Of a stretch of 64,000 nt of DNA, positions 1 to 64,000 are shown one piece after another (the stretch's first letter is position 1; each line of letters starts with the position of its first letter). The DNA comes from Eledone cirrhosa. Taxonomy: Eukaryota. A model generated the notes under the pieces. The model was given only the letters and a program-made list of their open reading frames with translations. It searched no databases and was not told the origin of the DNA. The position numbers and the translations under genes are program-made. Location of the stretch: contig OZ024742.1 of NCBI GenBank assembly GCA_964016885.1, positions 201,562,001-201,626,000 on the forward strand, given 5' to 3'.

Positions 1-34
<34 letters not shown>

Positions 35-110
35 GTATATATATAATATAAATTTATATTATATATATATATGGATATAAGTATATATAGCAACGAAGAC
101 ATTAGACAAA

Positions 111-850
111 TACTTGCGTTTCGTTGGCATTAATAACAACTCATTTAGCCTACCATTTTGTAATAGAATTACCTCTGGGGAAATTATGGATCGTATATGA
201 GAGTTCTAAATTCAGGTATATAGTAAACTCTGTAAAAACTCTAAAAAATATAAAAATATGAATCATTTTTGAGTCAATTTTTTTCGAAGTAAGTGACGTA
301 ACTATAAAAAGGAAAGAGAAGCTAGATTATGTGTAAAGAGAAAGCAGGTAACCGAGTTAAGTTGAATTTTATTCCAGATTTAGACCATCCATTTAGGAAA
401 AAATTAGTTTCATGTGAGCAATGATTAAACAGATCCAGATATATATAAAAGCAGTAATTTGTAGAATTGGACTGTGTAAGTATATTCCTCTTTTCGGCAG
501 TTCTTAAGTCTCAAGTTTTGGATCCGTTAATATAGGGTGGGGATGTGTCCAATATCCTCCATTTTATGGGCAAACCCGTGCCGCTTTCTTTGAGTTTCCA
601 TACCTGCTTGCGGGCTAAGTGTTATGCCTCGTATGTGAATATCTAAAGTTCATTACGGGGATAAATAAATGGCTTTTAAACTTTTGTCTACGTTTCTGTC
701 TGTTGGATCTGATTGTCGGGGGGTCACTTCTGCTTCAATTATCACTTCTGAAGTATTGCACTCTTGGTCATCCGGAACGTGGAAGATTCGTGTATCTATT
801 TGTGATACGTGATCCCATTTTTTAGCAGAAGAGTAGGCGATTTTCACTCT
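111..850 (-). mobile_element. Highly decayed PLE 3' remnant (possible Naiad-like C-terminus plus degenerate HHR at 111-150)
   Basis: Minus strand gives KIAYSS (cf. Naiad KISYS) and a CSHETNFFL-like end. 111-150 reads TAAATGA-gttg...caac-GAAAcgc, a mutated hammerhead core with intact stem II ends. Confidence 0.3.
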
Positions 851-863
851 GTATACACGCGCG

Positions 864-988
<125 letters not shown>

Positions 989-1043
989 GCATATGTATGT
1001 AAACACACACAACTATGGATATAAACATGCAAACATTATTTAC

Positions 1044-1229
1044 GCGGTGGATTGGCAGTATCGGTAGATGGTCAGACGCCATGCTTTGCACCATAGAGCT
1101 ATGGCCCTTTAAGGTCTCAGTTCAAATCCCGCCGAGTTTTGCCTTTCATCCTTACATGGTCGATAATATAAAGCACCAGTAATGCACTAGGTAATTGTTG
1201 GCCTTGTGCCTAAAGTAGAAACAATTATT
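1044..1229 (+). mobile_element. tRNA-derived SINE, copy 1
   Basis: A-box-like TGGCAGTATCGG, B-box GTTCAAATCC, central GCCTTTCATCCTT..GGTCGATAA domain (MetaSINE-like, from memory) and ATTATT tail. Near-identical copies at 25190 and 49549. Confidence 0.85.
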
Positions 1230-2583
1230 TAAGCATTTCTACATGGATAGCAAGAGTTGAAAAGTTTCGAAAAGTGCAATATTTCTGGCGAGATCTTCGC
1301 CAGAATCTAACTACCCCGTACATATTTCATGGTGAAATATGTAACTAAATGCTATGAACTGAAGCACGCATACACACATCTCTACATATACACACAACAC
1401 ACACACACAACATACACACACAGACACACACACAACACACACACAAACACACACCCACACACCCACAGACGCACACACACACACACACATATATAGATGC
1501 AGGTCTTCGATTAATCCCCCAAATAGAACTTATATATAACTGCAGACGTAGCAATCTAATTGCATACATATTTAATCAAAGATATATACATACATACAGA
1601 CACACACACACATACATACATACATACATACATACATACATACATACATACATACATACATACATACATACATACATGCATACACACACACGTACATACA
1701 TAGATTTAGACATACATATATATATAGAGATATAAACATACATATATACATAACTATTTACTTATGTATACGCATGATACATAAATACACACATACCCAC
1801 CCATATGTATATATATACACATACATACATCAATACATACATACATGCGTACATACATACACGCATACATATATACATCCATACTTAAATACATACACAC
1901 TTATATACATACATAAATACATACATACATACACACGTACATGTATACATACACACGTACATGCAATCATATTTATAATTATATGTTGGTAAACGTATTG
2001 CTATAAATACACGCCTTTAGACGTACATACTTGATGCACAGACAAGACATTGTTGTAAAATGTCTCACATTTCACAAATTGTTTGACAAGATTTAATCAA
2101 CCTTTCCAGATGAATAGGAAAATTTAAAAAGAAAACCGATACAACAACACACTGGTTAACAAAAATAGCAAAGACAAGAGAAACTATTATTCATGAACAA
2201 TTTAGAAACAAAGACACATAATTGAGAAAAGGTTGTGGTGTGGTGTGGATTGAAGAGACAAATCGACAAATCGATATCGATCTATATCTAATCAGAGCAA
2301 TGAAAACTTGATATCAAGTTTTTTTGTTATTTCAAGAGAATTTGGTGACAGAATCTCCGTTTATTAAAACAAACAGAGTTTTCTGGAAGACTGAATGATA
2401 TGTGTGAGAAATATATGTGATAACTAATCTACTCGGCGTTCTTGTATGTATTGACGTGTGTGTATAGCTGTGTGCATGGGAGCTTATACATATATGTACA
2501 TACATATATATATTTATTTATACATACATAAGCATAATACGCACATAACTACGTACGCACACACACGCATATCTATATATATA

Positions 2584-2678
2584 CAGGGTTTCCCCAAAAC
2601 ATGTATACATAATTCAACAGCATTCTTTTAACTATTGCCTGTACCGGTAATCAAAGTTTGTATACGTATTTGGGGACA
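2584..2678. mobile_element. Tiny Tc1/mariner-type MITE remnant
   Basis: TA|CAGGGTTTCCCCAAAACATGTATAC ... GTATACGTATTTGGGGACA imperfect terminal inverted repeats in a TA context. Confidence 0.45.
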
Positions 2679-2690
2679 TATATATATATA

Positions 2691-3311
2691 TATTGTTATG
2701 CTTTAGGAAGGTCATGTTGCCAATAAGAAACACATGCACCAGTTACTTTCACTTCAATTTATTATAAATTAAATTCATAAATTTAGGAATTTATAAATTT
2801 CCGGTTGGTTGGTTGGTTCCACAACCAGACGATTGTTCATATATTGTCAAAGTTCTTTCGCCACACATTCTGTGACCGCTTCAGTAACTGGGGATTCTTT
2901 TCTTTGTTTTTGTGCCTCTCCTTTGTTCTGTACTACGCCATTTTGTTTTTGTGAGTGTTGTGTGCTTAGTTTGCGCATGTGTTACATCCGGTTGTCTGTG
3001 TGTGTTTATATTTGTTTATTTTATTTGTTTATTTACATGTTACTGGTTGGTTGTTTGTTCTATGTGTGTGTGTGTTTTCATTTTGTCCTTAATTGTAAGT
3101 TGTGAAGTTGCTATTCCATTCATGTTTTCTATTTAATTTTGGTTGGAGTTCATTTATGTTTATTGCCTCTGTGATTTGTCTAAACATTGCGTCTTTTCTG
3201 TGTGTAGATTCTATTTTTATTTCTATGTTCTCTAATTTACCCTTATGTTCTATTTTAGCATGTCGGTGGAGTCCAGATGATTCTTTACTATCTTGAAGCT
3301 CTCGCCAGGGT
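2691..3311 (-). mobile_element. Nematis-like PLE 3' fragment (end of GIY-YIG ORF plus pLTR)
   Basis: WRELQDSKESS...RQITEAININELQPKLNRKHEW matches the end of the 41797-44301 ORF; pLTR matches 44300-44700. Confidence 0.9.
2846..2888 (-). ncRNA. Hammerhead ribozyme type I, core mutated (CTGAAGC)
   Basis: gtta-CTGAAGC-ggtcaca/tgtggc-GAAA-gaac-TT-tgac; paralog of 44503-44545. Confidence 0.6.
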
Positions 3312-4160
3312 CCTTTAGTACTTCTTAATAGACAACAGTGTAACCTATAGATAAGTAACATAATCTAGAAATTGGTTATAACATCATATGATAGGCACTT
3401 ATTTGAAACACCATTAATGTAATTTAGGAGAATAAATTTAACCAAGAAAACCAGCTAGTTACCTCCCCTTACGCATTAATTCCCCTTGGTCATACACACA
3501 CTTCCGGAATATAATATCATCACACAAAACTAAACAACATGATCTATTAATTAAGAATCGACAAGATACGGTTTACAACTTGGTTATATGCTGAACCATC
3601 GTGAATTATATGATAGACCCGTGGTCTATATATTGCGTCTCATGGATTATGTGAGTGGTGGTGTGCGCGAAGACAGTGGTACTGTTTTGCCTGCGATATA
3701 ATATGTTTTATAATATGTTTGATATTTTTGATATTTTGGTGTTTCTCTACATTCGGGACTGTATATCATACAGGTGTATGCGAAAAAATGATTTAATAAT
3801 TCAGCCCACATAATAATATCGATTGCCTGCTTCAACTGCCTGACCCTGCAAGTAACAATCTGACGCACTCTAATCCTGTATAAATAAGACACGCGTGCAT
3901 GCTACACGTGAGATTGTTTCATACACTGACTACTCTAAACTTTCCTCTTGCTTTATCTTAATAAACTGCCAATGCTTCATTTTTATTTTTATTTTTATTT
4001 TTATTTTTATTTTTATTTTTATCCTTTAACCTTTATATGTAAATTGCCTTGCTATATCATTTTGATGGATGTCATCCCACTGTGGATCAATATGTGCATA
4101 TGTTTTTATATGTCTCTTGTGTTGAAAAGGAGGTCAAGTATGTTATAGATCACTAAATAG

Positions 4161-4209
4161 TTGCTCCGAAGAATCCAAACCTCGGTTTGGATGAAACAAT
4201 TGTAAGCAA
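4161..4209 (+). ncRNA. Hammerhead ribozyme type I, CCGAAGA (U4C) core
   Basis: TTGCT-CCGAAGA-ATCCAAACC tc GGTTTGGAT-GAAA-CAATTG-TA-AGCAA; palindromic minimal stem III. Confidence 0.88.
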
Positions 4210-4462
4210 ATAAATGATTTAAACTGAACTTTCATTATTGTAATCTCTATATAACTGCGCTGTAAAACAATCGATGTTATTACATTGAGCTATTTATCTT
4301 ACTGGTAATAAGATAGTAATTAATGACTATCTTTCACTATTTAGGGTTTGTATAAAAAATATATAACCATAAAAGGTTTTATTACATACATAACCATAAA
4401 TAGTAACCTTAATACTAATAACTGCTCCATATTGTTGAGCTGATATACAATAAATTACCAGC

Positions 4463-6924
4463 ATGCTGATTAAAGACCAACTCCCTATGTCAACCAAGAA
4501 CATACCTATACCACCCAAAAATACATATGCAAATTATTGATCAACAGTGTAAACTCCTTTATCAATAGAGTGAGATGGAGGACATTCCATTATGATAAAA
4601 ACAAATCTAGCAAGGATAATAATACCAACAAATTTGACTCCTTCGGCTTTAAAACCTTTAGAAGCCCCCCTCATAGCACACTACTAGACCACTTCGAAAA
4701 TGACCTAATAAAACTAGTTAAGAATATTAAATACAAAAAACACCGTAATAAAAAGAACACCTTCTTAAAGAAACTTAGCACCTCTATTAATCATTTCAAA
4801 ACTAGTAGTAACATTTTTGTACATGCCGACAAAACTAATAACATATACAGCCTAGATTATAATACTTATAGAAAGTTTATATATAATGAACTACATAAAA
4901 GCTACAAGAAAACCACTATGAAAAACTTAGAAGATATTAATATGGAAGGCTATAATATATTATCCAAACTAGGGCTCCAGAGACATACACAACCTTATAC
5001 CCCAAATCCCCCTAGATTCTCTCTGAAGGACCATAAGGAGGACTTCATTAGCAACCCCTCGATTAGACTCATCTGCCCCTCCAAGTCTGACATTGGCATT
5101 ATCAGTAAAAAAATTCTAGATAAAATCATCCCACATATTAAACTCAAGATTTACCTTAAACAATGGGGAAATACGGGTGAAGTGATTGAATGGTTCAAAA
5201 ATATCAAAGATAACAAGGATAAAAAATTTATTCAATTTGATATCAATTATTACTACACCCCTATTTCCCCTATCCTACTAAATAAGGCACTTATAATGGC
5301 CATGGACAATAGTGACCTGACTAGACCCCAGATTGATGTCATACTTGCGGCCCGTAAAACACTAATCACCTTTGAAGACCAATTATGAACCCGCAAAGAT
5401 ACGCAAAACAACTTCGACATTACCATGGGGTCTAGTGACTCGGCGCAGGTCACTGATTTAGTCGGCCTATATTTACTTAACCAAATCCATAGAGAGCTTC
5501 CGTACCTCAGCGGTGGTTTGTATCGCGACGATGCACTTCTACTTATAGATTATAAAAAATTCAATATAGAAAGAATTAGAAAACTATTGCACAAAACATT
5601 CAAAAGCTATAACCTTAGTATTACCATGGACAAAAACACCCAAAACGTCAACTTCCTAGACGCCACACTCTACCTGGACTCAATGATATATGCACCTTTC
5701 CACAAACCTAATGAAAAACTCATCTACGTAGATACCAAGTCTAACCACTCTATATTAAACTCTATCTCTAAGGGAGTATCTAATAGAATCTCTAATCTAT
5801 CCTATGACATAAACACATTTAACAATAACTCGCAGTATTATAATCAGGCATTAGCTAGATCAGGCCATAATACAGGGATAGAGTTCCTACCTACAAAAAC
5901 GCATAACTACAACATTATTTCACACAACATGTCCATGGGAAAATTTAATAATAGGAATAGCAACCACACACACACTAATAGAGATGATAACAACAAAAGT
6001 AACCCACACCACAGAAATTACCATAGTAACATTAAAGGAAACAAATCACCAGACATAAAAAACAGAAATAGAAGAAATAATACATTTTTCAACCCTCCTT
6101 TCAATCTAAACGTCTCTACCAACCTTCCTAGGGCTTTCTTCTCACTACTGGATAAACACTTCCCATCCGGCCACGGGTACCATAGCCTTTTAAACAAAAA
6201 CACTATTAAAATCTCATAATCTACTACGCCTAACTTAGCATACCACATAGCTAGTAGCAATAAAAGAAAAATTAATTCTTACTTCCAACAAACTAAATCA
6301 CAACAGACGATAAACCTTCAAAATAACATTCAAAATAACATTATAGCAACTAACCATAATATCAATAGAAATAATAGTATTAGTACTAGTGTAAACATTA
6401 ACGCTGCGAACGACAACCCACATAACCATAACCCTATAGCTAACATCCAAACTTCTACACAGCATAATAACCGGCAGACTAACACCCAGAATAATTGTAA
6501 CTGTAGATCAAATAGAACCTGCCCTTTAGATAAAAAATGCTTAACCAAGGATATCATATACTCATGTACAGTCACAACTAACAACTCTTCTGAAACCTAT
6601 ATAGGCTCTACTTCTAACTGCTTCAAAACTAGATACAATTCGCACCTCCACTCTTTCAAAAAACACAGTCTAGCCAACTCCACTTCACTATCTAGCTACA
6701 TACACTATCTAAAAACTAAAAATAAAATATATACACTTAAATGGGAAGTGGTAGGTAGTGCAATATCGTACAAACCACCTAATAAATGTTGTAACCTCTG
6801 TCTACTAGAGACCCATACTATCATCTTCTCTAACCATAATCTCCTTAATAAAAAATCAGAAGTGTTCGCATATTGCCAACACCGCTTCCGACACTCTTTC
6901 CAAAACTTTAAACCCTATATATAA
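4463..6924 (+). pseudogene. Naiad-like PLE RT + GIY-YIG endonuclease (one frameshift, stops at 5386 and 6217)
   Basis: STKNIPIPP, HADKTNN, LKDHK, FIQFDI, FDITMGS, GGLYRDD, NFLD, SNH, then CNC..CPL..C, IIY..YIG, CNLCLLE, LLNKKSE..CQH. Confidence 0.92.
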
Positions 6925-8999
6925 CAATGTCCGACTGGAACCGTCACCACCCCTAGCAATTAGCATCAGTAGCACACCTTACACCTCATCTCCACACCCA
7001 TTAATATACTCTGAAGGTAATACTGGCAGCATTATAGTACCATCTACCCTGGGGATACCCCCATGTACTTCTAATTCTGATATTTCGGCCGTGGATTACT
7101 TAAACTGCATTGCACAAATATATGATTAATATAAACTGTAGACACGGTATTGGTTGTGCTAACATAATCCTGTGCATGGAGTGCCACCATGAGATAGATT
7201 GATGATTAAGTAGGTAATCTTATTGTTATGTAACTATATATTCTATACGATCAGTACAATGAATTATGCACAGGTGATACATGAGTTAGGAGTTTCTGTG
7301 TTGCTTGATGATCTGATTAGTATCTTTTGATGAGAGAACTGGTCCCCGGACCACCCTGGTGAATTTACCGGCGATGCAGTCATACAATGATCCGAAACTT
7401 GCCGGGAGTCTTGTATGATAATAAGACCATTATTAGTAATAAAACCCTTATTAGTAGTGAGACCCATATAATTAATTTTGTAGTCTGACTCTTCTTATAG
7501 ATTGTCCAGGTGTGGCACTCCATATTAGATTGTAATCATCATGATATGAACTCCTTTAGTACTTATTAATAGACTCCACTCTAATTTGTAGATAAGATAC
7601 CTAATTTAATTTATATATGTGATGGGAGTTTATGTATTATTTATGTATTGCTTGATGGCCAGACTGGTGTCTTTATATGGGAGATTTGATCTCCAGATTG
7701 TAATCATCATGATATGAACTCTTTAGTACTTATTAATAGACTCCACTCTAATTTGTAGATAAGATACCTAATTTAATTTATATATGTGATGGGAGTTTAT
7801 CTATTGCTTGATGGCCAGACTGGTGTCTTTATATGAGAAATTTGATCTCCAGACCACCATGGAGATACTCAGATTTACCAAGGATTCAGACATACAATGA
7901 CCCAGAGCTTACCGGGAGTCATATATAATAATAGGACCATGCCAGGTCCTGCGGGAGGAATTACACTTACAAAGAACATTGATTTGGGGGTCTGACTCTT
8001 CTTATAGAATGTTCAGATATGACACCCCTTAATAGAAGGTAATCATCCTGATATATACACCTTTAGTACTTCTTAATAGACAACAGTGTAACCTATAGAT
8101 AAGTAACATAATCTAGAAATTGGTTATAACATCATATGATAGGCACTTATTTGAAACACCATTAATGTAATTTAGGAGAATAAATTTAACCAAGAAAACC
8201 AGCTAGTTACCTCCCCTTACGCATTAATTCCCCTTGGTCATACACACACTTCCGGAATATAATATCATCACACACAACTAAACAACATGATCTATTAATT
8301 AAGAATCGACAAGATACGGTTTACAACTTGGTTATATGCTGAACCATCGTGAATTATATGGTAGACCCGTGGTCTATATATTGCGTCTCATGGATTATGT
8401 GAGTGGTGGTGTGAGCGAAGACAGTGGTACTGTTTTGCCTACGATATAATATGTTTTATAATATGTTTGATATTTTTGATATTTTGGTGTTTCTCTACAT
8501 TCGGGACTGTATATCATACAGGTGTATGCGAAAAAATGATTTAATAATTCGGCCCACATAATTATATCGATTGCCTGCTTCAACTGCCTGACCCTACAAG
8601 TAACAATCTGACGTACTCTAATCCTGTATAAATAAGACACGCGTGCATGCTACACGTGAGATTGTTTCATACACTGACTACTCTAAACTTCCCTCTTGCT
8701 TTATCTTAATAAACTGCCAATGCTTCATTTTTACTTTTATTTTTATTTTTATTTTTATTTTTATTTTTATTTTTATTTTTATTTTTTTTTTTTTTATTTT
8801 TATTTTTTTTTTTATTTTTATTTTTATTTTTATTTTTTTTTTTATTTTTATTTTTATTTTTATTTTTATTTTTATATGTAAATTGCCATGCTATATCATT
8901 TTGATGGATGTCATCCCACTGTGGATCAATATGTGCATATGTTTTTATATGTCTCTTGTGTTGAAAAGGAGGTCAAGTATGTTATAGATCACTAAATAG

Positions 9000-9048
9000 T
9001 TGGTCCGAAGAATCTAAACCTCGGTTTGGATGAAACAATTGTAAGCAA
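9000..9048 (+). ncRNA. Hammerhead ribozyme type I, CCGAAGA core (3' pLTR copy, one stem I mismatch)
   Basis: TTGGT-CCGAAGA-ATCTAAACC/GGTTTGGAT-GAAA-CAATTG-TA-AGCAA. Confidence 0.82.
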
Positions 9049-9249
9049 ATAAATGATTTAAACTGAACTTTCATTATTGTAATCTCTATATAACTGCGCT
9101 GTAAAACAATCGATGTTATTACATTGAGCTATTTATCTTACTGGTAATAAGATAGTAATTAATGACTATCTTTCACTATTTAGGGTTTGTATAAAAAATA
9201 TATAACCATAAAAGCTTCTATTACATACATAACCATAAATAGTATCCTT

Positions 9250-9319
<70 letters not shown>

Positions 9320-10595
9320 CATAAGTGTACTTCTGTATAAATATGTTGGTAGATATACTAATTCTTTATAATTATCTCCAAATTACTTGTTGAGCAAAAA
9401 TTCGCCTGAATTACTGCTATGATTCATAGTAATATTTTGGCTACTGTCTTTTTAACACCCCACTCCTCACTGATTAATCTCGATGTCAAGTGATTGATTC
9501 TTTTGAATTTTGCCACTGACCGGGAAGGTAGTGAAATTTTCAGTGTCTTGAAATTTAGTCCGCGCTTGCTTCTTTTCCAATCACTGAATTATTTTTGTTT
9601 GAGATCCCTGTGTCCGCCTATCGCCTGGGATCTTAGCAGAGAATTGATTCCCTGATGAAGAAAGGAATTGTCCATGGTTTTGAACACTATGTATATCCCC
9701 TTTCAGAAACTAATTAGTTGGAGTGAAACTTAAGTAAGAAAGTTAATTATTATAATTTTCTTATTTTACGTCTTTCATATATATATGAGAGTATTGAAGT
9801 TTGCTTGAAGCATTGTGGAATAATAAGGTAAATTTCGTTTGGAAGCCTCGACAATGCAAATGGGTAAATCTCCGGGTAACAAGATCCGGTGGTGGAGAGA
9901 GAGATGTAAGTGGGTGTACGTTGAGATGCGTGGCGTGTATAAGACGTGTAGAGGAATGAAGGAAAGAGCGTAAAGGATAAAAATAAAAATAACAACACGA
10001 GAGAGAGTTACCTTGGGAGAGATTTAATTGTCCCTATATATTTCGGATTCACATCCATCAACTGGGGTTTTTTTTCCGAGGTAGGAGAAAGGTTGTCTGT
10101 CGGAAAGGTGCGAAACGTGTCCTCCGCTGTTCGTTGTTTTGAATATCTGAGGTAATAACAAAAAACAATAACATATATATGTATAGTAGTAGTTATGCTG
10201 GTGGTATGATAGTGTTGATCTGATGGTAATAGTATCGTGGTAGCCATTTTAGTACATTGAAATTGCGTTGGAAGCTGAAGTTAAAATGTTATTAATTGAC
10301 AAATGGTGGTAATTATATAGTAATGGCAATTGCGATCTTTGTCAAAGTGCCAATGGTAATCCGTGTGTTGGGGTGGTGGTAGTTTAACCTCAAAACAGCT
10401 CTGATCCTGCAGAGGCATCCTATACTGTCCATGCACATCCCTTCATGGGTACATGTGTATGGAAACTAAAACCTCTTTATAGAGCGTGTCAGTTTTAATG
10501 ATGATGGAAGTTGTTTTGACGGTGATTTGGCAATCAGCCCAACAAGCACGTGGAGGAACCATCACTGATTTGCATCGAAGGTATGTAGATAGACA

Positions 10596-10762
10596 TAGCA
10601 GTAGTAGTAGTCGTTGTAGAAGCAGCAGCAGCAGCAGCAGTATTAGTAGTAGTAACAGCATCAGCAACAGCATTAGTAGTAGTAGTAGTAGTAGTAATAA
10701 TAGCTGTTGCATCATCAGCAGCAGGAGTAGTAGTAGTAGCAACAGCGGTAGTCGTCGTCGTT

Positions 10763-10808
<46 letters not shown>

Positions 10809-10935
10809 CAGAGCAGCAGTAGTAGTGGTAGTAGTAGTAGTAGTGGTGGTGGTGAAAATGGCGGCAGTGGTGGTAATGATGTTGGTGAATTTGTTGGTGG
10901 TGGTGCTGGTGGTGGGGATTTTTGTGATGGTTGTA
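10596..10935. repeat. Compound trinucleotide microsatellite (AGT/AGC/GGT)
   Basis: Direct reading; explains the poly-S/V/L ORFs. Confidence 0.9.
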
Positions 10936-11267
10936 TTGGTTGTGATTACAATTATGCTAATCTAAGGAGACTAAATGTAATTAAAAACGAGATGAAGATG
11001 GATGAGTTAATCTGATTGGTTGATTGATTGAAAGTTCGATATATGATAGATCGACAAGAACTAAACTAAAAGATAGAAATTCACGCACACACAAATAAAC
11101 AAATACACACAGAGACGAGCATACATATACATAGATGTACCTTTATAGATAATCTCAAATGTCGCATGATTAACACTTTGTGATAGAAACGTTTGGAAAT
11201 TGTAATTTAATATCTTTCTCCCTAACTCTCTCACAACAGTGTTGAGAAGACATACAACTATCCCTGT

Positions 11268-11280
11268 CTATCTATCTATC

Positions 11281-11311
<31 letters not shown>

Positions 11312-11312
11312 C
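11268..11312. repeat. (TCTA)n microsatellite, left flank of the LINE stack
   Basis: Direct reading. Confidence 0.9.
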
Positions 11313-11314
11313 TC

Positions 11315-11774
11315 CTATGGCGAAAGAGGTTGTATGGTGGACAAGGTTGAAAGGGCTGAGTCAGACACCTTTCTCTCCGGCCAACAACTGATTCTTTTTT
11401 TCAAATACCACTTTGGAAGAAGAATCAGGATGGAGAGAGAGGTGCTGTACTCCAGCAAGTTTTATGAAAGGTGGGTGAAAGTGGCGAGAATGGCCCGAGT
11501 GAATGGGCCCTCTCTCTATATCAGCCTGTAAGTTGAGGAAAAGGTGTGGAGAGGAAAGGAGTAAAAACTCTTCGTACTCCTGGAGACGAGGGTTGCACAT
11601 TTTTTCGTGGGTATGTGTTACCCATATGAACTGTCTCCCCCTATTGGGGAAAATCGACTAATTTTTAAATTGCATTTGTGATATTTTACACGTTTTTATT
11701 GTATGTAAACTTCCCCCTTTGTATTTGTCCCCTTCTTTTGTGCCCCTGTGGCTAATAAAGAAACATATCTGTCT
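11315..11774 (+). mobile_element. Tx1/L1-clade LINE, 3' fragment (copy 1)
   Basis: FLSGQQLILFFKYHFGRRIRMERE..WVKVARMARVNGPSLYISL plus 3' UTR ending AATAAAGAAACATATCT; closely matches 20766-21225. Confidence 0.9.
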
Positions 11775-12007
11775 ATCTCCGGATGGTATAGATGTTCTTC
11801 ACATTGGCTCCTCGATTATTGGATATATTACGTGTTAACAGTAAGTGTTTGTCTGTATTCTTGCGTTATTGTGTTAATTAACCTCGTTGCCTGGGTCTTC
11901 GGGCATTTGGGTTAATTTATTTCACCCCTTCTGGGGTGAAATTTTTCATCCTAAAAATCTTGTGATTGTCTCTACGCTAGTGGTTTTGGAAGCCATTACC
12001 ACAGGTA

Positions 12008-13877
12008 ACGATGACACGCCCAATAAACAAACTGAAGGAGAGCGGGTAGCGGAGGCAACAAGCCTCTCTACTGAAAGAATAAGGATTATTAGAAACATTG
12101 AAAAAATGGAGCCTAAGTCTAATGAAAAAAATGTGAAAAAAATTGACTCGGAGAAATTGCCAAAATTAATGGATGCTGTTTCAACTTTTCACGGTGCCAC
12201 GCCCACCAGCAAAGGTGAAAGAGAAGTAGTAACTGTGACTACACTACAAGTCTCTCGGATACTGAAAATATAAGTGACCATTTTGAAAAAAATGGAGTCT
12301 AACCCCAACGGGGAAAAAATGTGAACGCATACACCAACATAAATAACACAAACACAACAAAAAATGAAAATTGTAACAACAAAAAACAAGAAAACAACAT
12401 TTCGACAAATGTAAACAAAGAGGGGGCGAACAAAATGACGTTCGCCAAACTACCAAAAAAACAATTGTGTATGAACCTATTGACATTTCCAACATGGCCC
12501 AGCAAATGGAAAATGTACGGAAGTATATAACTTTGGAGGAGAATGGTCTATTTTCTTTAAATTCTCCCCCAGAGCTAAAAAAGGGAAATAGCTTAAAAAC
12601 TATTATTTATAGGACAATATCCAACAAAACCCGTAAGCCAGTACAACTCACACAGACAGAGATTGATCTGGGTTTAAAAGATCATCTGAAAAACATTGTA
12701 TTCATTCGGAAGGAGAGACTCTACGGTAGTCTATCCATCCGAATGAAAGATAAATTGACGGCCGAAAAACATTCCCTGGCCCCAATTATCTCAACCTTAT
12801 TTACCTTCTTCCCCACTTATTTGGGAAGAAGAACGCAAAGATGACCATACACAGGATCGATCCAGATATTGATTTCTGGGCGGTACTGTGTGGCCTCTTC
12901 GACTTGAAAGAGGATGCGGGTAATTTCGGTAGGTAAGTCTTCCAACAACGTGTTCGGTGGAATTAGCCTGCAAGTTCTGGTGCAAATGCAGCCAGAACGA
13001 ATTGCTAGGATCCCCGACCGCATATTGCTGGATGGGCTTGCCTGCTTACACATCAGAGTAGAGGGTAGACGACCCGCTTGTTAGCTCTGTGGTGGCAGAG
13101 GTCACCTGAGGGCTGCCTGTTCCCAAGCAAATAAAAAAACACCGATTTTGCCCACCCCAACAACTACAACACTACCAACACAACCTCCACCACCATCACA
13201 AAAGCAACTAACACCACAAGTTAAAACACAACTGACCCCCCCCCCCCACACACACACAGAAAACAAATACATTAACACCCACATCACAAACACGAGCCGA
13301 AAATGTACCCCTCCCCTTGAATACGGAAGACGACCCACTTTCGTCGTCAGACGAGGGGGGTGGGACACTTTCATAAAGTTAAAAGAAAAAAAAGAAAACA
13401 CACCACAGGAACACAAATACAAACAACCCCTCCCCAATATATAACACAGACATCAACACAAAAAAACACACAACAACAGCAAACAAAAAGAAAAATATGC
13501 ATACACTTACATAAACACAATAAACAAAAAACTGTTAAACGTTATTTATAATAACAACTTAATAAAAACCGAAGGTTCGAATTTCGCACAAGCAACGGGG
13601 CTTCCCCATCTTAAAATGATAAAAGCCCCAATGGACATTTACAAAACGTTAAAAGACACTTTTAAAGAGGACGTGGGGGCCCCCCTTCGTCAGACCCATT
13701 AACCGTGTCCTAAAAAATCCCCCCCCCCCCCCCCCAGACACCCACACAACTCCAAACATCCCAACCCCACCACACACTGATGCCCCAACACTTCCACAAA
13801 CCACCACTTCACCCAACAACCCATCCCCCACCCCCATGGAAATTGTGTTACCCAGTCCCCGGGACGCAGAGAGGTAA
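12008..13877 (+). pseudogene. LINE ORF1 (gag-like) with C-x2-C-x4-H-x4-C zinc knuckle at 13079-13120; start approximate
   Basis: VEGRRPAC*LCGGRGHLRAACS followed by a Pro/Thr-rich tail; multiple stops and frameshifts. Confidence 0.65.
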
Positions 13878-13901
13878 GTTCCTTTTCTCTTTAACACCAA
13901 T

Positions 13902-16900
13902 ATGGCTGTGTTGAGAGTAGGTTGTCTAAATGCGCGTGGTCTGGGCTCACCTTGGAAGCAAGCAATGCTTCTAAATGACCTCAGGTCACGGTGTATATCA
14001 TGTGATGGTTATTTGCGATGCCCGGATCAGCAGCGTACGACAGCTGGCCCCCGCCTTTGATGACTTTGAGATGCACGCATCTCTCTGTCAGCCCAGGGGT
14101 GGGGGTGGGGTTGTCGTTCTGCTGCAAAAACATCTGGGTCTCGCTACACAGACGGTACACTTGGACCCGGAGGGTCGACTAGTGGTTCTGGACCTTGGCA
14201 GTGGTGAAGGCGAAGCTTTCAGGCTGGTCGCCGTCTACGGCCCTTTTGGGTCAACGCAGCCGGACTTCTTCCATCGTCTGGAGACTTTTCTAGGGAGATC
14301 CCGCTCCTTGCTTTTAGTGAGGGACTGGAATTGTATCCTAGATGCACGTTGGGACTATGTAAGAGCATGTCTTGATAGAGGGGGTTGAAACAGCCTCAAG
14401 GGGTCAATCGGCCGATTCGACCTGGCCGATAGATATCAAATAGATTTTCCGACTGTGCCAACCTGGACTTGGACAAACCATAACGGTCAATCTAGATCGT
14501 ACCTATATAGGTTCTTAGTTAGAAATAAGGATAGGGACGTTTTAAGTTGTCCAGAAATGCGCATGGTTGGCTATTCAGACCACAAGTTAGTGACCTCCAA
14601 GGTCAATCTTGATAGAACGCATAGGCAGGGACCCGGTTACTGGAAGCTCCACTTGTCCTTACCGGCAAGTAAAGCTTACAGGGACCGGATTAGTACTTTA
14701 GTTAAGGAGCGGTTGACGAGCGCCATCGTCAACAGCAGGTGGTGGGGCTCTCTCAAAAGAGAGATTAGAGTAGCGGCGTCAATAGAAGTTAGTAAGGAGT
14801 TAGCCTCAGATAGAAATAGGAAGGAAAGGGAGTTGGTAGATAGTGTAGAAGAGGCAATTAAAAGCGGCGACGTAGCCAGAGTGCAAGCGTCGAGAACGGC
14901 CTTGGACCAGTTCTTCGACGCGAAACACGAAGGCTGCGTTCGAAGCAAAATACGTGCTCTGGGAAACTAGGGGACCAAAGCTGTTAGCTGGACCCGCGTG
15001 ACAGAAGCCAAAAGTGGGATTAGATCCACTATCCGGTCTTTGCGAGACCAGGATGGACGGGTGATCCTTGAACCTTAGCAGATGTGCGAGGACTTTCAAA
15101 GGCACTTTGCCCGATTGTTCGGAAGGTGCGAGGGGCCGGATGGGGATGTGGACTTCGGTCCATACCTCGACGGCCTGCCGCGTCTTTCGGACGAGGAGGT
15201 GAAGTCTTGCGAGAGGCCGATCTCAGCTGCTGAATTAGGGGACGTGCTGAGCCAATACGGCAGACGCAAATCTCCGGGCCTCGATGGTCTTCCATACGAA
15301 CTCTATTTAAGTATGCCGGACTTGTTCTTCGATCTCCTCGAGGCGGTCTACTGCAACTGGCAACAGAACGGGAGAATTTCCTATGAGGAAGGACGAGAAC
15401 AAGGGGGATGAAATAAGTAATTTCAGGCCCATAACTCTGCTAAATGCAGAGTTAAAGATTTTGGCCAAGGTGTTAGCAAAGAGGTTGGCGCTTGTCGAGG
15501 GCAACCTGGTGGGAGATGCGCAGACATGCGCCATTCCGTCCAGGTTCATTCACGACAACCTCCACCTCATGTGATACATCATAGAGAGGGTTGGGAACGA
15601 ACCCGGCTTTGGTGGGGCCCTGATCAACTTGGATCAATCCAAGGCGTTCGCTAGGGTCGACCATCGTTACCTGTATGCGGTGTTAGTGGCGGCAGGTTTC
15701 GGATCCGTTTTCAGGGGCTGGATCACTGCCATGCACAGCAGCCGCATCTGCTCTAGGGTCAAGGTGAACAGCTACCTCTTGGAACCGTTCGAAATCACGC
15801 GGTCCATCCGACAGGGATGCCCTCTCTCCTCCCTTCTGTATGTATTGGCCCTAGAGCCACTGCTGCGGAAGTTGGAGTTGTTACAGGGCATCCCTTTGGA
15901 ACCGGGATTGCGGAAAGCGGTGTCGGCCTACGCCGATGACGTGACAGTAATGGTGTCAACCGCCTTGGAAGTCGGGGTGATCGGCACCTTACTGGAGGAA
16001 TCCGAAAAATTTACAGGGGCTAAGCTGAACCGGGACAAGTCAGTCGGTTTGCAACTCGGCGAGTGGAGGGGCAAACCGATGGCCTCCAACGACGTTGTCG
16101 GACGTTGGACGGAGGGCCCGGTGCAGTTGGTCTGGATCGGGCCAGACCTCCAGGTGGAGAAAAACTAGGGTGAGGTATCGAACAGGGTGCTTGCGCTGAA
16201 GCAGAAGTGGGCTGAGTGCAAACTATCCCTGAAAGGTCCGGCGGAGGTGGCTAACGCTTATATAGCGTCCGTCATCTATTACCGCCTGACCGTCGTGCCT
16301 TTCCCAAGGGAAACGCTCACCAAAATGGAGCGCGCACTCTTCCAATTCCTTTGGAAGAAGCGGGCTCCTTTGGTGAGGAGATCCATCTGCTGTCAACACT
16401 CTTCGAAAGGAGGGCTGGGGTTGCCGTGGCTGCTGATGCGTAAACACGCATTAAGGCTACGGCACCTTCAGGTATTCCTCACCGATCAACCGGTGTGGGC
16501 CCCGTTTGTGAGGCGAGCTTTTCCGAGACTCGTATTGCTCACCGAGCTACAGCCCTGGGTCAAGCAAAGACCGAGTGTGCCCAGGCGCTCACGGTTCTCT
16601 GACAGGCGGACCCGGCTATCGGTGGAGACTCCACTTCGTCATTCTATAGAGGGCTGGTGGTTAGTAGGTGCGACGACGCCCTCGGAGAAGCCCTAGGCAT
16701 GGAAGAAGACGAACTGGCCAGCCTATTCGGGAGAACATTTGGCCCGGGACCTATGGAGAACTTCCAGAGGTCCCTGGCCTGGCAGTGCTACCGAGGGGCG
16801 CTGCCCGTTCGAGAAAAGCTCTACAGACACGGGCGCCCGGGTAGGGACCCTCGAAAAAGATCTGTCCCAGATGCGTGCGCGACGAGGAAACCGTTGCACA

Positions 16901-17277
16901 CGCATTGGTACATTGCTCGGGCGTTGCCGATATGTGGGGATATGTCGAACGACTGCTGTCACGGGTAGGACAAATCCGGTTGACCACAGAGTCCTTTGTA
17001 ACGATCAAGCCGCCTCCCCCTTCAAAAATGAAGGAGAGGCGGTCTTCCTCTGTGTAATAGCCATGGTGAAAGAGGTGGTATGGTTGACACGTTTAAAAGT
17101 GCTGCGGGCGGACACTTTCTCTCCGGCCAACAACTGGTCCTTTTCTTTAAATACCATTTTAAGAGAAGGATCAGAATGGAGTGAGAGGAGCTCTACCCCA
17201 GCAAGTTTTATGAAAGGTGGATGAAAGTAGCAAGAATGGCCCGTGTGAATGGGCCTTCTCTCTTTATCAGCCTGTAG
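13902..17277 (+). pseudogene. LINE ORF2: AP endonuclease + reverse transcriptase + C-terminal zinc finger
   Basis: CLNARGL, DWN, SDHK, GYWKL, KSPGLDGLPYELY, FRPITLLN..KILAK, DQSKAF.RVDH, RQGCPLS, AYADDV, GGLGLP, CPRC..EETVAH..HC. Confidence 0.93.
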
Positions 17278-17518
17278 GTGGAAAGGTGGAAGTTCAAAGG
17301 AGCACCCCTCTCTGTGCTCCTAAGGAAAAGGGTTGCACACTTTTTCGGGGGTGTGTGTAACCCCCAAAACGCCTCCTCCCTATTGAGGACTGTATTGTTA
17401 ATTTTATATTTATTTGTTTTTTACTCTTTCCTTTATGTAACGCCCCCCCCCCCCCCCTTGTATTTGTCCCCTTCTTTTGTGCCCTCGTGGCAAATAAATA
17501 GAAATGTATCTATCTATG

Positions 17519-17561
<43 letters not shown>

Positions 17562-17565
17562 TTAT

Positions 17566-18812
17566 GTCGTCCGTCATCTACTACCGCTTGACTGTCGTCC
17601 CTTGTCCCCGTGAATACCTCACCAAGATGGAACGCATGATCTTCCAGTTCCTGTGGAAGAAGCAGGCTCCACTGGTGAGGACCGTCTGCTGTCAACAGCA
17701 TTCCAACGTGGCTAATGATGCGCAAACATGCGCTGAGGCTACGGCATCTTCAGGTGTTCCACATCGACCAACCGGTGTAGGCACCCTTTGTGAGACAGGC
17801 CTTCCCACAACTTGTCTCGCTGACGGAGCTGCAGTCCTGGGACAAGCGAAGACCGAAAACGATGGCCGCCTGGCGCATTGAATGCGCTCAGGCGCTCACA
17901 GTCCTCTGGCAAACGGGTGCAGCAAACAGTGGAGACTCCACTTCGACATTCTCTACAGGGATTGTACGTTACAAGGGCGACGACATGCTCGGAGAGACTC
18001 TAGGCGTCGAAGACGATGAGCTCACCAGTCTGTTTGGTAGGACTTTCCGCCCGGGACCTATGGACAACTTCCAGAGGTCCCTGACCTGGCAGTGCTACCG
18101 AGGAGCTCTACCGGTTCCTTACAAGATCTACAGACACGGACAGGGATCCTTCCAAGGGGACGTGTTCAAGATGCGCGCAGTACATTGAAACCGTCCTGCA
18201 CGCAATTGTACACTACCCGGGCGTAACCAACCTGTGGAACTATGCAGAACAACTGCTGTCGCGTATGGGATAAATACAGTGGACTGCTGAATCCATAGTA
18301 AGGATCAAACCGCCAGCCTCTTTCAAAAACGAAAGAGAGGCGGTTTTCCTCTGTACAGTGGCTATGGTGAAAGAGGTTGTATGGTGGACGAGATTGAGAG
18401 GACTGAGGACAGATGCCTTTCTCTCCGGGCAACAATTGATTCCCTTCTATAAGTATCACTTTAGAAGGAGAATCAGAGTGGAGAGAGAGGCACTGCACCC
18501 CAGTAAATTTACTGAAAGGTGGGTGAATGTGGCAAAAATGGCCCGAGTGATTGGGCTTTCTCTGTTTATAAGCCTGTAGGATAAAGAAGAGAGAAAAAGG
18601 AAGAAAGGAGCACTTGCACAACACGCTCCTGTAGTTGAGGGTTGTTCTATCGACGGGGTATTAAACAACCCATATGTGGTGCCTCCCCCCTATTGGGGAT
18701 TTCGATTGTTGTAATTGTTTGTATATTTTTTACACGACTATATGTAAAATCCCCGCCATGTCTTTGTATTGTCCCCTTTTCTTGTGCCCCCTTGTGGCAA
18801 ATAAAGAAATAT
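17566..18812 (+). mobile_element. Tx1/L1-clade LINE, 5'-truncated (copy 3, diverged subfamily)
   Basis: SVIYYRLTVVPCP...WQCYRGALPV...GLSLFISL and 3' UTR; begins right after (TATC)n. Confidence 0.9.
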
Positions 18813-18829
18813 ATCTCTCTTTATACCTG

Positions 18830-21225
18830 CTCAACGGTTCGGGCAGGGCGGCGCGCCGGGAGGGGCTATGGATTTTGGTCCATACCTCGACGAACTACCG
18901 CGACTCTCAGACAGCGAGGCGAAGTTCTGCGAAAAACCGATTTCAGTTGCTGAGATAGGGGACGCGCTGAGCCAATGCGGCAAACGCAAATCTCCAGGTC
19001 TCGATGGTCTACCCTACGTATTTTACGTAGCAATGCCGGACTTATTCTCCGTCTCCTGGAAGCGGTCTACTGCAAATGGCAGCAGAACGGGAGAATTCCC
19101 AGTTCTGTGACCGGGGGCGTAGTCACACTAGTCAGGAAGGACGAGAATAAGGGGGATGACATAGGCAACTTCCGGCCATAATTCTGCTAAACACAGAGTT
19201 ACAAATTTTGGCCAAGGTGTTGGTAAAGAGGCTGGCGCTTGTCGTTGAGAATCTGGTGGGAGAAGCGCAGACATGCGCAATCCCGACCAGGTCCATACAC
19301 GACAACCTCCACCTCATGCTATACATCATAGAGAGGGTAGGATGTAAACCTGGCTTCGGTGGGGCCCTGATCAACTTGGATCAGTCTAAGGCTTTCGATA
19401 GGGTTGACCATCGTTACCTGGAAGCGGTGCACGAGGCGGCAGGTTTCGGACCCGTGTTCAGCGGCTGGATTGCTGCAATGCATAATAGCAACATCTGCTC
19501 AAGGGTCAAGGTGTAGGGCTACCTGTCGCGATCCATTCGACAGGGATGCCCTCTCTCCTCCCTTCTGTACCTTATGACTCTCGAGCCACTACTGCGGTAG
19601 TTGGAGCTATTGCAGGGAATCCCTCTGGAACCGGGACTGCGGAAAGCGGCGTCGATCTACGCCCACGAGGTGACAGTAATGGTGTCGAGCACCTCGCAAA
19701 TCGAGGAAGTCGGCACCTCAATGAAGGAATACGAAAGGTTCACAGGAGCGAAGCTGAACCGGGACAAGTCCATCGCTTTGCAGCTCGGATCGTGGAGGGG
19801 CAGACCGACGCTCTCCGATGGCGTCGTCGGACGCTGGACGGAAGGACCGGTGGAGAAGAACTGGAACGAGGTGACGGCCAAGGTGTTTGCACTCACCCAG
19901 AAATGGGCCGAGTGCAAACTATCCTTGATAGGTCGAGCGGAGGTGGCGAACACTTTTATAGCGTCCGCCATCTACTACCGCTTGACCGTCGTACCTTGTC
20001 CTGCCAAAACGCTCACCAAAATGGAGCGCGCGCTCTTTCAATTTCTTTGGCGGAAGCGGGCTCCTTTGGTAAGAAGGTCCATCTGCTGCCAACACCATTC
20101 CAAAGGGGGGCTGAGATGCCATGGCTGATGATGCGCAAACACGCGCTCAGGCTGCGGCATCTCTACGTATTCCTCACCGGACAACCGGTGTGGGCCCCGT
20201 TCGTGAGGCGAGCCTTCGCACTACTCGTCTGACTGACCGTGCTGCAGTGCTGGGTTAAGCAAAGACCGAGGAAAATGAGCGACTGGCACATCGAATGTGC
20301 TCAGGCGCTCACAGCCCTCTGGCAGGCGGACACGGCGATCAGTGGAGACTCCACTTCGTCATTCTATAGAGGGTTGATCCGCAGCAAATGCGACGACGCG
20401 CTCGCTGAAACTAGGCGTAGCGGAAGAAGAACTGGCCAGTCTGTTCGGTAGGACCTTCCTCCTGGGACCGATGGACAACTTCCAAAAGTCCCTGGCCTCG
20501 CAGTGCTACCGAGGAGCTCTACCAGTTCGAGACAATCTCTACAGACATGGGCACCCAGGCAGGGACCCTTCGAAAAAGATCTGTCCGAGCTGCGTGCGAA
20601 ACGAAGAAACCGTCGCGCACGTATTCATACAGGCCCTTTGGGGCTATGTAGAACGACTATTGTCGCGGGTGGGACCAATCCGGTTGACCACCGAGTCCAT
20701 TGTCATGATCAAACCGCCACCATCCTTCAAAAACAAAGGAGAGGCTGTTTTCCTTTGTGTGATAGCTATGTCGAAAGAGGTTGTATGGTGGAGAAGGTTG
20801 AAAGAGTTGAGGTCAGATTCCATTCTATCCGGCCAACAACTGATTCTTTTTTTCAAATGCCACTTTGGGAGAAGAATCAGGATGGAGAGAGATGTGCTGT
20901 ACCCCAGCAAGTTTTATGAAAGGTGGGTGAAAGTGGCGAGAATGGCTCGAGTGAATGGGCCTTCTCTCTATATCAGCCTGTGGGTTGAGGAAAAAGAGGA
21001 AGAGAGGAAAGTGGTACAAACTTTTCGTACTCCTGGAGATGAGGGTTGCACATTTTTTCGTGGGTATGTGTTACCCACATGTAATGTCTCCCCCTATTGG
21101 GGAAAATCGACTAACTTTTAAATTGCCTTTGTGATAATATTTTACCCATTTTTATTGTATGTAATCTTCCCCCTTTGTATTTGTCCTCTTCCCTTTGGGC
21201 CCCTGTGGCTAATAAAGAAACATAT
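18830..21225 (+). mobile_element. Tx1/L1-clade LINE, 5'-truncated (copy 4)
   Basis: KSPGLDGLPY, DQSKAFDRVDH, CPSC..EETVAH; 3' end followed by degenerate TCTA repeats. Confidence 0.9.
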
Positions 21226-22367
21226 CTATCTTCTTGTCTTTCCATCTTTCTATCTGTCTGTCTATATATCTACCTACACTTCTCTATAGCTGTCTATCTT
21301 CATACATTTCTCTCTATCTATCTCATCACAGACATAGAGACAGACAGACTCACAGACATACAGGAAGATAAATGTATATATATAGAGATAACACGATCAG
21401 CCTAATTTAATGGATATATGATTGATAATGATTAAAGTAAATATGAATGAAAATTATGTTAATGGATTTGAATGAATTTAAAATAAAACAGGGATGTCTG
21501 GATTGTCATGGATTTACACATAGAAACATGCAATCAAGAAATTATTAAATTAATATTCTTTACCGTCATTTTTTACAGGTACTAGTATATAAATAAGCAG
21601 AAACGTACACACATTCTTCATAGAAAATAAAAACTATGACTATATACTATACGTTTAAGAAATATTGTAGCGAGAGATAGATAGATAAAGAGATTGAGAG
21701 ATAGACAGACACAGAGACAAGGGTGGGGGTGACTGAGAAAGTCCCAGAGGTAAGTAGAATACAAAAGATGAATATAAATGGACGAATTGTGTTCCTCTTT
21801 GGTCGCCATGAAAACAGAACGACCGTACATCTAGCATACATCTAAGTTACACTTCCGAACGAAGTCTCTGCTTCGATTGCTTTTTTTATTCATTTTATTC
21901 TTCTCTAAGACGTCGTCATCTTATTTCCAGTACCCTAAGGCATTAGCGTACTCTCCTCACATCATTAAGGACTTTTATTGACAAGGGAACAATAATTTGA
22001 AAATTTTGTTTCTGGTAAGCGATTTAAGATGGCGGAAACGAATTGTTTCAGCAGACAAACATTCGCCATTGAAATCCAAATACTACCTTGAAGGAAGTCT
22101 AATTTTTATATTACAGAATCATAATAAGATGAATTAAGAGCGGAACCTGTTTCAATATAATATAAATTCGCATATTTAGCTTCCAGGTTATTTCCTTATA
22201 AAATACTCGTAAATTTGGAGTGATTATATTGGTTTATAACGCTATTTCACTTTTCGTTTACATTATATGGCTTTTCACAGAATCAGACAGCAACGTAAAT
22301 ATCATTTTCTTGTACGACATGTGTTTCAAATAACCTGTTTTCTATGGTATACAGATCTCATCAAACA

Positions 22368-22454
<87 letters not shown>

Positions 22455-22456
<2 letters not shown>

Positions 22457-22648
22457 CAACAAAGAAAGTGTGGCAAGAAACCTGGTGGAGCAAAACGTAC
22501 TCGATATTTAGGGTTGTACAGTGGGTAATAGAAAACGAGTCAGGACCCCGGCGACTGAGCTCCGGCCCTTAGAACAGCTAGATCCGAACTCGGATCTAGC
22601 TATCGAAACGACGGCCGAAGCTGACCCGTCGATGTCCTAACTCTTTTC

Positions 22649-22655
<7 letters not shown>
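22455..22655. mobile_element. Tail-to-tail pLTR remnant related to PLE family B with degenerate HHR (22561-22637, +)
   Basis: 22475-22560 resembles the reverse complement of the family B pLTR tail; then ccc-TTAGAA-cagctagatccg/cggatctagcta-tc-GAAA-cg..cg-TC; flanked by (TA)n. Confidence 0.55.
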
Positions 22656-22695
<40 letters not shown>

Positions 22696-22736
22696 CGAAA
22701 TCTAAGTCAATTGCATGAACTCATAGTCCTTTATTT

Positions 22737-22792
22737 ACTTCTATATATATTTCGATGATAGCCATTGAATGGCTATGACCTCATCAGGCAGT
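22737..22792 (-). ncRNA. Hammerhead ribozyme type I
   Basis: actgc-CTGATGA-ggtcATAGCCATT c AATGGCTATcatc-GAAA-tatata-TA-gaagt (one stem I mismatch). Confidence 0.72.
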
Positions 22793-22846
22793 TAGTTAGT
22801 TCTTAGATATGCCAGCTCTGTGTTTATGGTATCAGAGCCTTGGGAC

Positions 22847-22915
<69 letters not shown>

Positions 22916-23515
22916 TTCTTTTTATTTATTATATATATGTAGTATTACTATCTAAGAGAACAAAGAACCAGTAGTGTTGCATCATATACATATTTAATTT
23001 CATATTACTTATGTTTCCCTGCCGATCAACTCGAGGAACGATCTATTGATGATCGAACCTGACTCTGGAATCGGAAGCTCCTCACATTTTTTTCACATGT
23101 AAACTAGCGTCTGAGAGAGGTTGAATATTATCCCGATTCCTTCTTATATGCCACCGTTTTCACTTGTTGGTTTGATTTCGTTCAGATCACAGCTGAAGGG
23201 TTGTTATAATTTAGCGGCTATTATCGCCATCTCGGTCAAGTTGTACGTATCCATGCGTGTCGACCCGTCTGCCTCACTTCCGCTGACACATTGTTTGAAG
23301 TAAACATTAAGGAAGTAAGGCATTACAAGAATGCAGGGGTGATGAAATGTACAGGGGTAAAGGAATTAAAATACAAAAACAAAAAAAAAACACACACACA
23401 CACACATATATACACACACATACATATACACTCATATATATACACATGTACATATACAAACACATATGTATACACATATATATATATACACACACATATA
23501 CATACTGTCACACAT

Positions 23516-23573
<58 letters not shown>

Positions 23574-23722
23574 GCATATATACACATACATCTACATACA
23601 TATATACGTACATACACACATATATATATACACACACATACATATATAGACATATATAAACATATATATACACACCCATACATACATACATACATACATA
23701 CATACATACATACATACATACA

Positions 23723-23758
<36 letters not shown>

Positions 23759-24144
23759 TATATATTCCCTTGCCGGAATTAACACGTGATAACTATAGAT
23801 AATATTAGCAGCCATCCGAGCTGCAACATATAATTTATCACTCCGGTTCTAAGCAGAACGAAAACCTGTTGATAAACTGAATCCTCTGTTCGATCACCAA
23901 TACCATGAGCTTACCATTCACGTAAGTCTGATATTTGATTTCGGATTCAAAGAAACACTTTAAACGATTGTTCGTTTGATTTGTCCAGGTGTACTTTTCT
24001 CAACCTGATTAGTTCTATCGATGCTTTGGTATGTATTACTTGCAAACCGCCAGAGATTCGATTTTACTGATTTCCAATTATATATATATATATTACAAAA
24101 TAACAGGAGGCATGTACTGGTGTAAATCCTTGAAAGGTTTATTA

Positions 24145-24199
24145 TACTATGACATTTCAATGACCGGATTCAGTATGAATCCGGTGACATCATCAGGTA
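24145..24199 (-). ncRNA. Hammerhead ribozyme type I
   Basis: tac-CTGATGA-tgtcACCGGATTCA tac TGAATCCGGTcatt-GAAA-tgtca-TA-gta, then AATAAA. Confidence 0.72.
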
Positions 24200-25189
24200 A
24201 TTCAAAATATAACGAAGGAATATAGCAGATAAAAATCCATGGTGTTTAAATTAGAGATAAGAGGGCGGCCGGTATTTTAGTAACTTGTATCTACGTCGAC
24301 CGCCCTCAAGTGCTGATAATTGGGTTAAGATACTACCTTATGTTGTGGGGGCGTAAGCATTTAATGTACTACTACCATCCCGTCAGATGGAAGTGTCAGC
24401 GCTGAGGTCACGCGTCAATCAGGCTGGTCAGGCATGTTCAATATTGCCGCGAAATATGTTTTTTCAAGGACAAACATACATAGAGATTAAAAAGGGAGAG
24501 AGTGTGTGTGAATGAAAAAGAGATAGGGAGTGTCAGAGAGAATAAAACAGAGAGAATTGTAGCAGAATGAAAAACAGAGAGATTGACTGGGAGAGTGAGA
24601 AATAGAGAAAGTGTTCCCTGATATAGAGAGAAGGTGACAATTAACATAAGGAGGCTTTTATGAAGAAGTTTAGGTGTTATATATATAGTCACGATAAATT
24701 ATCAGGGTAGTATATATAGTAAAAATATGCCCGTGCGACGACTGCGGGTCCCGCGCTAGCCACCTCCTCCCACGTGCCAGCTGTTCCGAGTAATATCGTC
24801 TAGCGAAAGAAATGGAAATTAGTTTTTCCGAGCACTCCAGGAATGTAGCTGTCTTAGGCGTCGGTTGTGCCAGCGCGGAGCCCCCCCCCCCTACAGAAAT
24901 TTGTTCGTTCAGTTTTGCCTTTAAGCAGCAATCTGTTATATTTTAAAATATGGAATAATTCCATATTGCAAAGTTTACAATGGGACATGCCTATTCTATA
25001 GGCAATTGCCGTCGACAACTTCACCCAGCTAATTCTGTATTCCTGGTTTGTATCTTTGAGCTGCCAATTTTCTGTAGACATAAAACGGCGATCAAATTCG
25101 ATAATATCAGACCAACTTAATTCATCCCATCTATTCCATAATTCAAATTGTACCACCTGAATCTATTATAATAACCTATTATCATTATT

Positions 25190-25377
25190 CGGTGGATTGG
25201 TAGTATCGGTAGAGGGTCGGACGCCATGCTTTCCAGCATAGTTACGTCCCTTTACGATATGAGTTCAAATCCCGCCGAGGTTGACTTTGCCTTTCATCCT
25301 TACGGGGTCGATAAAATAAATGCACTGGGATAATTGCTGGCCTTGTGCCAAAAGTATAAACAATTATTATTATTATT
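25190..25377 (+). mobile_element. tRNA-derived SINE, copy 2
   Basis: Same A/B boxes and central domain as 1044-1229; (ATT)n tail. Confidence 0.85.
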
Positions 25378-25999
25378 GTCATCAACTGTCAATGAACCAA
25401 CCTTGTATATTTTATATTTTCTCTCTTTCCCTTTCTATCTTTCTATTTCTTTCCCTAAATTTATTTCATCTCTTACTTTATATCTTATCGTATTATTTTC
25501 ACTTCTAATATAACTTACAATTAATTAATTATTTAATTAATTTATTAATGTAACTAATACATACATGAATATATTTAACATTTTCATGTTTATACCATCA
25601 TATATTTATATTTTAACCATCAACACCACAACTACTCTCAATAATCATACTATGTTTACTTTTCTTCGCACACATAATTCTTTTTAATTTATTTTTTATC
25701 ACATTTTGTATTATTATTATTCATCTTCGTTACAACTTATTTATTAACATTTATTCATTTATTATTATTATCTTTATTATTTTTTCTTTCTATTTTTCTT
25801 TTTTCTTTTTCTTTATCTTTTATCTTTTTTCTTCATCCTTTTCTCTTCTTTCCTTTTTCTCTCTGTCTTTTTTCTCTATATCTTTCTCTTTTTTTCTTCT
25901 TTCCCTCTCTTTTCTCTTTTTTTCTCTCTTTCATTTTGCTCCCTCTTTCTTTATTAATGATGTTGTAATTTGAATTCGTAAACGCTGAGCATATTTTTA

Positions 26000-26115
26000 A
26001 CAGTCCCTTCTGATGATCTGGTTAAGCTAACATCGTATTTAAATTTGAGTGACACAGCTTCAAGTGTTCAACAATTTTTAGACAAATTAATCAGTGAAAC
26101 AATTGTTAATACTGT
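26000..26115 (+). ncRNA. Hammerhead ribozyme type I with ~80 nt stem II domain
   Basis: acagt..tt-CTGATGA-tCTGGTTAA...TTAATCAGt-GAAA-CAATTG-TT-aa.actgt, then AATAAA. Confidence 0.68.
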
Positions 26116-26163
26116 AAATAAACCCCTTTTTTGTACTGTTGCCCATGTTATTCTCCACTCTTT

Positions 26164-26199
<36 letters not shown>

Positions 26200-26274
26200 T
26201 TACGGTAAATATTGATGCAATTCAATTCAAGCACTCAACGTACTCTTTCCACATAGGAATAACGGAGTATATTT

Positions 26275-26694
<420 letters not shown>

Positions 26695-26714
26695 CGCGCA
26701 TGTGTGTAAGTAAA

Positions 26715-26872
26715 GGAAGGGCTTCTGCAGTTTATGTCAACCGAATCCCATTCATAGCCTTTCCGTCAGACCGAGACTACATGACCAGCAGACAGTGAGA
26801 CAAGGCTACCCTCAAAGTGATGCACCTAGAAGCACGTTGTTGCGAAGCAAACTCCTTAGATACAAAACCAAT
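26715..26872 (-). mobile_element. Decayed SINE fragment of a second family
   Basis: Resembles from memory the reverse strand of a common octopus tRNA-SINE (..TTGCGAAGCAAACTCCTTA..CA). Confidence 0.35.
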
Positions 26873-27356
26873 ACCTAGACGATTATAAATCTTTGTTCTT
26901 CAAACTTTTTCAGAACAACGTATTTGTATCCTCAGGAATTATTTTGTTCTGAACGTTGGCTATGTCTATAGGAGATATTTAATGCATTTGGCATGCATTT
27001 GCATATAATATTGAATATGACATTTATTTGCATATAATAATGCATATGAAATGCCTTATTAACATAAATTGATTCAGTATCAATTCATCGTGTTGCACAC
27101 AGAAATATATTATGGAGGAAAGTTATGTTTGAAGATATGTTTGCGAATGAATTTATCACGGTCAGTCTTGTGGAAATCCATACAGGAGAGATTGACACAC
27201 ATACACTCTGTTGTACACACAAACACGCATAAACACTCACAAAAACACTCATACAAACAACCAGCAACGCATATATATGTATATATACGTAGAGATATAC
27301 AGGTGTATACACATATTAAAATATGTAAACAACACACACACACAAACACACACACA

Positions 27357-27705
<349 letters not shown>

Positions 27706-27933
27706 TATATATATAAATATATATATATATATGATGATGATGATAAATAAAAACAAAGAATCAGTATTGTATCATATACATATTTAATTACATTTAACAT
27801 AGGTATAACTGACGATCAGCTCGAGCAACGGTCGAAAAGTGTTCGTTCCTGACACTAGAATCAGAAGTTCGTCAGATGTGTGTCCTCACATCTACACACA
27901 CGTCCAAAAAGAGAAAAAACTGCACCTCTGCTA

Positions 27934-28000
<67 letters not shown>

Positions 28001-28437
28001 TACCCTAGTAATTAAAGAATGATTAGCGACTCGTTATGTAAAGAGACGATTTCACGGGATAATGTGCTTACTTAGTAGATGGGTTTAGATATTCAACTGT
28101 TATTTTTTTTTATCGGCTGATGATGTTTGGAGTTTATACAGCGGTGGGATATTCAGATATTAAAAAAAAGCTTATAAGGCGTGCTTGTTCATATATATAT
28201 ATATATATATATATATGAAGATGAAGGGACTTGTTATTTTTCTCTAAAACAACTCTTTCAATTCCGCTTAACATTTTTGTCGGCGCTCACTTGGCACTTC
28301 GTGCTTTCATCACGCGCAAATCCGGGCCTGTGTACGTTGCCGTTTTATTGACACCGTAGAACTCACATCTGTGCTACTTCTACTAAGACCACTTTTGTTG
28401 CACCTACACCGCAGTATGAACGCCCTGGGCAAGTAGG

Positions 28438-28750
28438 TCGAACAGCGGTTGTGCTAATTCCGCGGTGACCCCTTTTGTCGCACCTTTGTTGCTGTGTTGC
28501 GAATCTATAAAACTCGAAAAATACCTAAACGATGTTCTCCAAATGGAAGATAAATCATACTCTAAGATTTAGTACGCTTAAAGAATATCCGGCTGATTTT
28601 CGGCTAGGTACTTTTCGAGTTTTATAGATTCGCAACACAGCAACAATAGAGCGACAAAAGGGGTGACCACGGAATTAGCACAACCGCTGTTCGATATTTC
28701 TAATTTCTCTTTCTTTTTTCTGATGAAGTCCTAACGCCCGAAACGTTAAG
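28438..28750. repeat. ~95 bp inverted repeat (28438-28532 / 28600-28694) followed by degenerate minimal HHR (28715-28750, +)
   Basis: Arms read directly; tt-CTGATGA-agtcctaacgccc-GAAA-CG-TT-aa with damaged stem II. Confidence 0.65.
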
Positions 28751-28904
28751 TCCCTTTTCCTGCTACATCAAGCGTTAAATTAATATATTCCCTCCGTATA
28801 CTGTACCGTTTGTGTTGTTATTTCTGTTTACCTTTTACATACATATATACATATATGGGGGTGTATATGCACAACGTTACTCTCTCTTCCTGCCCCTCTC
28901 TCTC

Positions 28905-28978
<74 letters not shown>

Positions 28979-29076
28979 TATAAATATACATATATATAAA
29001 TATAAATATACATATATATATAAATATGCATATACATATATACATATACATATACATATATATATATATATATATA

Positions 29077-29503
29077 TATTGTTATACTTTGGGAGGGTCA
29101 TGTTGCCAATAAGAAACACACGCACCAGTGCTTTCACTTCAATTTATTATGATAAATTTATAAATTTAGGAATTTATAAATTTCCGGTTGGTTGGTTGGC
29201 TCCACAACCAGACGGTTGTTTATATATAAACAGAGAAAAGAATCCCCAGTCAATGAAGAGGTCACAGAATGTGTGACGGAAGAACTTTGACAATATATAA
29301 ACAACCGTCTGGTTGTGGAGTCAACCAACCAACCGGAAATTTATAAATTCCTAAATTTATAAATTTATTATAATACATTGAAGTGAAAGCTATTGGTGCG
29401 TGTGTTTCCTATTGGCAACATGAGCCTCCCAAAGTATAACAATATCGGTTTCAACACACGTTTTCAGATAAAGAATCTTGCTAAACAAATTCAGAAACGA
29501 AAT
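29077..29503. mobile_element. Tail-to-tail Nematis-like pLTR fragments (29077-29227 inverted vs 29293-29443) with mutated HHR 29249-29291
   Basis: Matches 44490-44757; core reads ATGAAGA/GGAA; (TA)n on both sides. Confidence 0.88.
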
Positions 29504-29515
29504 ATATATAAATAA

Positions 29516-30644
<1,129 letters not shown>

Positions 30645-30671
30645 TATATAAATATACATATATATATACAT

Positions 30672-30702
<31 letters not shown>

Positions 30703-31009
30703 AATATACATATATATAAATATACATATATATATATAAATATACATATATATATAAATATACATATATATATATATATATATAAATATACATATATATA
30801 TAAATATACATATATATATAAATATAAATATATATATATATACATATATATATAAATATACATATATATGTATATATATATATATATAAATATACATATA
30901 TATATAAATATACATATATATATAAATATACATATATATATATATATATACATATATATATACATATATACATATATATATACATATATACATATATATA
31001 CATAAACAC

Positions 31010-31458
31010 ACACTAGTCACCCAGCAGACACAATACTATACACACTAGTCACACAGCACACATAACACTATACACACACGCAAACGCATGCGCAAAGAAG
31101 ACAAAATAAAATGAAATAAATAAACAAGCAAATAAATAAATAAATATATAGACAGACTGAATAAAAAATGGCGTAGACATACAACACAACAGGAGGAACA
31201 AAGAATATATAACACCACTGACGATGTTGCAGATGTGCAACGAAAGATTTATGTAAATTATGTAAACTATATATATGTGTTTGTGTCTATATTGTATCTG
31301 TATTATTTTTGACCGTCGGTCAGTCAATGGCAACATTGAGGACCGAGTAAGTTAGATCGCAGATATAAAAGACAGCGAGAAGCGAAAACCAACCAAACAG
31401 TGAGTGTGTTCTGTTATTAATTCTGGCAATATTACGCAAATATGACCCTCCCCAAGTA
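31010..31458 (+). mobile_element. Diverged Nematis-like pLTR with HHR at 31214-31254
   Basis: Shares CGCATGCGCA, AATGGCGTAG and ATGACCCTCCC.AAGTA with 44400-44695; ca-CTGACGA-tGTTGCA gatg TGCAAC-GAAA-gatt-TA-tg. Confidence 0.7.
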
Positions 31459-31481
31459 TATATATATACATATATATATAA

Positions 31482-31566
<85 letters not shown>

Positions 31567-31682
31567 TAAATATACATATATATATATATAACGAAGGAAA
31601 TGTGGTAAGGAACCAGATGGACCATAACGCACCAAAGTACTCAAAACTTAGGGTAGTAGAGTGGGTAATAGGAGCGAGTAGG

Positions 31683-31778
31683 ACCCCGACGGCTGAGCTC
31701 AAGCCGTTTCGACGGCTAATTCTGGACTAAATGAAAATGTTTATCCTGGTATATGAATAGCCGAGCTTCTCAGGGGGT
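31683..31778 (-). ncRNA. Hammerhead-like ribozyme with CTGAGAA core (inverted pLTR copy)
   Basis: Reverse complement of 36073-36168. Confidence 0.7.
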
Positions 31779-32746
31779 AATTCCATATATGGTAAAAGTG
31801 ATTGTCACAAGGATTGGTCAAAAGTTTGTTGTTGAGACACATAATTCTATCATGGCAACTTGTGGTAGGAAGGGGTAGCTGAACCTGCCAGTAGAAGACA
31901 GAGGGAGAGGGGTGGAGGAAACCCAGTCGTGCGTTGATAGTGCCAACTACAGCAGGGAAGTAGGTGAAGGAAGTATACTAGGGAGGGGGAGGGGGAGGAA
32001 GTCGAAACAAAATGTAAAACAATATGGGGTAAAAATATAGAAAATTACCGAGAATGTTAAGAAATCAATTAAATATAAAAAAACAAACAAACAATTTCTG
32101 AATACTATTTCCTAAGGACAGCTATCAAGTCTCTCACTGGTACTGCTAGACTAAAGAAAAGTTTACTAGGTGGGACGGAATTATAATGAGAACCTTTTAA
32201 GAAGTAGTAGTAATCAACCGAGTATATCTTACGGTGACGGGTCAACAAGTGGTGGGCCAAAATACTAAAGAAACTACCACGAAATAATAATTCAGAGTCC
32301 CGAGACTAATACGAAATAATTGTTTCTACCCTAGGCACAAGGCCAGCAACCACCCAGTGCAAAAAATAAACTAATACGAAATAATAATTCAGAATGCCGA
32401 AAAAGAATACTAATACTATCTCTAAAGGTGGCGCTACGATACAAAAATTCTAGTGCAAACTACACAAATGCTCGTACGAGGTATATGAAAATTTGATACG
32501 GAAAATTAATTCAGAATCCCCCCCCCCCAAAAAAAAACGGGTTGAGCTCAGCCGTCGGTGTCCTACTCGTTCCTATTGCCCACTCTACTACCCTAAGTAT
32601 TGAGTACTTTGGTGCGTTATGGTCCACCTGGTTCCTTACCACATTTCCTTCGTTATGTAGCTCCTATACCTGTAGTAGAGCACTTTCCGACACTACCACG
32701 CCGTATCCCTTCTTTTCCGCTAAGCTCAAGTTCTTTCACCCGCACC

Positions 32747-34874
32747 ATGCCAAAACACAACATCGACTTCTCTACCAAGAACATCCCAGTTCCACCGAAA
32801 AAACTTTACCTTCGGATGCTCACGCAAAAAATCGATCTATTTGCGAAAAGACTTAGATGGAGAACTTTTTTCTACGACAGATATTGCGACAATCAGGACT
32901 TCGGTACTAAGGAGAGATTCGGATTTAATACCTACAAATCTCCCCCTCCGAACCCTAGGCTCTCACCCTTCGAGAATGACCTTTTCCAACTGGCCAAGAA
33001 CATTAAATTCAAACCCAGACACAACCGATTCCTACAAAAACTCCGTAGCAACTTAACAGAGTATGATAACACCAATGACCTCATGGTGCACTCGGATAAA
33101 ACTGGTAACCTCTACTTCGTCAACCCCGACAGATACCACACACTTATCAGGAGCAGCCTAAACTCCACCTATAAAAAGGCTAACCACTCATGCATCGAGG
33201 ACATAAATCGAGATGGACAACAAATTACCTCCAGCCTCGGGGTCGCCGACCGCACGTAACCCCTAGTTCGACGGACACCCTACTTCACACTGAAGGACCA
33301 CAAATCCGATTTCCACCGTAAACCTTCTATCAGGCTTATAAACCCAACGAACTCCGACATAGGGAGAATCAGCAAAAAAATCCTAGACCGCGTTATACCA
33401 AAAGTTAAGCAACACGCCAGACTTAGCCTATGGGTCAACACCCAGGAAGTAATCTCATGGTTCAGCAATATGGAGGACAAACGAGACACTAAATTCATCC
33501 AGTTTGACATAGAGAGTTACTATTCTTCAATTACCTTACCGCTACTTACGGCTGCCTTGGACTTCGCCGAAACACTTGCGCCCATCACCGACAAGGAAAG
33601 AAACATCATCCTCCACGCCAGGAAGAGAGTCCTACTCTTCAACAACTCCAAATGGATAAAGAGAGCTCCCGACTCACCCTTCGACGTCAGCATGGGCGCG
33701 ACGGATTCGGCTGAGGTCACAGATCTTATAGGATTATTTCTACTAGCTAAACTCACCGAGATGTTTCCTGCATTCGGCGGTGGATTGTACCGTGATGATG
33801 GGCTCCTTACCCTTAAAGGGTACAACCCCAGTAGTACAGACCGGGTCCGTAAACAATTAATCATCTTCTTCCGCGACTGGGATTTGAAATAACCCTACAA
33901 ACGTACCTGACCCGAGTAAACTTCCTGGACGTTACCCTTGACCTCGATAATGATCTGTACTACCCATACAGGAAACCCAACGACAACCTGCACTACATCC
34001 ACCGCCGGTCAAACCATCCTCGGAACATCACTAATAACCTGGTTAAAAACATCTCCCTCCGCATATCTCTATGTCCGCTAATGAGCAGATATTCGAGGAA
34101 CATGCACCCTATTACAACCAGGCCCTCAAGCGGAGTGGTTTCCGGGAGGAAATATCCTACTGTCCAGCTTTCATTAGCGGAAACAGCAGGCGACACCGCC
34201 GCTCACGCAATGTAACATGGTTCAATCCTCCCCACCACGCCGAGGTGACAACTCCTATGGGGAAGATCTTCTTTAGGCTCATTGAAAAACACTTCCCACT
34301 ACAGCACCGCTACCACAACATAATTAACAAAAATACCATCAAACTCTCCTACAGCAGCACACTAAACTTTGCACAAAACATCGTCTCCTCTAACAACAAC
34401 AAACTCAACCCCTATGGAAGAAATAAACTAAATAGCAGTGGAGAGCCGACCAGGAGGTGCAACTGTCCTGATGGATACATTTTCCCCCTCGACAACAGAT
34501 GCAGAGATCGTAATGTGATCTTCCAGTGCAACGTGAGGACGGACACCTCCAACAAATCTTATATAGGATTAACTGTATGTGACTTCAAGACCCGTCTATA
34601 CCAACACAGACATACCTTCCGAATCCCGGCCCGGCATCACGCCACCACACTTTCGGGCCACATCTGGGACCTCAAGGATAACAATATTACCTATGATCTC
34701 ACTTGGAGCTTACTGCCCAGAGTCAACTCTTACACGGGAAGACGCCGTCTGTGCAATTTATGCTCGGAGGTAACTTTACAAATGCTGTTTTCGACGGACC
34801 AACACCTAACCAAGAAAGATGAAATGGTAACTGCATGCAAACACAAATTGCGTAGGACTTACCTCACCCTTTGA
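32747..34874 (+). pseudogene. Naiad-like PLE RT + GIY-YIG (stop at 33257, frameshifts near 33890 and 34070)
   Basis: FSTKNIPVPP, HSDKTGN, LKDHK, FIQFDIESYY, FDVSMG, GGLYRDDGL, NFLDVTLDL, SNHP, WFNPP, CNC, YIG, CNLC, CKH. Confidence 0.92.
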
Positions 34875-36072
34875 GGGCGAGGTAATTCCTACGCAATGAC
34901 CCGGGGGTAGGGGGGGGTAGACAAGGGCTGTAACACCCCACTTGCCGACTTTGTAATGGGTAACCCCTGCTTGCAAAGGTAGACGTAAGATCTTTTATAT
35001 ATCTTTTTATCGCTTCCTCTATAATTCCTTCTTCCCCCCATCCCTCCATAGTCCTTCCACCCCTGTCCTCTTTCTCTGTCGTCGTCTTTTTCACTTTCTC
35101 GCCCACCCAAGGCAGGCCCTCGGTCCTTTGTAGCCTCAGTACCCCCACCCCCTTCCCCTATTATATGATAGAATTGGCCGACTCCGCTTTTTATAGCAGA
35201 TGTGATAGACCCCGGATATTTGCCTTCTTATCCGATGGCTGCCCCTTTTTCGTGCTTTCTACATCTCTTAGTGGTATCTTAGATTTAATTTCTCGTATAT
35301 CAGTATTTATTTTTTTTTTTTGGGGGGGGGAGGATTCTGAATTAATTTTCCGTATCAAATTTTTCATATACCTCGTACGAGCATTTATGTAGTTTGCACT
35401 AGAATTTTTGTATCGGAGCGCCACCTTTAGAGACAGTATTAGTATTCTTTTTCGGCATTCTGAATTATTATTTCGTATTAGTTTATTTTTTGCACTGGGT
35501 GGTTGCTGGCCTTGTGCCTAGGGTAGAAACAATTATTTCGTATTAGTCTCGGGACTCTGAATTATTATTTCGTGGTAGTTTCTTTAGTATTTTGGCCCCC
35601 CTCTTGTTGACCCATCACCGTAAGATATACTCGGTTGATTACTACTACCTCTTAAAAGGGTCTCATTATAATTCCGTCCCACCTAGTAAACTTTTCTTTA
35701 GTCTAGCAGTACCAGTGAGAAACTTGAGAGCTGTCCTTAGGAAATAGTAACCAGAACTTTTTTTTTTTATATTTAATTGTTTTTTTAACATTCTCGGTAT
35801 TTTTCTATATTTTTACCCCATATTGTTTTACTTATTGTTTCGACTTCCTCCCTCTCCCTCTCCCCTCCCTAGTATACTTCCTTGACCTCCTGCCCTGCTG
35901 TAGTTGGCACTATCAACGCACGACTGGGTTTCCTCCACACCCTCTCCCTCTTTCTTCTACTGGCAGGTTCAGCTACCCCTTGCTACCACAAGTTGCCATG
36001 ATAGAATTATGTGTCTCAACAACAAACTTTTGATCAATCCTTGTGACAATCACATTTACCATATATGGAATT

Positions 36073-36168
36073 ACCCCCTGAGAAGGTCGGCTATTCATAT
36101 ACCAGGATAAAAATGTTCATTTAGTCCAGAATTAGCCGTCGAAACGGCTTGAGCTCAGCCGTCGGGGT
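36073..36168 (+). ncRNA. Hammerhead-like ribozyme with CTGAGAA core and long stem III
   Basis: ACCCC-CTGAGAAG-gtCGGCTA...TAGCCGtc-GAAA-CGGCT tgagctc AGCCG-TC-GGGGT. Confidence 0.72.
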
Positions 36169-36180
36169 CCTACTCGTTCC

Positions 36181-36248
<68 letters not shown>

Positions 36249-36319
36249 AATATACATATATATATATATATATATAAATATACATATACATATATATATA
36301 TACATATATATATATGTAC

Positions 36320-36366
<47 letters not shown>

Positions 36367-36389
36367 AATATACATATATATATATATAC

Positions 36390-36468
<79 letters not shown>

Positions 36469-36469
36469 C

Positions 36470-36640
<171 letters not shown>

Positions 36641-36772
36641 AATATATGTAGGAGGTGAGTTTTATTGTAGTACAATAAAGCAATGCAGATATCGGATAAG
36701 AAGCACTCTACAGTTTGTGGGACTGGAGTATGCATAATATAAGATCAAAAGATGGTTAAAGGAGTTCCATAT

Positions 36773-36841
36773 ATTTTATTATGCGCATTTCAAAAACAAA
36801 CATCATCAAGCAATAATATTTGTGTCTTCATCAGATAAAAC
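36773..36841 (-). ncRNA. Hammerhead ribozyme type I (left arm)
   Basis: Reverse complement of 36967-37035. Confidence 0.85.
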
Positions 36842-36966
36842 AGGAGAACATGATATGAAGGCTAAAAAACACTTGTTGATAGTGCAGTTTTAAATCATCA
36901 TATCATATGATGATTTAAAACTGCACTATCAACAAGTGTTTTTTAGCCTTCATATCATGTTCTCCT

Positions 36967-37035
36967 GTTTTATCTGATGAAGACACAAATATTATTGCTT
37001 GATGATGTTTGTTTTTGAAATGCGCATAATAAAAT
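36967..37035 (+). ncRNA. Hammerhead ribozyme type I (right arm)
   Basis: GTTTTAT-CTGATGA-16 bp GU-rich stem II-GAAA-TGCGCA-TA-ATAAAAT. Confidence 0.85.
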
Positions 37036-37119
37036 ATATGGAACTCCTTTAACCATCTTTTGATCTTATATTATATATAAATATATATATATTTATATAT
37101 ATATATATATATATACATA

Positions 37120-37215
<96 letters not shown>

Positions 37216-37256
37216 TATACATATATATATATATATACATATATATACATATATAC

Positions 37257-37403
<147 letters not shown>

Positions 37404-37591
37404 TACATATATATACATATATATAAATATACATATATATATATAAATATACATTAGAATTTATATTTACCCGGCAATTGTTCCAGGAACTAAGACCTAG
37501 AGTCACTGTATTTTCTAAACCATCACAGTCACCTGTAAAATACTTAACTTATGTAAAGAACATCACCATAACATGGTTGATTCAAACCCAA

Positions 37592-37628
<37 letters not shown>

Positions 37629-37636
37629 CATACACA

Positions 37637-38212
37637 ATGTGTCACAACATACGCCAGAACACGTGCGAACACAAACACTCACCTTACCTTGAATCAAAGA
37701 AGAACTACAGTAATAACTCTTCGCTTTTTCTACAAAAACACCCTATCGCACACAACATGAACAAAAAGCACAAACACGATAGGTATTCCTTTGACCAGAC
37801 CATGAGAAGTAGTAAAACCAGGAGATCATTCTCAAGATCTCAACAGAGACTACCAACAAGGAATGTGGAAACAAAACGTAGAATAACCAGATCACTCTCA
37901 AGATCTCAACAGAGATTGCCCACAAGAAACTGGACGAAAAAACGATCTAAACCTGAAAGCAAACCTAGGTCATTTTCCCAGATTGTTAAAAATAATGCTA
38001 ACAGGAAGAAAAATAATATACAGAATACCAAAAATAGGACAAAATACATAACGAAACCAAATATAATATCACGACCAAAAGTTCATCAAGCGAACACCAA
38101 CAGGAATATAAATCCTGAACAGAGAAAAATTCATTTTTTAACGTCAGGACAACAAAAACCGGAAAAAGAAAAACTCCAGGAGGAAACATACCCAAAACAG
38201 CTGTACACGTAG
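37637..38212 (+). CDS. Basic Arg/Lys/Ser-rich upstream ORF of the Neptune-like PLE (191 aa)
   Basis: Open frame from ATG 37637 with duplicated RS.SRSQQRLPTRN; overlaps the RT frame; T_TTT_TTA at 38134-38140. Confidence 0.55.
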   Translation: MCHNIRQNTCEHKHSPYLESKKNYSNNSSLFLQKHPIAHNMNKKHKHDRYSFDQTMRSSKTRRSFSRSQQRLPTRNVETKRRITRSLSRSQQRLPTRNWTKKRSKPESKPRSFSQIVKNNANRKKNNIQNTKNRTKYITKPNIISRPKVHQANTNRNINPEQRKIHFLTSGQQKPEKEKLQEETYPKQLYT

Positions 38213-40431
38213 ATCCTAAAATAATTAATTTATCTAAAAGAGATCTTGACAATGATGAAATGCAAATTCTGTCAAAAGGACTGAAATTCACACCGACTCC
38301 AACAGTCAACCACCAAGAACTGAAGGCGGATACCCAAGAATTCTGTCGAAAATTACGTCTTGTAGAATTCTTCGCTGATAAAAATAATGAGAGTGATGAA
38401 TCACTAGTAAAGAATAAATCAAATTTCACTCCGCCAAAAGGTAGAAATATCTATCTCGACCAATACATTGACATCCTGTCTAAATTTCCTCTTAGACATA
38501 ATACTAATGTTAGGCCAAACATTAACAAATCAGAAATGTCTGCACTTAAACGTATACAAAATGATAAAACAATAATAATTAAACAAGCAGATAAAGGGGG
38601 TGCAGTTGTTATAATGGATACTGAATACTACAAGGATTTGGTTGAGGAACAACTGAAAGACACAACATTCTATCATGAAATACCGTCAAATATAGATCAC
38701 AACATCATGAAGAAGATCAACAACCTGGCTTCAAAATACCACAACCCATTTACTGATAAGGAAAGAGACTACATCACCAATTTTGAGCCGAAACCCAGCA
38801 ACCTGTAAGGCCTACCGAAAGTTCATAAGTCAAAAGAAATACAACTAGCAGTAAGAGAACAAAACAGTGAGTACATTAAATTATTACACCCAAAAGACTT
38901 AAAACTTAGACCTATTATAGCTGGTCCAACATGCCCCACTCACCGTCTAAGCAATTTTGTTGACATTATTTTGAAACCACTATGTATTCACATACCCAGT
39001 TTCATCCGGGAGGATATCGACTTCCTGTCCCATCTTCCCAAAATCACGGAAACGAATGCACTTCTACTCAGTTTTGATGTGGTAAGCCTTTACACCAACA
39101 TTACACATGATTTAGGAATAAAGGCGGTTAAATACTGGGTGGAAAAACATAGAGAAGTGATTCCCATTAGATTCACAGCGCCATTTATATTAGACGCAGT
39201 TAAACTTATTCTGGAAAACAACACTTTCTTCTTCAATGGAAAGAATAACATCCAAATTAGAGGCACAGCGATGGGAACGAAGTTTGCTCCCGTTTAGGCG
39301 AACTCTGTAATGGGATACTTAGAACAACAACTCTACCAAGAAATAGAGGAAAAATATAGTACTGACTTTAGAAAGTACATTGAAAAATCTTGGAAGAGAT
39401 ACCTTGACGACTGTTTCATCATCTGGACAGAATCTCTAGATACTCTGGATGAGTTCAATATCCTCCTCAATAACCTACACCCATCTCTCCAATTCACAAA
39501 AGAGATGAGTAGGACCAAATTACCATTCCTCGATATAATGATAATCAAAAACGACACCACCATTACCACGGATATATATTATAAACACACAGACACCCAT
39601 CAATATCTGAATTTTAAGTCGTGCCATCCACCTCATACAAAACGCAACATCCCATACTGCCTAGCCAGAAGAATTTGTACCATTGTAGAAGATACGAATA
39701 CCAGGTACAAACGCCTAACAGAACTAAGAGAATTTTTGCTCAAACAAAAATACCCATCTCTACTTATAGAAAATGGCATACAGCGGGCTATAAAAATACC
39801 TATACAACAACTTAGAACAACCCAAGGAAGAAGAAACCAAGAACTGATCATACCATTTATAATGACACACAACCCATGTCACCAGAATATCTTCAACACT
39901 GCCAAAGCAAACCTACCGATCATTGCTCAAAGTAATGAATTAAAAGGCTTAATCACAGATCGATCAAGACAGCCAAAAAATTTGAAGCAATTGCTAACAA
40001 AAGCAAAGTTTGACCTTAACAACAAAGACCAATCATTCACTGTATCTAAATGCAATGATAATCGATGCGGCACATGTCAATCCATACACGCCGGTCAATA
40101 TATGAAAACAAAAACTGGAAAAATATTCCCAAATGCAAATATGAACTGCAAAAACAGAAATCTAATTTACTGCATTAAATGCCCGAATTGTGAAGAACTA
40201 TATGTCGGTCAAACTGGAAATGCACTATCGGAACGTGCACGGGTACACCGTCAACAAATCAGAGACCCAAATGTCCACCAGATACCCCTAAGCGGCCACC
40301 TGGCAACATGTGGTCAGGGAATATTTATAATATTCCCATTCTACAAATTACACAGCCCAAGTGAAATCAAGAGAAAAATCAAAGAAAAGAATTTTATTGA
40401 TAAATTCAAACCCAAGCTAAATGAACAATAA
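38134..40431 (+). pseudogene. Neptune-like PLE RT + GIY-YIG (single frame, stops at 38806 and 39295)
   Basis: IINLS, LSKGLKFTPTP, KQADKGGAVV, GLPKVHK, RPII, FDVVSLYTNI, GTAMGTKFAP, RYLDD, LPFLD, SCHP, C..RC.TC, LIYCIKC..C...YVGQT. Confidence 0.93.
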
Positions 40432-40786
40432 TAACGCCTAGGGGTATTACTTCTCCTACCACTATGACCACGACCACTAACAACAACAACAACAATAATA
40501 ATAATAATAAAAGTGATGTTGATGGTGATGATTAATAGAAAATGCTATTTTCATCATTTCAAAAAGCAAAACAATTGATACGTTGGATATGACTATTGGT
40601 CGTTAGCATGCTCAACCAGCCGTGACGCATAAACCAATCAGCTGTAGTAATTCAGTGAAACTACACACTGATTACAGGGCTTTGCATTCTGGAGCCACTT
40701 TTCTCTGTATAAAATGTATAAAAGGTAGGAAATTTACCAATCTCATTACAGTTGAAAATTGCAAACTCGACTGTCACCACATATCA

Positions 40787-40825
40787 TGAACCTGAAGATT
40801 GCGAAAGCATGAAAGTACTTGTTCA
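40787..40825 (+). ncRNA. Minimal hammerhead ribozyme type I
   Basis: TGAAC-CTGAAGA-tTGC gaaa GCAt-GAAA-GTAC-TT-GTTCA; palindromic stem III. Confidence 0.85.
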
Positions 40826-40998
40826 ATTAACACTTAGAATTTAATATTCTATCATACTATTTCATTATAATACCATTATATATATTTTAAAGGATTGTAA
40901 ATAAAACGAGTAAATCAGACAAAGTTGGAATTCCTCTTATTAACATAATCTTCTATACACAATCATACACACCCGTGTATATTTACCTATCTATATCT

Positions 40999-41047
<49 letters not shown>

Positions 41048-41234
41048 TATATAAATATACATATATATATATAAATATATTGTTATACTTTGGGAGGGTC
41101 ATGTTGCCAATAAGAAACACACGCACCAGTTGCTTTCACTTCAATTTATTATATATTTATAAATTTACAACTTTACAAATTTATAAATTTCTGGTTGGTT
41201 GGTTGGTTCCACAACCAGATAGTTGTTTATATAT

Positions 41235-41279
41235 AGTCATAGTCCTTTCGTCACACACTCTGTGACCTCTTCAGTGACT
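41235..41279 (-). ncRNA. Hammerhead ribozyme type I (inverted pLTR)
   Basis: AGTCA-CTGAAGA-gGTCACA/TGTGAC-GAAA-ggac-TA-TGACT. Confidence 0.85.
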
Positions 41280-41796
41280 GGGGATTCCTTTCTTTGTCTC
41301 CGTGCCTCTCCTTTGTTCTGTCCTACGCCATTTTGTTTCTGTGTGTGTGTTGTGTGCCCAGTTTGCGCATGCGCCACATCCGGGTGTCTGTGTGTGTTTA
41401 TGTTCATTTATCTATTTGTTTATTTATTTTTTTATTTACATGTTATTGGTTGGTTGTTTGTTCTATGTGTGTGTGTGGTTTCATTTTGTCCTTAATTGTA
41501 AGTTGTGATGTTGCTGTTCCACTCATATTTTCTATTTAATTTTGGTTGTAATTCTTTTATGTTTATTGCCTCTGTAATTTTGCATCTTTTCTGTGTGTAG
41601 ATTCTATTTTTATTTCTATGTTCTCTAATTTACCCTTGTGTTCTATCTTAGCATGTTGGTAGAGTACAGATGATTCTTTATTATCTTGAAGGTCTCGCAA
41701 GTGTTCATTTATCCGTTCCCCTATACTACGAGCTGTCAAAGAGAATAACCAAGACGAACACACAGACACACAAAATAGGGTAGATAACAACAATGA

Positions 41797-44301
41797 GCCA
41801 GTGGAAAGAGACAGAGTAATTATGAGAGACATAGAAACAACCATGAGGCTGTTGGTGGAAATAGAAATAGAAACAACACAACTAACTATAACAATAGCAC
41901 TAGCACACATAAAGCAGCAGCCTGGAACTCTCCGTTTTATAATCCCTCCGATAAATCATTCGACCTGCGACGAGTCCACGCCACGACTTTACCATTTAAC
42001 ACACGCACGCAATTGCCGTCGCAGGTCGATGAACAAACAGAAGCACAATTTAGTATAGCTAGATCCGAACTTAGAAATATTATAGAACAGTATAGCAAGA
42101 AGCATAATAGAATGGAGGCCCAGCAACTGGGAGAAAAATCTGCAAATGGCTTGCGTAAGCTCATGCAGCGCTCACGTAATGGAGAGATAGCATGCTTTCC
42201 AACAGACAAGTCTGGCAGAATGTCGGTTGACAGCCTGCCAAACTACATCCAGGCAATGCAACCCCACATCACAAGAGAGGTAACACCACAGGAGCATGAG
42301 GATAGAGAAAAAGCCCTCAATGCCCATATGGTGATGTGGACGAATATAATGCAGCCCAACAAAAGGACCTCCAACAAATTCCAGGCCTGGAACAATGACG
42401 TGCCGGCGTTGTATGGGCTTCGAAAAGACCATAAAACGGGCTGTGACCCTGTCGCGGGACCACCAACACGGCCAGTCTGTGGAGCTAACATTGCTAGTAA
42501 CTACAGAATGTCCTACTTCCTCTCCCTGATCATACGCCCCATCATTGAAATGTCCCCAGATGTATGTGACAGCACGGAGGACCTCCTCAGCAGAATCGGC
42601 GTGAGTAACCGATCTGGGGACCTAACAAACTGCATAATAGGCAGTATGGATGTTGTGTCCCTGTATCCATCTATTGACGTGGATTTTGCTGTGGAGAAAT
42701 GCGTAGAAATGATCAGCGAGAGCAAGGTTGAGTTCCGTGGGATTGATACCAGTGAGCTGGGACTTCTACTTAAGCTTACCTGTAGTAATAGTTACCTAGA
42801 CACATATGACGTTAGCAACCTGTGCCCTACAAGACCAGCAAGAGGCAGACCACCTACCATTACCTCAATGGCCAAGAAAACCCACACAGATAGATGGAAC
42901 GGGTGGATCAGAGCCATACGGACACCCGAAAACCACGATGAACTGAAGAAAATGATTGCACATGCGGTAGGGGCCAGCATAAAACTAACCCTTAAGGAAC
43001 ATATGTTCAAATTTAATGGAAAAACATATGCCCAAGAGGAAGGAGCAGCCATTGGTGTTAGCATTGCAGGCGACATAGCTAACTTATTCATGGTATGGTG
43101 GGACAGTAGACTTAAACTTAAACTTAAAGAACAATTAGAAGACAGCTTAACCCTGATAATGTACTCCCGCTACGTAGATGATATAAACATCGTAGTTAAG
43201 ACACCCCCACTAGAGAACAGTCAGGAACTAGAGAAAAACACAATGGAAAGCATCCAACAGATAGCAAACTCCATCCACCAGAGCACTAGAGTTACTATAG
43301 ACTACCGAAGTAGACACCCCAACCATCGATTACCTGTACTAGACACAGAGCTCTGGTTAGATACCATTAACAACCAAAAACAAATCCTCCATTCCCATTA
43401 TGCCAAACCCATGACTTCCAAACATCTGATCCACCGAAACTCGGCCATTTCAGACCATACCAAAATCAACATACTGATTGCGGATTTGGTACGGGTGATG
43501 AGAAATGTGTCCCGCATGTGCAACCCCGAAGAACTAGAGAGACACATACAACACTTCATCCACCGTATGCAGTTCTCTGGCTACAATCAGAGAGATAGAA
43601 TCAGAGTGTATAGAGGAGCCAGAACTAAATGGGAAAAAATGGTAAATAATGACATAAATGGGACCTGCCCCTTGTATAGGAGCAAATTTTGGAATAGAAT
43701 AGAAAGAACTAGGAACAAGGCTAATAGAATAAACTCATGGTATGATAGCAATAAATACCAGAGTGTTATGTTCATCGATACAACCCCTAGAGGCGAACTA
43801 GCCTACAAATTTAGAAGGGCCCTAAATAAACATAAACTCAATATTAAGATAGTAGAAAGACCAGGAACCTCCTTAAAAACACTTATTAGCAAGACATACC
43901 CTTTCCAAAGACCCTCATGTATAGATAAGAAATGTATAACCTGTAAAATAAGCCCCCATATTAACTGTAAAACTAGAAATGTAGTGTATAGCATAAGATG
44001 TACTGAAGGACAATGTAGAGACAAAAATATAGTGTACATAGGTGAGACAGCTCGTAGTGTAGGGGAACGGATAAATGAACACTGATGAGACCTTCAAGAT
44101 AGTAAAGAATCATCTGTACTCTACCAACATGCTAAAATAGAACAGAAGGGTAAATTAGAGAACATAGAAATAAAAATAGAATCTACACACAGAAAAGACG
44201 CAATGTTTAGACAAATCACAGAGGCAATAAAGATAAAAGAATTACAACCAAAATTAAATAGAAAATATGAGTGGAACAGCAACATCACAACTTACAATTA
44301 A
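41797..44301 (+). pseudogene. PLE RT + GIY-YIG, one long open frame with TGA TGA at 44083-44088
   Basis: PTDKSG, LYGLRKDHK, PPTRPVCG, GSMDVVSLYPSI, QEEGAAIG, RYVDDI, LPVLD, SGY, C..C..C, NVVY.I.C, YIGETARS..R..EH. Confidence 0.92.
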
Positions 44302-44502
44302 GGACAAAATGAAAACACACACACACATAGAACAAACATCCAACCAGTAACATGTAAATAAACAAATAAATGAATGAACATAAACACACACAGACACCCG
44401 GATGTGGCGCATGCGCAGACTGAGCACACAACACACACACAGAAACAAAATGGCGTAGGACAGAACAAAGGAGAAGCACAAAAACAAAGAAAGGAATCCC
44501 CA

Positions 44503-44545
44503 GTCACTGAAGAGGTCACAGAGTGTGTGACGAAAGAACTATGAC
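44503..44545 (+). ncRNA. Hammerhead ribozyme type I
   Basis: GTCA-CTGAAGA-gGTCACA gagtg TGTGAC-GAAA-gaac-TA-TGAC. Confidence 0.85.
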
Positions 44546-45119
44546 AATATATAAACAACTATCTGGTTGTGGAACCAACCAACCAACCAGAAATTTATAA
44601 ATTTATAAATTTATTATAAATTTATTATAATAAATTGAAGTGAAAGCAACTGGTGCGTGTGTTTCTTATTGGCAACATGACCCTCCCAAAGTACAACAAT
44701 ATCGGTTTCAACACACGATTTCAGATAAAGAATCTTGCTAAACAAATTCAGAAACGATATATATATATATATATAACAGAATTGAACGAACATTATTCTG
44801 CCGTCACAGAACTAAAACCCTTTTTTCCCACTACAAGCCGAATATTACATAAAAGAGGGACATCCCCCAACTATATAAACCTTAATCTAGTTAGAAAAAT
44901 ATAAAAACAATCTCTTCTCAACATATATTAATAACCTTAAATTACCACACTAATAATGTAAAGATATGCTGATGAGAATAGGTGCAAATATGCGATAATG
45001 AATGTGTCTAAAAACGTCCATAAGTATGTATATATATGTGAAAATGTATATAAATAAGTAAATATATATATATGTTTGATGTGTATAGTTAGATGTAAGT
45101 GTATTCATGTATTAAAGTG

Positions 45120-45164
<45 letters not shown>

Positions 45165-45722
45165 ATATGTGTATATGGATGTGTATGTATGTGTATGTGT
45201 GTACACATGGACTAGAGTATGTATGTATATATGTTTGTGTCTATACGTGTGTATATAAAGATAAGTTGAGTATGAAAATGTATACACATGAGCGCGTATG
45301 TATGTACATGAATACATGTGTGTATATATATGTGTATGCATGTGTATATATATATGTAAGTATGAATATGAGAATTGTGAGTATATGTATTTTGTAGAGG
45401 TGTGCAAATATATTTGTGTGTGAATGCGTGGGTGAAAGGATACGTACACTTGAAAGAAAAATTTAAGTCTGAATGTTAATTAAGTGCAAACACAAAACCA
45501 ACCACGCATATCTTTACTATCTCTAATCCTTCTATAGATTTAGAAAAATAACCAATAATATATTCTATAAAAAATGTCAAAACAACAGATGGGAATCTAA
45601 TTACTCACTGCCACCAAGAATTCTCACTGCTATCGAAAAACCACTCCTTCAACTATTTTTCTAACAACTTCACCCCTCCCTCCTAATATTCTCTATAAAA
45701 ACTAAATAGGTCCTCAGTAATA

Positions 45723-45842
45723 TTATTCTGATGAAATGACAGTATATAATAACATTGAAATATTGAATGTCTGCATAACTAAAAGTTTGTAGATAGCAGC
45801 TGTTTTAGGTTATGTAACTGTTATAGAAACACGTGTCAATAA
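45723..45842 (+). ncRNA. Hammerhead ribozyme type I with ~90 nt branched stem II
   Basis: TTATT-CTGATGA-aATGACAGT...ACTGTTATa-GAAA-CACGTG-TC-AATAA; GUC cleavage triplet. Confidence 0.8.
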
Positions 45843-46153
45843 ATTCCTTTCAACTAAACTGTATCCATTCAAATCTTTCTATCTATCTATATATATATAT
45901 ATAAATATACATATATATATATATATATATATAAATATACATATATATATATATATATAAATATACATATATAAATATATATATATAAATATACATATAT
46001 AAATATATATATATATATATAAATATACATATATACATATATATATATATATAAATATACATATATATATATATAAATATACACATATATATATATATAT
46101 AAATATACATATATATATATATATATTAATATACATATATATATATAAATATA

Positions 46154-46205
<52 letters not shown>

Positions 46206-46206
46206 A

Positions 46207-46327
<121 letters not shown>

Positions 46328-46340
46328 TATACATATATAC

Positions 46341-46371
<31 letters not shown>

Positions 46372-46374
46372 CAC

Positions 46375-46409
<35 letters not shown>

Positions 46410-46435
46410 CATATAAATATACATATATATATATG

Positions 46436-46985
46436 AATTATAAGAGACAAAGAACTGTTCAAAACATTTTTATGCTTACAACTGTTTCCTCCAAACCGAG
46501 GTTTGGTTTCTTCGGAGCAATTTATTATTGAATGAACATTTATATGACCACCTTTTCACCCAAGAGACATACAGATACATATACAAATATTGTGGGTCAA
46601 CATTCATTACACCATTTAGTATGGCAGTACACATTTAGAGATTACATTCATATTAAAAGATACAATCAAAAATACAGGTTAAAATACATGAAATTAAGCG
46701 GTTATAGAGTGCTATAGTTATACGTGTGCAAGCACGTGCGTCTTGTTTATATAGTGTGGCAGAGAGTTACGTGTAATAGAAGCACTTAAACAGGTGATCA
46801 AGAGTGTTAAGAGGGTTGATCTGGTAATGAATTATTTATATGATTGTTATAGCCTGTGCTTGGAGAAATAATATAAGCATTAAAAATAATGTAAGCATTA
46901 AAAATATTGGAAATGCGTAGCGAAGCGATGATATGGATTTAACTACAAAAGGTTTTTGTATTTGCATAACCATAAATAGTATACT

Positions 46986-46988
<3 letters not shown>
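46436..46988. mobile_element. Diverged family A pLTR remnant, tail-to-tail; HHR with CCGAAGA core at 46473-46520 (-)
   Basis: Minus: ttgct-CCGAAGA-aaCCAAACC/GGTTTGGag-GAAA-cagttg-TA-agca. Plus-strand end CATAACCATAAATAGTA matches the family A terminus. Confidence 0.75.
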
Positions 46989-47063
<75 letters not shown>

Positions 47064-47088
47064 TACATATACATATAAATATATATAT

Positions 47089-47143
<55 letters not shown>

Positions 47144-47328
47144 AATATACATATATATATATAAATATACATATATATAAATATAAATATACATATATAT
47201 ATATATATAAATATACATATATATAAATATACATGTATATATATAAATATACATATATATATATATATATAAATATACATATATATAAATATACATATAT
47301 ATATAAATATACATATATATATAAATAT

Positions 47329-47410
<82 letters not shown>

Positions 47411-47451
47411 GATATTAACAAATGGAAACTATATTTATAAAACCATATTTA

Positions 47452-47512
47452 TTTCATTATACATATTTCAAGGATACTAAGGTAAATTATGGTATGCCTT
47501 CATCAGACAAAA
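47452..47512 (-). ncRNA. Hammerhead ribozyme type I
   Basis: ttttgt-CTGATGA-aggcatac/gtatcctt-GAAA-tatgta-TA-atgaaa. Confidence 0.75.
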
Positions 47513-49548
47513 TACAATATATACCAGTTTTATAAATAAACATTGACGTACCCTTTCAAAATGCGACCATTACTTTTGGACGATATCAGGATAGTGGTTT
47601 GTTTATTTTTATAAGTTGTTTTGTTAAGGATAAGTATAAAGACGGAGAGATAGAGAGAAATGTGGAGAAAAGAAAGGGAGAGATAAATAAAGAAAAAAGA
47701 AGAAAGAAAAGAAAAAAGTAAAAAAGAAAACAGAGGAAAACAACAGAGAGATATCAAACCACCAGACAGAGAGAAAAAACTCAAGAGAGAGAAATATAGA
47801 GATAGAGAGAGGGGGAGAGAACGAAAACCTTAAGTCATGTCATATTAAGTTGAGTTAACATTTGAGATGAAATGAATATATAAAATTAGAAATATTAATA
47901 TTCATGAATGGAATATACATATATAATATGAGAAATTAATCATAGTTTAATTATGATTAGATATTTAGTTTAAAAATTGAGATCAATATATTAAAAATTG
48001 GAATTTAAACATTACAAAATATATATATTGCTAGAGAAATTACCTATCGTATATCACGTACACATAGGCAAAGATACATAAATATATATATACACACACA
48101 CTCGGAAAATACATATTATATCTACTCCCGCATATAACATATACATACAAAGCATAAGTGATTTTTTATTACTGCTATACATTCCTTGTGTTATTAAGTA
48201 AAAAAATTTAGTATATATATATAAATATATAGGATTAACTTTCATGCATCTATGGCTGTTAAATTATGCATATCCGCAATCAAAACTGCATGGGTAAGCA
48301 TGCACACACACAATTCTTAGCTATACAAATATAAATATGTGTGTGCATCTTCACCCAATTGGTAGACACGCGTCACTCATGCATATATACAGACAGACAT
48401 ATACTCATAAAAAAGCATATAACACATGTATATGTATGTTAATACACATATATAGATACATAATCGTATAGAGATAAGTATACATCAATATATTACATAG
48501 TACAATTGAGTATATAAAATACAAAAGGATTATATTTTGGAAATACAATTATATCAATATAACTTAAAAGGCAAACGAATTCTACAAATATCAAAATATT
48601 AAAATATTTTAAAATATTATAGAATATTTCAAGCCAAAATAATATGTTTAATAGATTTAGTATAGAAATTTATCTTACGTATATTTTACTCAAGATATTG
48701 AAAGGATAAACTTTTGAAAATTATGAGAAGCTATCAGAATAAAAACAAACCTAATAAAAAATAAATAACATATTATATCAATATAACTTAAAAAACAAGG
48801 ATTCTACAGATATCAAAATATTATAGAATATTTTAAGCTAAAATAATATGTTTAATATATTTAGTATAGAGATTTATCTTACGTATATTTCATTCAAGAT
48901 ATTGAAAGGCTAAACTTTTCTAGAATAGTTTATTATATTTATATTTATATTTAGGAAGAAAATTTATACTTGAGAACTTAACCAAAGAAAATGAAAAAGG
49001 TGAAGGAATCTAATGATTTATCGACAGGTTTCATATATTAACCAAATTACTTAATTAATTGTACTACATTTTAAATTTATATTTATATTTAAACGTTGAG
49101 TTCAATCTATGTCTGCAGCAACTGAATAAATCATTCCTTAAATTAAGGGAATTTTTGGTCTTTAATATAAAGAATATTTCCTCTATACAAAGATCACAAT
49201 TTTCTGAAGAGGAGTTAAAAGGAGTAGCTTATGAAATAATATTCCAAATCAGCGAATATTCAACATTATCTCGTTTTAGGTCCCATAATAGGCTAGATAG
49301 CGAAGTTGAAGATTTTTTGTTTGGATCCGTAAAAGAGTTTTTATGATTATTGAAGCGGGATTTAAATTCTGTAGAGGTAGAACCGACATAATTAAATGAA
49401 TTTAAATTAGTTTTAACATTATAATTATAAACTACATTTTAGCTAAGCAGTTGTTATTTAACGGACAGTTGGATTTATTTCTACAGTTACAATTATTCGA
49501 TTGGATATTGCTTGGGTTATTATTGGTATTTTGGTTACGTTTTAAATT

Positions 49549-49738
49549 GGTGGTGGATTGGCAGTATCGGTAGAGGGTCGGACGCCATGCTTTCCAGCAT
49601 AGTTACGTCCCTTTACGATCTGAGTTCAAATCCCGCCGAGGTTGACTTTGCCTTTCATCCTTACGGGGTCGATAAAATAAAGTACCAGTAATGCACTGGG
49701 TAATTGCTGGCCTTGTGCCTAAAGTAGAAACAATTATT
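49549..49738 (+). mobile_element. tRNA-derived SINE, copy 3, inserted antisense in the family C ORF
   Basis: Same family as 1044 and 25190; breaks the ORF after NLAQNINRINN. Confidence 0.9.
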
Positions 49739-50603
49739 AATTCTATTAATATTTTGCGCTAAATTTTTGGTGGAAGAATAAGTTAATTTTATAGTATGTC
49801 TATTAAAAATTGAGTAATATTTATGTGTTCTAGGGAAGCGTTTGTCAAGAGCTTTAAAGAATAGTTTAGCAATAGGGGTTTTAATATTTAGTGAGAAAGG
49901 AGGAGCAAACCATAATATATTCCTAGTTCTATTTCTTTTTCGGCTTTCGGAATTATTGTAATGTTTTCTATTATAGTTGTTAAAATTGTTACCATAATTA
50001 AAGTTGTTATTATTTTGGTTAGTTTGTATATTATTATTATTATCGATGTATTTAATTTTATTTCTATACCCAGCTCTACCTAACGCTTCGTTGTAATAAT
50101 GCACTTTTTCATCAAATATATTCTTATTAGATGAAATTCTTGAAATTCGTTCTTGAACAGAGTTCACTATAGTATATTTAACGGATCTGGGGTGATTAGA
50201 GTTAAAATTGACATAATTTAAGTTCTCATTTAGTTTGTGAAATGGATAATGAAGACATGTGTTGAGATTTAGTGTTACATCTAGAAAATTGACTATTTTA
50301 TGGTTATTCTCTATTTCTACTTTTAGATTAAGGTAATTAAAAAATTGTATAATTTGTTTTCTTTTTCTATTTGGTTCACAGCTATTATTTTCTATAAGTA
50401 AAATCATGTCGTCACGATATAAGCTTCCGGTTACACCTGGTATTTTTCTATGTAGAGAATTAATTATATCTCCGTCTTTATACTTATCCTTAACACAACA
50501 ACTTACTAAATTAAACAAACCACTATCCTGATGTCGTCCAAAAGTAATGGTCGCATTTTGAAAGGGTATCTCAATGTTTATTTATAAAACTGGTATATAT
50601 TGT

Positions 50604-50664
50604 TTTTGTCTGATGAAGGCATACCATAATTTAACTTGGTATCCTTGAAATATGTATAATGAAA
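50604..50664 (+). ncRNA. Hammerhead ribozyme type I (inverted pLTR)
   Basis: ttttgt-CTGATGA-aggcatacca/tggtatcctt-GAAA-tatgta-TA-atgaaa. Confidence 0.78.
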
Positions 50665-50796
50665 TAAATATGGTTTTATAAATATAGATTCCATTTGTTA
50701 ATATCGTATATCTATTCCAAATACTTGTCGAGTGCTTTATATCAGTTATAAAAATATTTGCTTGTTGTATCCCAACAATTTAAATAGAACTTTTGC

Positions 50797-50847
<51 letters not shown>

Positions 50848-51002
50848 TACATATATGTATATATATATATATATATAAATATACACATATATATATATAT
50901 ATACACATATATATATATATATACACACATATATATATATATACACACATATATATATATACAGACATATATATATACACACACATATATATATATACAG
51001 AC

Positions 51003-51095
<93 letters not shown>

Positions 51096-51134
51096 CATAT
51101 ATATATATATATAAATATACATATATATATATAA

Positions 51135-51171
<37 letters not shown>

Positions 51172-51177
51172 TACATA

Positions 51178-51320
<143 letters not shown>

Positions 51321-51724
51321 ATAATAATAAATTTGAAGACTAAAATACAAAGAGGGCTCGATAAGGATAAATATATATCAAATATATAAGAACCGTAGAG
51401 CAAATATTTATTAAAATAACAGATTAAAGATTAAGCAAAGAATCGCTGCTTTCACCCTTAACGGGATCTTCTGAAACTAACAAAGTCAATCTGTAAACGC
51501 AGAAGTGGATATTTCAAAAAACGTTGCAACCGGAGGAAGACAGGAAGACGATACTTTGATATATATAAATATACATATATATATATATATATAAATATAC
51601 ATATATATATACATATATATAAATATATATAAATATATATAAATATATATATATAAATATACATATATATATATATATACATATATAGATATACATATAT
51701 ATATATATACATATATAAATATAC

Positions 51725-51778
<54 letters not shown>

Positions 51779-51912
51779 TACTAGGGAGAGGATCAGGGGT
51801 GTATAACACTCCACTTATCCAGCAGGCAGTATAAGGTTAGCTCGATGTCTGAGGACAGAGCCGTGATATAGTAAATAACAAAGAACGCCTATAGCATATG
51901 CATATCTTTACT

Positions 51913-51958
51913 TGCTAACATTGTTTCATCCGCACTATAAGTGGGACTCATCAGAGCA
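51913..51958 (-). ncRNA. Hammerhead ribozyme type I (left arm)
   Basis: Reverse complement of 54156-54201. Confidence 0.88.
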
Positions 51959-52122
51959 TAAAGGTTAATTACATACCATACAAGCAATAACAAATCCAAG
52001 ACATTGAAGAATGAAAAATAATAGAAGATAAAGGATATTAAGGAAGTAAAAGTAAAAATAAGAATAAAAATAAAAATAAAAATAAAAATAAAAATAAAAA
52101 TAAAAATAAAAATAAAAATAAA

Positions 52123-52153
<31 letters not shown>

Positions 52154-52721
52154 TAAAAATAAAATAAAATAAAAATAAAATAATAAAAATAAAAATAAAA
52201 ATAAAAATAAAAATAAAAATAAAAATAAAAATAAAAATAAAAATAAAAATAAAAATAAAAATAAAAATAAAAATAAAAATAAAAATAAAAATAAAAATAA
52301 AAATAAAAATAAAATAATAAAATAAACAATGAAAAATAAGGGGTGCTATCAGTCGCAGTTGGGCGGGGTGCTGTCAACATATAGTTACATACAAGCATAC
52401 ACATGGATAAGAGAACAGACAAGAGTAGATAAGATAGATAGGATTAGGTAAGAGTAGGTAAAAAATAGGTGAAAAACAGACTTATAATATATATAAGAAA
52501 ATATAAAGAAATATATAACAAACTTACATATAAAATAAAATATACAGATAATAGTGATACAGGGTAAGGAATGAAATAAAATAATATAAAATTAAAATTA
52601 AAATTATATAAAATAGAACATAATATAATATAATCATAAAATAAGATAAAATAAGGTAAACTAAGGTAAAATAAAATAGACTAAAGTAAAATAATATAAT
52701 ATAAGATATAATTAAATGTAA

Positions 52722-52753
<32 letters not shown>

Positions 52754-53573
52754 AATTAAATTAAATAAATAAATAAAATTAAAATTAAAATTAAATTTAA
52801 ATAAATAAATAAATAAATAAATAAGTAAATAAATAAATAAATAAATAAATAAATGAAATTAAATAAGTAAATAAATAAAATTAGATAAAATGAAATGAAA
52901 TAAAATAAAATAAAATGAAATAAAATAAAATAAAATGAAATAAAGTAAATTGAGATAAGATATATATTTCTTTAGAATATATCTCTTGAATATATCAGGG
53001 GCCCACGAAGGCACTAAGTGTCACAGTTATCTGTATCACTTGACCATTTTTTAAAAATATATTTCTTGAAAATATCAGGGCCCCACGAAGGCACTGTGAA
53101 CCGGTTTGTGATTACCCCACCGCTCAACTGTGTGAATGCACACCCGTGACTTTCGAGTGAACTTTTGGGACTGCCCAACCTGGGACGCCTCCATTGCCTT
53201 GCAATGGTCAAGTGATACTGCTGACTGTGACACTTAGTGCCTTCGTGGGCCCCTGATATCTTCAAGAAATATATTTTTAAAAAATGGTCAAGTGATACAA
53301 ATAACTGTGACACTTAGTGCCTTCGTGGGCCCCTGATATATTCAAGAGATATATTCTAAAAAAATATATATCTTATCTCAATTTACTTTATTTCATTTTA
53401 TTTTATTTTATTTCATTTTATTTTATTTTATTTCATTTCATTTTATCTAATTTTATTTATTTACTTATTTAATTTCATTTATTTATTTATTTATTTATTT
53501 ACTTATTTATTTATTTATTTATTTATTTAAATTTAATTTTAATTTTAATTTTATTTATTTATTTAATTTCATT

Positions 53574-53605
<32 letters not shown>

Positions 53606-54155
53606 TTACATTTAATTATATCTTATATTATATTATTTTACTTTAGTCTATTTTATTTTACCTTAGTTTACCTTATTTTATCTTATTTTATGATTATATT
53701 ATATTATGTTCTATTTTATATAATTTTAATTTTAATTTTATATTATTTTATTTCATTCCTTACCCTGTATCACTATTATCTGTATATTTTATTTTATATG
53801 TAAGTTTGTTATATATTTCTTTATATTTTCTTATATATATTATAAGTCTGTTTTTCACCTATTTTTTACCTAATCCTATCTATCTTATCTACTCTTGTCT
53901 GTTCGCTTATCCATGTGTATGCTTGTATGTAACTATATGTTGACAGCACCCCGCCCAACTGCGACTGATAGCACCCCTTATTTTTCATTGTTTATTTTAT
54001 TATTTTATTTTTATTTTTATTTTTATTTTTATTTTTATTTTTATTTTTATTCTTATTTTTACTTTTACTTCCTTAATATCCTTTATCTTCTATTATTTTT
54101 CATTCTTCAATGTCTTGGATTTGTTATTGCTTGTATGGTATGTAATTAACCTTTA

Positions 54156-54201
54156 TGCTCTGATGAGTCCCACTTATAGTGCGGATGAAACAATGTTAGC
54201 A
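54156..54201 (+). ncRNA. Hammerhead ribozyme type I (right arm)
   Basis: TGCT-CTGATGA-GTCC cact tat agtg c GGAT-GAAA-CAATG-TT-AGCA. Confidence 0.88.
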
Positions 54202-54240
54202 AGTAAAGATATGCATATGCTATAGGCGTTCTTTGTTATT

Positions 54241-54311
<71 letters not shown>

Positions 54312-54328
54312 TATATATATATATATAA

Positions 54329-54391
<63 letters not shown>

Positions 54392-54392
54392 A

Positions 54393-54439
<47 letters not shown>

Positions 54440-54440
54440 A

Positions 54441-54496
<56 letters not shown>

Positions 54497-54498
<2 letters not shown>

Positions 54499-55143
54499 CG
54501 TTTCTGAATTTGTTTAGCAAGATTCTTTATCTGAAATCGTGTGTTGAAACCGATATTGTTACACTTTGGGAGGGTCATGTTGCCAATAAGAAACACACGC
54601 ACCAGTTGCTTTCACTTCAATTTAATTTATTAAATATTTATAAATTTACAAATTTATAAATTTCTGGTTGGTTGGTTGGTTCCACAACCAGATAGTTGTT
54701 TATATATATATAGTCATAGTTCTTTCGTCACACACTCTGTGACCTCTTCAGTGACTGGGGATTTCTTTCTTCGTTTCTGTGCCTTTCCTTTCTTCTATCC
54801 TACGCCATTTTGTTTGTGTGTGAGTTGCGTGCTCAGTTTGCGCATGCGCCACATCCGGGTGTCTGTGTGTGTTTGTGTTCATTTTTCTATTTTTCTATTT
54901 ATATTTTTCTATTTGTTTGTTTATTTATTTATTTATTGTTGGTTGGTTGTTTGTTCTATGTGTGTGTGTGTTTTCATTTTGTCTTGTGTGTGTTTTCATT
55001 TTGTGTGTGTTTTCAATTGTAAGTTGTTTGTTCTATGTGTGTGTGTGTTTTCATTTTGTCCTTAATTGTAAGTTGTGATGTTGCTGTTCCACTCATATTT
55101 TCTATTTAATTCTTTTATGCTTACTGCCTCTGTAATTTGCCTA
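54497..55143 (-). mobile_element. Nematis-like PLE pLTR fragment with intact HHR at 54712-54756
   Basis: Matches 44210-44757; (TA)n on both sides. Confidence 0.9.
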
Positions 55144-55177
55144 AAATATATATATATATATATATACATATATATAC

Positions 55178-55240
<63 letters not shown>

Positions 55241-55241
55241 A

Positions 55242-55293
<52 letters not shown>

Positions 55294-55335
55294 GAGGAGG
55301 AGGTTATAGTTCACTTGAAGCATTGTGTAATGAGG

Positions 55336-55672
55336 TATAAACTTTTGAATATGTGTAATAATGCCAAAACAATGCAGGTATGGACACAGAAAAAAGAATG
55401 CAATTGTAAAAGATATTGTTGACAATTCGTCCTTTACCTTGAATTTATTTAAATGTCCTTAATTTTCGAGATAATATCTCTTCTTCGGAGGGAAATAAAG
55501 GTCTCAAACCAGCGTTCTAAATATCTAGCCAAGCTATCTCGAAAATTAAGGACATTTAAATAAATTCAAGGTAAAGGACGAATTGTCAACAATATCTTTT
55601 ACAATTGCATTCTTTTTTCTATGTCCATACCTGCATTGTTTTGGCTTTATTACACATATTCAAACGTTTATA
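55336..55672. repeat. ~137 bp inverted repeat (55336-55473 / 55535-55672) with minimal CCGAAGA-core HHR at 55457-55491 (-)
   Basis: Minus: CCT-CCGAAGA-aGAGAT att ATCTC-GAAA-AT-TA-AGG; the right arm starts inside stem II. Confidence 0.8.
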
Positions 55673-55709
55673 AATATATATATATAAAAATACATATATA
55701 TATATATAA

Positions 55710-55788
<79 letters not shown>

Positions 55789-55816
55789 TACAAATATATA
55801 TATATATAAATATATA

Positions 55817-56140
<324 letters not shown>

Positions 56141-56556
56141 TATATACCCTCGATTTTGTTGTGTTCACCTGGAGGTGTTTACACTTACTCAACACGTTAT
56201 TTTAATATTTCCTATTGATTTTACAATCCGCTATCGGCTGAAATAACACGGTAACAGTGAATGAATTACAAATTGAAGTTTACACGATTGGAAAATCTTT
56301 GGGATATACGCAGCAATAATTTGGTCATATGAGAGAAACGGACAGGTCATCGGTTAATTGTTCTGATGTTACGTTCCATCACACTTTGAGTACACTTCAA
56401 CGAATAGAAATGTATCAAGAAAATTAATATAACGATTTTGTGGAAGTGCAATGATGTTTGAGAAGATGACTTCATTGATGATGATAATGTACGTATATAT
56501 ATATATTTATATATATATATATGTACAAACACTCACACAGCACACACACGCACGCA

Positions 56557-56587
<31 letters not shown>

Positions 56588-56603
56588 TCGCATACATATA
56601 TAT

Positions 56604-56692
<89 letters not shown>

Positions 56693-56701
56693 CATACATA
56701 C

Positions 56702-56759
<58 letters not shown>

Positions 56760-57230
56760 AACAAAGAAAGGACAATGAAACAAACGGAAACAAAAGAAAA
56801 TGAAAAACTATTTTAGGAGAAACCTTTAAAAAATATTAAAAAAATAAATATACATACAAAGGCACCGAAATCCATGGTCATAAGCAGTTTCGAGCTTTAC
56901 GAAAGGTACTGGTCGTCCATCCGGGCTTACAGCGTCTGACAAGCCAAACGTTGTCCAACGGAGTAAGAGACGCCGGCAAACATTAATTCATTACCGTTGA
57001 GCTTCAAAGAATTTTGTGTGACTTTAGGGAAAGTGTCTCGTGCCTCTTAGAGACGTGAAACATGAGTGATAGAAAGAAAAAATAAATAAAGGCAAGAAGA
57101 AGAAAGTAAGCTATCGTGTTAAAAAATGTAAGCCATTACAATAAATAGGGGAGAAGAGATAGACACGTACTTCTCATTAATAATAAGCTATATCCATATA
57201 TGTGTGTGTGTTTGTGTATATATATGTGTG

Positions 57231-57270
<40 letters not shown>

Positions 57271-57271
57271 A

Positions 57272-57303
<32 letters not shown>

Positions 57304-57322
57304 GCTCTCTCTCTCCCTCCCC

Positions 57323-57380
<58 letters not shown>

Positions 57381-57422
57381 GCACGTATATTATATATATA
57401 AATATATGTATATATTTATATA

Positions 57423-58140
57423 TTAGTCTTCACTTGACCAATAACGGGTAGCGAGCTTTTACAGAATCATATACACGCTGCAGTTGCTGAGCATGAATGT
57501 AGCCGTTCACGGCATAATCATCTGAGATTAGCTCAAAGTGCAGCACCCACACGAAATCTCACTGATCACACAATATGACATTCTATTCAAACCACATTTG
57601 TTTTAAAACAGGTTTTGAAGTCTAACTAGCATGAAGCCACTGATTTCTCATATTCGGATTACGAAAATAGATCCATTTTCTATCCCCAGTTACAATTTGA
57701 ATTGAAAAACGGGTATCTCAAAGATTTCCCAGCAGTTGTTTGCAAATGTTCATATATTGTTGCGCCTGGGCATTGCTCAGTTAATGAGGAACATCTCAAC
57801 GGCGTCCGTTCATAAGCCCGAGCTCATGGATGTGTCGATTGATGGTTCTTGGTAAAGGAACAAGTTCTATGGACGATGTACGAGTGCTTGTGCTTGGTTT
57901 AATAAACATTTCAAGCAAGGCCTCATCTTCTACAACAAAAGTATTCCCCGACCTTGCTTTATCTTAGAGACTGGTGACAAATTTTTTGAAACGTCTGAAC
58001 CAGTTTTGTATCGCACGTTCGTTGACAGTTCCTGGGCCTTCCAAATCATTAATTTCTTTTTTCAAGCTAATCCACTGAGTCACTTTTTACATAGGTAGTA
58101 TAAAATGGCTCTAATTGAAATCTTTTCACCACTCGTTATA
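57423..58140 (-). pseudogene. Decayed mariner transposase
   Basis: GTVNERAIQNWFRRFK...SL*DKARSG, STR...TINRHIHELG, DVPH*L (WVPHEL motif), GVLHFELI...VN...QQLQRV. Confidence 0.8.
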
Positions 58141-58430
58141 AAGCTGTAAAATAAAAAAATAAAAAAAGACAAATAATGTTTATATGCTATATATGAAATA
58201 TAAAGAATAACACATTCAGCAACGATTGGCCAATAAATTGTATCATATTAATTATATAACATGGAGATACAAGTTGCCAAATATATCAGTGAAAATCCGA
58301 AAAGTTTTGTTGACTCTGTTTGCGCACACCCATCAAACACACACACACACACAGACGCACGCACATACATACATACATACATACATACATACATACATAC
58401 ATACATACATACATACATACATACATACAT

Positions 58431-59036
58431 GGTGGCTGCCAACTCGTTTTCGAGTACGGCCACTACTTTATATCCATGTAGGAGAACCCCCACCGATGCG
58501 CTGAACGAGGGTGACTTCTTAGTCCAGCCAGAGACTTGAAAACTCTGGTACAAACACTACACTTGTGACAATTATTGACACATAGTGCTGGGCCCATGGT
58601 ACCATGTGACCACAAGTGCAGAGAGATCTCCAGATATAAAGCAATGCTTGTGCCGTGAAGCTTTTATAGTGAGCAAAGGCACTGTACAAAGCCAGTCCTA
58701 CTCTCTTAACCAATATGATATTTACCAAGAAGAAGAACAAGTCAATATCATTGGATACCATCAGAGTTGCAGGTGTTATATCACAGTTTTCCTTCTCCTA
58801 GAATTCTGCCTTGACAAAGGCTAATGGGTCATCTCTCCCGGTGATTTTGGATGGCCATTGACTCTTAAGAGCTCCTTTGCCCTTTGACGGGTTTTGTTTT
58901 TATTCCTGCAGGATGTCCAAAGTCACCCTCCTCACCAAGAAACCTTGGTGGGGTTGCCAGTTTAGTCGCCAACGACCCGACCATGAGTGAGGTTGTACTG
59001 GGATACATATTACCAGTAGCACCAACTGGTGACCTG
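58431..59036 (-). mobile_element. RTE-like non-autonomous retroelement (~605 bp) within (CATA)n
   Basis: RTE-type 5' UTR motifs from memory (CTAAACTGGCAACCCC, CTAGGAGAAGGAAAAC), 3' hairpin ACTCG aaaa CGAGT and (ATGT)n tail. Confidence 0.65.
58957..59034 (-). ncRNA. Candidate HDV-like ribozyme (slightly decayed)
   Basis: P1 GGTCA/TGGTC, J1/2 hairpin ACCAGT/ACTGGT, P2 CCAGT/ACTGG, L3 ACCTCAC, GG, P4 TCG/CGA, J4/2 CTAA; P3 mismatched. Confidence 0.6.
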
Positions 59037-59296
59037 ACATACATACATACATACATACATACATACATACATACATACATACATACATACATACATACAT
59101 ACATACATACATAAGTCTAAATATGTCTTAAGCCAAGAGGCTCATTTGGCCGGCGCTTATCCCGGTTTCATAGCGTGAGGTGACTACAATTTTTAAGTCC
59201 AGTCCGCTGCTACGTACCGCGTGATTCGGACAGAGCATACGAAGTCATCGACTATTTATTGCTTCAGTAAAGCGCTCAACTTAGCGGCATTTAGAG

Positions 59297-60679
59297 TAAG
59301 GGGTTAACAGAACAGGGATGTACGGTTCACACCATGGTCTGTCGGTTGTGAAGCAGATAAAAAAAAGCGCTCACTTATCATCTTCTTTGTCTCCAATACA
59401 TCTTTTTATTTCGTATATGTTCTTCTCTCTCTTCTACTGTACGACTTTGCACCAATCCTAATTAACTTAATCTTTACTTTAATTCTGATTCATCCTCTTG
59501 CTATTTCCTTAAGTCGGCCTACACCTTATTTACTGTATTTTAAATTTATCTTTAATCCTTTTTCCCATATCTGATTTTGATAATCACTTAGAGTTACCTT
59601 AAGTTGGCCTAATTGGTAAAAGAACAATCTAATAACTCCGTACCGGTCAGACATGTTGGTCCGGAGACCTTCATCGGTTTCGCGGATAGCTGACACAAGC
59701 AGCGGGGAACAATGTTATGGGCCAATCCCCTCCTGGACATTCCCTATACATAATGTAAGATTTCACTCTGACGTTCTGTTCACCGAGTGCTTGAATCTCC
59801 CGCGAGCCAGAGAATAGGACATTTGCATGTAATCCGTGAGTTTGATTAAACTGAGAACTAGCGAGGAGTACGGCTATCATGCTCCCGACAATTTAGAACC
59901 AGTTATACTATAACTATACAACATATATGCTATACACTCTGGTTTGTTGTTTAGGCATACAGGCAGCTATTTCTTCACTATAAACATTGTTTTCATTATA
60001 ATTATAATCATCTCTTTCGCAGATACTATCCCCTTTAATATAACCTTTCCTCTTATTCTTAATCAATTAATTAATTAGTTTATTTATTGTATATTAATCT
60101 ATTTCGTATATAGTTAATTTTGTTATCGGTTATAATATTCAAAGTTGATGCTGACCTGTGGAGAATGTGGAAGTGTGTCACCACTATTATAGCAGCCGCT
60201 AAGACTACTACTACAAGAGATAATCATAGAGAGAGGAGGGAGAAGGACTGCCAATCGTTTTCGTTAATTCCTAACATGACGAGCAGTTCCACCAAAACTC
60301 TTGGGGTCATAGAGAGGCCAGCCGTCGAAGAAACAACACCACGCGTTCGACCAGTTCCCTGTATCATGAAAATAATATTTTTTTTCGGGGAAATTATTAG
60401 ATGTTTCCAAATTTTAAAGGTTTCTTGGAACTTTCAATGTTTATTTTAAGTTTTGCCATCTGAAGAGCTCAGGCTATCACCATTGACAGTCCTCAATGAA
60501 ATATGTATAACGGAGTTTTAAATAAACCTGAATTAACTGAATATGGCCTCCGATCTTTTATTAATATATAATGCTCCGTCTTGTACCATTTATATAGGTC
60601 GTTGAGCGGTCCTTTTTATCTGCTTCACAACCGACAGACCATGGTGGGATCCATATATCCCTGTTTTGTTAGCCCCTTA
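59297..60679 (+). mobile_element. Old PLE remnant with inverted tails (59297-59372 / 60603-60679) and decayed HHR at 60456-60513
   Basis: ccat-CTGAAGA-(degenerate 14 bp stem II)-GAAA-tatgta-TA-acgg, then AATAAA; inverted tails read directly. Confidence 0.65.
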
Positions 60680-60694
60680 ATCTCCCTCTCTGTC

Positions 60695-60748
<54 letters not shown>

Positions 60749-61642
60749 AAAATATATATACCTGTTGAATGGAGTTGATCAATGTTGGTTTCGGCAATAA
60801 GTTTTCCAGTTCTTCGTGAAATAAATCGGTCAGTCTTTTAATATCCCACAGAAACGTGTACTCTGAACGTAAATCTTTCAAAGATATTAAACCTTACTCT
60901 ATATGAATGACAATATTTTTCCTTTGGGTTGCCAGTACAGATCATCCTATGGGCATCCAATTAATTTCCGCCAAACCAATTTCACTTAATATAAAATGGG
61001 TCGAAACGCGCCTCTCGGAAATGATATTTGATATTAAAGCCACCCAATAGGATTGAATCTAGATCCTAATGATTGAGGAGTGAATTTTTAAACCATTTGG
61101 CCATGTGTCCACACCTGGAGACAACTTAAATAACCAAATTCCGTTTTACTAAAAAACCTAAACGAAATCTGTCCCATAATTCTATTCTTTGCGTTACAGA
61201 CAAAACAGGAAGAAATGCTTCTAGCTAATTACCAAAAAACTACCAAAAAATATGAAAATACAAAATAAAACTGTAGAAGCGTCTCTAAGCATCAACCAAT
61301 TATTATAAAATGAAAAATAAAATAGCATTCCATTAGTGTAACACATTTCTTGTTTATGCCCTTCCAATCAACCCATAAATGTATTTGCAGACACATTATT
61401 AATGTTTTACAGTTTACGAACTCATACTTTCTCTAGTTTAACGCCACCACACCAGAGAGAATAATGTACGGTGTTAAACAAACAACAGAGTCCAGCTTTA
61501 TGCATCACTGAGGGAGACATGCTACCAGAGAATTGGCAACATTCAATTATAAATTTGTTAAAATATATGGAATTCTTTTTTAGTTTATACGTTCACGAAA
61601 ATATAAACGCAGATACATACATACATAAACAACAGTCTCTAT

Positions 61643-64000
<2,358 letters not shown>

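Follow-up and report, generated by a model that had tools for sequence, protein, structure and literature searches.

Stacked LINE copies in Eledone cirrhosa point to a lineage that inserts preferentially into (TATC)n repeats

Four LINE copies lie head-to-tail in (TATC)n repeats within a 64,000-nucleotide stretch of the Eledone cirrhosa genome (contig OZ024742.1, positions 201,562,001 to 201,626,000; hereafter the window). In all likelihood they represent four separate insertions of LINEs with an APE-type endonuclease, all in one orientation and register, and a nick in the GATA strand of the repeat likely primes their reverse transcription. TATC is the target of insertion and not merely a tail, because truncated copies carry TATC in their 5' flanks and target sequence is duplicated at non-periodic sites. 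The lineage is abundant, with at least 9,108 in-register ends in the genome.

As judged from sequence reading, TRF and self-BLAST, the four copies share a common 3' end and differ in their 5' truncation points (Table 1), as had been noted in a sequence-only reading of the window that described four divergent copies in the same orientation. Every copy terminates in AATAAA(G/TAG)AAA followed by two variable bases and TATCT, and a TATC tract, degenerate in two cases, stands beside each, which agrees with the earlier description of AATAAA-type ends abutting TCTA-type repeats. No LINE homology was detected by self-BLAST or tblastn upstream of the first array, and no element 3' end precedes it, so that this array is the target rather than a tail. 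The 13-bp spacer between copies A and B is a probable target-site duplication. The ORF2 remnants of A to D are interrupted by stops or frameshifts throughout, except for a short stop-free C-terminal piece in A, and the copies are piecewise 55-87% identical to an intact relative, P0001.

Table 1. Features of the four-copy region of the window
Feature	Position	Strand	Description	Evidence
(TCTA)n/(TATC)n array before copy A	11267..11313	+		TRF, 11.8 copies, 95%
Copy A	11315..11765	+	~450 bp, 5'-truncated 3' fragment, ORF2 C-terminus and 3' UTR; subfamily common with D	tblastn, aa 1090-1145
A/B spacer	11766..11778	+	TATCTGTCTATCT, 13 bp	sequence
Copy B	11779..17506	+	~5.73 kb, near full-length, 5' end CCGGATGG, 3' UTR present	~89-92% full-length to several genomic copies
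Copy B, decayed ORF1	near 13085-13130	+	CCHC-knuckle remnant	tblastn with intact relative
Copy B, decayed ORF2	13902 to ~17277	+		tblastn with intact relative; RT Pfam match, E=1.5e-14
(TATC)n array between B and C	17507..17565	+		TRF, 14.8 copies, 94%
Copy C	17563..18811	+	~1.25 kb, 5'-truncated, third subfamily; 5' boundary approximate owing to microhomology	self-BLAST; 95% to copies elsewhere
C/D spacer	18812..18827	+	16 bp, degenerate, begins TATCT	sequence; D homology from 18828
Copy D	18828..21222	+	~2.4 kb, 5'-truncated within ORF2 upstream of RT; subfamily common with A	self-BLAST
Degenerate TATC/TCTG tract after D	21223..~21325	+		sequence; TRF 21223-21272

Copies A and D are 90.9% identical by self-BLAST, and the other pairs are far more distant (A/B 76%, A/C 74%, B/C 71%, B/D 76%, C/D 73%); the four copies thus represent three subfamilies, with A and D in one. 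For each copy, the fetched loci (some of which overlap) gave 45-137 alignment matches closer than its best sibling in the window, and the best relatives elsewhere reach 96% for copy A, 95% for copy C and 93.6% for copy D. As each copy is closer to copies elsewhere than to its neighbors, the stack is not the product of local duplication, and the insertions are independent, as the sequence-only reading had proposed. An origin by local tandem duplication could draw on the 91% identity of A and D, and a passive build-up of insertions made at random in neutral, repeat-rich DNA on the precedent cited for Waldo-A/B near CA repeats (PMC3812793). Such an origin is nevertheless extremely improbable, given the three subfamilies in the window, the closer relatives of both A and D elsewhere, the presence of near-zero-age copies already in TATC, and the exact register and 9,108:1 orientation bias of the 3' ends; it was dropped on the strength of the closer relatives and the genome-wide motif counts.

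Genome-wide, the 3'-end motif has 16,792 exact occurrences, of which 9,108 (54%) are followed by two bases and TATCTATCT in exact register, and a single one by two bases and the opposite orientation, GATAGATAG, so that the orientation specificity suggested earlier extends to the whole genome. In the window outside the four-copy region, a TATC 8-mer occurs in 0.22% of 20-nt windows, and TATCTATCT, as a 9-mer, turns up at a rate of 1.3e-4; with this low background, the association with TATC is far above chance. The full-length 5' end of the copy B type was found 83 times in the genome, with TATCTATCT directly before it in 57 cases. The exact 9-mer is missing at 46% of the 3' motifs, and 18 such ends, sampled in the order listed and beginning at the start of C1, were mixed (seven of the satellite-targeting sister subfamily described below, seven with degenerate TATCT, three TA-type and one TC-type), and hence the specificity is a strong preference rather than absolute. 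A minority of 3' flanks are (TC)n (e.g. L115, L137, L146 and L153), and L195 and L200 have a (TC)n 3' flank yet TATC on the 5' side. Target-specific LINE families have been defined by the presence of the target sequence in >20% of flanks (PMC4494074), a level surpassed here at the 3' ends, at the B-type 5' ends and at 37 of 40 young loci.

These 40 loci of a young subfamily were drawn from an endonuclease protein search, their flanks not having been inspected beforehand. Copies of this subfamily are 99.7% identical, retain intact ORF1 and ORF2, and have a near full-length open ORF2 at 127 of 150 scored loci. A TATC 8-mer was present on the 5' side at 36, on the 3' side at 35 and on at least one side at 37 of the 40 loci, and the GATA orientation at none. 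Among 5'-truncated young copies, 11 of 13 are preceded by TATC against a background of 0.2%; the random 5' flanks that were to speak against targeting were therefore found neither here nor at the full-length B-type ends. As the constant phase seen where full-length copies begin is borne in part by the element (L234, L090), their 5' flanks are weaker evidence than those of truncated copies. For the old B, C and D copies, automatic 5'-end calls were unreliable owing to internal deletions and other insertions, and only hand-read junctions were used.

At non-periodic sites, target-site duplications of about 9-21 bp were read by eye or by script: 15 bp at L229, 16 at L228, 9 at L234, 12 at L232, 13 at L063, 21 at L135, 18 with one mismatch at L144/L211, 16 at L011 and ~18-19 at L029. 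L144/L211 is a non-repeat site struck by two subfamilies in the same register. Together with 5'-truncated copies and a fixed 3' end, such duplications make up the signature of TPRT. In all 27 distinct cases, the spacer that separates a 3' end from a full-length 5' end has a length of 4n+1, with a mode of 13-21 bp; such spacers reach 97 bp, and repeat tracts do lengthen after insertion. That lengthening, the TATC after most examined 3' ends and the lack of poly(A) at any of the 3' junctions examined would fit a TATC tract that is only an element-made 3' tail, as in microsatellite-tailed LINEs, with tails seeding insertions or expanding. This explanation is very improbable, being largely refuted by the 5' flanks of truncated copies; furthermore, the first array of the window lacks an upstream element, off-target copies (L011, L019, L020, L029, L240, L249) start with TATAT without added TATC, and the duplication of non-periodic sequence indicates that the 3' repeat derives from the target.

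The lineage has the features of the L1/Tx1 group: its ORF2 runs colinear with that of L1, from an N-terminal APE through an RT to a C-terminal zinc-binding motif. P0001 matched Exo_endo_phos (E=5e-8), RVT_1 (E=5e-26) and, below the curated cut-off, zf-RVT (E=4e-5); its best PDB match was human L1 ORF2 (E=3e-48), R2 reaching only 1e-19. Tx1-clade ORF1 proteins are described as type I-like, with a CCHC knuckle instead of Transposase_22 (PMC5203782). The same condition was observed here: the intact 592-aa ORF1 of L219 contains a CX2CX4HX4C knuckle, zf-CCHC was recovered below cut-off in three of four ORF1 pieces (E=0.005-0.19), and Transposase_22 had no match in the five ORF1 or ORF2 proteins scanned. 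In a tree of 26 RTs, the lineage fell together with unnamed sequences and a protein from Argonauta and separately from plant L1 and from the fish and turtle matches, the relation to the fish and turtle elements being poorly settled in a tree that contains no named Tx1 reference (Tx1L, Keno, Kibi, Koshi). By target it falls outside Kibi and Koshi, whose (TC)n and (TTC)n are replaced by TATC as the dominant target. No relatives were found in two metagenome scans.

With regard to mechanism, the endonuclease likely nicks the GATA strand at the repeat; we infer that the bottom strand is cut first, near 5'-GATA^GATA-3', and that reverse transcription begins at the element end, GAAA plus two bases. 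The TATC strand is likely cut second, at a distance of 9-21 nt, so that each insertion would keep TATC on both sides and remake a target, in which later copies of any subfamily could stack head-to-tail. Full-length RNAs may start with a few target bases and possibly finish in read-through repeat, and these sequences could anneal to the nicked DNA and fix the register. The AATAAA just before the end might serve as a poly(A) signal giving a short read-through TATC tract, but as AATGAAA stands in its place in some young copies (L212, L215), this is no more than a possibility. Contigs from four runs of unknown kind contained no information on transcript ends.

Judging from sequence comparison, the site is probably chosen mainly by the endonuclease, with RNA annealing as a helper. 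Subfamilies with no more than 63-90% identity between their endonucleases retain the choice of TATC, and the Tx1L endonuclease alone is reported to nick its target specifically in vitro (PMC1950540). A sister subfamily (S), 84% identical in ORF2, is directed to a single position within a 72-bp satellite, and no cross-use of TATC and this satellite was found between the two subfamilies. The sister endonuclease is 77-81% identical to those targeting TATC and has 23 near-fixed differences, among which G116W, X118A, D121E and F122Y align with or beside the L1 loop 117-120, reported to contact DNA (PMC8565326); these changes likely lie in the corresponding DNA-contacting loop. They may also be drift, as the endonuclease varies widely among TATC subfamilies. 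The sister and TATC subfamily D have nearly identical betaB6-betaB5 hairpin loops, so that this classic specificity loop is unsupported as the determinant of the switch.

Alternatively, loose TA-rich nicking could be followed by RNA guidance, with read-through (UAUC)n on the RNA picking the productive nicks and the target inherited via the RNA flank. GAAA is followed by two variable bases (CA, TA, TC, CT, TT, TG, GT), the repeat register being fixed, and variants matching the target recur (TC for TATC, TT for the satellite). The two targets have NNTCTAT(A/C)TA in common in the same register, and the sister shows no change in the hairpin loop. In addition, full-length satellite copies (L313, L311) bear a donor-type target at their 5' end despite another local array type, indicating that target sequence rides on the RNA. 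RNA guidance as the main selector is nonetheless unlikely, since faithful duplications are seen at targets in which the repeat breaks off after a single unit (L229, L228, L107), sites matching only TAT are in use (L011, L029, L144), and the sister-specific changes gather at the DNA-contacting loop; young TA-type copies are also scattered in the tree beside identical or nearly identical TATC-site copies, which is a weak test with few cases. Returning to selection by the endonuclease, we tentatively propose, at slightly less than an even chance, one recently active lineage of TATC subfamilies with a nested sister that switched to the 72-bp satellite by a few changes in the endonuclease loop (L1 117-120) and not in the hairpin loop, helped by RNA-borne target copies. 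More than 100 copies of the TATC family are intact, and intact sister copies were found too.

Microsatellite targeting by Tx1-type LINEs is already known (Kibi, Koshi and crocodilian families), and its mechanism in APE-type LINEs has been called 'not well understood' (PMC3812793). The TATC target appears to be new, as no report of a TATC/GATA-targeting LINE was found in the papers searched (Repbase and Dfam lay outside the search), with the limit that targets of additional Tx1 families are given in PMC4494074 (Fig. 3 and supplements) and may bear on it. A sister with a mutually exclusive target permits a direct test of site choice by endonuclease swap versus RNA swap, and if the proposed switch is true, the intact TATC and sister copies are a ready natural pair for mapping a change of LINE target. 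Many GATA/TATC arrays of this genome would thus be insertion hot spots, which bears on repeat annotation and on microsatellite markers in such animals.

Among known systems, SART1Bm belongs to the R1 clade. It is described as a telomeric APE LINE that enters the short tandem repeat (TTAGG)n in one phase and orientation, where it can stack, and that requires three repeats as well as a poly(A) tail (PMC7265360). The octopod lineage, in contrast, showed no poly(A) at the junctions examined and uses sites of less than two units (L229). Human L1 makes target-site duplications of similar length, and its target is TTTT/AA as against TATC here. Its ORF2p (PDB 8sxt and others) has the colinear APE-RT architecture noted above, whereas the octopod junctions lack visible poly(A) and the octopod ORF1 has a CCHC knuckle, with no Transposase_22 match in the proteins scanned. 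Closer in habit are Kibi on (TC)n and Koshi on (TTC)n in teleosts and the crocodilian Tx1-1_Crp group on (TTCC)n/(TTTC)n (PMC4494074, PMC3812793), all APE LINEs of the L1/Tx1 kind that are specific to a microsatellite with a pyrimidine-rich top strand; TATC is absent from the targets named in the available text of these reports (ACAY, AC, TC, TTC, TAA, TTCC, TTTC). Xenopus Tx1L, a sequence-specific APE LINE reported in Tx1D (PMC1950540, PMC4494074), resembles the satellite-targeting sister; it occupies a unique transposon site, whereas the window copies target a simple tetranucleotide repeat.

Between positions 11267 and 21325 of the window, a single kind of LINE is represented by four pieces on the same strand (copies A to D), with TATC-type tracts between them, and the sequence-only reading of four same-orientation copies in TCTA/TATC repeats is confirmed by sequence and self-BLAST. 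Self-BLAST also shows a 3' end common to all four, terminating in GAAA and two variable bases followed by TATCT. The copies are separated by 13 bp (A-B), ~55 bp (B-C) and 16 bp (C-D), and no element was found in the window upstream of the first TATC array. Stops or frameshifts are present in B, C and D, and pairwise identities are 71-76%, except for A and D (90.9%).

When the terminal ~440 bp at the 3' end of every copy were compared with all fetched loci of the same genome, minus four overlapping the window, the best outside matches were 96.0, 94.4, 95.6 and 93.6% for A, B, C and D, with 53, 137, 132 and 45 hits, respectively, closer than the best window sibling (overlapping loci counted twice). 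As every copy has closer relatives outside the window, local duplication of the stack is ruled out, in agreement with the proposal of independent insertions. When the genome was searched with four terminal queries, namely the 5' end of B and the 3' ends of B, C and D, nearly all of the 40 scored matches per query were on other contigs or distant.

The 5' part of copy B contains a diverged direct repeat, and loci L077, L097, L098 and L099 are B-like over their first ~520-585 bp and ~80-82% identical to B further downstream; judging from this pattern, they are possible recombinant subfamilies. Elsewhere in the window, an AT-rich inverted repeat is possibly a foldback element, and further dispersed repeats flanked by (TA)n runs are SINE- or MITE-like.

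Features of the window and example loci of the young (Y) and sister (S) subfamilies
Feature	Position	Strand	Remarks
Copy A	11315-11765	+	self-BLAST
Copy B	11779-17506	+	self-BLAST; near full-length, decayed ORF1, ORF2 from 13902
Copy C	~17563-18811	+	self-BLAST
Copy D	18828-21222	+	self-BLAST
Direct repeat in B	11987-12137 / 12170-12325		self-BLAST; 64%
Inverted repeat	52247-53095 / 53236-54070		self-BLAST; 849 bp, 97% identity
Dispersed repeats	2678-4417, 6559-9318, 28909-29605, 40976-41737, 44046-44775, 61703-64000		(TA)n runs alongside
Y examples	L160:1364-4798, L212-L251		
S examples	L252:1938-7584 (G000:C1 ~4.229-4.259 Mb); L272-L321		L252: six 3' ends ~5.8-7.1 kb apart

Across the 3.0-Gb genome, exact pattern counts gave 16,792 occurrences of the 3' motif common to A/D, C and related subfamilies, and seven of its reversed control. 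The motif was followed, after two bases, by TATCTATCT in 9,108 cases (54%) and by the opposite-orientation repeat once, which bears out the claim of orientation-specific insertion; the local background frequency of this 9-mer is 1.3e-4. Among 18 non-matching ends sampled from the remaining 46%, in the order listed from the beginning of C1, seven belonged to sister family S, seven were degenerate TATCT, three TA-type and one TC-type. At the other terminus, 83 B-type 5' ends were counted in the genome, of which 57 come directly after TATCTATCT, and one end search, whose query included four flank bases, returned a TATC-like 5' flank in 30/30 loci, 15 of which immediately follow another copy of the family. 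In all 27 distinct cases where a 3' end was followed by a full-length 5' end, the spacer was 4n+1 long (range 9-97, mode 13-21).

Subfamily Y, which inserts in TATC, retains intact copies. P0001, an intact ORF2 of 1145 aa, was found in a fetched locus, and a search with its endonuclease scored 150 loci, 149 at 100% identity; by hand count, the open frame reaches 1130 codons or more in 127 of the 150. Forty intact Y loci, spread over the list, were fetched with flanks unseen, apart from one chosen for lying in tandem; their mean identity is 99.74% over 3.7 kb, and identical copies are present on different contigs. Subfamily Y has thus probably been active recently or is active now, as judged from sequence. 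Within 20 nt of the element, a TATC 8-mer is present on the 5' side of 36/40 copies, the 3' side of 35/40 and either side of 37/40 (background 0.22%), and the GATA orientation was found beside none of the 40. Concerning the possibility of random 5' flanks, 5'-truncated Y copies, to which no element-borne 5' sequence can contribute, were preceded by TATC in 11 of 13 cases. TATC is not an obligatory element tail, since off-target copies begin TATAT and lack added TATC. Taken together, the four-copy feature is real, and its reading as independent, orientation-specific (TCTA)n insertions is supported.

The hallmarks of insertion include a fixed 3' end, 5' truncation, phase, orientation and duplications, the latter spanning 9-21 bp at non-periodic sites (L234, 9; L232, 12; L063, 13; L229, 15; L228, 16; L011, 16; L144/L211, 18; L029, ~18-19; L135, 21). 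By analogy with established target-primed reverse transcription, the first nick would fall on the bottom strand near GATA^GATA, priming would occur at the element end, and the second nick would be made 9-21 nt from the first; TATC would thereby be left on both sides, where any subfamily could insert again. Site choice driven by the endonuclease is favoured, because the Tx1L endonuclease alone is target-specific (PMC1950540), sites with fewer than two repeat units or TAT alone are used, and the same non-repeat site was struck by two subfamilies (L144/L211). RNA annealing probably helps, as the repeat register stays constant despite variation in the two bases that follow GAAA, and full-length 5' ends at L234 and L090 add bases absent from the target.

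In sister subfamily S, whose ORF2 is 84% identical to that of Y (endonuclease 77%, RT 90%), insertions fall at one position of a 72-bp satellite. The S 3'-end pattern gave 332 matches, with AC next in all of the first 100 listed and TA in none, and 29/30 S loci continue ACTCTAT; the pattern count found no satellite site after GGCTAATAAAGAAA-type (TATC-type) ends. One truncated S copy has a 9-bp duplication. The S endonuclease lies inside the spread of the TATC subfamilies (63-90% among those; S to D 81%), with 23 near-fixed differences between 14 S and 17 TATC sequences, frameshifted TATC sequences left out, including R46H, G116W, X118A, D121E and F122Y. In alignment with human L1 ORF2, residues 114-118 correspond to loop 117-120 of L1, in which Asn118 makes contact with the major groove (PMC8565326), and the target switch may reflect changes at this loop. 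The S hairpin loop is almost that of TATC subfamily D, which counts against this reading, and the differences could instead be drift. Target choice might also be RNA-guided, given that in all 17 full-length S copies the junction lies at unit position 65 and carries donor-type sequence, also where the array is a variant one. In L313, L311 and L304, the unit directly 5' of full-length S shifts part-way from the local variant to the 72-bp donor type, and these junctions suggest that a target copy rides on the 5' end of the S RNA and is joined by homology.

Regarding the identity of the element, P0001 aligns colinearly with human L1 ORF2 (E=3e-48) and contains APE endonuclease and RT domains as well as a zinc-binding motif. 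The intact ORF1 (592 aa) has a single CCHC knuckle, a feature consistent with the Type I-like ORF1 linked to Tx1 (PMC5203782). Among named proteins, the closest is one from Argonauta hians (67% over the RT), which points to an octopod as the probable host. A tree of 26 selected RTs, among them plant L1 and fish and turtle elements, placed the lineage with this protein and unnamed sequences (support 100/100) and apart from plant L1; its branching order relative to the fish and turtle elements was not settled by the tree. Its sister clade in the tree consists of unnamed ~1150-aa ORF2 proteins (P0003-P0047, P0164-P0210), 38-45% identical overall and ~50-54% in RT. The lineage likely belongs to the Tx1 clade.

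In the available text of two octopus repeat papers, L1-Tx1 is mentioned, with 13 families recently active in O. vulgaris, and no insertion target is given (PMC13282606, PMC8967140); PMC9115989 does not mention Tx1. A TATC/GATA-targeting LINE was not found in searches of published papers. The targets listed in a review are ACAY, AC, TC, TTC and TAA (PMC3812793). Kibi, Koshi and the crocodilian families, as described in PMC4494074, share the microsatellite habit seen here, but their repeats are (TC)n, (TTC)n and (TTCC)n/(TTTC)n, not TATC. TATC is therefore probably an unreported target for an already known LINE habit, in a system made more useful by the presence of young copies that are intact and of a sister subfamily whose target differs.

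Follow-up and report, generated by a model that had tools for sequence, protein, structure and literature searches.

The window is a 64,000-nt stretch of the Eledone cirrhosa genome (assembly GCA_964016885.1, contig OZ024742.1). It contains an inverted pair at 51772 to 54248, with a left arm on the minus strand (51772 to 53095) and a right arm on the plus strand (53095 to 54248). Global alignment of the two arms gave 1008 matches and 9 mismatches, and two of the nine mismatches are at the outer edge, outside the shared part. The arms also differ by one 10-nt and one 4-nt indel, and by about 200 nt in the length of an (AAAAAT)n run, which is expanded in the left arm (52047 to 52339) relative to the right (53978 to 54067). 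The palindromic element has a GC content of 0.21. The two arms meet head to head at 53095/53096 with a 1-nt microhomology. A one-sided stretch of 140 nt with a GC content of 0.52 (53096 to 53235, plus strand) begins at this junction, and an 80-bp tandem duplication occupies 53203 to 53365 on the same strand. At the other extreme, the left arm carries 94 nt (51772 to 51865, minus strand) with no counterpart in the right arm. The element is set in TA-type microsatellite. The left target flank is a (TA)n-type run (51559 to 51780) that overlaps the element end by a TATA microhomology, and the right flank is a (TA)n run at 54244 to 54496. There is no coding ORF in this copy, in which the longest ATG frame is a low-complexity FYFY frame of 171 aa. 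An earlier note on this DNA had described the palindrome, its extreme AT richness, the missing RT ORF, the central 80-bp repeat, a GC-richer spacer of about 140 bp, (TA)n on both sides, and arms differing by substitutions, a 10-bp indel and microsatellite length. All of this was borne out, but the note had overlooked the extra 94 nt of the left arm.

Each arm carries a type I hammerhead with a minimal stem III. The left hammerhead (51899 to 51963, minus strand) has its core at 51954 and a predicted cut at 51917/51916, and the right hammerhead (54151 to 54215, plus strand) has its core at 54160 and a predicted cut at 54197/54198. Both point outward and show no difference across 181 nt, in agreement with the claim that identical hammerheads lie close to both outer ends. 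Core and stems of type I can form: stem I has 4 plus 5 bp, stem II has 7 bp, stem III has 2 bp and carries a loop that is nearly palindromic, and the cleavage site is GUU. However, this is not the minimum-energy fold of the monomer, and it scored no better than shuffled sequences (z of −0.7), as expected because stem III is minimal. Rfam gave no hammerhead at the gathering score in the window (0 matches). With the full copy at E ≤ 5, Rfam gave nine weak matches with no ribozyme among them; miRNA models on a TA run scored best. Hydra-clade hammerheads have the same build: they are type I, sit close to the 3′ end and have a short stem III, and several have GUU (available part of PMC8557442, File S2).

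When the genome was searched with the hammerhead end, 1114 candidates emerged, and all 40 of the 40 that were scored had 100% identity. Searches with the spacer and with a piece of the ORF gave 678 and 912; these three totals count candidates and are not copy numbers. Around the top matches we took 72 stretches of 10 kb, which resolved into 64 insertion events besides the window after eight overlapping pairs and one duplicated locus were merged and a second insertion in L038 was counted. Since the loci were chosen among the top-scoring matches, they are the youngest copies, and the sample is biased toward these. Between one ribozyme cut and the next, the full unit measures 4950 nt. It comprises a 213-nt leader, an 829-aa ORF whose first ATG is at +214 after the cut in full copies, and a 2247-nt 3′ UTR that finishes with the spacer, the 80-bp duplication, an AT-rich tract and the hammerhead. 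In other copies the spacer extends upstream through the 3′ UTR to an ORF with RT and, at its C terminus, GIY-YIG. The 829-aa ORF is intact in seven instances, found in 6 of the 64 other insertions. The family also contains partial tandems forming pLTRs, inverted 5′-truncated copies and the one-sided tail, and its termini run into TA-type repeats, consistent with a preference for insertion into (TA)n. The earlier note had favored a non-autonomous element, and genome-wide extension of the arm and spacer had been set beforehand as a check. The extension does reach RT/GIY-YIG, and the sequence belongs to an ORF-bearing Penelope-like element (PLE) family, which speaks against that claim. The note's fallback reading, a long PLE 3′ UTR truncated before its ORF, agrees with what the other copies contain. 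In both arms the sequence is that of the 3′ terminus of an autonomous, young PLE.

Copies of this family stop at two fixed 3′ ends, at about +51 (short end) and about +145 (long end) after the ribozyme cut. Both stops end in TATA, and in the template CGGCTC lies within 2 nt beyond. The left arm is a 5′-truncated copy running from reference position 3994 to 5001 and on through the leader to the long end at +145. The right arm is a 5′-truncated copy running from 3853 to 5001 and finishing at the short end at +51. Both ends of the window element therefore fall exactly on the two natural termini of the family. The extra 94 nt of the left arm is the 5′ leader of the element before the ORF (+52 to +145), and the 80-bp duplication is part of the family's 3′ UTR. 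The spacer corresponds to reference 3853 to 3993, and it is one-sided because the right arm is truncated 141 nt further upstream than the left arm. It was ruled out as a separate functional part; it is plain 3′ UTR at the place where the right arm reaches further 5′.

The 829-aa product (P0001) has the RT motifs DIDAYY, FDITMG and YRDD and the C-terminal endonuclease motif IVY..YIG. It also has RWR at 53, DKT at 136, CxCx5C at 703, CxxC at 801 and CxH at 829, and it lacks DKG and CX2-5CxxC. The available part of PMC8557442 gives as marks of the Hydra clade RWK, a change of DKG to DKT, CxCx5C in place of CX2-5CxxC, CxxC, CxH and no CCHH. The Hydra-type motifs of P0001 recur in 113 to 120 of the 120 homologues listed, with RW[KR] in 115 and DKT in 113. 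By eye, the protein resembles the Hydra rows of the published alignment (PMC8557442, Fig. S7, as available), and its endonuclease region, also judged by eye, tracks those rows. The length of 4950 nt falls outside the norm of less than 3 kb, which the accessible text of PMC8557442 gives for the clade in general and which is typical, not diagnostic. Pfam at E ≤ 0.1 found neither RT nor GIY-YIG in P0001 and returned only sub-threshold GIY-YIG in 3 of 25 homologues, and PDB sequence searches with P0001 gave nothing relevant. The domain calls therefore rest on motifs. Among named homologues, the closest is a protein of Argonauta hians with 43% identity. We assign the family to the Hydra clade on its motifs and on the by-eye alignment comparison. 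We also regard it as separate from all listed Hydra families, since its hammerhead sequence is unlike that of every one of them. Between the thumb and the linker, residues of about 490 to 600 (L034, 3970 to 4310) form an N/G/S-rich, internally duplicated stretch that is missing from most homologues. N-rich inserts are described for the Adineta Penelope in the available part of PMC3846280.

We scored the ends of all insertions. All 31 of the 31 two-ended insertions (30 plus the window) pair one long end with one short end. By comparison, the 31 single-arm events divide into 15 long and 16 short ends. If the two ends were chosen independently, 31 mixed pairs out of 31 would have a P of about 5e-10. 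Three events were excluded, namely L067, which has lost its left end, L095, whose right arm is interrupted, and L097, which has no 3′ end. L052 and L074 contain an inverted piece in their interior that lacks a terminus, and were scored as single-arm. The right end of L045 was read from the printed termini, as a small deletion hid it from the pattern search. L046 and L057, scored once in this count, are the same two-armed insertion, with its junction and flanks present on two contigs in opposite orientation. They share flanks as well as the junction and are therefore one locus that was duplicated (or co-mobilised). No count of end pairing was found in the available literature that we searched, a search that lay mostly outside subscription literature.

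The two arms of one insertion diverge by 0.3 to 0.6%, compared with 1.0 to 1.9% between insertions, and they mostly share subfamily-diagnostic sites. This pattern fits one source transcript, and later conversion between arms could add to the similarity. The arm that reaches further 5′ is the short-ended one in 15 of the 31 events, the long-ended one in 15, and ambiguous in one. Where the short-ended arm reaches further, as in the window, each arm has sequence that is missing from the other. Where the long-ended arm reaches further, the whole short-ended arm is contained within it. The arms of L080 (6114 to 7766) do not overlap, as one covers +71 to +145 and the other ends at +51. This geometry is expected from two primings on one RNA. 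The inversion junctions of the other insertions are at varied reference positions, mostly with a 1- to 4-nt overlap or a short insert, and some of them (L061, L050 and L095) are short palindromes.

We conclude, with a probability of roughly 0.95, that the window element is one insertion of a young, ORF-bearing Hydra-clade PLE, consisting of two 5′-truncated 3′ UTR copies placed head to head in (TA)n. In keeping with this, reads and contigs of other runs continue upstream of 53095 to 53105 into 3′ UTR-like sequence. It is very improbable that the palindrome is an assembly or read fold-back artefact, even though long TA runs border the element and none of the listed records in four sequencing runs joins the junction. 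The insertion may be private or uncovered in those runs. The earlier note had argued that the differences between the arms speak against a read fold-back. This argument holds, with seven internal substitutions, two indels and unique element sequence in each arm. In addition, both ends lie exactly on natural termini and the same build occurs at thirty other loci, and we rejected an artefact on these grounds. The note's own preference was for a retrozyme-like parasite, a non-autonomous hammerhead element whose inverted dimer would itself be the unit of copying. The window copy without an ORF and its two identical, intact-looking hammerheads would suit such an element, and animal retrozymes have been proposed to derive from PLE pLTRs (bioRxiv 10.64898/2026.07.22.740005, as available). 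Non-LTR retrozymes are likewise non-coding and PLE-related, with a type I hammerhead. However, according to the available part of the same preprint they are tandem units, each with a hammerhead; such same-strand repeats are amplified as units, whereas the window holds one inverted pair with a unique junction. That junction occurs once in the genome (a control pattern gave 0 matches), and therefore the dimer was not amplified as a unit. Junctions vary among the other insertions, and the sole repeated one is the duplicated locus L046/L057. The hammerheads lie on opposite strands instead of in tandem, and they cannot excise a monomer. Moreover, other copies continue into the ORF, and in the predicted fold of a read-through RNA the hammerhead pairs with its own antisense (87% paired). 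We consider the retrozyme reading extremely doubtful and rejected this identity, as there are neither same-strand tandem units nor a non-coding unit amplified as such. The twin hammerheads are the pLTR ribozyme, simply carried along in each arm. A read-through transcript is predicted to form a duplex of about 1 kb that buries the ribozyme, which would make the window copy most likely dead on arrival.

The uniformly mixed ends of the two-armed insertions, set against the 15:16 split of the single-arm events, point to coupled priming from both target strands. We suggest that the GIY-YIG domain would cut both strands of the (TA)n target. One target 3′-OH would then prime at +145 and the other at +51, each at a UAUA able to pair with the target. 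Because both start sites lie downstream of the ribozyme cut, the template would be an uncleaved or circular RNA. In the window, both cDNAs would have ended prematurely, one at 3994 and the other at 3853, and microhomology would have joined these truncated cDNAs head to head. Taken alone, the model in which both target strands prime seems to us slightly better than an even bet. The stricter version, in which twin priming is obligatorily coupled and one complex uses +145 on one strand and +51 on the other, never the same site twice, might equally be right or wrong. Such a complex would probably be a protein dimer on one RNA, with each start site marked by a repeated TATA-(CA)-CGGCTC signal. The anole PLE protein cuts and extends both strands, its two start sites bound the tail, it is predicted to be a dimer, and it used uncleaved RNA (PMC11167929). 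However, the start site of the anole element is not homologous to the cut DNA, whereas there is a TATA overlap here. The main rival to twin priming involves the same PLE, with a cDNA that folds back or self-primes and is resolved by the endonuclease, leaving the tail on one side. Self-priming is proposed in the available part of PMC3846280 and endonuclease resolution in that of PMC8557442. Fold-back also predicts near-identical arms and a one-sided tail, and it could accommodate the palindromic junctions and the 15 of 31 insertions in which one arm contains the other. In another 15 of the 31, the window among them, neither arm is a plain copy of the other, because one has the tail and the other has extra 5′ sequence. 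These insertions, and the non-overlapping arms of L080, would need later trimming after fold-back, and we consider this route rather unlikely.

The window as a whole is a dense PLE cluster in TA runs. The earlier note had listed eight smaller units as sharing the architecture of the palindrome, and this was confirmed only in part. Palindromes extended on one side are found at 36734, 29077, 55336 and 55817, but the units at 22455 and 46436 are single ends, and those at 26275 and 59297 have short terminal inverted repeats only. None of the eight has DNA similarity to the focal element. At 36734 the palindrome measures 341 nt and carries twin hammerheads, and the unit at 29077 is the paired end of the family at 41077 to 44702. 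The unit at 55817 is an end of, or related to, the family at 31590 to 36180, as is the one at 22455, which has a short central palindrome. No hammerhead core was found at 55336. The end at 46436 is non-inverted and is a relative of the family whose ORF lies at 4474 to 6924. The last two units, 26278 to 26536 and 59293 to 60683, have terminal inverted repeats of 46 bp and 81 bp, respectively, and are more like DNA transposon or MITE remnants.

A sister Hydra-type family is present at 2694 to 9254 (ORF 4474 to 6924), 46436 to 46600 and 61767 to 64000, and its protein is 50% identical to P0001. In its hammerhead-like motif, CCGAAGA replaces CUGANGA in all copies viewed, while the stems and the palindromic stem III are kept. 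This is a possible core variant. The long end of the sister family likewise finishes with TAGTACTATA or TAATACTATA, resembling TAGTATACTATA in the focal family. A complete PLE insertion of another Hydra-type family, textbook in form, lies at 31590 to 36180, with an inverted copy plus tail, a pLTR, a broken ORF and a 3′ end. Its hammerhead-like motif has CUGAGAA and a long stem III. Three further PLE insertions with RT/GIY-YIG ORFs are at 38119 to 40431, 41077 to 44756 and 47409 to 50790, and each of the last two is an inverted pair whose hammerhead cores face outward and which is extended at just one side. A 309-bp inverted pair with a 72-bp direct repeat and a TA-run end, at 29594 to 30529, has no hammerhead core and is possibly a PLE without a ribozyme. 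The GC-rich, broken and tandemly repeated ORF pieces at 14389 to 21276 look, from their translation, like a non-LTR (endonuclease-RT) retrotransposon.

For PLEs, head-to-head 5′-truncated copies, targeting of (TA)n and a tail on one side are already in print. The available parts of PMC8557442 and PMC3846280 describe an inverted 5′-truncated copy, a one-sided tail and (TA)n, and report the tail as optional or frequent without a count. The Adineta Penelope (PMC3846280) and the anole Poseidon (PMC11167929), as far as the accessible texts describe them, share the head-to-head inversion with a tail on one arm and likewise have two fixed ends matching two start sites. The tail is 94 nt here and 30 to 40 bp in canonical PLEs as published. 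Both ends of our family precede the ATG, whereas those of the anole Poseidon lie within the ORF (PMC11167929). Hydra-clade PLEs such as Penelope-13_HM and Hydra-1_Obim (Craig et al. 2021, PMC8557442) share with it the C-terminal GIY-YIG, RW[K/R], DKT, CxCx5C, CxxC and CxH, as well as (TA)n insertion and a type I hammerhead that lies close to the 3′ end and has a short stem III. Penelope-13_HM also has a 966-nt 5′-truncated inverted copy, with a hammerhead on each strand (PMC8557442, available part). Our family differs from these PLEs in its 829-aa ORF, with an N/G/S-rich stretch after the thumb, and in its 94-nt tail. One unit measures 4.95 kb, of which the 3′ UTR takes up 2.25 kb, against 1.1 to 3.0 kb listed for Hydra (PMC8557442, File S1, as available). 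In Schistosoma, truncated PLEs were given as the source of pairs of minimal hammerheads on opposite strands (Cervera and de la Pena 2014, PMC4209133, available part); these hammerheads are about 100 to 700 bp apart, compared with 2.2 kb here.

The window element is thus ordinary PLE debris, from a family that matches no listed Hydra family and widens the size range of the Hydra clade. Where an animal genome shows palindromes with outward-facing twin hammerheads flanked by (TA)n runs, truncated PLE ends are the first thing to check for. A young family with intact ORFs and sharp ends provides a counted rule that constrains a partly known transposition mechanism. If coupled priming is true, the family would make the building of PLE head-to-head repeats directly testable.
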